Of a DNA stretch of 64,000 nucleotides, positions 1 through 64,000 are shown piece after piece. Below the pieces are notes generated by a model. It was not told where the DNA came from and made no database searches. It was given only the letters and a program-made list of their open reading frames with translations. The stretch comes from Ranitomeya imitator (Eukaryota), in the NCBI RefSeq assembly GCF_032444005.1, contig NC_091282.1:307706001-307770000 (forward strand), in the 5' to 3' direction. Position 1 is the first letter of the stretch. Each line of letters begins with the position of its first letter. The position numbers and the translations under genes were made by a program.

Positions 1-60
1 CGTTTCGACCAAGCTGTCTTTATTACAGCTGTGATAAAGACCGCTTGGTCGAAACGCGTC
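1..60. repeat. Inverted repeat with a degenerate Penelope-type minimal hammerhead-like motif (cut by window edge)
   Basis: cgtttcgaccaagc...gcttggtcgaaacg arms centred on AGCT; right arm reads TGATAAA-gacc-gctt-ggtc-GAAAC-GC-GTC. Confidence 0.55.
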
Positions 61-169
61 GCTCGCCTTACTATGTGTATGATGCCGTCCCAGGAGTTGT
101 CTCCTTATTTTAATATGTTGGATTAAACTTTTATATTTTATTTGGAAGCTGGATTATCTTTTCGTTTTC

Positions 170-1335
170 TTGGTTATTAATGGAACACACTCGGACTGGG
201 TAGCGGTTAGCAGTGGGGTACCACAGGGGTCAGTATTGGGCCCTCTTCTTTTTAACATATTTATTAATGACCTTGTAGGGGGCATTCAGAGTAGAATTTC
301 AATATTTGCAGATGACACTAAACTCTGCAGGGTAATCAATACAGAGGAGGACAATTTTATATTACAGGATGATTTATGTAAACTAGAAGTTTGGGCTGAT
401 AAATGGCAAATGAGCTTTAATAGGGATAAATGTAAGGTCATGCACTTGGGTAGAAGTAATAAGATGTATAATTATGTGCTTAATTCTAAAACTCTGGGCA
501 AAACCGTCAATGAAAAAGACCTGGGTGTATGGGTGGATGACAAACTCATATTCAGTGGCCAGTGTCAGGCAGCTGCTACAAAGGCAAATAAAATAATGGG
601 ATGCAGTAAAAGAGGCATAGATGCTCATGAGGAGAACATAATTTTACCTCTATACAAGTGACTTGTTCGACCACACTTAGAATACTGTGCACAGTTCTGG
701 TCTCCGGTGTATAAGAAAGACATAGTTGAACTGGAGCGGGTGCAGAGAAGAGCGACCAAGGTTATTAGAGGACTGGGGGGTCTGCAATACCAAGATAGGT
801 TATTACACTTGGGGCTGTTTAGTTTGGAAAAACGAAGGCTAAGGGGTGATCTTATTTTAATGTATAAATATATGAGGGGACAGTACAAAGACCTTTCTGA
901 TGATCTTTTTAATCATAGACCTGAAACCGGGACAAGGGGGCATACTCTACGTTTGGAGGAAAAAAGGTTTAAGCATAATAACAGACGAGGATTCTTTACT
1001 GTAAGAGCAGTGAGACTATGGAACTCTCTGCCGTATGATGTTGTAATGAGTGATTCATTACTTACATTTAAGAGGGGACTGGATACATTTCTGGAAAAGT
1101 ATATTGTTACAGGGTATATACACTAGATTCCTTGATAGGGCGTTGATCCAGGGAACTAGTCTGATTGCCGTATGTGGAATCGGGAAGGAATTTTTTTCCC
1201 CAAAGTGGAGCTTACTCTTTGCCACATTTGCCTCTGGTTCAACATGTTAGGGCAAGTTAGGTTAGGCTATGGGTTGAACTAGATGGACTTAAAGTCTTCC
1301 TTCAACCTTAATAACTATGTAACTATGTAACTATG
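170..1335 (+). mobile_element. 5'-truncated CR1 LINE (RT C-terminal half, 3' UTR, octamer tail)
   Basis: [50 protein letters not shown] and LEKRRLRGDLI lie in one frame with a single premature TGA at 659-661; tail (TAACTATG)x3 at 1312-1335. Confidence 0.95.
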
Positions 1336-1607
1336 ATTTAATTGCATAAAAATTAAAAGTTGGAAAATTGCGAAATTTGAAATTTTCGCCAAATTTCCGT
1401 TTTTTTTCCACAAATAAACGCAGGTAATATCAAAGAAATGTTACCACTATCATGAAGTACAATATGTCACGAGAAAACAATGTCAGAATCACCGGGATCC
1501 GTTGAAGCGTTCCAGAGTTATAACCTCATAAAGGGACAGTGGTCAGAATTGTAAAAATTGGCCTGGTCATTGACATGCAAACCACTCCTCTGGGGTAAAG
1601 GGGTTAA
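1336..1607. mobile_element. End fragment of a TTAA (piggyBac-like) non-autonomous DNA transposon
   Basis: Ends AAAGGGGTTAA; related sequence recurs around 34680-34860. Confidence 0.55.
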
Positions 1608-3329
1608 TACACCTATTTACTATTCACTTGCCTTATGCACCATAGTGCCACCCCTTCTAGCAATTCCCCACAATGGGTATACCTAGCACAGCATTGATCC
1701 TCCCCTACGGTATGGTGCTGGCCTCCACCGATAGATCTTGAGCTGAATGCTAGCGCTGACCCTGGACTGAAATTGTCCAGCATTGGTAACATGCACCAGT
1801 AATCTCCCGCAAACTATGGGCAGACCAATGTGGAAAGTGATCTGTCCCTGTACTGCAGTGTAAGGCTTTCTGAAGGCCTAGGAGAAAATGACTGCATTTT
1901 TATGGGTAGCCTTCGAATATAATACATTCCTGGTTTGTGCTGATTGCACGGTATCTTGTAGCATTGACACCTGCAAATATCAAGGCCTGCTTCAGTGTGT
2001 AGGTGGAAATAAATATATAATTGTGCGAATCCTCAGCTCCTCATTGGATGGCAGATCCACACATGAAATCAAAGGTGTCCGTGCACACAAGTATATATAC
2101 GGTTTTATTTTTTCTATTTGTTTGATTTTTAGTAAATTATTCTTTTTTTTATTGATCTGGACCACACCATCCCCCTTCTTAGCTGCTTCCACTTAGGATC
2201 ACAATCCTCATTAGTCCCGGTAGTAAATCTGTAAATGATACAGTTCCAATCGCCCGCATCCATACTCGTTAGATGCGTTCCTCATGTAACTCATTTTAGG
2301 TTTGCACGGCGGTGGGCGTGAGATGTGTACGTATAGGAGGCTGTTTGGCAACCAGTGGCCTCATTGTAATTTAAATTGACCTGTTCGGCTGCCCCTCGCC
2401 CTCATTGTTCCTGCTCACTGTGCAGAAATGAGATGCTGCATTCCACGGCCTGTGTGACCCTAGGAAAAAAGAAATCTGCAAGCGAGGCAGTATCCTAAGC
2501 CGCCCTGTGAACTGGCAAGAAGCATCTGCTATGTGTATGAAATAATTCACCCCTAATTGCATTATTTAGGCAGATTGGGCAATCTGTGATATTGCAGTCA
2601 TGCTGGCAGTTTGCACAGCTAAATTACTGAATCGCTCATGTGCCACATATGCTTTTTTTTCTCGAACTGCTTGCTTTGGAATACACTGCTCAATGACAGT
2701 AAAGTGTGATATTTTTTTTCCTTTCCCATATCCTATTGGCCCAGAGGAGATTTATTCTGGATCCATGGTAACAGTATTGGAACCGGGAGGATCTTCAATA
2801 TCACAATGCCTGCTATCTCAGTAGCTGCCTGATGGACTGTTGAGAAGGGCAGCACATTTCTGTATCAATAATGCCCCTTCAGAAGACGGCTCCAGCTAGC
2901 CATGCATTTCAAAGCCGCTGTGAACTAGAAAGGTTTGAGCCATTCCCCCGGCATCCGTCTACTTGCACATCCTCTGAATATTTTAGCTTGCCTCTTGCAC
3001 AGACACCGTCGTCACATCAGCATGATGGTTGAGTGTATTGAGAAAGCAGGGCAAACATCCTTGTAACTGCGCGCCTGAAGGGGTGGCATTGACCATCATT
3101 GATGGCTACTTGTTCTATCAGGTGAAATGATCTCGGAACTCTAGTAATCTTGGAGAAAGGGGGCTGTTCTTGCTCGGAGGGGATGGAGGGGTTAATATCG
3201 TGTTGCTGTAATAGATTTCATAGCAGTGACTCAGTCTGCCAGTTCCTGAGAGAGCACAAGCTGCAGTGCTGGTGCAGCTAATGAAGCGGGTTCTTGGGTT
3301 GTAATCCTCATTTCTCTCATTCTGACCAG

Positions 3330-3513
3330 CTCCTCCTCCATTCGTTCCTACATTAAAGTCTGACGATGACACCTCAAATTTTGACGAACCGGAGAAGAAT
3401 TTACGGGCTTTACCCTCTTCGGGCCACTTGAGCGCTGCAGGTTTCTCGGGCGAAGGGCTGCCGTTTGTGGGCTTTTCATACATCAAGGCTCTTGGCGCAT
3501 TCACCAAATCTGA
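3330..3513 (+). CDS. CIT: Citron kinase exon: AGC-kinase C-terminal tail ([22 protein letters not shown]...[19 protein letters not shown])
   Basis: ctgaccag|...|gtaagt; 184 bp; hydrophobic motif FVGFSY; joins the next exon in frame (GA|G). Confidence 0.95.
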
Positions 3514-5520
3514 GTAAGTACAACGAATGTGTGACTGTCCTGACTTGGCCGGAGAATGCAGGTTCCTGTGACCTGCAGTGCTGTTTGTATGCTATCTGCA
3601 TCACACTACGCCTGCTGACATGAAGACATATACATCTCCATGGTTTCTTCTGTTTTCTCATGTACCTACTGATAAGTCCATATTAAAGGCTACCTTACCT
3701 AATGTGATTGCCTGCTGGATCCAAGTCTAGTCTGATACCTTCTAGAATGAGATGTAATAAGGCTTGAAAAGAACATCTAAAATCAACAGGCTATGGTATA
3801 AATGAATACATCCATATAGCCTGGCTGGTGACCTGCTGGGTTCTGGGTTCTGCAGAGGTTTTCTGGACCAGCATTAAAGTACTTAACGTCTATACATTTA
3901 TTTCATTAGTAAAATGGGAATGCTTTCTTCAAACTTTGGCTAGAAAGGGTGGATCCGCCGTTTCACAGTCTGACCCTGGTAAACATGTCAGGAGGAAAGA
4001 GTCAGGTCCTGGTGGATGTGCTGAAGCCGTGGTGGTAATCCTTCAATATTCAGGTTGTAACACCTTTAAGATGAAAGGACGCCAGGCTTCTCCGAAGAGT
4101 CTTTGATATTCCATAGAAGCACATTTATCTGCATAGTTCCTGCAGCAGTGGAAGTGTGACACATCTACATTGTATCGGGAGTACTTTAATAACCTGGCTG
4201 CTGTTATGCAATCGCCGTTTATGTATTCGTGAGCTCCATTCGAAATTACCCTTCTATTTTGAGAGGAGTCTTGGAGATGGATGGCACAGATTTTTTTTTC
4301 TTTTTGCCTGACCCAATATTTGAAGCTTTTGCAAATAATCCTGTATAATGGCACAATGGCCTGCTCTATCCCAATATTGGAAATTGGTTTTGCACTGTAT
4401 TTGTTGTGCATGATTTTTGGCTCTTAAAATCGTTGCTCATGTCTGGTGACCAAGTCTGAACTATTAATATACATTTTATTAGTCATTACTGTGTAAGGCT
4501 TTTCTAAATGACAATTTTAGTGCTTTAATCATTTTTATTATATTTTGTATAGGCAGCATAAAGGGTCGTTGCTGTATGGCCCAGATTTGTAGCCTTTTGG
4601 GGCTCGTTGCGGGCCTAATAGGCTCAGCAATGATGTTGGATCATTTCCATAATCTTACTTGCTTATATGGGTAATACACATCATGTTTTACTTAAAAAAT
4701 AAAATTAAATAAAAAGAAATCACCGTTTCTGTATGATCGGCCTATTGGCTGGCCAGCTAACATATAGTAGTAGTAGTAGTAGTAGCTAATTTTGATCAAG
4801 TAGTGAACAATATATTTTTATGTACTATGGTATTCCGTATAGCGCCAACTTATATTGCAGCACTATATAGACATTATCACCACTCACTGTCCCCATTGGG
4901 GCTCATAATCTAAATCCCTCTTTTTTTTTCTTCTTGTTTTTAGTTATTCTTATAGGTTAGAATTTCCAACATTGCTTTGGTGATCTTTTTTCAATAAGCC
5001 CCCGGTAGGAGTGTCGCAATCATAACAGGAAGTCCTAGAAAATCTGTGATCATTAATATAATTTATGGCTATTTGATTAATGCCAGAGATTTTGGCTTTT
5101 AGCAACCTTTATTTTTGAGTGCACTTACGTGATATTACTCTAGGTAGGAGGCAGGAATTATAAATTATTCTTGCATCATATGAAAGGCAATGTGATGTCA
5201 TGATGACCCAGATTTGTGCATCCCGAGACATGAGTAATTGATGGAGGATGACACTGGCAGTGGTTGCTTTTGTCATTTCTATGTGCGACAGATGATTACT
5301 GAAGGTGTATGAATGGTAGGGGAATGAGATGTTAGCAGGAGATGTATGACGAGGGTTATTCAAGTGAATTAAGAAAAGGCCTTCAATGACTAGACTGAAA
5401 GGCAATGTCACCTTTTAGATGGTATTCAATGACCGAATGTTGGCTTGTGAAGATAAATATCGTATGCATACGTATGTATTTAGGCTTTCGTTTTACAATG
5501 TTCTATCATCTGTTATTCAG

Positions 5521-5626
5521 GTCCATTGTTTCTGGCTTGGACTCTCCAGCCAAGGCAAGCTCCATGGAGAAGAAGTTATTTCACAAGAGCAAAGAGCTGC
5601 AGGACACACAGGACAAATGCCACAAG
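5521..5626 (+). CDS. CIT: Citron kinase exon ([35 protein letters not shown])
   Basis: ttattcag|...|gtattt; 106 bp; matches recalled mammalian [35 protein letters not shown]. Confidence 0.95.
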
Positions 5627-6306
5627 GTATTTAAATCAACACTTGGCCTCCCTGTTTGCAGCAGAAATTTACTTCCAGTGCGTTCCTGGGGATCAAGAGA
5701 GTGGTTTTATCTTTTGGGTCATAGAGCACTTGAGCGACAAGCGTCCGTCATAAAGATGTTCTCACAGATTAACAGTCCTTTTAGTCTTTCAAGTCTCGAC
5801 TGACTACACTGGATCTCCCACGTTACACCAAGTATAGGAGAGAACCGCCTTGTGTGGGAGACAAGGACAGCTGACTACGTCAACGGATCGATTAATCTGA
5901 TACTTATGTGGTGTTTTCAAAAAAGTAGACCTTCCTTCTATGCTCATGTAAATCATATTATATTAACTTTTGTATGCAACCGATGGTCTTGCCCAAAGAA
6001 AATGGCTGGAATGTGATTATTCTTTTATACTGGACACTTTCTGAAGGACCCATATTTTTTTTATTCACAATATATGTGATAATGATGAGGCAAACCATCT
6101 TCTCTCCAGATCTGGATTTGGGATAATACTGACGGGACATGAGCAGGTGAAAATGACTATCTTACCGGAAAGCTGTACGCTGTGGGCTTTTTCATTGGAC
6201 TGTGTGTAAATGTGACCAGCCAGCCTGTGGATGACTTTGTGAGCCCACCATTAGAAGAAGTGAGCTCGCTGCGACTAATTCGGGCACTAGTTGTGGCAGT
6301 AAATAG

Positions 6307-6597
<291 letters not shown>

Positions 6598-6758
6598 TGA
6601 TTCATAGCAAATACCGTAATAATGTGAAGCACTAAGTTATCCTTAGTTATATATGTGTTTCATTGTCCTCCCCAGTTATTGGTTTATATAAAAGAATTAT
6701 TTTTTCTAGATTGTTGACTACAGTTGTCTGAGATTCAGATTTTACATAAGTTTAATGC

Positions 6759-6923
6759 CATGGTCACACTATCAGTATTTGGTCAGTATTTTACATCAGT
6801 ATTTGTAAGCCAAAGTCAGGAGTGGGTGATAAATGCAGAAGTGGTGATGTGTTTCTACTATGATTTTGGCTTACAAGTACTGATATAAAATACTGACCAA
6901 ATACTGAATGTGTGAGCGTGGCC
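6759..6923. mobile_element. Palindromic MITE-like repeat
   Basis: tcagtatttggtcagtatttt...aaaatactgaccaaatactga inverted arms; related copy at about 7820-8130 is split by another MITE. Confidence 0.55.
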
Positions 6924-8760
6924 AAATAGTGAAAAGGGAAATTGCCAGATCACATATGTTTTCATCTTTTGATTTTGGAAAGCTTGGAGCAGAAGATGTT
7001 GGAAGGCGGTGATTAATTGAAAAAGGAGTTGGGCTCGTCCAGCTTGATCCATAAATGTAAGTGGATAAATGTTTGAAATAAAGTGCTAATTTTAACCAAT
7101 TTGAATCAAGCTAGACAAACCCACTTCCTTTTAAAAAAAAAAAAGTGTAATAGTGCAACTTGTTGGCTCACAAGATCATTCAGGATGATTATTAAGATGG
7201 TCATACACTCTAGTTAGCTATTCCCCAGCTGAGCATGCATGGGGAAATTGGAGTGAACTGCTACCAGTCACCTGTGGAAGCCTGTCTCGCATAAGAATGG
7301 AAGGATTGAGCATGTTGAAGATCAACATGCCCAACATCTTCTCGTTCGTCTGTCATCTGCTGTTGTGGGAGTTGAAGAATCGCCATCCGTATTAGATGGT
7401 CAGCTTGTTGTGCTGAAATCAGCATGTTGATTTTTGCTTTCATCTTCGGTGTATGGGCACTTTTACGCACTTAATAGGCACGTTGGACACTTGTACGTCA
7501 TAGTGGTATAGTTTGAACAGTTGTAAGATGGATTGAATGCTCTATTGATTAGGGGAAGTAAATTTTACCTACTAGTAATATATTGTATTATTTTTTTTAC
7601 ATTGATGATAGTTTGACCAAGTAGCACTGCCACTGTATGCCACTTATACGTTTGTGTAGGAAATACATTTTCCAGTTGGAGTATTTTTTATGTTGGTTTA
7701 AAAAGTAGGATATATATGTAACAATATCAGGTAAGTAAAATCTGTAGTGCCCTATGACTCAAAATAGAAGCCTCATTTTTAGTTGTTGTCTGAAATTACC
7801 CTTTGAAGTTACTCCAACCTTGTTCACATGGCAGTATTTCACTTCAGTATTTTGTAAGGATGCTTTCACACTGCGGTCAGGCACCCGTTGAGTGGTGGTA
7901 GTAGACTGCGCCTAAGTGTCCGCCTCCAGTAGGCATACACTCCCGAAAATGATGTGCGACAGAGCTGACGTTCGCTCTGCCGAGCCTGAGTGCAGTGCGA
8001 GAGCACCCAAAGCTAAAACCAGGAGTGGGTCAGAAATACCGAAATTGTGCAGATATTTGTGTTACACTTTTTCTCTACAGTTTGGCTTATAAATACTGAT
8101 GTAAAATGCTGACCAAACTGATGTGTGAATGTGTGCTGATTCTCATCTTATTTGCACAGTTATTTGCTCTATAGCCAATCCATTTGATAGAATTGGTCCC
8201 TCTTGTTTTCCACGGATTCCAGAGATAATAAAATGTAACAATATTATTATGAGTTAGAATAAGTTAGAATGCAATTATCAATCAGATTCATCTTTTTTTA
8301 ATATCTGTCAGTTTATTCAAAAATCTATTGTAATTGAGGCTTAGGGTCAAAAAAACATTTTTTTTATGGGGATACAGCACATTATCTACTTTTGATCAGT
8401 AGGAAATGTGCGATAACTGACTTGAACAATGCTTGTCCACAAGCGCAGACGTTATCGGCCGACTGCAGTCCACAGTCTGTAGGAGATGTTACTGCTAAAT
8501 TCCTGCACTCGATGTATAAAGATAGCCCAGGTTCTTATATTAGACAATTCTTCCAAAAAAATGATTCCTAAAATATAGTGAAACTTTTTGCTTATATTAA
8601 GCAACTACCAAGCACTACCAACATTCCAGCACTCCCAATATTCGTTTACTATAAAGTCCCATTCATAAGCTTTGATAACTCATCCTGTTTTATTGCTCTA
8701 GCTTGTGTCTCTGTTTGAAGTATCAAAAATTGAATGCATAATAGAGTGCATGGCAAGGCT

Positions 8761-8764
<4 letters not shown>

Positions 8765-8815
<51 letters not shown>
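8765..8815. repeat. (TA)n microsatellite
   Basis: Uninterrupted TA run. Confidence 0.97.
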
Positions 8816-8819
<4 letters not shown>

Positions 8820-9982
8820 TTTGGAAACAGAGAAGTGGTTGCGCTTGTTCGGTTGTAAGTTGCTTTAAAGAGGTATATAATATTGATTAACCATCCTTAG
8901 ATTTGGTCATCAATATCAGGTCTTTGGGGGCCCCAATACTTGACACCCCGGTCGATACCTTGGTTTTAGCTCCATTTTGCGGCCAAATGTAACCATTAAT
9001 CACAGCTGAACAGTACCACTCTGCTGATTTTGCAGAAGCTGCTGCCGAAAACTGCAGATCAGCTACTATTTTCTTCTGCTCTGCAGTACCATGCAGCAAC
9101 CTCTACACATTGAACAAAACTGTGCTGCTCAGGTCTGTTCAATGTTTCCATCCAGTGGAGCTATCAGTAGGTGTTCTGGGTTTCGGACCCCAATCTATCT
9201 GATATTAATCACCTGTCCTGAGGATGGATAGGTCATCAATATTTTATACCTAGACAACCACTTTAGATATATCAACCAAACATCTGATTCTAGCGGGAGC
9301 AGCGAGCTTCTAAAATGCATGAGGGTGTACCAACTGTACCACAGGAACATCTGTCACGGGAAATGATGCTTGGTTACGTTGACGGTGTCATGCTGGAATC
9401 ATTTGTTTTCAGGTTATCAGCCGGTTGGAGGAAAATAGTAAAACTTAACTTTTAATCAATAGGTTAAAATCTAGAAAGTGCCGGAAAATAGTGCAAAAAA
9501 GTGCTTGTGCTTCAACCATAAGTGCAAATAAAAACCAAACAAATAGCAATTGTACATACCACGTATCTCAATTTTTAGAGACAGTAATTAGGGCTATTGT
9601 GTCAAAAAATCCTTTAGCGCCCCTAAATATCATGAAAGATTAATATATCTGTCTCTTGCAAATAAAAGACTCTTCTCTTTCAGATCTCTTATGCAGTCAG
9701 TTATATCACCATAGACAAACCACTTCATATATACCCACCTTAAATATACAGCAAGACCACAGAAGACGCATCTCTGTATATAGGTATCAGTGCAGTCAAT
9801 ATCTGACCCTCAATTGCACTTATATTATGTGGTCAATTGTTCACCGCCAATATGCAAGTGTCTCTTATGGAAACATTTAGTGGTAGTACAACATTTAAGA
9901 AAGCTCAGAGATTACAGACTCTCCATATTGTAGTATATTACCCAAAGACATCACCAGAATACATAAGTACCTCCCACCTGGG

Positions 9983-10285
9983 GCAGGCATGTTCGATACA
10001 TGACTCAAATGGGTATATTTCTCAAAGAAAAGGGTTTTATACTCATCTGCTCGTTTACCGTAGGTTTGATGTCGCTACCCCCCCTGATGAGTCAAAAGAT
10101 GAAACGCGTAGGGAGACACCAATCGCTAAAAGGATAAGGCGGCATGGCAAACACAGACCAATGCCGGACATGAGATCCTGGATACTCAGATAAGGCACCG
10201 GTTGAATATCTGGTCGCGCAGATGAGTATAAAACCCTTTTCTTTGAGAAATATACCCAATTGAGTCATGTATCGAACATGCCTGC
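9983..10285. mobile_element. Penelope-type relic: 68-bp inverted arms enclosing a hammerhead motif
   Basis: 9983-10050 is the reverse complement of 10218-10285 with one mismatch. Confidence 0.7.
10078..10120 (+). ncRNA. Minimal type I hammerhead ribozyme motif
   Basis: ccc-CTGATGA-gtc-aaaa-gat-GAAA-C-GC-GTA-ggg: intact core, 3-bp stem II, palindromic stem III. Confidence 0.7.
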
Positions 10286-10340
10286 TCAGCCTGATCTTCT
10301 TCATAGCCTGCTATTTTCACTACATAATGCAATACTGTAT

Positions 10341-11767
10341 TGCTGTGGAGTCGTAGTGGAGATGAATCTGTGCTACACTTTCTGTAAATGCTCAGTAGTG
10401 AGACAGTGCTGTGGAGTCGTAGTGGAGATGAATCTGTGCTACACTTTCTGTAAATGCTCAGTAGTGAGGCAGTGCTGTGGAGTCGTAGTGGAGGTGAATC
10501 TGTGCTACACTTTCTGTAAATGCTCAGTAGTGAGGCAGTGCTGTGGAGTCGTAGTGGAGGTGAATCTGTGCTACACTTTCTGTAAATGCTCAGTAGTGAG
10601 GCAGTGCTGTGGAGTCGTAGTGGAGGTGAATCTGTGCTACACTTTCTGTAAATGCTCAGTAGTGAGGCAGTGCTGTGGAGTCGTAGTGGAGGTGAATCTG
10701 TGCTACACTTTCTGTAAATGCTCAGTAGTGAGGCAGTGCTGTGGAGTCGTAGTGGAGGTGAATCTGTGCTACACTTTCTGTAAATGCTCAGTAGTGAGGC
10801 AGTGCTGTGGAGTCGTAGTGGAGGTGAATCTGTGCTACACTTTCTGTAAATGCTCAGTAGTGAGGCAGTGCTGTGGAGTCGTAGTGGAGGTGAATCTGTG
10901 CTACACTTTCTGTAAATGCTCAGTAGTGAGGCAGTGCTGTGGAGTCGTAGTGGAGGTGAATCTGTGCTACACTTTCTGTAAATGCTCAGTAGTGAGGCAG
11001 TGCTGTGGAGTCGTAGTGGAGGTGAATCTGTGCTACACTTTCTGTAAATGCTCAGTAGTGAGGCAGTGCTGTGGAGTCGTAGTGGAGGTGAATCTGTGCT
11101 ACACTTTCTGTAAATGCTCAGTAGTGAGGCAGTGCTGTGGAGTCGTAGTGGAGATGAATCTGTGCTACACTTTCTGTAAATGCTCAGTAGTGAGGCAGTG
11201 CTGTGGAGTCGTAGTGGAGGTGAATCTGTGCTACACTTTCTGTAAATGCTCAGTAGTGAGGCAGTGCTGTGGAGTCGTAGTGGAGATGAATCTGTGCTAC
11301 ACTTTCTGTAAATGCTCAGTAGTGAGGCAGCGCTGTGGAGTCGTAGTGGAGATGAATCTGTGCTACACTTTCTGTAAATGCTCAGTAGTGAGGCAGCGCT
11401 GTGGAGTCGTAGTGAAGATGAATCTGTGCTACACTTTCTGTAAATGCTCAGTAGTGAGGCAGCGCTGTGGAGTCGTAGTGAAGATGAATCTGTACTACAC
11501 TTTCTGTAAATGCTCAGTAGTGAGGCAGCGCTGTGGAGTCGTAGTGAAGATGAATCTGTGCTACACTCTCTGTAAATGCTCAGTAGTGAGGCAGCGCTGT
11601 GGAGTCGTAGTGAAGATGAATCTGTGCTACACTTTCTGTAAATGCTCAGTAGTGAGGCAGTGCTGTGGAGTCGTAGTGAAGATGAATCTGTGCTACACTT
11701 TCTGTAAATGCTCAGTAGTGAGGCAGTGCTGTGGAGTCGTAGTGAAGATGAATCTGTGCTACACTTT
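10341..11767. repeat. 66-bp minisatellite, 21 full units plus a partial unit
   Basis: Unit tgctgtggagtcgtagtggaggtgaatctgtgctacactttctgtaaatgctcagtagtgaggcag; starts at 10341, 10407 ... 11727. Confidence 0.98.
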
Positions 11768-12704
11768 ATGAACATTCTCAGTAGGGGGCAAAAGAAGCCA
11801 CATTTTTTTAAACTTCTGAATGTTTTTAGCACATTCAAATAATGAGAAAAAAGCATAAGCAAATAAGGGACCCCTAATTGTACTAACCTGGACAATCATG
11901 TAGACAGGTGACTTTTACCATACTGTCAACACCGTACAAACATAACCTAAAAAATAATGGTGGAATTGCATATTTTCACCATTTCATCTCACATGGATTC
12001 AAACCCCCCCCCCTCCAATATTTTTCAGTTTTTCAGAACATTGATTAAATGGATAGTGTTATACAGGCGAGTATCTACACAGCCAACTGCATGGATCTCA
12101 GCTGCAGATCCTTCATATGTGCTATACTTCTGCTTCTCCTTTGTTTGTTGGCCCCTTGTGGCTGTCAGACCAATGCTTGAGAGTGGCTGTCATTCACTAA
12201 TTAGGACAACGGGTATATATTAAGCAATAATCCAAACAAAATTGCTTGTTGTGACTGATAAAAAAGTTAATGTTATGACCTGTCACTGTCATGATAGCAT
12301 GTCCTTCGTTAAGAGGTTGTCTGATGAAATTGCAGTGATGACGTACCTGTAGGATATATCATTAATATCAGATTTGTGGTTGTCCGGGCAACACATTGTT
12401 TAGCTGTTACAAACTCCATCGGCTGTCTGATGTAAACACTTAAAACGGAGCCGGAAAGCACTGCTTTACTCAATGTGTAGCCGCTGTTGCTTGGTTCTGC
12501 ACAACATCTGCTATCAAAAGAAAAGGAGCTGTTCTTCAGCACCCAACAGCGGCTGCTATATGTTAAATGGCCCCTTCAAACTGTTTACCATCTGTTCTCT
12601 ATCAGAGCAAATATCAACTGATCAGGATAGGTCATCAATATTATTTTACCACCCCATATAATTGTATGACTTGGGTATCTGCTCTTAGCTCTTCATGCGT
12701 GGTA

Positions 12705-13820
12705 TGAGTCGCCCGCCATGGGGTACTCGGTACCGGGTCCTGCGTTCACAGGGGGATGTCACGGTGGCGACCTGGTCTGTGCCCCTGGGCGCCCATGTAA
12801 AAGGGAAAGGTCTTTAAAGGAAATAAAGTTTATGTTCGTGACGCCACCTGCGGTATTCGGTCTGCTTTAAGGGGTCCTCTGGGGTGATGTTATGGCAGCT
12901 AGATGGTATAACTTCCCACAGGTGAAGTATATCCCCAGGGCTCCCGGTGTGTAGATGGAAGATGGTGAATGGCGCAGTAAAGAACGAGGACACAGGTTTG
13001 CAGTCTCTTTACCTGGTTTACTGAAGACTTCAGGCAGCCACAGTCCAGGGTACCAGATCACAGGGCAGGCAGGGTCCGGCTGGCTTGGAGGCAAGTTAGG
13101 AGTCCCCTTATCCAGGTGGAAATCAAAGCTTTCCTCTAGCGCCGTGGTGTTGTAGTCCTTTACTGCCTATGGCTTCAGATAAGGTCCTCACGGATGTTCT
13201 CTCTCTCTCTGTCCCCCGTATAGGATAGGACACAACCCGTATGACTGGTGACTTGAGCCTGTTTATAGGGAATCTAACACGCCCTGGACTCTCTAGGTGT
13301 CACCATGTCTCCTGGGTTTTAGGGCGGACAGGTAACTTGAAGTTCAGCTGTCCTGCCTGTCTCTGATGTAAGTCGTGGAGTCTCTTACAACCTCGGTGTT
13401 CCGGCTACCGGTCTCTGCGCCTCAGAAGGAGTCAGCCTGGTCGTGTCTGATCTCCCACTGATATCTTCTCCTGTGCTTCGCTCTCCTACATGCTCACTGT
13501 AATATATTCAGCTTTCTGTGTGTCTCTTTTCAGGAGCTGCAGCACTGTGGCTACACAGCTCCGTAAACCCTCTTCTGCCTCAGACTGATCCAGTCTGTTT
13601 CCTGGCAAGAACTGACTAACTTTCCCTACAAACTACCATATATATGGGGAATCACTTAGTAAATAGGATCAAAAGCTCCCCCTGGTGGCCTGGAGTGTGA
13701 ATGTGTTACATGCTTGTGTTTACCTGGTTACAATTATCCCTTCTTGCCTCCAAACGTAACATCACTCTCCCCATGAGGAAAGCAATGCTACAGTGACGAC
13801 CAGGACCTTGGGGCGTCACA
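12705..13820. mobile_element. Solo LTR (Gypsy-like)
   Basis: TG...CA termini, imperfect terminal inverted repeat TGAGTCGCCC/GGGCGTCACA, 4-bp TSD GGTA at 12701-12704 and 13821-13824. Confidence 0.75.
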
Positions 13821-15440
13821 GGTACATTTATTGAGTTTGTCTTTGAAGTTCAGCATTTTGTCCAACAGACTAAAAGATGTCAATGTCTGCAGTGCTGCAA
13901 CTCCAGTCACTGTATCTTCAGGCTGACATTATGCTTTCCATTACCTGTTGTTAAACTCTTTCACTCTGTATGAACCAATGCCAAGGCTTCTTTAATGACC
14001 AAAGCCATTGTTGTGGCCTTTCTGTCCTATGTGTTTTTCTAATTTGGGTATCTCCATTAACCTAAGATTTGGGGTACAGGTCTCTCCCTGCTTGTGTGTA
14101 CCGGCAGAGACCTGTTAATCCAGTGCAGCGAGCGGGCAGAAGCCACCGGGGACCTGCCTGTCTGACTAGTCTCCAGCAGCTATTAAAGTATGTTTTTCTC
14201 TTAAGCTTTTCAGAGTCAAATATACCTGGGTGAGATCATACAGCCACTGCATGATACATGTTGACCGTGGATTGGACAGCTTGTTTCAGCTGACAGGTTC
14301 CCTTTAACCAGATATTATAGTGGCTAGTGTGACCTAGGCACCATAGAATACAAGGATAGATGCCAAAACCAGAGATATTTGGATTTCACCCAATATTTTC
14401 ATGTAAAAGGCAGCCAAAGCCTATAGCAAATGCCCACAAAGAGTGATGGACTGTTTTCTGTGTGGGGTTGGAATGGCTGTTTTGTTGATGGCTCTGAGGT
14501 GGTTGGGGAGAAGGACTAGTTTGTATTCTTTGCCAACAATGAAAGCACATAGAGAAAATATTTCATGCAAATAATAATATATTCCATTGCGCTGCATATG
14601 TCCCTCTGTCTTCTGCTCCCACCATATAGGATCGCAGTGGAGAGCTGGTATACAAAGGTTCAGCATGTACAGTTATTCTCTGACATGTGTTTTTGGCAGG
14701 ATGCAGAAGTCATAAGAGAAGCCTGTATTTTGTTGAAAATGCTCGTGAGAGCATCCGCAGGGAATCTGATGTTCCTCTACCCGTTAGCTCTATTACTCCC
14801 ACTTGTAAAGGAGTGATTCACCTAATAGGTATATATTAGAGAATTGCTGTAAATCGAATTTCCCAATCTATAAGTGGAACGGGTGACATGGAGTCTTGGA
14901 TTGGGTTGCACAACCTGTTCACATAGTCCTCTTCTCTACAGCAGATTGCATCTGTTTGCAGGTGTCACATCAATGACATTATGCCATTACTAATGACAGC
15001 TCTTTAGCACACTGCTGTACTTCTCAGAACAAGGTTGGTCCAGGGGCTGGTGACTTGTGTTAAAGGAGCTCTGGAACAGAAAGCTGCTTGTGTAATTCTC
15101 ATCTGTGTATGGTAATGCTGCTGGGGCTTCTTAGAAATGGAGAAATGTCATAAAGTAGTGATCATAGGGAACAAATGTTTGTAATAAAACCTATTGAAGA
15201 AACTACAGAAAGCTTCTCCTAAGCCTGGAATAATGGAGCAATAGATTTATGAAGCAGCCTAACGTCACTATGAAATTACAGGCGCATAGGTTTATGCAGT
15301 TACTGTAAAGTCCATACTTGGCACCCACCAGCTCTACTTACCAGGTAGGCACATGCCCGGCTGCTTATTCCACTCTTTCTGTAACTCCCATAGACTTTGA
15401 CGTCAGTGTTATTCTATTTTGGGGGTTCAGAAAGTTTAAG

Positions 15441-15707
15441 TTATTTAATTTACTTGTGTATATAGCGGCATTAATTTCCACAATGCTTTAAGGACATCGT
15501 CATCATTGTCCACTTGGAGCTCACAATCTAAATTCCCTATCAGTATGTCTTTGGAGTGTGGGAGACAATCATAGACCTTGGAAAAAACCTATGCAAACAT
15601 GGGGAGAACATACAAACTCCTTGCAGATGTTCTTCTTGGTGGGATTTGAACCCAGGACCCCAGCAATGAAACGCAACAGAGCTAACCATTGAGCCACTGT
15701 GCTGCCC
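15441..15707 (-). mobile_element. tRNA-derived SINE (V-SINE-like core, L2-like tail)
   Basis: Minus strand begins GGGCAGCACAGTGGCTCAATGG (A box) ... GGTTCAAATCC (B box), then GGAGTTTGTATGTTCTCCCC core; a shorter relic lies near 4820-4915. Confidence 0.8.
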
Positions 15708-15893
15708 GTCTCTTTCCAGGCTTTCCTATAGGAAAGCTTGAGTTTGATGTAGTGTCCATGCATGTACGATAAATGCCCTAGCAAAAGCAAGTGTTGTTTA
15801 TCAGTATTATAGAATTGCCAAAAACATGAATGTAGCACTAAATAGTTGTGGTCCATTTTGATGGTAGATGAAGAATAACTTTGCATTGAAATA

Positions 15894-18452
<2,559 letters not shown>

Positions 18453-20052
18453 TAGTTTGGAAGCCTTCTAGGTAAGGGTTCCTAAATCTGCCTTGATGTC
18501 TGAATCCTTCTCTAACTTGTTCTTTAGCTTAACTTTGCATTTTTATGATATTCTCAGTAACTTCCAATGAGAGTGTTTCTAGCCGGATTCACCATACTTT
18601 TAAGACCTATAAGACGCACACTGGTCCATAAGACGCTCGTCTAGAGGAGGAAATTAGAAAAAAAATTGAAGCAAAAAAATTGGTCAATTCTGTACTAATA
18701 TCTCTTATCCTGGTATACATGTTCCCCTCATCCCCATCCTGGTGTGCATGGCCCCCTCATCCCTATCCAGGTATGCATGGCCTCCTCATCCCTATCCTGG
18801 TATGCATGCCCCCTTATCCTTATCCCTATCCTGGTATTCATGGCCCCCTCATCCCTATCCTGGTAGGCATGTCCCTTTTATCCAGGGCCATATTTAGAGT
18901 TTATGCTGCCCTAGGCACTTTTCGTGCTGCCTCCCCCATTGGTGAGTATGACACTGTCGGCAGTGACTTAGGCTACTTTCACTTCAGCGATTTTTGCCAT
19001 TTGCGGCAGACCCGGCAGTTTTTCCGTATCTGCCGCGCAACAGATCACTTACAGCAACAGTGCATTCGGCCTCATTCATTCCCTTCTGCTATAAGGACAC
19101 GTGCATCTTTTGCGGTTTTGCCGCGATCCAGCAAATGTGGTACTTGCAGCAACGGGAAAAAAAAAAGCTGCTACCAGTGTTTTTTTTTGTCTCTTTGTAA
19201 GTGCAAAACCGCAAGTGCCGCACATGTCCGCAAGTCCCATAGGGAATGAATGAGGCCAAATTTATGTATATACCCATGTAGCTCTTTCAAAGACAATTCC
19301 AGCAATATTTTTACATGTTCGGTCAATTCATCTGAAATCAATTTGCATACATATGCAAATGAGGGAGTAGATCTGTTACTCCAGCTCTATACCCGCTCAG
19401 TGCCACCTCTTCCTGATCGACTTATATCTCTTTTTTCCAGAAAGAAACACAGCATAGAGGCTGTCAGTGAACCAAAAGGAGGTGGCACTCTGTGGGAAAT
19501 AGAGCTGGAAATAGAGCTGGAGTGATAGAGGGTTAAGATCCACCATAGTCGTTTGGCATTATTTATATATCAATTGAAATGCTGATTTCTGAATAAGGGA
19601 GAAAGGGACTGACCATATAAAGGTATTTATGGAGTTTGTCTTTGAAAGAGCTACATGCACATATAAAAGGTTTGGAGGGGTGAAATCCGCAGATAGACTG
19701 CCTTTAAATAAATATACTGTCACTTTCCCTGTGTTTGTACGGCTAAGTAATGAAGAGAAAATGAGTGGCAGCCATAGATCTCACTTCCAGTTAATGTCCC
19801 ATGAACCCGAGAGTCGACACTGGTGGACTAGAGCCAACACAAGTGGTCAGTCTTCACAGAACTGCGGTGACAGTGCGGGCAAGGCTTTCACTAGGATTTT
19901 TGGGGCCCCACATTGGCAACATTTTTGGGCCCCCTTATGACTCCGCCCAGATTCCACCCCAGTTCCGCCTGCACACCCTTAAGCCTTCCACAGTCCCAAT
20001 GCCCGCTCTTGGAAAAACTCATCTTCTGCACCACGTCCTCACCAATCTGATA

Positions 20053-20452
20053 TTAAAGGGAACCTGTCACCCCTGCGCACTGCAGTACTTTGCTCTGCCC
20101 TCAACAGGGTAGATAAGCCCCCGATGTTACCTGAAAGAGAAGAAAAAGACGTTAGATTATACTCACCCAGGGGCGGTCCCGCTGCTGGTCCGGTCGGATG
20201 GGTGTCTCTGGTCCGCTGCGGTGCCTCCCATCTTCATTCCAAGACGTCCTCTTCTGATCTTCAGCCACGGCTCCGGCGCAGGCGTACTTTGTCTGCCCTG
20301 TTGAGGGCAGAGCAAAGTACTGCAGTGCGCAGGCGCCGGGCCTCTGACCTTTCCGGCGCCTGCGCACTGCAGTACTGCAATGCTGTAGATAAGCCCCTGA
20401 TGCCGGTGGGCTTACCTTACCCGCGATTTTCGGGGTGACAGGTTCCCTTTAA
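20053..20452. mobile_element. TTAA MITE (T2/Kolobok-type ends)
   Basis: TTAAAGGGAACCTGTCACC...GGTGACAGGTTCCCTTTAA; internal inverted symmetry. Confidence 0.85.
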
Positions 20453-20997
20453 CAGTTCTCAGCAGACAGCAGATCACATACATAGCTAGCAGCTTTTGTT
20501 TTGGCCAAAATAATTTTTAAGCCGCCACCACAACAAGATAGACTCTTTTGGTCGGGCCTTAAGCTACTCTAACCTAATAAACATTTCTTAAAATATCCAA
20601 TACTCTTTTTAGGTATATTTTTATTTATTTTTAAGGGATTGAGTCACATATATTTTTTAGAATGACAATTAATACTACATACAAGAGAGGAATACTATCA
20701 CACCATGACCAGATGACTTATTACCACCACATAGTGATGGAATAATACCACATACAAGGAACAAATACCTCCATACCGTGACGAGATCACATATTACCAT
20801 CACATAGTGACCAGATAATACCATATACAGGGAGAAATACCGCCACACCATAACCAGATCACATACTACCACCACATAGTGACCGAATACTACAATACTG
20901 ATCATTAATAAGAAAAACACAACACTAATGCCATTATATACAGGAGCTCTGTATATAATGTCAGTGTATAGGTAATACAGTGATCACCAGTGACATT

Positions 20998-23733
20998 GAC
21001 CTGCCTAGGTTGACTGGACCTGCCTAGGTTGAGTAAAGAAGACTGTGAGTTGTTGGAGGAGCCGATTGGGGAGGAAGAATTGGGGGCCGCTTTGGCGGGG
21101 GTTGCTGGGGGTAGGGCTCCGGGGGCGGATGGTATTCCAGCTGAGATGTACAAGGTATTGAAAGAAACTTTGTTGGCCAAACTGTCGGAGGTGTATAATA
21201 GGTCATTGGAAAGAGGGGAGTTACCTGTTTCAATGAGAGAGGCTATCGTGGTCGTTATCCCTAAGGCCGACAAGGACCCACAATTACCAGAATCCTATAG
21301 ACCATTCTCACTTTTGACGGCTGACATTAAGATACTGGCAAAAGCTCTGGCAAACAGGTTATCTAGGGTGATTGACAGACTGGTTCACCCGGATCAGTCA
21401 GGCTTTATGCCCAATAAATCAACGGCACTTAATCTGAGAAGGTTATTTTTAAATTTGCAAATCCCTTCTGACAATGTTGGCAAACGGGTTGTGGTATCCT
21501 TGGACGCTCATAAGGCTTTTGATTGCGTGGAGTGGAGTTATTTGTGGTCAGTACTGGAACGAATGGGGTTTGGACCTAAATTTATCTCATGGGTGCGGCT
21601 GTTGTACTCTTCTCCGGTGGCCAAAATTAGAGTGAATGACGCTCTCTCTGAGACTTTCTCTTTATCTAGAGGTACTAGACAGGGCTGCCCTCTGTCCCCG
21701 CTGCTCTTCGCCTTGGCGGTGGAACCCCTTGCCGCAAAGATCAGAGGGTCCCGGGAGGTGAAGGGTTTTATGTACGGGGAGGCGGAAGAAAAAGTAGCGT
21801 TATACGCTGATGATATCCTGCTCTTCTTGGAGGATTCCGAGGGGACCTTGGTAAAGACGGAGGCCATTATTGAGGAATTCGGGAGTTATTCGGGCTTAAG
21901 GATCAATTGGGACAAATCGAATATGATGTTGATAGATGGGGATAGTGGGGACGGTGATGGGGGGGACTCTGTCACAAGGTTGAGGCTAGTTGAGAAATTT
22001 AAGTACTTGGGGATTCAGATCGCACTCCCTCTGACTAGCTTTGAGGAACTGAATTTGGCACCTCTTCTGCGTAAGATACGTACCAAGGTCCAGGCGTGGA
22101 AAAAGCTACACTTATCGGTAATTGGTAGGATAAACCTGATAAAGATGATTGTGATGCCGCAGTTACTCTATGTGTTGCACAATTCCCCTATATGGATATC
22201 GCAGAATAGGTTTCGGAGGATTAGATCTTTGTTTGGTGAGCTGATCTGGGGTGGGAAGAGCCCCAGATTTAAACAGGAAACCCTACAGAGACCAAAGACG
22301 GAGGGAGGGGTGGCATTGCCCAATCCGTGGTTGTATTTTTTGGCCTCACAGTGTCAGCATTTCAAGGGATGGGGAGATGGGTCAGGTGGGATGCGGGCAC
22401 CTTGCAGCCTGAGATCATTGATTGGGACAAAGGTGTTGAGTGAGGGCCTAGAGGGGGGACATTTCCGTGAGAAAGGTTCTAAATTTTGCACTGTAAGGCT
22501 CATTCACAAGGTGTGGGATAAAGTTAAAGGAATTAGGGGTGTACGGGCACTCACTAGATTCTCACCCATTTGGAACAACTGTGTCCTACAGGAGTTTAGA
22601 CAGATGGAGGGATTTCATATTGGGAGGGAGGCAGGCATCTCTCGGATGGGCCAGATTTTACATCAGGGTAGAATTAGAGACTTTGAGATACTGCAGGAAG
22701 AATTTTTACTCCCGGAGTCTGAGATGTACCAATACCGTCGTCTTTCTCATGCGTACCGGGCACAGTGTAAGAGAGGGCCTGTTGAAATCCAGGTGGATCT
22801 TATGCTGGATTTTATCCTTGAAGGGGGAGGCACGAAGGAGGTGATTTCGGGTATATATGAATTCCTTCTATTTTCTTTTCTGGCGGAGCACCCTATTAGA
22901 GCAAGGGCGAAATGGGAGGCTGACCTGGGGGCGATTGATGATGACCGATGGGAATCAGTATTGGATTATGTGCCCAAGATATCAATGAGTGAGCCTGGTA
23001 GGCTGTCACAATTATTTGTCATTCATAGGGCTTACAGAACCCCAGACATGTTATTTAAAGCCGGATTAAGGCCTAATTCAGAATGCCCTAGATGCTCGCA
23101 GTCCGAAGCGGGCATCCTTCATATGTTGTGGCAGTGCCCCAGGCTGTCCTCCTTTTGGGTGGTGGTGTTGAATAAAGTGGGTTTGGCATATAGTTGTAAT
23201 GTGCCTCGGGATCCTCTGGTATGTGTTTTTTTGGCTATGTGGAGGAGGTAATAACTGATAAGCTGTATAAAACGGTTATAGCTAGACTGTTATTTATTGC
23301 GCGAAAGTTGATCGCCAAATTCTGGATTAGGGAAGAGCCACCAACAAGGAGAGACTTTATGAAGCAAGTGGACCATATCATTGCTTTGGAGAAGAGTATC
23401 TACGTTAGGAGGAACAAGATGGACCTCTTTGACAGGTTGTGGAGCCCGTGGCTTGAATCAATGTGACCTGAAGACCTTTTGCCCCTATGGAAATATTTTT
23501 TGACAAGTCATCTTCCTCTTCTTGTACTTTTGTATGTGATAATTTAGTGGGGGATGACTCTTGACAGGTCTCTAGTGGGTGGGGGGAAGGGGGGTGGGAG
23601 TTTGGTTTGGGACTAAATAAGTTTTCTAACAAAAAAAAGTATTGTGTATTTGTATATTGCTGAAAACAAACTATTCCTTTTATTGTTTATGCACAATTTT
23701 GATGGTTTAATAAAAATATCTGATTCAAAAAAA
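20998..23733 (+). mobile_element. 5'-truncated L1-clade LINE
   Basis: TSD ACCAGTGACATT at 20986-20997 and 23734-23745; AATAAA near 23709 followed by a short A tail. Confidence 0.92.
21029..23466 (+). pseudogene. L1 ORF2 fragment: RT domain plus C-terminal Cys/His knuckle, one frameshift near 23225
   Basis: YRPFSLLTADIKILAKALANRL, SLDAHKAFD, GTRQGCPLSP, LYADD, CPRC...HMLWQC; C-terminus continues in frame 23221-23466. Confidence 0.92.
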
Positions 23734-24559
23734 ACCAGTGACATTATACACAAGAGCTCTGTATATACTGTCAGTGAACAGGTAATAAAGTGTATAGTGT
23801 CAGTGTACAGGTAACACACTGACTCACCAATAACATCTCTAGGTGAAGTCCTTCATCTTTGCTGTTCTTTTTCATGCAGTTCAGACCACCATAATTTTTT
23901 CCAGCCAGGACTTGTCTCTGCATAAAATAACACATAGTTACCTAGAGCCTCGCTTCCTGAGCACATTCCCCACTTTTTTCCTTTCTTCTACTACACTACA
24001 CATCTGAATACTGACGTGCACCCACCATTAATATATAATTAGTTATTATTTATCCACCAATATGCCTCCACCAACTATAAAAAGCCATTTTCCCCACTTA
24101 ATAAACATATACATTAATTAGCCCCTGTACTCTTTCCCACAATTCGTTACCAGCCACTGCATCCTCAGCGCCCCCCACTATGTGCCTCCAGCTCCCCCGA
24201 TTCATTATATTTACATGCCCCTTCCGACCCAATTCATTGTCATGTGTTCTCTCTCCCCCACCCCCACCCTCTATTCATTATCAACTGCTCTCCCCCCACA
24301 TTCAGTACATCATTTACTCCCACCACCCTCAAAATTAATCATTATTTGCTCTCCCCACCTTCAATTCAATTGCTGTCCGCTGTCCCTCACTTCATCATTT
24401 GCAGTCCCCCTCACGTCATCATTTGCAGTCCCCCTTCCCCTCACTTCATCATTCGCAGTTCCCCATTTTCCCCTCACTTCATAATGTTCAGTCCCCTTCC
24501 ATTCATGTGCAGTCCCCCGTCCCCTCCCTCACATAATTTGCAGCCCCCCGCCATCATTT

Positions 24560-25670
24560 GCAGCCATCCCCCTCTCCATCATGTCCAGATCCCCCCTCCA
24601 TCCTTCATGTGCAGATCCCCCCACCATCCATCATGTGCATACCCCACTCCATTCATCATGTGCAGATCCCCCCTCCATCCATCATGTGCAGATCCCCTCT
24701 CCATCCATCATGTGCAGATCCCCCTTCCATCCATCATGTGCAGACCTCCCTCCATCCATCATGTGCAGATTCCCCCCCCCCTCCATCCATCATGTGCAGA
24801 TCCCCCTCCATCAATCATGTGCAGATCCCCCTCCATCATGTGCAGACCCCCTCCATCCATCAAGTGCAAACCCCCTCCATCCATCATGTGCGGACCCCCC
24901 TCCATCCATCATGTTCAGACCCCCCTCCATCCATCATGTGCAGACCTCCCTCCATCCATCATGTGCAGACCCCCCTCCATCCATCATGGGCAGATCCCCC
25001 TCCAACCATCATGTGCAAATCCCCCCTCCATCCATCATGTGCAGATCCCCCTCCATCCATCCTGTGCAGACCCCTCCATCCATCAAGTGCAGACCTCCCT
25101 CCATCATGTGCAGATCTCCTTCCATCCATCATGTGCAGATCTCCTTCCCTCCATCATGTGCAGCTCCCCCCTCCATCCATCATGTGCAGATCCCCCCTCC
25201 ATCCATCATGTGCAGATCCCCCCTTCATCCATCATGTGCAGATCCCCCCTTCATCCATCATGTGCAGATCCCCCCTCCATCCATCATGTGCAGATCCTCC
25301 ATCCATCATGTGCAGACCCCCCTTCATCCATCATGTGCTGATCCCCCTCCATCCATCATGTGCTGATCCCCCTCCATCATGTGCAGATCTCCCTCCATCC
25401 ATCATGTGCAGATCCCCCCTCCATCCATCATGTGCAGATCCCCCCTCCATCCATCATGTGCAGATCCCCCCTCCATCCATCATGTGCAGATCCCCCCTCC
25501 ATCCATCATGTGCAGATCTCCCTCCATCCATCATGTGCAGATCCCCCTCCATCATGTGCCGATCTCCCTCCATCCACCATGTGCAGACCCCCCTCCATCC
25601 ATCAAGTTCAGACCACCCTCCATCCATCATGTGCAGATTCCCCCTTAATCCATCATGTGCAGATCCCCGT
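24560..25670. repeat. C-rich minisatellite, about 20-26-bp unit CCATCCATCATGTGCAGATCCCCCCT
   Basis: Direct reading; unit length varies through the C-runs. Confidence 0.95.
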
Positions 25671-27292
25671 AATGTCCAGACCAGACCACAGGCAGATATT
25701 TATTACACCCCCCACCCCACTTTCTGGGACTGGGTGCAAACAATGCCAGTGCTGCTGCTGTGCCCCAGCTTCCAGACAGAAACGAGCCTGAGGAGTCTGA
25801 GGGAAGTGGTGAGTCACTGACAGAGCCATGCAGCAGGCAGCGCGTGGGCAGGAGGGAGATCATGTTTACTTACTGTGTACTGCTCTGCCGCTGCAAGTCC
25901 CAGGCCAGCAATGTGTGTCCCAGCCAGGTCGGGAGACACGGAACCGCCATTCCACCTCAGCCCCACCCCTGGTAAGTGGAATGTGTGTCAGCAGGGAGTA
26001 GGGAGAGTCGACACCAACACCACATGTACTGACTGCCGCTCTGCCGCCCCCTGTCTTCAGGGATGCAGCGACATCCTCTCCTCACTCACTCCTCAGCAGT
26101 GACTCGCCAGAGACCCAATCCCCCCGCAGCAGCTGGAAGACTGAGGTGGGTGGGCGGGGCGACCCCGGACTTTACAAAAAAAAAAAAAATAATAACTTGC
26201 TCACGTGCCACCCCCCTCGAATTGTCCCGCCCTAGGCAGGTGCCCTCAAGTGCCTTGTTGCAAATACGGCCCTGCCCTTATCCCTAGCCTGGTAGGCATG
26301 TCTCCCTCATCCCTAACCTGGTAGGAATATCCCTCCTATCCCTAGCCTGGTAGGCATGTCCCCCTTATCCCTAGCCTGATAGACATGGCCCCCTCATCCC
26401 TATCCTAGTAGGCATGGTCCCACTCATCCCTATCCTGGTAGGCATGGTCCCCATCTCCGTCCTGGTATGCACGGCCCCATCCTTATCCTGGCATGATTGG
26501 CCTCCATCCCTATCCCGGTATGCATGGCCCTAATCAGAAAAAGATTAAAAAAACCATAAACCATTATACTTACCTTCCTGCACTCCCTCGCAGAGTCTTG
26601 TTCCGATGCCAGCAGCTGATTTATGCTTGTAAGCAGCGCTTGGCAGGGACACCATGCGCTACTTACAAGCCGAGGACAGCTGCCAGAATACTCGCTGCTC
26701 TCCACTTCAGGACTATGTGCGTGGAGAGCAGTTAATATTCATTGCTCTTTAATAGCGGGCACAATGTTAGACACGGGCTTCCTGCAGCTGCCGGGCATTC
26801 ACGTGTGGCTGTTACTAAAGGGAATGAATATTCACTGCATTCCACGCCTATGGGATTGGAGAGCAGTGAATATTCATTGCCTTAAGTAGCGGGCACACGC
26901 GAATGCCAGTCAGCTGCAAGAAGCTGGCGGCTGCGACTAACAGCGCTTCCGCTATTAAAGAGAAATTAATATTCACTGTTCTCCACACCCATGGGCGTGG
27001 GATGAAGTGAATATTAATTTCTTTAGCAGCGGGCACAGGAGTTGGCTGCAGCCGCTGGCTCCTGCCTCCTGTGACCCGCTGCTCTGCCATTGCCGCTCTC
27101 CCACCTCAGCCAGAGCAGGTACATCCGGACTAAAAGATGCACCCCCCATTTTCCTCCACACTTTTGGAGGAAAAAGGTGCGTTTTATAGTCCGAAAAATA
27201 CGGTAATATTGAAACAGCAATATTGTGAAAGGGTATGGTTAATTCGTGCTGAGAAGTGATTAGTATTTACTGGTTGATGTCGCTCCCTTCAG

Positions 27293-27463
27293 GAGTTTCA
27301 AGCCCAACTGGAAGAGATGAAGTTGATGATGCAGCAGTTAGAAGAAGACCTCTTAGCTGCTCGAAATCGTAGTGACCTGTATGAGACAGAATTAAGGGAG
27401 TCAAGATCAGCAGCAGAAGAATTTAAACGCAAAGCTACAGATTGTCAGCAGAAACTTCTGAAG
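27293..27463 (+). CDS. CIT: Citron kinase exon ([57 protein letters not shown])
   Basis: ctcccttcag|...|gtaatc; 171 bp; phase 0. Confidence 0.96.
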
Positions 27464-27681
27464 GTAATCCAGCTTTTCAGCTTAGCATATTATACAAATT
27501 TGAATTTATATTTTAATATTTTTTTTTTTGCTATAACCTTTGACCCTAATGTCATGATAAAAACTGAAGACATGACTATAGATGATATCATAATTTTTAT
27601 TTATATGGTACCAATGTATTCTGCACCAGTTTACAATTAAGCCTGTAAACATAGGGATGAATGACCTTATATGACCATATA

Positions 27682-28120
27682 ATCAAAACATCCAACACCG
27701 CGGAGACACCATCACGTGTTTCTCAAAAGGGAAAACCACCTATGCCATGTTTTGATCTCCCCGAGGTCATTCATCCTTATGTTTATAGTCCTTTTACTAG
27801 GCACTGCTCCTAATAGCCAGTTTCCTACTCCACACTAATGAGGGGCAAATACCCCGAAACAGCTGTCTGTGGATGGATACCATGTTTTGGCATAGGTGGT
27901 TTTCCCTTTTGGGATGCCACCCTTCCTGTGGTTGTTCCTTCCCGGTGAAAGACCTGGCTATTTATTGCTTGCGTTGAGAAACACGTGATGGTGTCTCCGC
28001 GGCTTTTCTCCATGCATTTGCATATTTCCCATAAGGGATGGGGGCAGTGTTCTGGATCACTGCGTTGAGAAATACGTGATGGTGTCTCCGCGGTGTTGGA
28101 TGTTTTGATCTCCCCAAGGT
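27682..28120 (+). mobile_element. Penelope-type relic with nested inverted repeats and a mutated hammerhead motif (27830-27872)
   Basis: 27682-27725 inverted at 28065-28109 and partly at 27975-28003; ccaca-CTAATGA-gggg-caaata-cccc-GAAAC-AGCT-GTC-tgtgg. Confidence 0.7.
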
Positions 28121-28184
28121 CTTTTCTACATGCTTTTCTGCGGCTTTTCTACATGCATTTACAATTAAGCCTGGACATGTGCAG

Positions 28185-29465
28185 ACAATACAAAGTAACA
28201 AAAAGTTCAACAGTTACAGGGGGAGTGAGGGCCCTGCTCGCCAGCTTACCATGTATAAGGAAATGGGGGGACACAATAGGCAGAATATGCTTTTCATATA
28301 TAGTGCAGCCTTCATTATAATAAATAAGGGTTTTACTTTCATATAAAGCTGCATGATCCAGTCATCAGCCAGTATCTGTCTAAGTGCAGTTACCGTTACT
28401 GGGTGCATAGTGGGTGAATAGGAGGGAGCAGATAATAATTAACATTCAGAAGGAGAGAACAGTGGAGAGTTAGGTTGTTGAGCTGAAGTGAGAGACCTGT
28501 CTAAAGAGATGTGTTTTGACAACACTCTTAAAAACATGTGGGCTAGATATGTCAGATCATTTGGAGTAGTGCATTCCAGAACACTGGCGCAGCACAAGAG
28601 AAGTCTTGGAGACGGAGGTGCGAGGTTCGGATTATGGAGGATATTAGTCTTGGATCAGTTGCAGAACGGAGGGCACTGGTAGGGTGATGGAGATGAGGGA
28701 TGAGATATAGGGTGGTGCAGAACTATGAAGAGATTTGTGGGTGAGAGAGATAAGATTGTATTATATTCTGTAGTAGATGGGCAACCAGTGTAATGACTGG
28801 CACAAGATGGAGGCATCGGTGAAGCGGCTGGACAGAAATACGTCTCTGGATGCTGCATCCAGGACGGATTGGAGAGGAGAAAGTTTGGTTAGAGGGAGAG
28901 CTATCAGTAAAGAGTTGCAGTTGTCCAGACAAGAATGAATACAAGTCAGTAAGAGTTTTTGCAGTTTCAAAGGTGAGAAAAGGACGGATTCTGGAGATGT
29001 TTTTAAGATGCTGGTAACATGAGCGAGTGATTGGAATAAAGGAAAGTTCTGTGTAAAATATGACCTCATGACAGCGAGTGTGCTGCTTGGAAATTCATGG
29101 TTGAACCACCCAAGGTGCTTGCAGTATCGAGTATAGGTAGGATAGTAGAGGAAGAAACCTGAGAAGTTCAGTTTTGGAGAGATTCAGTTTTAGATAGACG
29201 GAGGAAATGATATTAGAGACAGTGGACAGACAATCCCTGATATTTTGTATTAAGGGGGTGGGGGGTATCGGGAGAAGAGCTGTATAATTGGGTGTCATCA
29301 GCGTAGAAATGGTACTGGAAACCAAATCTGCTGATGGTTTGTCCAATAGAAGCTATATATATAAGGGGCCTAGGACTGAGCATCGAGGAACCCCGTTAGT
29401 AAAGGGGAGAGGAATAAGAGCTGGCAAAAGATGCAGTGAAGGAGGAGAACCAGGAGAGGGAGAAC
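28185..29465 (-). mobile_element. Old, degraded L2 LINE 3' fragment
   Basis: Minus-strand remnants [41 protein letters not shown]; 3' UTR shares gagggccctgctcgc with the element at 30921-33705. Confidence 0.8.
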
Positions 29466-30862
29466 AATAGATTCTTGTTTCTTTTCATTTAACTCTTTGC
29501 TGTTATCAATGCTTCCATCGTTGTGAATACAGAAAGAGCACAAATGTCTCTTAAATACTAACCTTCCTAATTTATTTATTTTTAAAGCACCACTCCAGCA
29601 TGTTTTTTTCTTGTTTGTTTTTAAATTGTAGCCCTGGAGTGGTTCTACTAATATAAGCTCGCTGCCCATAAGGTTTTACTTATCAGTCGCCTCTTCTCTT
29701 CTTGGTGCCACTCTGGTTGGTCTCTGGCAGTTTGTGACCTGCCATAACGCTCCATTGTTTCCTGAGTGGATTGGAAGTCACAACTCAATGTAAATCTATG
29801 AGAGCCAGAACGAGTCTCTCATACACTTACATTGAGACTGACTTCCGGTCAATTAGCCATTGCGGTCACAAGATGGCGGCGCGGGACCGAAGCAGCCCTG
29901 GGAAACGCAGAAGACGTCAACTAGTAAGTATAAGACTGGGGTCAGGGAACTTGGATTAGGGGCACCAATCCAGCGCTACAATTAAAGCAAACAAACAAAA
30001 ACCACTGGAGTGGTTTCTTAGGGTACGTTCCCACAATCCGCTTTTTGATGAGTTTTTGATGTTGCAGATTTTCTGCACCCATTAAGTAAAATGGGATTCT
30101 TGCATTTTTTTCAAAAATACACAGCGTAAAAAACTCAACAAAAAGTCATAGTGGGAATGTAGATTAAAAGGAAATCTATTATCAGATTTTTGCTACCACA
30201 TTTGAGAGCAGCCTGATGTAGGCAAAGAGACCCTGACCCACACCAGGCTCTCCATAGACAGTAAGCTGCTTATCACAGAAGGGGGCTGAGGTGGGCCAGG
30301 GCTCACAGGACCAGCTAGCCACAGTATTGTTACTCACAAGGTGTAAGTAATCAACACCACACAGCTGGAGATTTGACACATCATTGAGTTCAGTGTTTTA
30401 ACCCCTACATCATTCTGTCCTCAGGTTACATACAAAAACCTGCTGACAAATTCACTTCAATTAATCAATAGTACAAGTGAAAATAAACTTTGTAATGCAG
30501 ATATGTCTCTCTCTCATTCTGGACTGATAATTCATTTTTAATTAATGGGTAAAATCTGTCTTCAGTGAATACAGATTTCCCCATTATTGAGTTGGACATG
30601 ATTAATGCTGCTCATAAGATTCTATGGAGAAAGGAATGGAGGAGAAAGTGGCAGACATTCTGCTGCAAGATCTCCTGAAAGTACACAATTATATTTTGTA
30701 TTCTGTTCTGCTTTCCTTTCATTGGTGTGTCACCCACTTCAAAAGACCGGATGTGATATTTTTCACCCCTACTTAATACTTAACTAGAACTAATGGCAGT
30801 TTTAGTAGATTAATCGTGTAAATTATAGAAAACAATATTTACAAAGTGTTTTTTTTGTGCAG

Positions 30863-30916
30863 GCTAAAGATCATGGCAAGACTGAAGTTGGAGAACTGCA
30901 TACTAAATTGGAGAAG
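30863..30916 (+). CDS. CIT: Citron kinase exon (AKDHGKTEVGELHTKLEK)
   Basis: ttttgtgcag|...|gtaata; 54 bp; matches recalled mammalian AKDQGKPEVGEYAKLEK. Confidence 0.9.
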
Positions 30917-30920
30917 GTAA

Positions 30921-33705
30921 TAATAAATAATAATAATTTTATTTATATAGCGCCAACATATTCCGCAGCGCTTTACAAATTATAGAGGGGACTTGTACAG
31001 ACAATAGACATTACAGCATAACCGAAATCACAGTTCAAAATAGATATCAAGAGGAATGAGGGCCCTGCTCGCAAGCTTACAAACTATGAGCAAAAGGGGA
31101 GACACGAGAGGTGGATGGTAACAATTGCTTTAGTTATTCGGACCAGCCATAGTGTAAGGTTCAGGTGTTCATGTAAAGCTGCATGAACTAGTTAACTGCC
31201 TAAGTATGTAACAGTACAGACACAGAGGGCTATTAACTGCATAAAGTGTGTTGCGAGAAACCTGATTGTTTTTTTTTTTTTTAATGGGCCACACAGGGAT
31301 AGTTAGGTTAATGCGCTGATGTGGTAGGCCAATCTGAACAAATGAGTTTTTAGGGCATGCTTAAAACTGTGGGGATTGGGGATTAATCGTATTAACCTAG
31401 GTAGTGCATTCCAAAGAATCGGCGCAGCACGTGTAAAGTCTTGGAGACGGGAATGGGAGGTTCTGATTATTGAGGACGCTAACCTGAGGTCATTAGCGGA
31501 GCGGAGGGCACGGGTAGGGTGGTAGACTGAGACCAGGGAGGAGATGTAGGGTGGTGCTGAGCCATGGAGTGCTTTGTGGATGAGGGTAGTAGTTCTGTAC
31601 TGGACTGGCACAAGGTAGAGGCATCGGTGTAACGGTTGGTGAGGAATATGATCCTGGCTGCAGCATTCAGGACAGATTGGAGCGGGGAGAGTTTTGTTAG
31701 AGGGAGGCCGATTAATAGAGAGTTACAATAGTCCAGACGAGAATGAGTAAGTGAAACAGTAACAGTTTTTGCAGAGTCGAAAGTAAGAAAAGGGCGAATT
31801 CTAAAACTGTTTTTGAGATGCAGATAAGAAGAGCGAGTCAGTGATCGGATGTGGGGGGTGAATGAAAGCTCGGAATCAAGTATGACCCCAAGGCAGCGGG
31901 CATGTTGCTTTGGAGCCGCACACGGAGATGACAATGTCAGGCAAAGGTAGGTTAATAGAGGGAGAAAACACGAGGAGTTCAGTTTTTGACAGGTTCAGTT
32001 TCAGATAGTGGGAGGACATGATGTTAGAGATAGCGGTAAGACAATCACTGGTGTTTACTAAAAAGGTCGGCGTCATAACAGGAGAAGAAGTGTATAATTG
32101 GATGTCATCAGCATAGAGATGGTACTGGAAACCAAATCTACTGATTGTTTGTCCAATAGGGGCAGTATACAAAGAGAAAAGGAGGGGGCCTAGTACTGAT
32201 CCTTGAGGAACCCCAACAGTAAGGAAAAGGTGAGAGGAGGAGGAACCAGCAAAAGATACAGTGAAGGATCGGTCAGAGAGATAGGAGGAGAACCAGGAGA
32301 GAACGGTGTCCTTGAGGCCGATGGAGCGGAGCATATTGAGGAGGAGCTGATGATCCACAGTATCGAATGCTGCAGAGAGATCCAAGAGAATTAGCATGGA
32401 GTAGTGACCATTAGATTTAGCTGTTAGTAGGTCATTAGAGACTTTAGTGAGGGCAGTTTCAGTAGAGTGTAAAGAGCGGAAACCAGATTGAAGAGGGTCG
32501 AGAAGAGAGTTATCTGAGAGATAGCGGGTAAGACGGGAGTGGACCAGGCGTTCAAGGAGTTTAGAGATGAAGGGAAGATTAGAGACAGGTCTATAATTAG
32601 CGGCACAGTTTTGATCGAGGGATGGTTTTTTAAGTAATGGATATATGATGGCATGCTTAAATGAGGATGGAAAAATACCGGAAGTGAGAGAAAAGTTGAA
32701 TATTTTTGTTAGGTGAGAGGTGACAGCTGGGGAAAGGGACTGGAGGAGATGTGACGGAATGGGGTCACTGGTGCAAGTGGTTGGGCGAGAAGATGCAAGG
32801 AGCCTGATTACTTCTTCTTCTGTAACTGGTTCAAAATCAGAGAGTGAACTAGATGCAGTAGGGGAGGGAGGACAGTGCATGGTATGAAGAGATTGGGAGA
32901 TGATTTCCTGTCGAATGTGGTCAATTTTTTCTTTGAAGTAATTGGCCAGATCGTCAGCGCGGAGATCCGTGGTTAGGGCCTGCACTCTTGGGTTGAGTAG
33001 GGACTGGAAAGTGTCAAAGAGACGTTTAGGGTTATTGGACAGTGAGGTGATGAGGGTGTTGAAATAGGTTTGTTTGGAGAGATGAAGGGCAGAGTTGTAT
33101 GTTTTTAGCATGAACTTATAATGGATGAAATCTTCGGGTAGATTAGATTTTCTCCACAGATGTTCGGCGCACCTGGAGCACCGCTGCAGGAAATGTGTTT
33201 GTAGTGTGTGCCACGGTTGTTGCCGTCTGTGCCGAGTTGTTTTATGTATAGGAGGTGCAGCTTCATCCAGAGCTCTTTGCAGGGTTTCATTGTAATGTTT
33301 CAGAGCAGAATCAGGACATGAGATGGAGGAGATTGGGGCCAATGAGAACTGCAAGTTCTTCATAAGTTTCTGGGTGTTAATGGCCTGTATGTTTCTATAA
33401 GTGTGGAAAGTGGGGGTCATTTGAGCGGGATGACAGTTCTTGATAGAGAATGAAAGAAAATTGTGGTCAGAGAGCGGGAGAGAGAAGTTTGTGAAATCAT
33501 CCACTGAGCAAAGCCAGGAGAAGACTAAGTCGAGGGAGTTTTCATCTTCATGCGTTGGAGAGTTAGTAAGCTGTGAGAGGCCGAAAGAGGAGGTTAGAGA
33601 TAAAAGGTGAGAAGCAGATGGGGAGAGGGGAGAAGCAATGGGGATGTTGAAATCACCCATGATGAGGGTGGGGATGTCACAGGAAAGTGTCGAAGTCAGG
33701 TGGCA
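30921..33705 (-). mobile_element. 5'-truncated L2 (CR1 group) LINE with EN C-terminus and RT, frameshifted 3' part
   Basis: ORF 31876-33783: [48 protein letters not shown]; (ATT)n-type tail at 30921-30940. Confidence 0.93.
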
Positions 33706-35300
33706 AAGGTAAATATTTTGTCGTCTTTTTATTTGTCTCCATCTATTTGATGTGAAAGCAGATTTGTCACCAAGATTGTGCATTACTAACTGATTGAGTT
33801 GTAAGACAAAAAAAATCTCATATGTGTTGAGGCTCGTTTGTTTAGATAGAAAGTTATTTAGAATGGCTTTATATTATTATAAAGTGTTCCTACCTGAGAA
33901 TGTTATGAGCCCTTTTTTAGCTAAAGGGAACCAGTCAGCAGGATTGTGCTCAGTAACCTACAGACACTGTCAGGTTGGGGCCGTTATACTGATTAAGATG
34001 ATACCTTGGTTGATGAAATCCATCTTGTGGTTGTTGTTTAATCTTTTTCAGTTAATGAGATTCTCGTGCTGTGGGGTGGCCTGTGGGGGGTCTTTATGTG
34101 GTGCTCTGCTTAGCTATTCATATTGATGACTTATGACAGGTCACTGATCGCTCAGTGACCTGTCTATTTTACATACTGAATATTATATGTATTGAAAAAT
34201 TGAAAAAAAAAATCACATTCAGCAGGCAGGCACCTGTGCTACAGTGTGATCACATGTATAATATGCATTAAATTGCTTTATTTGCGGATATAAATTTATT
34301 CAGAAAAAAAATAATTCTTCTCGAATGGCGCCGGCCGATAGTAGCATCTATCGGATCACCGGGACGGCTACTGCGCCGACGCGTCTGGCTCCATTTTGAG
34401 ATTTTTTTTTCAGAATCAATGTATGTGACGAAATAAAACAATTTAATGCACATTATATATGTGATCATGCTGCATTGCAGGCGCTACCACTTGGGCCTGC
34501 CTGCTGAAGGTGATTTTTTTTCCCCCATTAATAATCAGTATGTACACCAGTGGGCCGGTCACTAAGGGATCAATGACCTGCCATAAGCCGTCAGTATGAA
34601 TACCTAAGCAGAGCACCACATAAAGACCCCCCACAGGCCACCCCCGAGCACAATAATCTCAATAATTGAAAACTGACGTCATAACCTTGGAACGCTTCAA
34701 TGGATGGCACTGATTCTGTTTTCTCATGACATATTGGACGTCACGATAGTGGTAAAATCTATTTGCTGTTACTTGCGTTTATTTGTGAAAAAATCGGAAA
34801 GTTGGTGAAAATTTAGCAATTTTCAAACTTTTAATTTTATTTACTGAAATCAGAGAGTCATGTCACAGAAAATAATTAATAAAGAAAATTTCCCACATGT
34901 CTAATTTTTGAAACATAATATTTTACATTTGACCAGTGATTTCTCATTTTTACAACAAAATTTACAAAACTATTTTTTTTAGGGACCACCTGAAATTCGA
35001 GGTGCCTTTGAGGGGTCTATATTACAGAAAATACCCCAAAGTGATGCAAGTGTAACTGGAGAAATTGCACCATACGATTTCTCCAGTTACAATTTGTTGT
35101 GCAATTTCTCCTGAGTTCACTGATACTCTATATGTGGTCGAAAATATTTTTGAGGCACAGAGCAAAGCTCAGACTAGAAGTAGCGTCATATTGTAGTGCA
35201 GATCTTGCTGCACTGGTTTGAGGGTGCCATGTCACATTGGCAGAGCCCTTGAGATGCCAGAACAGCAGAACCCCCCCATAAGTGACCCTATTTTACAAAC

Positions 35301-35701
35301 TAAAGGTACCTTCACACTGAGCAACTTTACATCGAGAACAACAACGATCCGTGACGTTGCAGCGTCCTAGATAGCGATCTCGTTGTGTTTGACACGCAGC
35401 AGCGATCCGGATCCTGCTGTGACATCGCTGGTCGGAGCTAGAAGTCCAGAACTTTATTTGGTCGTCAGGTCGGCGTGATTCGTCATGTTTGACAGCAAAA
35501 GCAACGATGCCAGCAATGTTTTTTCACGGAGCTAACAACCAGCGAGAACGATAAGTACGTCACTGGATCGCTCCTGCATCGTTCTGGAGTTGCTGTGTTT
35601 GACGTCTCTACAGCAACCTAACAGCGACGCTCCAGCGATCTAGTTTAGGTCGGATTGTTGTCTATATCGCTGGAGCGTCGCTAAATGTGACGGTACCTTA
35701 A
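35301..35701. mobile_element. TTAA MITE
   Basis: TAAAGGTACCTTCACA...TGTGACGGTACCTTAA inverted ends. Confidence 0.75.
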
Positions 35702-36957
35702 CCCCTTCATGACCATGGGATTTTTCATTTTTCCGTGTTCGTTTTTCACTCCCCTCCTTCCCAGAGCCATAACTTTTTTATTTTTCCGTCAATTTGGCCA
35801 TGTGAGGGCTTATTTTTTGCGGGACGAGTTGTACTTTTGAACGACATCATTGGTTTTAGCATGTCGTGTACTAGAAAACGGGAAAAAAATTCCAAGTGCG
35901 GTGAAATTGCAAAAAAAGTGCAATCCCACACTTGTTTTTTGTTTGGCTTTTTTGCTAGGTTCACTAAATGCTAAAACTGACTTGACATTATGATTCTCCA
36001 GGTCAGACCTAAGGTCAGACACCTAACATGACTAGGTTATTTTTTAACTAAGTGGTGAAAAAAATTTCCAAACTTTGCTAAAAAAAAAAAAAATTGCGCC
36101 ATTTTCCGATACTCTTAGTGTCTCCATTTTTTGTGATCTGGGGTCGGTTGAGGGCTTATTTTTTGTGTGCCGAGATGACGTTTTTAATGACAGCATTTCG
36201 GTGCAGATACGTTCTTTTGATCGCCCGTTATTGCATTTTAATGCAATGTCGCGGCGACCAAAAAAACGTAATTCTGGTGTTTCGAATTTGTTTCCCGCTA
36301 CGCTGTTTAGCGATCAGGTTAATGCTTTTTTTTAATTGATAGATCGGGCGATTCTGAGCGTGGCGATACCAAATATGTGTAGATTTGATATTTTTTTTTA
36401 TTGATTTATTTTGATTGGGGCGAAAGGGGGGTGATTTAAACTTTTATATTTTTTTTTATTTTTTTAACATTTTTTTCAACTTTTTTTTTTTTTTTTTACT
36501 TTTGCCATGCTTCAATAGCCTCCATGGGAGGCTAGAAGCAGGCACAACGCGATCGGCTCTGCTACATAGCAGGAGGTGTGCTGTGAGCGCCGACCACAGG
36601 GTGGTGCTCACAGCCACCGGCGATCAGTAACCATAGAGGTCTCAAGGACCTCTATGGTTACAATGGAGACGCATCGCCGACCCCCGATCATGTGACGGGG
36701 TCGGCGATGACGTCATTTCTGGCCGCCCGGCCGGAAGCGGTAGTTAAATGCCGCTGTCTGCGTTTGACAGCGGCATTTAACTAGTTAATAGGTGCAGGCA
36801 GATCGCGATTCTGCCCGCGCCTATTACGGGCACATGTCGGCTGTTCAAAACAGCTGACATGTCCCGGCTTTGGTGCGGGCTCACCGCGAAGCCCTGCATC
36901 AAAGCAGGGGATCTGACCTTGGACGTACTATCCCGTCCAAGGTCAGATAGGGGTTAA
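35698..36957. mobile_element. piggyBac-like non-autonomous element
   Basis: TTAACCCCT...AGGGGTTAA termini. Confidence 0.75.
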
Positions 36958-38380
36958 GCCTCTCAATGAATTCATCTAGGAGTGCAGTGATCATATTGAC
37001 ACTAGAGGTGTGTCACAGAATTTTATACCATTGGGCAGTGAAGAAAAAATAATTAAATTTTTACATCAAAATTGTGTGTTAGCCCCAAATTTAACATTTT
37101 CATACTGGGAAATGGGTAAAAATGGCACCAAAATTTGTCCCATAATTTCTGCTGAATTTAGAAATGCCCCATATGGGGCTGTACAGTACTGCTTAGACTC
37201 GGGAGGGTTGGAGCGCTATTTGCATCCTGGAGCACAGATTTTCCTAGAATAGTTTTCGGACTCCATATACAGAGCCCCACAGAGTGTTAGAAAAGCAGAA
37301 TCCCCCCTCAAGTGACCCCATTTTGGAAATTATACCCCTTTGGGAATTTCTCTACCGGTGTAGTGATGATTTTTACTCCATGTATGTTTTCCAGAAACAA
37401 GCAGAAGTGGATGTTGCTGAGTGAAAATTGCAAAATGCCATTGTAGTGCCCAGTACGTAATGTCCAGCTCATGCTTCTGGGGACTTGCTTTTTTTGTGGA
37501 TTGAACAGAAGCTTTTATTGGGAACATTTTACATAACATTTGGGATCACATTTATCCAGCGCTCTACGCTAAGCACTTAATTTGGGTTTTCCATCTAAAT
37601 CTACAAGTGACGTGATTCAGATGAACACTCCGAGGGATCCACTCACTATGAGGCAGCAGAGTTGCTCTGGATTCCATCTGGCCTCTGTTCAGCATTGTCC
37701 TTCTTTTCGGAAGTGCACAAAACTGTGGCCAATCACAATTTTATGCTCACCTAAAAAAAGATGGACACTGCCGGATCACAGGTCAGACGACGTCCACAGT
37801 GCCTCCATCTGCCTCATTATAGCGAATCTTCCTCCAGGGGTTCTTTCTGAATGATGTATTTTTTAAATTTACACGGAAACCCCGATGTCAGCGCTCAGTA
37901 CAGAACACAGGATAAATGTACGCCGAGCCTCACTGCGATCTTTGGGAGGCAGAATGTAAAAATCAACAGCTTGTGAAGAATTGGCTATATTTTTTATGCC
38001 GTGCCTCATGTGGTATAAGTAATTAGACGATTTTATTCTTAGAGTCCATGCGATTACAGCGATACCAGATTTATATTGCGTTTTTATGTTTGGCTGCTGT
38101 CACACACTAAAAGATACTTTTTATTGTGAAAACTAGTTTTTGCTTCGCCATATTTAGACAGCTATAATTTTTCAATATTTTAGCCGACAGAGTCATGTGA
38201 GGGCTTTTTTTTTGTGGGTCGAGCTGACGTTTTTTATTGGTACCATTTTTGGGCACATGACATCTTTTAATCGTTTTCTATTCCGATGTTTGTGAGGTAG
38301 AATGAGTAAAACCAGTATTTAATTTTTTTTTTTTTTTTAAATACCATTCCGCATGTGGTAAAATTGATAGGACAGCTTTA
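36958..38380. repeat. Fragments of an abundant non-autonomous DNA-transposon family; inverted copy at about 41330-41650 plus 47283-47830
   Basis: 36960-37340 is the reverse complement of the DIRS flanks. Confidence 0.6.
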
Positions 38381-39540
38381 GGGTATATGCACACGCTGCT
38401 GTTTTTTTATGCATTTCCACGGCGTTTGTGGACGTGCGGAATTGCCTCAAATCCGCAGTGCGTTGTGCACACAATGTTTATCAATTGGAAATTCAAAAAC
38501 GCTGTGCACATGCTGCGGAAAAAAGCACGCGGATTCGCAGCATGTTTTTTTTTCTGCAGCATGTCAATCCTTTGTGCAGAACTGCAGCGTTTCTGCACCC
38601 ATTGACTTCCATTGTGTCAGGCCAATCCACAACAAAACTGCAGATGTAAAAAAAATCTGCAGTTTTGCTGCGGAAATGGGTGCGAGAAACGCTGCGGCCC
38701 GGGAGGAAGGAAGTGTGTGGGCAGTGACTGTGTGCGTGTCTCTGTGTGCGGGTCTGCTTGTGTCGGTCTGCGTGGCTGTGTGCGGGGTCGGCAGGGCTGT
38801 CAGGGGGTCTGCCGGGGCTTTGTGTGTGTGTGTGTGTGTGCAGGCATCGTCCGATGGGTCTACAAGTCTCATCCGGCTATGCATGCTACAGTGACAGTGA
38901 TTGACACATTAGCCAATGATGGGACAGTAGAAGTCCCATCATCCGACTAATGTGTTGAATGTAAAAACAAAAAACATATACAGTACATATAGTTCATACT
39001 TACCATCTACACCTAATTCCGGAAGCTCTCACTCTCATGAAAAAAAATTTAAATAATAAACCAACAATATACTCCCTGTGTCCGACGTAATCCAATTAAT
39101 ACGATTGTCCCACGACGATCTCCCGTGGAGAGCTGTCACATCAGCTGATGCGACTGCTCTCCAGGGGCTTCGGTGATACAATGAGGGAGATAATTGTATC
39201 ATTTCGCGGCCGACAGGTAACAGTAGTTCACCTGTCACTTTGCGTTAAAGGTGGACTACATCGGACAGGGAGTATGCTGTTGGTTTTTTTTTTTTTTTAC
39301 ATTTATTTTTGCAGGTGGTCGATGGCGTCGAATGGCTATAGGAGTACAATAAAAATTATGAAAAACTGTGTTGTTTTATTTCATTAAAATACTTTATTCT
39401 TATGTGTGTGTTTTTTTTTTTTTAACCCTTTTTTACTATAAGATTAATAATGGATAGGCGTCTTATTGACGCCTCTCCATTATTAACCGGGCTTAATGTC
39501 ACCTTACAATAGCAAGGTGACATTAACCCCTTATTATCCC

Positions 39541-40302
39541 TGTGGTGAAATATGTATATATATATATGTGTGTAGTGACATATGTCTAGGGTTATATGTG
39601 TAACTAGCAGTAGTTGAACATCTGTCCTGAAGGCTGCATGTCTCACCCAAGTGTTAATATGTATTTTCCTGAGACAAACAGACTTCTGTCTCCAAATGTC
39701 ACCAGGGGGTCTTGCAATTATGATATTAGCCTGAGGGGCTGGTCTAGAAATGTGACCTCCAGACTAAAGCTATAAATTAAACCCATATACCTAGAATCGT
39801 GTTCACATAATGGGGGCAATCGATCTGGTGTGATCCAATCTACATTCATCCTACCGTCAGAAAGCAGACTACCAAGTTAGATGATTTCTGTAAGTTTTCT
39901 CCTGATATTTTATACTGTTTTGCATAAATTGTATGTCTTTTTTATCATATTTTTTTTATAATTTTTTCTTACTGTAAGCACTGAACATTTTTGTATTAAA
40001 GTATAAAACTTTAACAAGTTGAACCTTGAATGTTCTAACGAATCCATAACCTAAGGTGTGTGAGCCTTATGAGTGGTAGACATTATTAGTATTAATATTT
40101 CCGGGACTCATCGCCCGTGTATGAGCGGGTGTGCGGCCTGGGTCGGTGTGTTATTTATGCTCCGATTACAGCATAGGACAGAGGTTGAATGCTGGACTGA
40201 GAGTGGGGAGATAGATTAACCCTTGCAGGCACATCCCCAAGTCACGTGCTGAGAACGGATGCGTGACGAATTAGTGACACCACGGAGTGGGGATCCGTGA
40301 CA
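39541..40302. mobile_element. Probable solo LTR
   Basis: TG...CA; flanks atccc/acccc (one mismatch) interrupting another repeat; TATAAA near 39770. Confidence 0.55.
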
Positions 40303-40741
40303 ACCCCATATGGCTCCTCTACACCGCAGTGGGAAGGGATGGGCTAAGTACCAGAATTGCGACATGACGATGCGCCATTTCTCGGGCGATTGCAGGCTGG
40401 TGTTTGTAGCTATGAATATCAGCCCGCAGCTGTCTGTAGACTTTCTGGCGACCCTCTATTTTAATAGCCAGTAAAAGCTATGCAGACAGATGCGGGCTCA
40501 TATTCATAGCCTGGGAAGGTGCCATGGATATTACGCCCTTCCCAGGCTACAAATATTGGCCCCCGACAGTCGTCTTTCCCCTTCTGGCGCAGAAAATTCC
40601 ATCGGAGCCCACTCCATTTTATTCTCCCCTTTTTTTTTTCAAAATTAAACATATTGTTCATTAATAAACATTGGCCTTGCTATTATATATATATATGGAT
40701 ATAGCTATATCTATGGATATATTTATAGATATATCTATATA

Positions 40742-41200
40742 CAGTGCCTTGCGAAAGTATTCGGCCCCCTGGAACTTTTCAACCTTTTCCCACATATCAT
40801 GTTTCAAACATAAAGATACCAGATGTAAATTTTTGCTGAAGAATCAACAAGTGGAACACAATTGTGAAGGTGAACGAAATTTATTGTTTTTTTTTTTACA
40901 TTTTTGTGGAAAATCGAAGAGTGGGACGTGCAATATTATTCGGCCCCTTTACTTTCAGTGCAGCAAACGCACTCCAGAACTTCATTGTGGATCTCTGAAT
41001 GATCCAATGTTGTCCTAAATGCCTAATGATGATAAATATAATCCACCTGTGTGTAATCAAGTCTCCGTATAAATGCACCTGCTCTGTGATAGTCTCACGG
41101 TTCTGTTTGAAGCACAGAGAGCATCATGAAGACCAAGGAACACAACTGGCAGGTCCGTGATACTGTTGTGGAGAAGTTTAAAGCCGGATTTGGATACAAA
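40742..41200 (+). mobile_element. Tc1-type transposon 5' fragment
   Basis: TA|CAGTGCCTTGCGAAAGTATTCGGCCCCC TIR; transposase start MKTKEHNWQVRDTVVEKFKAGFGYK at 41126, then truncated. Confidence 0.85.
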
Positions 41201-42534
41201 CTGATTGTACTACAACGTACTGGTTATTCCAACATACTGGACATTATAACGTCAGTTTGCAATTTTCACTCAGCAACATCCACTGCTGCTTGTTTCTGGA
41301 AAACACCCATGGAGTCAAAATAATCATTAAACCTGTAGATAAATTCCCAAAGGGGTATAATTTCAAAAATGGGGTCACTTGAGGGGGATTCTGCTTTTCT
41401 CGCACTTAGAGGCTCTGTATAATGAGTCCGTAAACTATTCTAGGAAAATCTGCGTTCCAGGAGGCAAATAGCGCTCTGTCCCTCCCTAGTCTCGCTGTAT
41501 GGCAAAGTAGTACTGTACAGCCTCATATGGGATATTTCTACATTCAGCAGAAATTGTGGGACACATTTTGGTGCCATTTTACCCATTTCCCAGTATAAAA
41601 ATGTAAAATTTGGGGCTAACACACAAACTGGGTGGTAAAAATGTAATTATTTTTTCTCTGATCGCCCATGACGGCACCACGGAGAGAGGGGATCCGCCCA
41701 CCAAGGACAGGAAACCTACGGATAAAAAGGCGGTACCACTCTCCTGCATCAGTTAGTTTCCTGTCCTTGATGGGAGACCTACGGACTTACCGGTCAACGT
41801 TGGAATTCCGGGGCCAACCAGTCCGACTCAGGCAGCTGGGGTCCCTCTGCCTCGGCTGGGGTGGTGACCCGAAGCACCACCGCTGGGGGCTAGTGGGCCT
41901 CTAGGGTGAGTGGGGGAGGTGACAAGGAGTTCGCGGTCACCTCCCCAGGTAAGATGCAGCAGCGGCAACATCCAGCGGAGTCCCTCTGTGGTTGCGGGAG
42001 GTGCGGCGCGGCCCTCCCCTAGAACGCGTCAGCCTGCACACTGCACTGCCATCGGGCATGCAGAGCCGCGCGGTAGGGTCTGCATAGGACCGGGGGTGCC
42101 GGTCAGCAGCGCCATATCTGCACTCCGGGCGGCCGTCTTGAGAGTCCGGTGCATGCCCGGAGTTGCGCTGGTCTCGCGAGACGCTGTGGCTTGGATCTGT
42201 GCAGGCGCCTCTGAAACCCGACTGCGCAGGCGTCGGCGCTCCTCGCCGTTGTCTGGACGCCACTGCGCAGGCGACGCCGATCTGACGCTTGGGCGTTCCA
42301 AAAGGCGCCGCAGAAGCATCTGCGCAGGCGCCGGCGTTCAACGCTCCTCGCCGTCGGCTGAGCGCTACTGCGCAGGCGCCGAAAAAAAAAAAAAAAGCGG
42401 CGGGAGCTTTAAAAGTGAGAATTTACTTCCTCCCAGTGGCTCTGCAGTATATCGGCAAGAGCCTTGGGAGCTACTAGTTGTCGCAGCATCAGCGCAGCAT
42501 GCGTTATTGGCAGTGACAGCAGTCCAGCAGCAGT

Positions 42535-44035
42535 ATGAGCAACCCGGCATCTCCCTTGCCTGAATCACCTCCACCTATAGCATCGCCGCAGCAGCAGCAA
42601 AAGAGGCGACAGCAGAAAGGTCACCAGGACACCAGCAAAGAACGCCAAAGGTCTCAACACAGCAAGGAGTCCAGCACGGCGTCGGGGAAAAAGCCAGAAG
42701 CAGAGAATCCCCAACCGGTATTTATGGGTCCTGGAGGTGGTAAGTTGATCTTCGTGAAAGTTAGAGACAGTAAGATTATTATTTGTCTCTTTTAGGGGAG
42801 GAAAAGCGTAGGTAAAACAAAGCACAAAATCTGTGCCATCTGTAAAGAGGATCTTCCACCCGCATGGGAGAAGCAGCTATGTAATTCCTGCATACAGCAG
42901 ACTGTATCCGAAAGCCTGCCTGGGTTTGCAACAGATCTTAAAAACCTGATTAAAGAACAGGTGGAAGACACCTTTAGATCCCTTAAAAGGGGAAAAAAAC
43001 GGAGAAGGACCAGACACAGGTCCCCGTCCCCAGTCTCTAAATCTGACAGCGATAGTGCGAGTTCAGTATCCTCCTCCTCCTCCTCCTCATCTTCATCATC
43101 CACTTCTTCCTCAGGAGGTCACAATTGTTTCCCGCTAGAGGACACCGATGGCCTCATAAAGGCAGTGAGGAGTACTATGGGATTAGTAGACTCCCACCCT
43201 AAAAAGTCAGCACAAGACATCATGTTTGGGGGCTTAGAACAAAAAAAGAGAAGAGCTTTCCCGCTTAATGAAGCAATTGCAGCGTTCATTAAGAAGGAAT
43301 GGAAAAAACCCATGAAAAAGACTCTCCTAACTCCAAAAAGGAAATACCCCTTCGAGGATGAATCCTGCTCCTTTTGGGAAAAAGCCCCCAAATTAGATGT
43401 AGCAATTGCTAAAGCATCAAAGAAATTCGCTCTCCCGTTTGAGGACATGGGGGTCCTAAAAGACCCTATGGACAAGAAGGCGGACGCCTTCCTCAAGGGC
43501 TCTTGGGAGTCAGCGGGAGGAGGCCTGAAACCGGCAGTGGCAGCAGCTTGCACATCCCGCTCCCTAATGATCTGGTTAAATCAACTAGAGGGTCAATTAA
43601 AGGGGAAGACTTCCCGAGACTCAATGCTGAAGACATTACCTGTAATAAGGGGAGCTGCGGCTTTTCTGGCTGACGCCTCGGCAGACTCTATCAGATTAGC
43701 TGCCAGGTCAGCAATGTTTGCCAATGCGGCCAGGCGTGCCCTCTGGCTTAAGAATTGGCCTGGCGATCTGCAAGCAAAAACAAAACTGTACTATCCCCTG
43801 CGAAGGAGAGTTTTTGTGCGGTTCCACATTAGACGACATCTTGGAAAAAGCAGGGGACAAGAAAAAGTCCTTTCCCTCTCTAGGTCTCCTCTCTTACCGG
43901 AAGCCCTTTCGGAACAAGAGATTTTTCCGCAAGAACCCTGGGAGAGGCCAGGGAAAGTGGGAGGATAAGAGGAACAAAAACAAGGGGTTCATCTTTAACA
44001 AAAACCCCAGCGATAACAAGAAACCTTCTCAATGA
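42535..44035 (+). pseudogene. DIRS gag-like ORF1 (probable intron 42718-42795; frameshift near 43790)
   Basis: CAIC...CNSC zinc motif, Ser-rich tract, LDVAIAKASKK, ARRALWLKNW; C-terminus in frame 43718-44035. Confidence 0.8.
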
Positions 44036-44048
44036 AGGTTCGCCCCAG

Positions 44049-45928
44049 GTGGGAGGGAGATTATCTCTCTTTCTCCCAGCCTGGAAAAAGATTACCTCCA
44101 GTCAATGGATTCTGAACATTATAGAATCAGGTCTGAGGCTGACATTCAAAAGATGCCCCCGTCCCTCTTTTACGATGACATCTATAAGATCTTCGGCAGA
44201 AGAACAGCTGGCACTGGAAAACGAGGTCATCGGGTTAATAAAAAAGGGAGTACTCCTGGAGATTCCCCTACAAGAAAGAGGGCAAGGGTACTATTCCCCT
44301 CTATTCCTGAGGAAGGAACCAGACGGTTCCTTCAGGACCATTATAAATCTAAAAAAACTAAACGATTACCTGGAGGTTCAAGCATTCAAGATGGAAACGA
44401 TAAAATCTATCAAGATGTTGTTTCCCCAATGCTTCATGGCGGTCCTGGACCTAAAGGACGCATATTATCACGTCCCAATACACAAGGATCACCAGAGATT
44501 CCTCTGGATGGCAGTTCACATCAGGGGAGTCCTAAATCACTTCCAATTTTCAGCTCTACCATTTGGTCTTGCCATAGCCCCGAGGGTTTTCACAAAGCTG
44601 ATAGCAGAGGTAATGGCTCACCTCAGGGAAGAAAATACCCTAATCGTTCCATATCTGGACGATTTCTTGGTGATAGGCTCCTCCCCGCAACATTGCGAGG
44701 ATCAACTGGCAATAGTGATGCATTCTTTGAAGGAATTGGGTTCTCTAATAAACATAGGAAAATCCAGACTAATGCCTTCTCAGGTCCAGGAGTACCTGGG
44801 TCTCACTCTAGACTCCAAAAAGATGGAATGTCGGCTCCCGGAGAACAAGATACAAAAACTAAAAAGTTTAGTATCGAGAACCCAATCTCTCCCCTCCATA
44901 ACACTCCGTCAGGCCATGTCCCTCTTAGGCTCCATGACCTCTTGCATCCCAGCAGTCCAGTGGGCCCAATTACATTCAAGAGATCTTCAATGGCAGATAT
45001 TGTCGGAGCAAATCCATCTAGGAGGGCATTTAGACGGGCAGTTAACTCTATCTCATCGCACCAGTCACTCTCTGACATGGTGGAAATCGCAGGAAAATCT
45101 TTCCCGGAGAGTCCCGTGGGTAATTCAGATCTCGAAAGTCCTGACTACGGATGCAAGCCCTTCAGGGTGGGGGCTCATCTGGGCGACCTAGTAACCCAGG
45201 GCATTTGGTCTCCATCTACAGTAAACAAATCCTCCAACATGAAGGAGCTCCTTGCAGTAAAATATGCCCTTCAGGAATTCTTGGGGGTCCTTCACTCTCA
45301 CCATGTAAGAGTAATGTCGGACAATCGGGTGGTAGTATCTTACCTAAATCACCAGGGGGGTACCCGTTCCAAAAATCTAATGGAAGTGACCAAATCAATC
45401 CTGCAAATAGCCGAGAGCAACCTCTTATCCCTAACAAGCCTACACATAAGGGGAGTAGACAACTACAAAGCAGACTTCCTCAGCCGGTCCAGTCTAAAAC
45501 AGGGGGAATGGGAACTAAATCAGGTGATATTCACCCAGATCACAGAAAGATGGGGTGTTCCCAAAATAGATCTCTTTGCGAGTCATCTAAACAAAAAAGT
45601 AACCTCCTTCTGCTCCCTAGCTCCCCTGGGGAACCCAGTAGCTGTGGACGCTTTCCTGATATCTTGGGGTCACCATCTGGTCTATGCCTTCCCTCCTCTT
45701 ATTCTGATTCCAGCAGTGCTGAGGAAGATTCGGGAGGACGGGGCGCTGGTCATCTTAATTGCCCCGTTCTGGCCGAAGAGACCTTGGTTCTCATGGATGA
45801 GGAAGATGTCAATATCCGACCCTTGGGTGTTGCCAGACCGCCAGGATCTATTGTCGCAGGGCCCAGTCTGTCATCCTCGAGTCAAGAACTTGCACTTGAC
45901 AGCTTGGCTTTTGAAAGGAAATTATTAG
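44049..45928 (+). pseudogene. DIRS RT / RNase H / DNA adenine methyltransferase-like ORF, frameshift near 45178
   Basis: LDLKDAYYHVPI, LPFGL, YLDD, TTDAS; second frame continues SSNMKELLAV, SDN, HIRGVDNYKADFLSR, IDLFAS, YAFPP. Confidence 0.9.
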
Positions 45929-46902
45929 AAAGCAGGGGGTTCTCTCCAGGATTAATCTCAACTCTGTTACAAAGTAGGAAGCCGGTTACAACAAAACAAT
46001 ACGGCAAAATAGGGAAAGAAATTCCCCTTGCTTCCATACTAGAATTCCTACAAAATGGGTTGGAGATGGGTTTAGCCACTAGCACCCTAAAAGTTCATGT
46101 GGCGGCATTAGGAGCCCTATTTAACTTTGACTTGGCTTCAAATAGGTGGGTCTCTAGATTCATCAGGGCGGCAGGAAGATCAAGGCCTCTTCCAGTAAAA
46201 GTTGTTCCTCAATGGGACTTAAACTTGGTCCTTAAAGCCTTGACTAGTCCGCCATTCGAACCATTACACGAATCTACAATAAAAAGCCTATCTCTCAAAA
46301 CAGCTTTATTAGTCGCCCTTACTTCTGCCCGTAGGGTTAGCGATTTAAAGGCTCTTTCAGTTAACCCTCCTTACACACAGTTCTTAAAAGATAGGGTCAT
46401 TTTAAAAACAGACCCAGCATATCTCCCAAAAGTGGCTTCAAAATTTCACAGGTCTCAAAAGATATCTCTCCCCTCCTTCTGTCCCAATCCTAAAAATAAG
46501 GAGGAACAAACACTACATACACTAGATGTAAGAAGATGTCTCTTACATTACCTAGAAGTCACTAGAGAGAGTAGGGAGGATTCCTCTCTGTTTGTGTGTT
46601 TCCAGGGTCCCCGGAAGGGGAAAAAAGCATCTAAAGCCACCATAGCAAGATGGATCACGGACGCCATCAGTTTCTCATACTCGGCAAGTGGGATGTCCGT
46701 TCCCGGGGAGGTTAAGGCTCACTCAACAAGGGCAGTAGCGACTTCCTGGGCCGAGAAGGCCGGAGCTTCCATTGACCAGATATGTAGAGCTGCTACCTGG
46801 TCCTCACCATCCACATTCTATAGGCACTATAGATTGGACCTAATTTCCTCTTCAGACCTTACTTTCGGTAAAAGGGTTCTGGAGGCGGTGGTCCCTCCCT
46901 GA
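45910..46902 (+). CDS. DIRS tyrosine recombinase (short internal deletion near the N-terminus)
   Basis: TSARRVSDL (R), HSTRA (HxxR), AATW, FYRHY (Y). Confidence 0.88.
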   Translation, partial: FERKLLESRGFSPGLISTLLQSRKPVTTKQYGKIGKEIPLASILEFLQNGLEMGLATSTLKVHVAALGALFNFDLASNRWVSRFIRAAGRSRPLPVKVVPQWDLNLVLKALTSPPFEPLHESTIKSLSLKTALLVALTSARRVSDLKALSVNPPYTQFLKDRVILKTDPAYLPKVASKFHRSQKISLPSFCPNPKNKEEQTLHTLDVRRCLLHYLEVTRESREDSSLFVCFQGPRKGKKASKATIARWITDAISFSYSASGMSVPGEVKAHSTRAVATSWAEKAGASIDQICRAATWSSPSTFYRHYRLDLISSSDLTFGKRVLEAVVPP

Positions 46903-47969
46903 ATGTACTATCTATGCAATTCTCTCCGTGGTGCCGTCATGGGCGATCAGAGAAAAATATAGTTCTTACCGATAACGGTATTTCTCTGAGCCCATGACGG
47001 CACCCGTACATTCCCTCCCTTCACTTGTGGGTGCTCACATCAAAATAGTGCCATAGTCTACTCATAGTTTTAAAGTCACGCGGTATCTAGTTATGATAAA
47101 CAGTTAAAATTAACAAATGTTTAGTAGTCTCCCATCGTTCTCTATGTAAAACAACTGATGCAGGAGAGTGGTACCGCCTTTTTATCCGTAGGTTTCCTGT
47201 CCTTGGTGGGCGGATCCCCTCTCTCCGTGGTGCCGTCATGGGCTCAGAGAAATACCGTTATCGGTAAGAACTATATTTTTCTTCACTGCCAAGTGGTATA
47301 AAATTCAGTGACACACCTGTGGTGCCAATATAATCACTGCACCCCTAGATGAATTCATTGAGAGGTTTACAAATAGAGAACAAGACCAGCACATCCAAGC
47401 TAGTGTGAACAGGCGCCAACAAAAAAAAACAAAAAAACAAGTTGAGAAACGATAAAGGTTGCACCATTATTTACCAAGAATGATTACTCTAGAACATTGA
47501 AAATGCATTACTGCCATAGAAAATAGGAAAAAATCGATATATAATGTACATTTTTCCTATTTTCTTTGGCATTGAGAAGTTTAGATTGTAAAATGGGGTC
47601 ATTTATGCTATTCTGGCACCTCAGGGCCTCTGCCAATGTAACATGGCAGCGACAAACAATTGCAGCAGTATCTGCACTGTAATATGACGCTTCTTCCCTT
47701 TTGAGTTTTGCACTGTGCCTCGAAAGTAATTTTCAACCACATATGGAGTATCAGTGAATTCAGGAGAAATTGCACATTTTCTCATGTTACCCTTGTGAAA
47801 ATACGAAATTTGGAGCTGAAAAGGATTTTTGTGGGAAAAATGTGATTTGACTGAAGCCTGTCTCCCCTGACTTCTCCCCAGCTTCTAGAAATTCCAAAAG
47901 TCGCAACATTTTTAGTGCAAAATTTTTACAAGTCTTCAGAGTGTTGTTTTTTTGGTGTGTGTATGTATG

Positions 47970-47973
47970 TATA

Positions 47974-48018
<45 letters not shown>
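47970..48018. repeat. (TG)n(TA)n compound microsatellite
   Basis: Direct reading. Confidence 0.95.
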
Positions 48019-48023
<5 letters not shown>

Positions 48024-48025
48024 TA

Positions 48026-50246
48026 CTAGATGGTGGCCCGATTCTAACGCATCGGGTATTCTAGAATATGTATTTGTGTATGTATATAGCAGCCACATAG
48101 TATATAGCACAGGCCACGTAGTATATAGGAGCCATTTAGTATATAGCAGACAAATACTACATGGTCTGTGCTATATACTATGTGGCTGCTATATACATAC
48201 ATATTGTAGAATACCCGATGCGTTAATACAGGCCACGCAATATATAACAGTGGCCATGCAGTATATAACACAGCCACATACTATATAACACAGCCCACGC
48301 AGTATATACACTGGCCACGTAATATATAGCACAGCCCACGCAGTATATAGCAGTCATGTAGTATATAACACTGCCCACGCAGTATATAGCAGCCACGTAG
48401 TATATAACACTTCCCACGCAGTATATCAGTGGCCACGGAATATATAGCACAGCTCGCGCAGTACATAACAGAGCCCACATAGTATATAACAGTGCCTATG
48501 TAGTATATAACACAGCCCACGCAGTATATAGCAGCCAGGCAGTATATAATACTGGCCACATAATATATAGCACAGCCCACGCAGTATATAGCAGTCATGT
48601 AGTATATAACACTGCCCACGCAGTATATAGCAGCCACGTAGTATATAACACTGCCCACGCAGTATATAACAGTGGCCACGTAATATATAGCACAGCTCAC
48701 GCAGTACATAACACAGCCCACATAGTATATAACACTGCCTATGTAGTATATAACACAGCTGCGTACTATATAACACAGCCCAGAGGGACACAGGGCAGAG
48801 GGACGCCGAGGTTTATCCACATGTGGCTGACTACAAGGTACACTCTTTAATATATGTATATTTAAGCTCATTTGTGAGGGTGCACGGGTTACAGGGATAT
48901 TGAGAGGATTAGTGTTTAGCTACCCAGTTATGGTAATGTTATAACAGTCAGGCAGGCACATGCATCCTTGGCTTATCATCTTGTATGGATTTTACTATAT
49001 CTTCGTGACACACGACATGTATATATTCTGATGAGTCAGTCCATTGTTTAGGGTTAACCTATGGCAGAGTTGTCCCTTTTCTTGTGGTTCCAGTACCCTT
49101 GTCTGTCAATAATTATATGTTGTTTTTATGAAGATTATTTCAATAAAATATTGTTTTTAAATATAGTACCATGGTGAGGTCAGTCTATATTTTTTGGTCA
49201 CACCTTTAGTGATATATTTAACTGTTTATCGTACAGTGTTCCCCATTATGGAGGGGCGTTGAGAAATAGTATTGAGCAAATTTTGTGGATATATAACACA
49301 GCCCACGCAGTATATAGCAGCCACGCAGTATATAACACAGGTGACGTAGTATATAACACAGGCCACGCAGTATATAGCAGCCACGTAGTATATAACCCTG
49401 CCCACGCAGTATATAGCAGCCACGTAGTATATAACACTGCCCACGCAGTATATAACAGTGGGCATGTAATATATAGCACAGCCCACGCAGTACATAACAC
49501 AGCCCACATAGTATATAACACTGCCCATGTAGTATATAGCAGCCACGCGGTATCTAACACAGCCCACGTGGTATACAGCAGTGTGGGAACCATATCCCTG
49601 GTAAAAAAAAATAATTAAAATAAAAAATAGTTATGTACTCACACCCTGGGATCCACCGAAGCTCCGGCGATACGCGCGCGGCTGCTGCCATCTTCCGTTC
49701 CCAGGATGCATTGCGAAATTACCCAGATGACTTAGCGAGTCTCGCGAGACCGCTAAGTCTTCTGGATAATTTCGCAATGCATCGCCGGGAACGGAAGATG
49801 GTGGCAGGCGCGAGCGTATCTTCGGACGACGGAGGGTGAGAATAGCAGGTTTTTTGTTTTTTTATTATTTTTAACATTACATTTTTTTACTATTGATGCC
49901 GCATAGGCAGCATCAATAGTAAAAAGTTATGGACACACAGGGTTAATAGCAGCGGTTACGGAGTGCGTTACCCGCGGCATAACGCGGTCCGTTACCGCTG
50001 GCATTAACCCTGTGTGAGCGGTGACTGGAGGAGAGTATGCGGGCGCCGGGCGCTGATTGCGGGGAGTAAGGAGTGGCCATTTTCTTCCGGACTCTGCCCG
50101 TCGCTGATTGGTCGTGGATGTTTTGCCGCGACCAATCAGCAACTTGGATTTCCATGACAGACAGAGGCCGTGACCAATGAATATCCGTGACAGACAGAAG
50201 GACAGACAGAAAGACGGAAGTGACCCTTAGACAATTATATAGTGGA
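48026..50246 (-). mobile_element. Non-autonomous Helitron, family B, with a GCAGTATATA-type minisatellite
   Basis: Minus strand A|TCCACTATATAATTG... hairpin cccgat-gcgttaga-atcggg ... CTAG|T. Confidence 0.8.
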
Positions 50247-50822
50247 TGTAGACACATATACTAACTGGATATAATATTTAAACTGACTGTCTAAGGTGTA
50301 GATCAACTTCTTTGCTCCCAAAATAGCAATCACAAGTGTAAGTGTGGACTTCACAACACCTCTGAAGAATCCTGAGGTATCTAACACCAACGTCGTTTTT
50401 TGATGGACAAGGGCAAAGAAGAGCCCTGGTTGTTTTTGTTTTTTTTTGAGGGGGGGTTTTGCCTGGAATTTCTGGACTGTTGGCCCTGATTCAGGTCTTT
50501 ACGTCTAGGTCATGCTACGCTGAGGAAGGTGGATTTTCATATAAACTTTATTGAAAGCATGAAATACTTGGTTTTGATTACTACAGATGAGAACACGTTT
50601 CAAGAAGTTCCATTGTAACATTGCTTCTAGCACGTTCTCTAATCACTAATTTTTAACAATTATTTGCTATGTTAATATCTTGCATTTTAGAGTTTATTTT
50701 GCACATTTAAAAATTAAATTTCTGATATTGGCAATGGAAACTGTCTCCACTGTATAGCATGCAATGTCTGATGCTCCTCCACAGTTCAGCTGTTAATTTG
50801 CGGTTCTCATTTATATCACCAG

Positions 50823-50876
50823 ATCAATGCCGACCAACTGATTAAAATCCAGGAGCTGCAGGAGAAGCTTACTAAA
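50823..50876 (+). CDS. CIT: Citron kinase exon (INADQLIKIQELQEKLTK)
   Basis: atcaccag|...|gtaagt; 54 bp; matches recalled mammalian INAEQQLKIQELQEKLEK. Confidence 0.93.
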
Positions 50877-51063
50877 GTAAGTGGTGGGTTTGATATCCGG
50901 TGAATGATACTGCTAGCCGTCACAGAAATTTTGTGGTTTCTAACTGATAGGAGGAGTATTAGCAGGAACTTTAGACATATTTTCTTTTAAACAGCCACAT
51001 ATGTAGGTAGAAGGAGATATGGGCTTTGGTTCATTAAGACCATTGTTTCCCACCACACCAGTC

Positions 51064-51881
51064 TTAGGCTACGTTCACATTTGCTATATTAAGAAAAAAG
51101 GAGCGCACTCAGCTATCTTAGGTTGGTGCTGGCTGTACTTGGGAAAAACCCAACAACAAGTCCAATATAGAAAAATCAGCCGCACTCTTATGGTATATCT
51201 TTGCAAAAATGTGATGTATTTATTCACATGTGTTGAGACAAAATTTTCATATATATATACACACACACAGCAGGGAGTATAAACGAAGTAGTAACGTTTC
51301 GACCCTGCCTCGGGTCTTTCTCAAACTGCGTTTTCTAGATAGTGTGAAAAATAAGAAGTGTGGTCCCTTTAAGGGCTCCTATTGTTGTGGTGTCAGGCCG
51401 TCCTGCTTCTGTGGGCGTGTGTGGGCCCACAGAAGCAGGACGACCTGACACCACAACAATAGGAGCCCTTAAAGGGACCACACTTCTTATTTTTCACACT
51501 ATCTAGAAAAGCAGTTTGAGAAAGACCCGAGGCAGGGTCGAAACGTTACTACTTCGTTTATACTCCCTGCTGTGTGTGTGTATATATATGAACATTTTGT
51601 CTCAACACATGTGAATAAATACATCACATTTTTGCAAAGATATACGTTCACATTTGCGTTGTTGGGCGCAGCGTCGGCGACGCAACCAACAACGCATGTA
51701 CACAACGCAGCGTTTTGCGACGCATGCGTTGTCATAAGATCGTACAGAGCAGGAATTTCGGCACAGGGAAAACGCTACAAGTAGCGTCCTCTGCGCCCTG
51801 TCTGTGTGTCAATATGACGCATGCGTCGTAAAACGCATACCGACGCATGCGCCCATCAACGCAAATGTGAACGTAGCCTTA
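51064..51881. mobile_element. TTAA-type MITE interrupted by a palindromic insertion
   Basis: TTAGGCTACGTTCACATTTGC...GCAAATGTGAACGTAGCCTTAA; 15-mer TACGTTCACATTTGC duplicated at 51070-51084 and 51643-51657. Confidence 0.8.
51193..51645. repeat. 453-bp near-perfect palindrome (Penelope-type inverted pseudo-LTR)
   Basis: Arms 51193-51416 and 51425-51645, 8-nt spacer; each arm carries a variant hammerhead-like motif. Confidence 0.9.
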
Positions 51882-54150
51882 AAGATTTTATGCAGGGCTA
51901 CGTTTTTAGGCCCATAGCCTAAGTGCAGAGAGCCGGTTGTCAATCAGCATGATTTTGGCAGTCACGCTACATCTATAGATCAAAGCAGAAGAGAAACCGC
52001 TGCTCTGTTGACTTGACATCCATTGAAGTCAATGAATGACCGCTCTGTGCCAGCAGAGATCGGCACTAGACACAACAGGAAGTTAGGTGGCAACTACCGG
52101 CTTGTAGTAAACAAAAAAATTAGTCCTGAATAAACCCCTTAACTACTTTCCGACATGTGCCGTAATAGTATGCACATATTGGAATTCCCCATGTTTGGTG
52201 CTGGCTCCGGCACTGAGCACCAAACAGAGAGACAGCGATATTTAACTTGTGCTTACAGGAAGCGTGTCACTGACTTCACCCATCGGTGACCCGCGATCAT
52301 GTGACGGCATGACAACCCGTGTTACAAAAAAAAAATCTGATAACTGAGAAAATGACATGCAACATATAAAAGAGTACAATTCTGAAACTATACAGATGCC
52401 AAAGGAAAGAAGGGAAGGGGATGCATGGGACCATTGAGAAAATCTGAAGAAATATTATGAATCTTGTTGAGCCCAGTAAAAGTTCCCTAAACTGAATTGA
52501 AATAATCAATTTAGTCATTAAGTGTATTTGTCACATTCAAACCTTTGAATTTCACTGATATGGTCTACTAGATATGTATGTGAAGGTGGTGTAGTTTGTT
52601 TCCAGAAACAAGCGATTAAACATCTCATAGCAGTTAAGTAATGGAAAGGCAATCTAGAGGATTTAGTGCCCATGTCTTTAGGTGCTACATTAAGCCCTTT
52701 ACGACCTTGGACATATAGGTAAGTCCAAGGTCCTCTCCCTGCACATGGCAAGCTGATCTGATCAGCTGTCATGTACTTCTCACAGTCACGGGTGGATCTG
52801 TGATCCACCCTCGGCTGTTAACATGTTAAATGCAGCTGTCAATCAATTCTTGCGAGCCGGAAGAGCGTAAGACATATGCCCATCGGCGTCCCGTCACTTG
52901 ATCACGGGGATGGTGAGGTGAGTGGAGAGTCATTCATCATTGTGTATATTTCTGAAGTTAGCCCTTTAGTAGGTGGGGATCACCTACACTTCCTCTCAAA
53001 GACAGTAGGAGAGACTTGAGTAGATAATAAGAGAAAAAGCCGTATGTATTTTCTGTGAATAGTGGTACTGCTCACATTTAGGAAGATTAAATGTGGCTTT
53101 TTTAGATTCAAAAGAGAGAATGTCCTTTGTATTGGCATTGTTTTGGTCTGAAAATCTGAAAAGACCTTTCTGGGGAATGGGGATAAGATTAAAAAAAAAT
53201 ACTGCAGATTTACTTGAGGACAGAAAATAAACAAAAGTCTTTGTTTTTTTGCAATATACCCACACATCCCTTGTCAATAAACCCAGTAAATTAGGTGTGG
53301 GGATGGGTGTGGTACTTGACATAGGAGGCAGTTAGGGTGAATAGGTGCAATGCTCAGTTTTTCTCTTTCAGTTAATTTATTGAATTCCACCTCTGAAACC
53401 CACAAAGTGAATTAGAAAAGCTGAACAACCCAATAATAATGAATTACCAGGTACTGCTAAGCCTCCTTGCTTTTTAAAACAATAGAGGTATTAAATAGCA
53501 ACATTCCAACGCTCACAATAAATATAAATATATATGTTGCTGTATAGTGGATAAATTTGTAACCCAGTCGTACACAACGAAGTAGATAGGGAGTGTGGGA
53601 ACCACAGAAAAAAGACCAATAGGGGTAATATACGTATAGAAAACTTTATTCATAACAAATACATTACAATCATAAAAACGTCATAGTAGACTAAGGACAA
53701 CAGAGCTACAAGGTGAAATACTGGTGGTGATTGCGCCAACCAGTCACCACCATACAAAAAACACGTGTGGATAGGAAAAACTCCGGCTATCGCAGGGGAT
53801 ATGTATAATAGTGTGATATGTGTACCGGTACCTCAGGTCGCTACATACATCATAAGATGACAGAGTCCATATACATACAAAGATATATCTATATATATGC
53901 CACAGTGGGATAGTAGTATAGAACAATGTAGCAACCTTAATGATAGTACAGCGATGTGTGGCCAACAACATCGCATTAGATGTATATAAGGGCCGTCACA
54001 TCTGTCTATCCCTCCCCCTTGGTCATATACGACCATAAGACCCGCAATAAGACTGCCCGGTAAATACCAGGACTAGCCACCGTGGATACATCCGGCAAAT
54101 TACCTGTAACAGGGGGGAATCTGAGATAGCCAGGTCCGGTCCAACACGTG

Positions 54151-54197
54151 CGCCCGACGCGCGTTTCGGAGCGGATGCTCCTTCGTCAGGGGGCGTC
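54151..54197 (-). ncRNA. Type I hammerhead ribozyme motif within a Penelope-type relic (about 53560-54210)
   Basis: Minus strand cgcccc-CTGACGA-A-ggagc-atcc-gctcc-GAAAC-GCGC-GTC-gggcg. Confidence 0.8.
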
Positions 54198-55539
54198 TAG
54201 CTTTTTACTAGATACTAAAACTTTTTTAGAAATACGGTATGTTTTTAAACCGCCCAACCTCCCCCCAGATAAATCTAAAAAAGGCTGCTAGTCTGTCTGT
54301 TAGTTCACAGAGAGAACTGCAACTTAGAGGGCTCCTAGTACATAGAGCAGTTTTGGTAGTCGTGTGATGGCTCCAAGGCTGATATTCAGCTAAAAGTATG
54401 AAATAAGGAGTGTTTTCCATTTATTTAATAATGCCTTTAATTCACAGAAGAGTTTTATGGAAGTTTTTTTGTGTTTTCTCAAGACCATGAGTAAGGCAGA
54501 AAGTTGAAACGCTTTGTTCTGGTTACCAGTACCCTACTTTTGAATTGCCATTGGAGCCTGTTTTAATCTGAATATTATTAAACATTAACTTTTGCTTACA
54601 TAGAATGCAGCCTTATTCGCTGGATCATTACTCCTCTATTTCATGTACAGTAAAACATCATCTTCACACAAGCATACCTGAAAGATGCTATTTCTCAATT
54701 TGACCCTGGCTATGTCAGTATTTTGGATTTTCTTGACCACTAGCTGTTCAGTGCATCATACAACTGATAAAAGGGACAGCAGACAGCCCTTGCTTATACC
54801 ATTATCAATACAGAATCTGTATAAAGTACTAACGATGCAGCTTTATAGCATCTGTGGGAGATGACTAAAGAGCATGGAGGGCTGATAAAAGCGGGCTTGA
54901 GAACCCAAACCTCTTCATGATGGTGAATAAGAAATGCTAGCTCAGGTGGTCAAATGCCTTTTCAGCATTAAGACTAAGCGGTATTGCTGTCTGTCTTCTC
55001 TTATTGACTATGTCCACTAAATCTAGGACTCATCCAGTAATGTCACAGCCTTTAAAGAATAGTACGGAACCTGCTTTATCTTTGTTCATGAAATATGGTA
55101 GCCAGGGATTTAGCCGTTTTTCAAAAATGTGTGTGAAATTTAAAAAATCCGAGTTTATGGGGGTTATAGGCAGGAAGAGACTACTATCTTTGGAATTTCT
55201 GCCTGGCTTAGGGATCAGAATAATGAAAGAATGTGGCAGTGGAGTTGGAATAGGAGATCCCTCCCAAACAATATTGAACATGTATGTCATATGGGGAATG
55301 AGTACTTCTGCAAAGGTTTTATAATATTTGTGGGGGGGCGTGACCGGATGTGGAGCTGAGCGGACGTGCGAGGCTCGAGCTCCCTAACCACCAGCTATCA
55401 TAAGCGGCCCAAAGCACAGTGAGGTGACCGGAGGAGGTCAGATCTGAAGATAAGATAAGCCAGGCGGTGGTGTACTCCAGGAATGAAGCGAGGGAGAAGG
55501 AGGGGGCAGGCGCCCAGCAGGGTCCAGGTCTTTGAAGCG

Positions 55540-56622
55540 ATGGGTAGTTGGATCCAAGATGGCGACCGCAACTCTCACCACGCGGCCGCCGGCAGCAGCA
55601 GGAGTGATGGCAGTGTGAAGCAAAGGTCAGAGCTGCACAGTGAATCACTCCACCAGCCCCAAACTCCCAGCAAAACTGAAAGATCCCTGAGCACACAGAG
55701 CTATTCACCAACGCTGCAGTCCCTGCTTTTCCCCCCTGCTAGGAATGCTGAAGGTTCAGAGCCTGAAGATTTACAGCCACTAAACACAGCCCTGACCGTC
55801 TCCTCAGACTCTCCTATTACAGACTCCAATTCTGCCCCTGTCACTGTAGCCACACTCAAATCCCTGCTGGGAGACCTGAAGCAAGCCATTCATACTGATA
55901 TCACAACGGCTTTCACTGAGCTACATAAAGAAATAACGCAGATTGGCGACAGAACCTCACACATAGAGGGGAAACTGGAGGAATATACTACGGCGCACAA
56001 CCAACTAGTAGACGCGCATAATGAAGCGGACGAAGAAATCATGGCCCTAAAACTGAAGCTTGCAGACCTAGAAGACCGATCCAGGCGCAATAACCTACGT
56101 TTCAGAGGAATCCCTGAGAGTGTGTCAGCGGATACACTAAAGGAGTTTCTAATGGACTTCTTCACAATTCTGGTGCCGTCAGCAGAACACAGGGACCTGC
56201 TGATTGACAGGGCACATCGGATCCCCAAACCAAAGTCTGCTCCCAGCTCCGCACCGCGAGACGTGATAGCCAGGCTGCACTTCTACCATTTCAAGGAGGC
56301 AGTGACCAAGTCAGCGTCAGCAAAGCAAGAACTTCCAGAAAGATTCCGGAACATTCTGGTGTTCACCGACTTGTCTGCGACAACCCTGAACAGGAGGCGA
56401 GAATTCTCATCCGCAACCAAGATTCTACGGGACAACAGTATTGTCTACAAGTGGGGATATCCAGTAAAGCTCATCGTGACGAAAAACGGAACTTCACACG
56501 TCCTTGCGTCTCCCAGAGAGGCCATGACCCTGCTCCAGGAATGGTCCCTGACATCAGTGGATGAAGATACCAGCTCCCCACTAAAGAAAAGACCCCCGAC
56601 ACTGAACAAAGAATGGACCTGA
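55540..56622 (+). CDS. L1 ORF1p (coiled coil, RRM, CTD)
   Basis: LEDRSRRNNLRFRGIPE, IDRAHRI, RDVIARLH, VFTDLS, YKWGYPVKL; first in-frame ATG at 55540 (true start uncertain). Confidence 0.9.
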   Translation: MGSWIQDGDRNSHHAAAGSSRSDGSVKQRSELHSESLHQPQTPSKTERSLSTQSYSPTLQSLLFPPARNAEGSEPEDLQPLNTALTVSSDSPITDSNSAPVTVATLKSLLGDLKQAIHTDITTAFTELHKEITQIGDRTSHIEGKLEEYTTAHNQLVDAHNEADEEIMALKLKLADLEDRSRRNNLRFRGIPESVSADTLKEFLMDFFTILVPSAEHRDLLIDRAHRIPKPKSAPSSAPRDVIARLHFYHFKEAVTKSASAKQELPERFRNILVFTDLSATTLNRRREFSSATKILRDNSIVYKWGYPVKLIVTKNGTSHVLASPREAMTLLQEWSLTSVDEDTSSPLKKRPPTLNKEWT

Positions 56623-56929
56623 TTCTCACGCAAGTACTCTGTTACCATATGTATCCCCTGTGTGCCTATGCCAGGACACCACACTGTTATTTTTTTGCCT
56701 GGCTGGCAGGTTGAAGGGGCATGAGAATATTGCTTTCGTTTTTTCTATTCTCTCCCCCCCTTTAATACTGGATAGGAACGACTATCCAGTTGGTTCACAT
56801 AGAACCGGACTCTGAGTTGTACAAGTTGTACTTGTTCTGGTTGTTGTTAATTACTTTAACCCCTTTGCTTCCCTTATTATTATCCTGTATCTGGTGACTG
56901 ATTGAATTTTTTTTTCTTTTTTGTAACTG

Positions 56930-59900
56930 ATGGTATTTCAAATATCTAGCATTAATGTGAAAGGCCTAAACAGCCCTTTCAAGAGATCGTTATTATGGAA
57001 GGAAGCCCAGGCACTCAAAGCGGACATACTATGTGTCCAAGAAACTCATTTAAATCGTGATGATACACATAGACTACAACATAAAAATTACCCCCATATC
57101 TATGTGTCATATGCGGCGAAAAAGAAGAGAGGGGTAGCGATTGCAATAAAAGACACTGTAGCGTTCCAGCTTGTTGATAGCGTTCTGGATGATGAAGGCA
57201 GATATGTAATATTGATATGTAGCATCAATAACAAGGTGTATACAATTGCATCTATATATGCACCCAATACAGGTCAAATCACTTTTATTAAAGACCTCAT
57301 AACTAAATTATCCAAAATAAAACAAGGATCCCTGCTAATCTGTGGAGATTTTAACCTCGTCCCGATCCCCAACATAGACAAATCTTGGTGCTCAAAGAAA
57401 AAGTCCCAATCCCATGCGCTGTCCCAGTGTCTTATATCAGAAGAATTGTATGACACGTGGAGGGTCCTTCATGCTTCTGAAAGGGATTATACATATTACT
57501 CCCACCCACATAAAGTATATTCAAGAATAGATCTAATAGTAGTGGATAAATGGCTCCTACAAAATATACAATCAGCAAAAATTGGGAACATAACCTGGTC
57601 GGACCACGCTCCTGTAACATGCCAAATTAAAGAGACGTACAATAATTTAACTTATTCTCCGTGGAGAATTAATAACTTCTTAATAGCCTCAGATAATATT
57701 AAATCCCAACTTAACGACCTTCTCCAGGAATTTTTTGATATCAATAGTACCCCTGACATATCCCCGACCACAGTGTGGTGCGCCCACAAGGCCTATATAA
57801 GAGGGCGGCTAATACAGATAGCAGCGCAACACAAAAAATTGAGAATGCGACAAATAGAAGAGCTCAATAAAAATATAGCAACAATGGAAAACATCCATAA
57901 ACATAGCCCATCACCCACGGTATATAGGAAACTACAAAAGGCAAGATACGAACTATATCAGCTATTCCAATATAAATATGAGCATAATTTGAGGAGGAAT
58001 AAAGCTAAATATTATTGGCAGGGGAATAAGGCGAGTAAAATACTTGCCAATAAGATTAAAGCGAGATTAACAAAGCAAAAAATAGCTCACATACAAGATG
58101 ATCAAAAGAACAAAATATACAACCCTAAAGAAATTGCGAATACTTTCGCAAGATATTACTCCTCACTCTATAATCTCAAGACCGACAACCTTATCCCACA
58201 ACCCAACGCTGAGCTAATTAATAATTTCCTGAATAGCATATCTTTACCCCAAATCCCAGAGGATAAATTGATGGCAATAAATCAACCTATAAGCCAAAAA
58301 GAAATCCAACAAACCATTCAGGCAACAAAAAATAATAAATCCCCAGGACCGGATGGTATAACTAATGAATACTTGAAGTTACTCAACCAAATATTGTCCC
58401 CACATCTATTATTAGTCTTCCAAAATATATTTGAAACAGGCAAAATACGAGAAGAAATGTTACAAGCGACTATAGTCCCTCTTCCCAAGCCAGGAAAAAC
58501 TCCCGATCATCCAAGTAATTTCAGGCCAATATCCCTACTAAATACTGACCTCAAGCTGTACTCCAAAATCTTAGCAAATAGACTCTCCGATGTAATCCCT
58601 TCCCTGGTGCACAGAGACCAGGTTGGATTTATCAAATCTAGACAGACATTGGACGGCACCAGACGAATGATTGACCTCATCCATGTGGCGGGGAGCGACC
58701 GGACGCCTTCTCTGCTCCTATCCCTGGACGCGGAGAAGGCGTTCGATCGGGTGCATTGGGGATACCTGTTTGAGGTTCTGGCCAGATTCGGATTTACGGG
58801 TAATATTGCTAAAGCAATCACTCTGCTATATTCTCACCCATCAGCATCGGTTTCTGTCTCTGGAATGATGTCGGACAGGTTTACTATTACTAACGGGACG
58901 AGACAGGGGTGTCCGCTATCACCCCTTATATTCGCTTTGGTGATTGAGCCTCTAGCGCAGAAAATTAGATCACACTCGATGATATCAGGAATTCAGGTGA
59001 ATAAAACGGAACACAAAATAGGCTTATTTGCTGACGACATCATTCTAGCGTTAACAAACCCGACAGAATCATTACCGGCAGCAATGCAAGTAATCGATTC
59101 ATATACTAAAATATCATATTATAAGCTGAACGTGTCTAAATGCCAGGTATTAAACCTGACCCCTCTCACAAAACACCCCAAAAGCTTTGAGAATAAGTAC
59201 CCTTTTAAGTGGGAAAATGACCACATTGAGTATTTGGGTATTCGGCTGACACTCTCGGCAGATAAAATGCTATCACTGAATTATGAGTCTCTAAGGAAGA
59301 AAATCCAAACTGACATGTTACGTATGAAGAAACACGAACTATCATGGCTGGGCAGGATTGCATCGGTAAAAATGTTCATTCTCCCACAAATACTGTATTT
59401 GTTCCGCAATCTCCCCATCATATTCCCAATGAAAATATTAAAAGAGATTCAAGCAATGATTTTAAAATACATTTGGCAAGAGAGAAAACCCAGAATCCAA
59501 GCGGACACGCTTTACATCCCTATGAGTAAGGGTGGCCTGGGGTGCCCCTCAGTGGTCCGGTGCTACAGGGCCGCATTATTCGAACAGTTACGATTCATGT
59601 GGAATAATGATGATGATCGGCACTGGATAGCAATTGAAAAACATTTGATGAGAACCTCCAATGTCTCAGCTTTTTACCATGCACATCAAACTAAAGTCCC
59701 TAATAGAAACCTAAAAATGTCCCCAACAATAGACGCGGCTCTGGAGCTATGGAGTGTGTTGACTAATAAATTAGGCCTTATACAAACCGCATTCCTCAAA
59801 GCTCCTATAGAGACACTGGAGCATTGTATCCCGGACCTCAAACTTAAAAATTGGAATTTACCCAAAACCACCTCAATTGGGAACTTGTATGAGGGGGAGG

Positions 59901-60703
59901 AATTAATTACTTTTACATCATTGAGAGATAAATACAATGTTCCTCAAAGGGATTTTTACAAATATTTGCAGATCCGGCATTTCCTAACTGAAAGGAAAAA
60001 ACAGATGCCTGCACCGCCATCTAAACTTTACTCTATGCTGATGAACCCGACATCACAGATTAGAGCGCTGTCCACAAGCTACGACTGTATGTTGGAGAAT
60101 ACTCTGCCCTCTCTAACTACATACCTGCAAAAGTGGGAAAAAGACCTAAACTGCACATTCACACCGGATCAGTGGAGGGCAGCCTTCTTAGTTATTGGAA
60201 GCCAATCTAAATGTACTAACCACATAGAAAACGCCAGGAAATTGTTATATAGGTGGTATTTCACTCCCAGTAGATTGTCCAGGATGTTCTGCAGTTCCCC
60301 AGACACGTGCTGGAGGTGTGGAGACCCCTGTGCAGACATGCTACATATATGGTGGAGTTGTGACAGAATTAGACGTCTGTGGGCAGCCATAGATCATCTG
60401 ATGTTCCAGATTTGTGGTATACCGGTGACTCTTAATGCACAGCAGGCGTTACTCGCTATTGATTTGGACTCGTTTCCCTATGAGTTCCGTACAGTGATTG
60501 TGCATATTATTGTAGCAACAAGACTCAAAATTGCTAGTTACTGGAAAAACTCCAGGTGCCCCTCACTGCCCGAGGTCGTATCACTGATCAACGAAAATTG
60601 CCTATCAGAAAAAATAATCGCTACATCTAATAATAATATAGCTCAATTTCAGAAAAAATGGAACAATTGGTTATCTTTCCGTTTAAATACCGTTCTTAAA
60701 TGA
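56930..60703 (+). CDS. L1 ORF2p, 1257 aa (APE endonuclease, RT, Cys/His knuckle)
   Basis: NVKGLN, QETH, GDFN, SRID, SDH; FRPISLLN, SLDAEKAFD, GTRQGCPLSP, FADD; CWRC...HIWWSC; no stops. Confidence 0.97.
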   Translation: MVFQISSINVKGLNSPFKRSLLWKEAQALKADILCVQETHLNRDDTHRLQHKNYPHIYVSYAAKKKRGVAIAIKDTVAFQLVDSVLDDEGRYVILICSINNKVYTIASIYAPNTGQITFIKDLITKLSKIKQGSLLICGDFNLVPIPNIDKSWCSKKKSQSHALSQCLISEELYDTWRVLHASERDYTYYSHPHKVYSRIDLIVVDKWLLQNIQSAKIGNITWSDHAPVTCQIKETYNNLTYSPWRINNFLIASDNIKSQLNDLLQEFFDINSTPDISPTTVWCAHKAYIRGRLIQIAAQHKKLRMRQIEELNKNIATMENIHKHSPSPTVYRKLQKARYELYQLFQYKYEHNLRRNKAKYYWQGNKASKILANKIKARLTKQKIAHIQDDQKNKIYNPKEIANTFARYYSSLYNLKTDNLIPQPNAELINNFLNSISLPQIPEDKLMAINQPISQKEIQQTIQATKNNKSPGPDGITNEYLKLLNQILSPHLLLVFQNIFETGKIREEMLQATIVPLPKPGKTPDHPSNFRPISLLNTDLKLYSKILANRLSDVIPSLVHRDQVGFIKSRQTLDGTRRMIDLIHVAGSDRTPSLLLSLDAEKAFDRVHWGYLFEVLARFGFTGNIAKAITLLYSHPSASVSVSGMMSDRFTITNGTRQGCPLSPLIFALVIEPLAQKIRSHSMISGIQVNKTEHKIGLFADDIILALTNPTESLPAAMQVIDSYTKISYYKLNVSKCQVLNLTPLTKHPKSFENKYPFKWENDHIEYLGIRLTLSADKMLSLNYESLRKKIQTDMLRMKKHELSWLGRIASVKMFILPQILYLFRNLPIIFPMKILKEIQAMILKYIWQERKPRIQADTLYIPMSKGGLGCPSVVRCYRAALFEQLRFMWNNDDDRHWIAIEKHLMRTSNVSAFYHAHQTKVPNRNLKMSPTIDAALELWSVLTNKLGLIQTAFLKAPIETLEHCIPDLKLKNWNLPKTTSIGNLYEGEELITFTSLRDKYNVPQRDFYKYLQIRHFLTERKKQMPAPPSKLYSMLMNPTSQIRALSTSYDCMLENTLPSLTTYLQKWEKDLNCTFTPDQWRAAFLVIGSQSKCTNHIENARKLLYRWYFTPSRLSRMFCSSPDTCWRCGDPCADMLHIWWSCDRIRRLWAAIDHLMFQICGIPVTLNAQQALLAIDLDSFPYEFRTVIVHIIVATRLKIASYWKNSRCPSLPEVVSLINENCLSEKIIATSNNNIAQFQKKWNNWLSFRLNTVLK

Positions 60704-60866
60704 CTTTGCAGATTTGCATATAGAGAATGTGATTGGATAGTTATTGTAATGTCACCATTTCCCCTATCCTCTTCCCTTCCCTAATCCCCATAACGTTGTG
60801 TTAATTATTAAGAATTTAATGTCAATAAGATGTAATGCTTGACACAATTTGTAAATAAAAATTTAT

Positions 60867-60907
<41 letters not shown>

Positions 60908-61102
60908 TTGTTTGTTTGGACCAGGGTTTTTCCATTATGGAAGGTCCTTTAGAGTAGTTAAGACCTCATCTCTAGTGATGGACTGTTCAGGAAGCCAAAG
61001 CTTCTTAGGCAATTTAGGGAGATCACTTGAGGACAGATGCTTAAATTTCAGTGTATCCCTTTTACAGGCATCTTTTGGTAAAGTACCTGACAGATAGTCC
61101 AA

Positions 61103-63357
61103 TCTACTATATAAAGCTGAATGTGTGTGTGTGTATGTCCGGGATTGGCATCTGCACCGTTGCAGCTACAGCCACAAAATTTTGCACAGTCACACGTCTG
61201 GACCCCGAGAGCGTCATAGGCTATGTTGTGAGGCGAAATTTTAACCCCGCGCGTTCCAATTCACCAAACAATTTTGCCCCTATCTACATAATGGGGAAAA
61301 AAGTGAAAGGAAAAGTGTTGGAGGCGTCGCAGTTACAGAAACAAAATTTTGCACAGTCACACGTCTGGACCCTGAGAGCGTCATTGGCTACGTTGTGAGG
61401 TGAAATTTTAACCCCGCGCTTTCCAATTCACCAAACAATTTTGCCCCTATCTACATAATGGGGAAAAAAGTGAAAGGAAAAGTGTTGGAGGCGTCGCAGC
61501 TACAGAAACATAATTTTGCACAGTCACACGTCTGGACCCTGAGAGCGTCATAGGCTATGTTGTGAGGTGAAATTTTAACTCCGCGCTTTCCAATTCACCA
61601 AACTATTTTTCCCCTATCTACATAATGGGGAAAAGTGAAAGGAAAAGTGTTGGAGGCAAATTGACAGCTGCCACATGTGAACAAGGGGGACTTAAAGAAT
61701 GAGAGCGATGGCACAAAAGAGTATAAACTGTACAGTTGCTAAGTTGGGGCCCCGACATGGGATACTCACCACACACGGGGATATGAACACACACACAAAA
61801 TGCGCCACACACTACCACGTGCTTGAACACATATACCACCCTCAGCACACATTTCACCACACATACACTAACCTCGCCACATAAAAGTCGAAACACAAAA
61901 GTCGCCGCTCAAAACTCGCCACGCGCAAAACTCGCCACATGCAAAAACTAGGCTCACGCAAAACTCGCCACAAGTGCAAAACTCACCTCATGGAAAACTC
62001 GCCACACGCAAAACTTGCACACGCGGAAAAATTGCCACATGCACAAAATTTGCAACACATGCAAAAGTTGCCTCACACAAAACTTGCACATACTCAAAAG
62101 GCACCAGACATAAAACTCACCACGCGCAAAACTCGCCATGCGCAAAACTTGCCGCACACAACTTGCTACACTAACCTGTCACATGCAACTCGACACACAA
62201 AAAGTTGCTACACGCATGTTGCCACACAAAACTCAACACACACAACTTGACAAACGAAACTCGCCCTAAAACACACACAAGTCTGGTATTAGCCTTCAAA
62301 AATAAAAATCTGATTAATAAGCAGACAAAACTACAAGAGCAACAAATGTACCATATAGGAAATACAGCAGCTGTCAGTCACACCTGTCTATTATGTGTAT
62401 GTGTGAGCTAATATATACTGCCAGGGGGAGGGCTTCCTGTTGGCTGGGGATTTATCAGGCTGCCAATTTATCTTACAAATACTGAGGTAAAAATACTGAG
62501 CAAATAACGTATGAACGAGGTCTAATACAGGAGGAGATGACACAGAGGTATATACTATATACAGGGGAGATGACACACAGATATATACTATATACAGGAG
62601 AGATGACACACAGGTATATACTATATACAGGAGCAGATTACCTACAGGTATATACTATATACAGGAGGAGATGACATACAGGTATATGCTATATATAGAA
62701 GATGACATACAGGTATATACTATATACAGGAGGAGATGACACAGATATATACTATATACAGGGGAGATGACACACAGGTATATACTATATACAGGAGGAG
62801 ATGACATACAGGTATATACTATATATAAGGAGATGACATACAGGTATATACTATATATAGGAAGAGATGACATACACGTATATACTATATATAGGAGGAG
62901 TTGACATACAGGTATATACTATATATAGGAGGAGATGACATGCAGGTATATACTATATACAGGGGAGATGACACACAACAGGTATATACTATATACAGGA
63001 GATGACATACAGGTGTATACTATATATGGGAGATGACAAACATGTATATACTGAGGTGAAAATGAGAGGTGTGAGGTGAAAATGAAAAGGTGTGAGTGCA
63101 AAATGAGAGGAGTGAGGGAAAATAGTGTAGTGATCGGAAAATGACAGATGTGAGGTCGAAATGACAAGTGTTAGGGAGGAATGAGAGGAGTGAGGGAGAA
63201 AATAAGAGGTGTGAGGGAGAAAATGAGAGATGTGAGGGGGAAAATTAAAGATGTGATTGGGAAAATGAGAGGCGTGATGGGAAAATAAGAGAAGTGACGT
63301 GCTATAACTAACCACAGATATTTACTATGCCCAGGCAACGCCGGGCTCTTCAGCTAG
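61103..63357 (+). mobile_element. Non-autonomous Helitron, family A copy 2
   Basis: A|TCTACTATATAAAGC...gcccaggcaacgccgggc...CTAG|T; 167-bp unit triplicated (61162, 61329, 61496). Confidence 0.88.
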
Positions 63358-64000
63358 TCTATAATATTTGTGAAAAAGAGCAGATATCTCAGGGGTGGTA
63401 GATTCATTAACCAGATATTGAAGTTTTGTGGAGTGTTGCTTAGAATTTGATCTTGGAATAGTTGAGCTAATAGGGTATGAGTTCTGTGGAGACACAGGGT
63501 CAGTGGGTGTTTTTGTCCGCTGACTCGGCTGTCTATAAAAAGACTGCATGGTCAAGGGATCATACCACTGAATACCTGCTTTCTCTTTTCATGGGTATAA
63601 AACTACTCGGACAACACAGGGTGAGGGTAAAACAGTTTGGCAATAATTTATTGAACCTCCAACACACAATAGCATATAGAAACGTCCTAGCAAATATGCA
63701 AGATGGTACAAATTACAGAATCTCACCCTTCCGCTGACTCGGCTGGTTCAGAGCTGCTTCCAAGGCCGACTACCGCTTTTGGCGGGCCCCCACAGAGAGG
63801 AGTAATGATAAGTTTAGGGATATCGATAAGTTTAGGAATCTAAGGCTGGGTTCACACTTTGCGGTTTTTACCGCGGAACTGCCACGATTTTGATTCTGTG
63901 GGTCCACAGCAGTTTCCATAGCGTTTCCATTTACATGTAAACCCTATGGAAACCGCAAACCGCTGTGCACATGCTGCGGGAAAAACCGAGCAGAAACGCA

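What the first reader, a model, noticed from the sequence alone, without database searches (positions are those of the whole stretch)
5627..5803. Intron read-through after the DKCHK exon encodes a tail resembling the mammalian short-kinase isoform (CRIK-SK)
Seen: skipping the donor at 5627 keeps the frame open for 58 codons ([18 protein letters not shown]...SLD*). Knowledge: mammals make a kinase-only CIT isoform, CRIK-SK, by reading through this same junction. From memory and unverified, the mouse tail starts VSISTAGLRPCSRIL, which matches 9 of the first 15 frog residues in register. Inference: either a kinase-only isoform is conserved from frogs to mammals, or the intron start is constrained as regulatory DNA.
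Basis: partly seen in the sequence, partly recalled or inferred. Interest (0 to 1): 0.72.

Follow-up and report, generated by a model that had tools for sequence, protein, structure and literature searches.

The report
Conserved retained intron after CIT kinase exon
The open frame running into this frog citron-kinase intron is real and matches the mouse short-kinase tail, but what evolution has kept is non-coding DNA or RNA in an often unspliced intron, not a peptide.

Summary
Observation confirmed. CIT exon 5521-5626 ends in DKCHK, the donor is at 5627, and the frame stays open for 58 codons to the TGA at 5801-5803.

- **Real conservation.** Frog and seven amniote sequences share 52-55% identity, without gaps, over intron bases 7-72. 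Fish and neighbouring introns are at chance.
- **No coding signature.** pN/pS is 0.5-0.8 in the tail frame, the same as another frame, against 0.13-0.17 in the real exon. Variable sites are spread evenly over codon positions, and stops fall at 27, 28, 29, 30 and 58 codons.
- **Conservation reaches beyond the ORF.** In amniotes it covers the whole ~900-nt intron. A second block (frog 6089-6126) is better conserved than the tail.
- **Read-through RNA exists.** Contigs from three frog species are spliced upstream and run from the exon into the intron, at depths comparable to the spliced form.
- **Context.** The donor GTATTT is non-consensus and conserved. The next exon opens with the Citron-N start codon.

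Best reading: a conserved, retention-prone regulatory intron, with the tail as a by-product. Interest is moderate.

The parts
3330..3513 (+). CIT exon N-1 (184 nt, ...[22 protein letters not shown]...), context
   Evidence: It is flanked by ag| and |gtaagt. L010 shows this exon joined directly to exon N in a mammal-like RNA contig.
5521..5626 (+). CIT exon N (106 nt), ending ...DKCHK
   Evidence: Contigs of runs X15 and X6 start exactly at 5521 and carry 339 and 70 further letters that do not lie on the upstream intron, so they are spliced upstream. pN/pS is 0.13-0.17.
5627..5632 (+). Non-consensus 5' splice site GTATTT (lacks +4A and +5G), conserved in tetrapods
   Evidence: GTATTT in the frog and six amniote loci, GTATCT in the mouse-like locus. 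Fish-like loci have GTATTT, GTGAAG and GTAGGA. 'Weak' is judged against the textbook consensus GTRAGT, not computed.
5627..5803 (+). Read-through open frame: 58 codons plus TGA (5801-5803)
   Evidence: The frame is intact in related frog organism B, with 4 listed substitutions (1 synonymous, 3 replacing) and no indel. The length is not exceptional.
5627..5698 (+). Block 1 core: 72 nt conserved without gaps between frog, mammal-like and sauropsid-like sequences. Non-coding substitution pattern.
   Evidence: identity per 12 nt: 8-9, 7-9, 5-8, 5-7, 5-7, 5-7, then chance; P about 1e-5, controls at chance. One search shows no codon signature. One search shows no stable RNA fold.
5627..5764 (+). Block 1 as seen among frogs: 1 listed substitution in 138 nt between organisms A and B, against about 10% divergence further into the intron
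   Evidence: table 3 (variants at 5680, then 5765, 5776, 5789, 5810 and onwards, and a 20-nt deletion at 5832). Three of the contig's 41 differences are not listed.
6089..6126 (+). Block 2: mid-intron conserved non-coding block with the invariant 14-mer TGGATTTGGGATAA (6113-6126)
   Evidence: local score 42 against a sauropsid-like intron, null maximum 31; multiple alignment; the orthologous 50-nt window is the best conserved of the amniote intron (80-84%).
6250..6269 (+). Internal consensus donor GAA|GTGAGC at 6259/6260, spliced to the normal acceptor at 6375 in organism B
   Evidence: table 5: joint 6259->6376, GT..AG, depth 74. Sequence. The surrounding GAAGAAG motif aligns in amniotes.
6376..6519 (+). 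CIT exon N+1 (144 nt). Its first codon ATG is the residue equivalent to Met468, where kinase-less Citron-N begins.
   Evidence: P0024 (Equus asinus, 482 aa) places MEQEM at residue 468. The review PMC13577275 says Citron-N lacks residues 1-467.

Best explanation
The 749-nt intron after the DKCHK exon of frog CIT is a conserved non-coding control region that is often left unspliced.

Its donor, GTATTT, departs from the consensus and has been kept in tetrapods. The first 70-140 intron bases (block 1) and a mid-intron block (block 2) are under nucleotide-level constraint.

When the donor is not used, the transcript carries an in-frame extension ending in a stop. This is the same event that gave the mouse short-kinase cDNA (CIT-SK, GenBank AF086823). 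The frog tail resembles the mouse tail because the underlying non-coding element is conserved in register, not because the peptide is selected.

Shown here:
- orthology of the junction and of block 1;
- absence of a codon signature;
- conservation beyond the ORF;
- RNA contigs that are spliced upstream and run into the intron.

Inferred:
- Block 1 acts on the RNA as a splicing-control element beside a weak donor. A U-rich run directly after GT, followed by a C/U-rich stretch, suggests sites for single-strand RNA-binding proteins.
- Part of the intron's conservation, block 2 especially, serves the internal promoter or leader of the kinase-less Citron-N isoform, whose ATG is the first codon of the next exon.
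For: - **Orthology.** phmmer over 1.84 billion representatives returned five ORF fragments whose match runs through the exon into the tail, and no fish with a matching tail. DNA for eight tetrapod sequences shows an ungapped register for about 24 codons. Identity with frog is 34-36/66 against 11-22/66 in fish and 15-21/66 in the next intron.
- **Not coding.** Tail pN/pS is 0.79 (mammal-like), 0.66 (sauropsid-like), 0.52 (between them) and 0.82 (frog against amniotes). Frame 2 gives 0.61, 0.52, 0.55 and 1.02. The true exon gives 0.13-0.17. Variable columns by codon position are 12/16/15 in the tail and 9/3/21 in the exon.
- **Conservation exceeds the ORF.** Amniote stops fall at codons 27-30, but mammal-sauropsid similarity runs on to +282 by blastn. 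Over the whole intron it is 50-84% per 50 nt, against 30-48% in flanking introns. Block 2 scores above the null.
- **RNA.** The X15 contig lies on 5521-6665 with 339 nt of spliced upstream sequence, depth 129, and no spliced joint listed. In X2 the read-through contig has depth 126 against 75.5 for the 5626/6376 joint. In X6 the exon has depth 12.1 and the read-through contig 5.3. No run covers upstream intron 5000-5468. The mammal-like L010 contig joins exons N-1 and N and then reads into the intron.
- **Donor.** GTATTT is conserved.
- **Citron-N context.**
Against: - Contig depths are one figure per contig and cannot show RNA starts, ends or levels (tool caveat). Intron coverage could therefore come partly from Citron-N leaders, or from pre-mRNA joined to exon reads by the assembler. 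The X15 contig also runs 146 nt past the next donor, as pre-mRNA would.
- No canonical poly(A) signal lies in the frog intron, and no 3' end was seen.
- The codon test rests on 24 codons and eight sequences from three clades, so weak protein-level constraint cannot be excluded. Frame 0 does show three Ser/Arg/Leu codon switches that keep the residue between frog and mammal.
- No splicing factor or promoter element was tested. The motif readings are from memory.
- The organisms behind the Logan contigs are not named. Labels such as 'mammal-like' are inferred from the exon peptide and base composition.
Confidence: 0.6

Rival explanations
1. Internal promoter or leader only. The whole intron is conserved because it holds the promoter and 5' leader of kinase-less Citron-N. 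The RNA over the intron is Citron-N leader plus ordinary pre-mRNA. Read-through from the kinase exons is incidental and unregulated.
For: - Citron-N lacks residues 1-467, and Met468 is the first codon of exon N+1. Human CIT has two promoters.
- Conservation spans the whole intron, with its maximum in the middle.
- CpG observed/expected in mammal-like introns is 0.48-0.67, against 0.26-0.34 in the flanks.
- The X2 joint 6259->6376 looks like a short leader exon spliced to the ATG exon. Exon N+1 depth in X2 (about 340) far exceeds the 5626/6376 joint (75.5).
Against: - Block 1 abuts the donor, and its conservation decays with distance from it, as splice-site-proximal elements do.
- In X6 the read-through contig (5597-5978) has no coverage further downstream, where a leader would lie.
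- The X2 contig over 5597-6140 is as deep as the downstream pieces, so a start downstream of block 2 does not explain it.
- Contigs spliced upstream are continuous with the intron in X15 and L010.
- No transcription start site data were available.
Confidence: 0.25
2. Conserved coding tail. A kinase-only CIT-SK protein with a functional C-terminal peptide (V-F/S-x-S-x-x-G-L-x-x-C-S-R-x-L...G) has been kept from frogs to mammals.
For: - The alignment is in register over about 23 residues in all eight tetrapod sequences. C-S-R, L and G are invariant in the five-sequence alignment.
- Ser, Arg and Leu codons differ while the residue stays the same between frog and mammal-like sequences.
- The one indel seen inside the tail is 3 nt (L010).
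- Read-through RNA exists. A mouse cDNA is known (AF086823).
Against: - pN/pS is 0.5-0.8 and no better than an alternative frame, and there is no third-position bias.
- CSR becomes FSR in P0021 and CFR in P0022.
- Tail lengths are 27, 28, 29, 30 and 58 residues.
- Conservation continues beyond the stops.
- Another frame is open for longer in mammal-like loci.
- No Pfam match.
- No annotated protein with this tail was found.
Confidence: 0.1
3. Chance. The open frame and the resemblance to the mouse tail are coincidences in an ordinary intron.
For: The ORF length is common in this window (9-15% of GT positions). The splice donor itself contributes the first residues.
Against: Ungapped identity with seven amniote sequences is far above chance (P about 1e-5), while fish and neighbouring introns are at chance. 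Block 1 shows 1 listed change in 138 nt between two frogs, against about 10% beyond it.
Confidence: 0.03

Closest known systems
Mouse CIT-SK / CRIK-SK (citron short kinase, GenBank AF086823; named in PMC11527453)
   Same: The junction is the same: read-through of the donor after the exon ending DKCHK. The tail begins with an orthologous sequence (9/15 identities with the mouse-like tail in P0003). The predicted product is the kinase domain plus a short extension.
   Different: The frog tail is 58 residues, against 28 in the mouse-like sequence. Only the first ~23 residues align. No frog cDNA, poly(A) site or protein is shown. The tail shows no protein-level constraint in any clade. The mouse-like intron has a genomic A19 run at +204, so the original oligo-dT-primed cDNA could have come from internal priming on unspliced RNA. 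That last point is my inference and was not checked against AF086823.
Regulated retained (detained) introns with weak splice sites and conserved flanks
   Same: The intron is short (749-945 nt). The donor is non-consensus and conserved. Intron sequence next to the splice site is conserved. RNA is spliced upstream yet keeps this intron, while the upstream intron is not covered.
   Different: Nuclear detention, nonsense-mediated decay and regulation by any signal were not tested. The retention level comes only from contig depths.
Internal alternative promoter or first exon of Citron-N (kinase-less brain isoform)
   Same: The region lies directly upstream of the isoform's start codon. It has deeply conserved non-coding blocks and mild CpG enrichment in mammal-like sequences. 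A small internal exon end is spliced to the ATG exon in one frog.
   Different: No start site evidence. Where the Citron-N promoter lies in any species was not found in the papers available here.
Annotated 480-483-residue kinase-only CIT models in many mammals (UniRef entries, e.g. Equus asinus A0A9L0IQG9)
   Same: They are kinase-only products of the same gene that end close to this junction.
   Different: They splice this intron normally and end 15 residues into exon N+1 (...[15 protein letters not shown]), so their C-terminus is unrelated to the read-through tail.

Membership tests
CIT-SK type read-through isoform | Read-through of the 5' splice site after the exon ending DKCHK | tested here: met
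   The junction is the same in the frog (5626/5627) and in the mouse-like P0003/L003.
CIT-SK type read-through isoform | Tail homologous to the mammalian tail | tested here: met
   9/15 with the mouse-like tail. The register is ungapped for about 23 residues in eight sequences. DNA identity is 52-55% over bases 7-72, with controls at chance.
CIT-SK type read-through isoform | Transcripts that contain the exon and continue into the intron | tested here: met
   Contigs in X15, X2 and X6 bridge 5626/5627. Those of X15 and X6 are spliced upstream at 5521. Caveat: these are assembled contigs, not single molecules.
CIT-SK type read-through isoform | Short mRNA ending at a poly(A) site inside the intron | tested here: inconclusive
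   There is no AATAAA or ATTAAA in 5627-6375. The X15 contig runs through the whole intron and the next exon. Contigs cannot show ends. The A-run at the end of L003 is genomic.
CIT-SK type read-through isoform | Tail under protein-level purifying selection (needed for 'conserved isoform with a functional tail') | tested here: not met
   pN/pS is 0.5-0.8 and equals an alternative frame. Variable columns are 12/16/15.
CIT-SK type read-through isoform | A ~54 kDa kinase-only protein in cells | not testable with these tools
   No proteomic or ribosome-profiling data were available.
Regulated retained intron | Sub-optimal splice site, conserved | tested here: met
   GTATTT or GTATCT in eight tetrapod sequences. 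Strength is judged against the consensus GTRAGT from textbook knowledge, not scored.
Regulated retained intron | Retention specific to this intron relative to its neighbours | tested here: met
   Depth is zero over 5000-5468 in all four runs, while 5603-6400 is covered at exon-like depth in X15 and X2.
Regulated retained intron | Regulation (tissue, signal) and fate (nuclear detention or decay) | not testable with these tools
   Run metadata are coded, and no raw-read RNA runs were offered.
Alternative internal promoter / first exon (Citron-N) | Lies upstream of the isoform's start codon | tested here: met
   The ATG at 6376 equals Met468. Citron-N lacks residues 1-467.
Alternative internal promoter / first exon (Citron-N) | Transcription start inside the region | not testable with these tools
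   Contigs cannot show starts. No CAGE data.
Alternative internal promoter / first exon (Citron-N) | Promoter-like composition (CpG enrichment) | tested here: inconclusive
   Mammal-like intron observed/expected is 0.48-0.67, against 0.26-0.34 in the flanks. The effect is weak in sauropsid-like sequences and frog.
Structured RNA element | Stable, conserved secondary structure or an Rfam match | tested here: not met
   z-scores run from -0.7 to +2.4. The alifold consensus is -9.9 kcal/mol with a covariation term of -0.24. No Rfam hit at E<=1.

The most novel reading that the evidence does not exclude
The intron after the DKCHK exon is a three-way switch, conserved across tetrapods, that sets the output of one gene. 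A deliberately weak donor plus block 1 decide between full-length citron kinase (spliced) and a kinase-only product (read-through). The same intron launches the kinase-less Citron-N. The kinase-only form would then be a programmed, conserved isoform even though its tail sequence is unconstrained.
Probability: 0.25. Interest if true: 0.6.

Novelty: new member of a known kind. Interest (0 to 1): 0.42.

Why it matters
CIT-SK is used as a recombinant kinase reagent, but its natural existence and meaning have hardly been examined. This analysis shows three things:
- The read-through event is shared by frogs and mammals.
- It sits at a conserved weak donor inside an unusually conserved short intron.
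- The peptide itself is not what selection keeps.

That moves the question from the function of the tail to how splicing of this intron is controlled, and how it relates to the Citron-N start. It gives concrete elements to mutate: the donor, block 1 at 5627-5698/5764, and block 2 at 6089-6126. CIT dosage and kinase activity matter for microcephaly (MCPH17) and for cancer dependence, so a conserved switch that truncates the protein after the kinase domain would be relevant. It is also a worked example of a protein-like cross-species match produced by a non-coding element.

Tried and rejected
- **Pfam** scan of exon plus tail: no family.
- **Rfam** at E<=1 over 5300-6800: nothing.
- **RNA structure.** Alifold gave a weak hairpin joining the C/U-rich and GGGA stretches, with a few two-sided changes between mammal-like and sauropsid-like sequences. 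Single-sequence z-scores are not negative, are +1.8 to +2.4 in sauropsid-like sequences, and the frog breaks the outer stem. Rejected.
- **Poly(A) tail at the end of contig L003.** L005 shows that the A19 run is genomic. Rejected.
- **Poly(A) signals.** No canonical one in the frog intron and none conserved in amniotes.
- **Long P0004/P0005/P0019 'tails'.** These are artefacts of a gene caller reading TGA as Trp. The DNA has a stop after 27 codons.
- **P0007**, a model with a 38-nt mini-intron: treated as a prediction artefact on a primate-like sequence and not used.
- **Search for annotated short isoforms with this tail.** The kinase half of P0006 as query found only 480-483-residue models ending in exon N+1.
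- **Papers.** 'CRIK-SK' gave no paper and 'CIT-SK' gave two. The 1998 description (JBC 273:29706) is not held. The position of the Citron-N promoter was not found.
- **Earlier scan notes:** none on this feature.
- **ORF length as evidence:** rejected.

Full report
**What is at the site.** The window carries part of a citron kinase (CIT) gene on the + strand.
- Exon N-1 is 3330-3513.
- Exon N is 5521-5626 and ends ...QDTQDKCHK.
- Exon N+1 is 6376-6519 and begins [11 protein letters not shown].

The intron between N and N+1 is 749 nt. I could not test that the animal is a frog.

**Is the open frame unusual?** Not in itself. In this window 9-15% of GT-starting positions have 58 or more open codons, and about 31% have 27 or more.

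**Is the tail related to the mammalian one?** Yes.
- A word search with exon plus tail found one ORF fragment (P0001) that matches through the exon and 23 tail residues, 41/58 identities.
- An exhaustive phmmer search of 1.84 billion representatives gave 18 hits. In five, the match runs from the exon into the tail.
It matches the frog at 9 of 15 positions.
- Fish-type hits share the exon but have unrelated tails.
- A profile search added four tetrapod fragments with the tail, P0019-P0022.

These proteins are prokaryote-style ORF calls on short vertebrate contigs from public runs. Their organisms are not named. I call them mouse-like, mammal-like, sauropsid-like or fish-like from the exon peptide and base composition only.

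**DNA of the orthologous introns.** I fetched contigs for P0001, P0003, P0004, P0005, P0019, P0021, P0022 and three fish-like hits.
- On the DNA, amniote tails end after 27 codons (sauropsid-like), or after 28, 29 or 30 (mammal-like). The longer protein 'tails' came from a caller that read TGA as Trp.
- The alignment with the frog needs no gap for about 24 codons.
- Without the donor hexamer, frog against each amniote is 34-36 of 66 identical over intron bases 7-72 (P about 5e-5 to 5e-6).
- The three fish-like loci give 11-22 of 66. The start of the next intron gives 15-21 of 66. The acceptor flank of the upstream intron gives 19-28 of 72.

So block 1 is a real element, apparently specific to tetrapods.

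- In exon N, pN/pS is 0.13-0.17 in the true frame, and variable columns fall 9/3/21 on codon positions 1/2/3.
- In tail codons 1-24, pN/pS in the read-through frame is 0.79 (mammal-like), 0.66 (sauropsid-like), 0.52 (between the two) and 0.82 (frog against amniotes).
- Frame 2 gives 0.61, 0.52, 0.55 and 1.02. Variable columns fall 12/16/15.
- Positions that look conserved are replaced within mammals: CSR becomes FSR in P0021 and CFR in P0022.
- A few residue-keeping codon switches between frog and mammal (Ser AGC/TCC, Arg, Leu) and one 3-nt indel are the only hints of coding. They are within what chance allows in 24 codons.

The pattern is that of constrained non-coding sequence.

**Conservation does not stop at the stop codons.**
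- blastn joins a mammal-like and a sauropsid-like locus from the exon through intron +282.
- Global alignments show 50-84% identity per 50 nt over most of the intron, against 30-48% in the flanking introns. The best window lies at +551-600, at 80-84%.
- The frog shares this second block. Window 6089-6126 aligns to sauropsid-like introns with a local score of 42, against a null maximum of 31. The 14-mer TGGATTTGGGATAA is invariant in the frog, one mammal-like and three sauropsid-like sequences.
- Between two frog species, listed differences are 1 in 5627-5764, about 19 per 100 nt in 5877-5976, and few again in 6027-6140.

The tail block is thus one of several conserved blocks in a short, unusually conserved intron.

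**RNA evidence.** No run is on record as RNA, and all are kept as contigs. Starts, ends and levels therefore cannot be read.

The geometry of the contigs is still informative.
- **X15 (organism A).** One 1497-nt contig lies on 5521-6665, starting at the first base of exon N. It carries 339 further letters that do not lie on the upstream intron, so it is spliced upstream. It contains the whole intron, exon N+1 and 146 nt of the next intron. No spliced 5626/6376 joint is listed for this run.
- **X2 (organism B, about 8% diverged).** The graph branches at 5626. The read-through contig has depth 126 and the GT..AG joint 5626/6376 has depth 75.5. A further joint, 6259->6376, uses an internal GTGAGC donor.
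- **X6 (organism C).** The exon contig, again starting at 5521 and spliced upstream, has depth 12.1. The read-through contig 5597-5978 has depth 5.3.
- **All four runs.** None covers the upstream intron at 5000-5468.
- **L010 (mammal-like).** This contig joins exons N-1 and N and then reads 214 nt into the intron.

Read-through RNA therefore exists and is not rare. Whether these are full molecules, and where they end, is open. The frog intron has no AATAAA or ATTAAA.

**Mechanistic reading.**
- The donor GTATTT (GTATCT in the mouse-like locus) lacks the consensus +4A and +5G and is conserved in all eight tetrapod sequences.
- It is followed by a U-rich run and a C/U-rich stretch.
- The region has no stable fold. 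z-scores run from -0.7 to +2.4, it is less structured than shuffles in sauropsid-like sequences, and it has no Rfam match.

I infer a single-stranded binding platform that tunes use of a weak donor. That step is inference, not shown.

**A second function is likely.** The review PMC13577275 states that Citron-N lacks residues 1-467. In a 482-residue horse-family model, Met468 is the first residue of exon N+1. Human CIT has two promoters (PMC7836456). The intron therefore lies directly upstream of the Citron-N start codon. Its mid-intron block, its mild CpG enrichment in mammal-like sequences and the small leader-like exon end at 6259 fit a promoter or leader. I could not find where that promoter lies in any species.

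**Known and new.** Mouse CIT-SK is known (AF086823, named in PMC11527453). I found no report or annotation of the frog event, of the conserved donor and blocks, or of retention of this intron. The library lacks the 1998 paper, however, and the searches are limited.
- Annotated 480-483-residue kinase-only models in many mammals end differently, 15 residues into exon N+1.
- The mouse-like intron has a genomic A19 run at +204. An oligo-dT-primed cDNA could have started there on unspliced RNA. This is a caution I could not check.

- I built no joined, spliced model of the kinase-only protein.
- P0020, P0007 and P0026 have exon peptides identical to what I recall of human, and P0002 differs by one residue. 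I took them as possibly human and did not fetch, align or search their contigs.

**Verdict.** Interest is moderate, and the finding is a new member of a known kind.

Noticed in passing
window 6742-6942: High-copy repeat. Summed contig depth is 23,000-65,000 in all four frog runs, with many 'opposite strands' joints, as expected of a short inverted-repeat (MITE-like) element in the intron after exon N+1.
   Followed up: no
window 10186-11895: Long tandem array that gives open frames of 569 and 503 residues on opposite strands, made of a repeated unit of about 19 residues (...SIYRKCSTDSS.LRLHS.ASLL...). It is a repeat, not a gene.
   Followed up: no
window 170-1126: Two adjacent ORFs with reverse-transcriptase-like sequence (FADDTKL motif). 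Probably a LINE fragment in the intron upstream of exon N-1.
   Followed up: no
window 6259/6260 to 6376: An internal consensus donor (GAA|GTGAGC) is spliced to the normal acceptor in related frog organism B (depth 74). In the same run a non-canonical joint 6140->6372 with 2 extra letters (depth 105) may be a deletion allele or a second gene copy.
   Followed up: partly
L005:2036-2054 (intron +204 of the mouse-like locus): A genomic A19 run 204 nt into the intron. Contigs L003 and L004 end at it. It is a possible internal oligo-dT priming site for cDNAs of the read-through form.
   Followed up: partly
P0004, P0005, P0019 against L006, L009, L015: The ORF caller behind these Logan proteins read TGA as Trp, so the proteins run past real stops and the look-up reports 'translates_to_query: no'.
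   Followed up: yes
P0024, P0025 and cluster members: Many mammals carry UniRef models of 480-483 residues: kinase domain, exon N, and 15 residues of exon N+1 ending ...RRVSGG. This is a different kinase-only C-terminus from the read-through tail. Its origin was not examined.
   Followed up: no
P0009: A Sorex araneus protein named 'guanine nucleotide exchange factor MSS4 isoform X2' contains CIT exons N and N+1. This is a likely gene-model fusion or misannotation.
   Followed up: no
L006:2556-2578, L009, L015 (block 2): In sauropsid-like sequences block 2 begins with a perfect 8-bp inverted repeat (GGAGATGG ... CCATCTCC). The frog keeps a shorter version (GATG...CATC). Mammal-like sequences have lost the second arm.
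   Followed up: no
L017 (fish-like): One fish-like locus also has the GTATTT donor but no block 1, so the unusual donor may be older than the conserved intron element.
   Followed up: no

Follow-up and report, generated by a model that had tools for sequence, protein, structure and literature searches.

Introner-type transposons, which Huff, Zilberman and Roy are said to have described in 2016, are reportedly DNA transposons that create new introns, the target duplication supplying a splice site. The locus described here resembles introners in that an apparent target-site duplication copies splice-site bases and both copies resemble a splice signal. Unlike introners, it involves a LINE and an intron that was already present. 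An introner-like creation of this intron was considered and rejected: the same exon boundary and intron are found in Xenopus tropicalis, in a fish-like contig and in another tetrapod.

Known features of L2 insertions are short duplications, 5' truncation and microhomology at either end (PMC2666801). Whereas that work used retrotransposition assays of zebrafish ZfL2-2, the insertion described here arose naturally in the germ line of a frog and has a tail of the TAA/ATT type. As in the "hazard zones" described for mammals (PMC3088655), the L2 lies in a zone that is depleted of LINEs, and its antisense orientation is the one found in excess among the survivors near donors. In contrast to those survivors, it lies far closer than usual: the L2 begins at +5 of the intron, within the donor core of about six bases, and the comparison is with a study of mammals only. 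Disease-causing L1 and Alu insertions at or near splice sites lead to exon skipping, for example of MET exon 14 (PMC12934576). Those cases share with ours a retrotransposon next to the splice site of a short exon; they are new and harmful, with skipping shown, whereas ours is part of a reference genome and putatively neutral. Our explanation of the locus as a whole, in which we have good though not full confidence, is that target-primed reverse transcription placed an L2-clade LINE in an intron of CIT, among its first bases, with little effect.

The host gene and the affected exon

By window we mean the whole stretch of DNA that was analysed (64 kb). When exons were searched singly, seven collinear exons in the window matched residues 374-650 of citron Rho-interacting kinase from Rhinophrynus (P0133), and on this similarity the gene hosting the insertion is identified as CIT (citron Rho-interacting kinase). 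Kinase, C1, PH and CNH domains are present in P0133, and the exons coding for them lie outside the window. Expression of citron kinase is commonly reported for testis, embryo and developing brain. The following exons are referred to below (a slash marks the exon-intron boundary):

27293-27463, plus strand: upstream CIT exon, 57 amino acids, donor AAG/GTAATC (tblastn with residues 557-614 of P0133, 88% identity)
30863-30916, plus strand: 54-base CIT exon (AKDHGKTEVGELHTKLEK), in frame and of phase 0 on either side (sequence and similarity to CIT proteins)
50823-50876, plus strand: next CIT exon, 54 bases (INADQLIKIQELQEKLTK), donor AAA/GTAAGT (tblastn and sequence)

The exon at 30863-30916, which occurs only once in the window, has the acceptor ...ttttgtgcag/ and the donor GAGAAG/GTAA. 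The intron between it and the exon at 50823-50876 is about 19.9 kb long and contains the L2. The 18-residue peptide of the exon is identical to CIT of Rhinophrynus and of X. tropicalis at 17 positions each and to that of X. laevis at 16, and AAG/GTA donors are found on the same exon in Xenopus, the fish-like contig and the other tetrapod. From these comparisons we regard the exon as conserved from fish to frogs. The orthologous donors are too diverged to reveal the ancestral bases +4 to +6; that of X. tropicalis, a species too distant for this purpose, reads GTATGG. One more contig, mammalian in appearance and perhaps human, was left out of the donor comparison after its protein had been compared. 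Exactly these 18 residues are absent from one X. tropicalis model (P0208) and present in 14 other pipoid-frog models, and the short in-frame exon may be optional (a cassette exon). In the poison frog, the one run that may be RNA yielded transposon contigs only, and none of its contigs covered the exon. Scans of the coiled-coil CIT exons against PDB and Pfam gave no specific match. A word search with a 62-amino-acid CIT exon returned unnamed fragments only.

The inserted element

Judged from its sequence, the insert is an L2-like LINE in antisense orientation, truncated at its 5' end, that starts at 30921 and measures about 2.79 kb. It is made up of the following parts:

30921-30936, minus strand: 3' tail of the L2, a short repeat of the TAA/ATT type; the donor from +5 onward comes from it, GTAA being followed by TA (sequence)
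30937-31263, minus strand: L2 3' untranslated region with terminal hairpin (AGCGC...GCGCT, 30949-30972) (sequence, folding, very high contig depth)
31264-33699, minus strand: L2 ORF2 remnant comprising the endonuclease end, the reverse transcriptase and the C-terminal part (alignment to P0002 covers residues 212-1037 of 1044)
33700-33708, minus strand: 5'-truncated L2 end, of which AAG at 33706-33708 is common to the target (loose-end consensus of 55 organism B contigs; DHFATW motif of P0010 and P0002)

A non-LTR-type reverse transcriptase domain (RVT_1, E = 4.4e-37) lies in the open reading frame at 31876-33783 on the minus strand. Amino-acid identity to dendrobatid ORF2 proteins is 84-93%, the lower value being that of a full-length, 1044-amino-acid Phyllobates protein (P0002) and the higher that of a Ranitomeya protein. 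Full-length relatives carry an APE-type endonuclease (PF03372 and PF14529) N-terminal to the reverse transcriptase in the same ORF; the copy at 30921-33708 has kept only the end of this domain (...LIMGDFN... motif), with an alignment that begins at residue 212 of P0002. Two frameshifts (near 31903-31913 and near 31602-31632) interrupt the remnant, which implies that the copy is not extremely young or that it was derived from a defective source. Compared with other copies, it also has a 2-base deletion near 33686.

In place of poly(A), the element has a short tail of tandem repeats at its 3' end, together with a hairpin. The hairpin at 30949-30972 appears in both the minimum free energy and the centroid fold, the z-score of the whole 88 nucleotides not being significant. 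A second copy of the L2 3' end, sought within the 64-kb window to define the tail, was not found. Contig depth over the L2 is 1e5-1e6 and declines from 3' to 5' in three species; the copy number of the family is enormous. L2 elements dominate the platypus genome, and the 45-58% identity to platypus reverse transcriptase proteins therefore fits an L2. The close matches are unnamed reverse transcriptase proteins of frogs, fish and platypus, and it is similarity to these, as distinct from a curated transposon library, that suggests placement in the L2 clade.

The junctions and the direct repeat

A direct repeat of target DNA abuts both ends of the L2, and the ends of the element were set independently of this repeat:

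30914-30920, plus strand: left duplication copy AAGGTAA, which holds the working donor AAG/GTAA (sequence)
33706-33712, plus strand: right duplication copy AAGGTAA, which with 33713-33714 gives the putative ancestral donor AAG/GTAAAT (sequence)
33713-33921, plus strand: unique intron DNA on the right-hand side of the L2 (depth of about 10 in all DNA runs; contigs of organisms A and B)

An earlier note on this DNA had described the exon as ending GAGAAG/GTAA with the L2 tail directly behind it, and AAGGTAA as recurring at 33706-33712 in front of non-L2 sequence (atattttgtc). Both descriptions hold: what follows GAGAAG/GTAA is TAATAAATAATAATAA and then the L2 3' end, with the L2 counted from 30921, and the DNA beyond the right copy is unique. 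The note had let L2 homology stop at about 33705. This has to be corrected, as other copies (55 contigs) place the end at 33708; in their loose-end consensus they run ...CAGGTGGCAAAG and then TG, where the present copy has GT. Continued L2 homology beyond 33712 would have argued against the duplication, and none was found: contig depth collapses after 33731, a value of about 1e5 giving way to one of about 10 in the bin 33732-33915.

The AAG of the right copy fits the 5' end of the L2, matching its consensus up to 33708, and the TAA of the left copy (30918-30920) is in phase with the TAA-repeat tail of the element, a 3' microhomology. The length of the duplication can for this reason be given only as 4-7 bases. 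The comparison supports a target-site duplication of that length, part of which (AAG) is 5' microhomology, as had been proposed from the sequence at the outset. Any duplication that ends at 30920 and 33712 leads to the same empty site, GAGAAG/GTAAATATTTTG, in a stretch 2,792 bases shorter, and if the duplication is accepted, the single-copy site before the insertion would have read GAGAAGGTAAATATTTTG.

Contigs of organisms A and B

Separate contigs of organism A cross both junctions with 0-2 differences, one covering 30549-30911 plus 36 further letters and the other 33658-33951. They speak against an assembly error in which a high-copy L2 was misplaced into this intron, and so do the private differences of this L2 copy from its family. 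Such an error would be encouraged by the enormous copy number of L2, and the best-matching DNA sample may be the window's own source and hence not independent; even so, we hold a misplacement to be extremely improbable. We read the insertion as a real and ordinary LINE insertion that is probably lineage-specific.

Organism B is a related species that has diverged from the window by about 5%. One of its contigs, of 340 letters, fits 33706-33948 at 95% and continues with 97 letters that are not L2; in the contig mapping, 30912-30950 was masked as a simple repeat, and joints touching it were dropped. A contig that breaks exactly at 33706 is what an empty site would look like, and to judge from this right-hand part organism B may have one. 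A word search for empty-site contigs in relatives with a 40-amino-acid frame around the 54-base exon gave no match. A related species that apparently lacks the insertion offers a possible with/without pair for the study of donor-proximal insertions and for dating the activity of a very abundant L2 family.

The same contig bears on the question of whether the second AAGGTAA is a duplication at all. It could have arisen by chance and microhomology at a blunt or deleting insertion, in which case the ancestral donor may already have resembled GTAAT. L2 insertions are sometimes blunt or accompanied by target truncations (PMC2666801), and with the right AAG present in the L2 consensus and the left TAA fitting the tail, the strictly unambiguous part of the repeat shrinks to GTAA or even a single G. 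However, going leftward, the contig still fits across AAG and breaks only at 33706, as is predicted for an empty site that contains AAGGTAA; with a blunt junction at 33709, the break would fall three bases away from there. The 7-mer moreover sits precisely on each of the junctions, which is an uncommon match. AAGGTAA occurs three times on the plus strand of the window, and among pairs of window positions equally far apart, 6.5e-5 share an identical 7-mer, or 0.9% if a slide of 5 bases is allowed at both ends. We therefore consider a coincidental repeat quite improbable and retain the target-site duplication.

Proposed insertion mechanism

Starting from what is observed (the element and where it ends, the direct repeat, the identity of the gene and the conservation of the exon), we infer the position of the nick, the order of events and the neutrality of the outcome. 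The L2 would have inserted after the lineage of this frog had split from that of its close relative. The plus strand would have been nicked between intron bases +4 and +5 (GTAA^AT), and the freed ...TAA-3' end could then have annealed to the TAA-type repeats at the tail of the L2 RNA and served as primer for the cDNA. Reverse transcription presumably halted within the region coding for the endonuclease, and the cDNA end (...GGCAAAG) would have been joined across a 7-base staggered break by means of the 3-base AAG microhomology. Filling in of the stagger would have duplicated AAGGTAA. The left copy would be original DNA, so that the exon retained AAG/GTAA and only +5 and +6 were altered, from AT to TA, giving a donor nearly identical to the AAG/GTAATC of the neighbouring exon. 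The right copy would be one further weak decoy deep in the 20-kb intron.

On this account, the donor was kept because the nick fell just past the four most important intron bases and the staggered break left those in place. The earlier idea that the L2 "rebuilt" the donor is accordingly not borne out, the left GTAA being best read as original target DNA that was spared by the nick. The accompanying statement that the working donor is now partly transposon stands, as the donor from +5 onward is element sequence. The locus points to no new mechanism and is an ordinary insertion, probably a harmless one; its value is that of a clean natural case of how near a donor a LINE can land and yet persist.

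Consequences for splicing

The energy of pairing with U1, a crude measure of donor strength, is -6.6 kcal/mol for the present donor, -6.8 kcal/mol for the duplicate and -6.6 kcal/mol for the donor of the neighbouring exon. We conclude that the insertion was most probably tolerated, splicing being affected little if at all. Its tolerance would be aided by the antisense orientation of the L2 and by the exon being short, in-frame and maybe optional.

The same insertion might instead be functional. The L2 at +5 may have changed the inclusion of a conserved 18-residue coiled-coil exon of CIT by shifting it toward skipping, or may feed L2-containing transcripts with antisense-L2 pseudo-exons, and either would have altered the ratio of CIT isoforms in this lineage. 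The insertion would have cost the donor its U1 pair at +6, and it placed 2.8 kb of purine-rich antisense L2 with strong cryptic donors next to the exon. Within the L2, U1 pairing equals or exceeds that of the duplicate at 20 GT sites, among them AAG/GTAGGT at 31947 and AAG/GTGAGA at 33607; cryptic donors also lie at 32230 and 32528. A pyrimidine-rich AG at 33559-33562 might act as the acceptor of a pseudo-exon of 146-148 bases that ends at the duplicate. Skipping would be viable, given that one X. tropicalis model omits exactly this exon. Fewer LINEs than expected lie within 50-100 bases of exons, and those found there join chimeric transcripts more often, although antisense LINEs near donors belong to the tolerated class (PMC3088655). 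Against a functional effect, the present donor is the same as the neighbour's (AAG/GTAATC) through +5 and differs by 0.2 kcal/mol from the duplicate; the frame and acceptor of the exon are intact, and its peptide is identical to that of a distant frog at 17 of 18 residues. We thus think a change in exon inclusion unlikely, and regard the contribution of pseudo-exons with the same doubt. If the L2 did alter inclusion of the exon, this pair of closely related poison frogs would offer a natural with/without test of a LINE at the donor core.

The right copy of the repeat had also been put forward as a notable competing donor. This idea is weak, as U1 pairing is equally good or better at 53 other GT sites in the 20-kb intron, including those in the L2. 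Used with the present acceptor, the duplicate would yield an exon of 2.85 kb with a stop 22 codons on.

Structure of the insertion

A 5'-truncated L2-like LINE sits in the intron downstream of a conserved 54-base CIT exon. It is a genuine and probably lineage-specific insertion at intron base +4/+5, and its target duplication of 4-7 bases kept the core of the splice donor intact. The features concerned are:

30863-30916 (+), 54-base CIT exon, acceptor ...ttttgtgcag/, 3' end GAGAAG/GTAA
30914-30920 and 33706-33712 (+), two copies of AAGGTAA
30921-33708 (-), L2-like LINE
30949-30972, short hairpin near the 3' end of the LINE

The sequence from 30921 is the reverse-complemented 3' end of the LINE and begins with TAATAAATAATAATAA; an AT-rich stretch and the hairpin come next. 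As the earlier note had described, AAGGTAA is found at both edges of the insertion, and the sequence beyond the second copy is unrelated. Across the window the + strand has only three occurrences of the motif, of which the third serves the upstream exon as its donor. Among other pairs of window positions at this spacing, 6.5e-5 share an identical 7-mer, or 0.9% when a five-base slide is allowed at both ends.

To the right, 55 contigs of other L2 copies from organism B, a related lineage, pass 33684 with the consensus end ...CAGGTGGCAAAGTG, and the studied copy reads ...CAGGTGGCAAAGGTAAAT at the same place. The loose-end consensus encodes HFATWLP, a motif also present in related proteins. Judged by this consensus, L2 homology stops at 33708. 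The anatomy given in the earlier note thus stands apart from this 5' boundary, which had been placed three bases further left, at about 33705; homology does not reach 33712. Since AAG (33706-33708) belongs equally to the L2 and the repeat, part of the 7-mer is 5' microhomology, as had been suspected, and since TAA (30918-30920) keeps the register of the TAA repeat in the tail, there is also microhomology at the 3' end. The two together put the duplication between 4 and 7 bases, the range originally proposed. For any length in this range, removing the element and one repeat copy would give the empty site GAGAAG/GTAAATATTTTG.

The insertion neatly illustrates a known process. In retrotransposition assays, a zebrafish L2 element left 5'-truncated copies with short duplications and with microhomology at either junction (PMC2666801), and the present copy shows all of these. 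Mammalian LINEs are scarce in the 50-100 bases next to exons, the donor core spans about six intron bases, and the survivors near donors are mostly antisense (PMC3088655). The studied L2 is likewise antisense, but, starting at intron base +5, it lies unusually near the exon.

The element and its family

A long minus-strand reading frame encodes a reverse transcriptase domain (RVT_1, E 4.4e-37). The translated frame is 84% identical, from residue 212, to a full-length Phyllobates terribilis protein of 1044 residues (P0002); for proteins of Ranitomeya variabilis and Dendrobates tinctorius the identities are 93% and 88%. In the full-length relatives an APE-type endonuclease precedes the reverse transcriptase. 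The copy keeps residues 212-1037 of 1044 and has two frameshifts; it is therefore truncated within the endonuclease-coding region and has lost its coding capacity. We call the element L2-like because of its tail type, its hairpin and its 45-58% identity to platypus reverse transcriptase proteins, which point to this assignment.

Depth was measured from contigs of four public runs aligned to 29500-35000. Across 30972-33731 the summed depth is 1e5-1e6 (three organisms). In organism A, which is source-like, it declines steadily from 1.3 million at the 3' end of the LINE to 0.12 million at the 5' end, a pattern typical of a highly abundant LINE family whose copies are 5'-truncated. The bin 33732-33915 has a depth of about 10 and is therefore unique DNA.

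Further right lie very high-copy repeats common to three dendrobatid organisms (33922-34106 and 34652-35000, depth 1e5-1e6), with a sharp onset at 33922. A pair of inverted arms (34045-34160 and 34557-34672) hints at a MITE-like element.

The CIT exon

For the coiled-coil exons, neither Pfam nor PDB gave informative matches, and the upstream exon of 62 residues matched unnamed fragments only in a word search. A large protein search led to a 2071-residue Rhinophrynus dorsalis protein, named citron Rho-interacting kinase in its source, with kinase, C1, PH and CNH domains. Exons were compared with this reference one at a time: seven of the window's exons are collinear with residues 374-650 of the protein, and the 54-base exon matches it in 17 of 18 residues.

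This exon is present in 14 of 15 pipoid-frog CIT models, and one X. tropicalis model (P0208, UniRef, 2024 aa) is without exactly its 18 residues. This difference hints at an optional exon in frogs. The exon is phase 0 at both ends, so the frame is kept if it is skipped. The consecutive CIT exons 30863-30916 and 50823-50876 are both exactly 54 bases (18 residues) and phase 0.

A probable empty site in a related lineage

Contigs of organism A differ from the window at 0-2 positions and span both junctions (30549-30911 with a further 36 letters reaching into the masked tail repeat, 30912-30950; 33658-33951). Organism B differs by about 4-5% in the unique flanks and is thus a different lineage. 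At a filled site, the alignment of a contig should continue into the L2; with a single AAGGTAA after the exon it should break at exactly 33706, and with a blunt junction at 33709, three bases later. An organism B contig of 340 letters and ordinary single-copy depth matches 33706-33948 at 95% identity, and its 97 extra letters at the left do not fit the L2. Organism B thus probably lacks the insertion; the evidence is good but incomplete, as it covers the right piece of the contig, and joints touching the masked repeat are dropped from the alignment.

Leaving out a contig of mammalian, possibly human, appearance (L003), the orthologous donors of more distant species read AAG/GTATGG in X. tropicalis, AAG/GTAACA in a fish-like contig and AAG/GTATGC in one tetrapod contig. 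They are of no help on positions +4 to +6. They do show an old origin for both exon and intron.

Donor strength and the duplicated site

Donor strength was approximated by U1 duplex energy, a crude measure by which the insertion would have barely changed the donor.

U1 duplex energies of the donors compared
Donor; sequence; U1 energy (kcal/mol)
Present donor; AAG/GTAATAAT; -6.6
Duplicate (putative ancestral donor); AAG/GTAAATAT; -6.8
Donor of the upstream exon; AAG/GTAATC; -6.6

The idea that the duplicate survives as a competing donor fared poorly, as 53 other GT sites in the 19.9-kb intron pair with U1 equally well or better. The antisense L2 holds 20 of these 53, some of them far stronger (e.g. 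31947, 32528 and 33607). Joined to the present acceptor, the duplicate would define an exon of 2.85 kb, in which a stop comes 22 codons past the end of the present exon. A pseudo-exon ending at the duplicate would require a new acceptor, and the only pyrimidine-rich candidate within the 400 bases scanned upstream is at 33559-33562. The duplicate thus looks like an ordinary decoy rather than a special competitor, and any effect of the L2 on splicing would more likely come from the cryptic donors it carries and from its sheer size beside a short exon. Among the public runs that carry the locus, none is recorded as RNA, and the one possible RNA run gave transposon contigs only at 29500-35000.

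Other repeats in the window

10209-11894, satellite, about 25 copies of a 66-base unit, 95-99% alike
15963-18153 and 61158-63358, 2.2-kb direct duplication, 91-93% identical, 45.2 kb apart, rich in 33/34-base repeats; the first copy stops about 150 bases ahead of a CIT exon
21014-23248 (+), 745-aa open frame, reverse transcriptase-like, sense, in a CIT intron
24495-25700, C-rich array of 25/26-base units (CCCTCCATCCATCATGTGCAGA-like)
28479-29409 (-), older, different L2/CR1-like fragment, antisense, in the intron before the 54-base exon, 42-49% amino-acid identity to P0002
55459-60700 (+), apparently intact L1/Tx1-like LINE, sense, in the CIT intron after the next exon, with ORF1 of 387 aa (55459-56619) and a stop-free ORF2 of 1258 aa (56927-60700)
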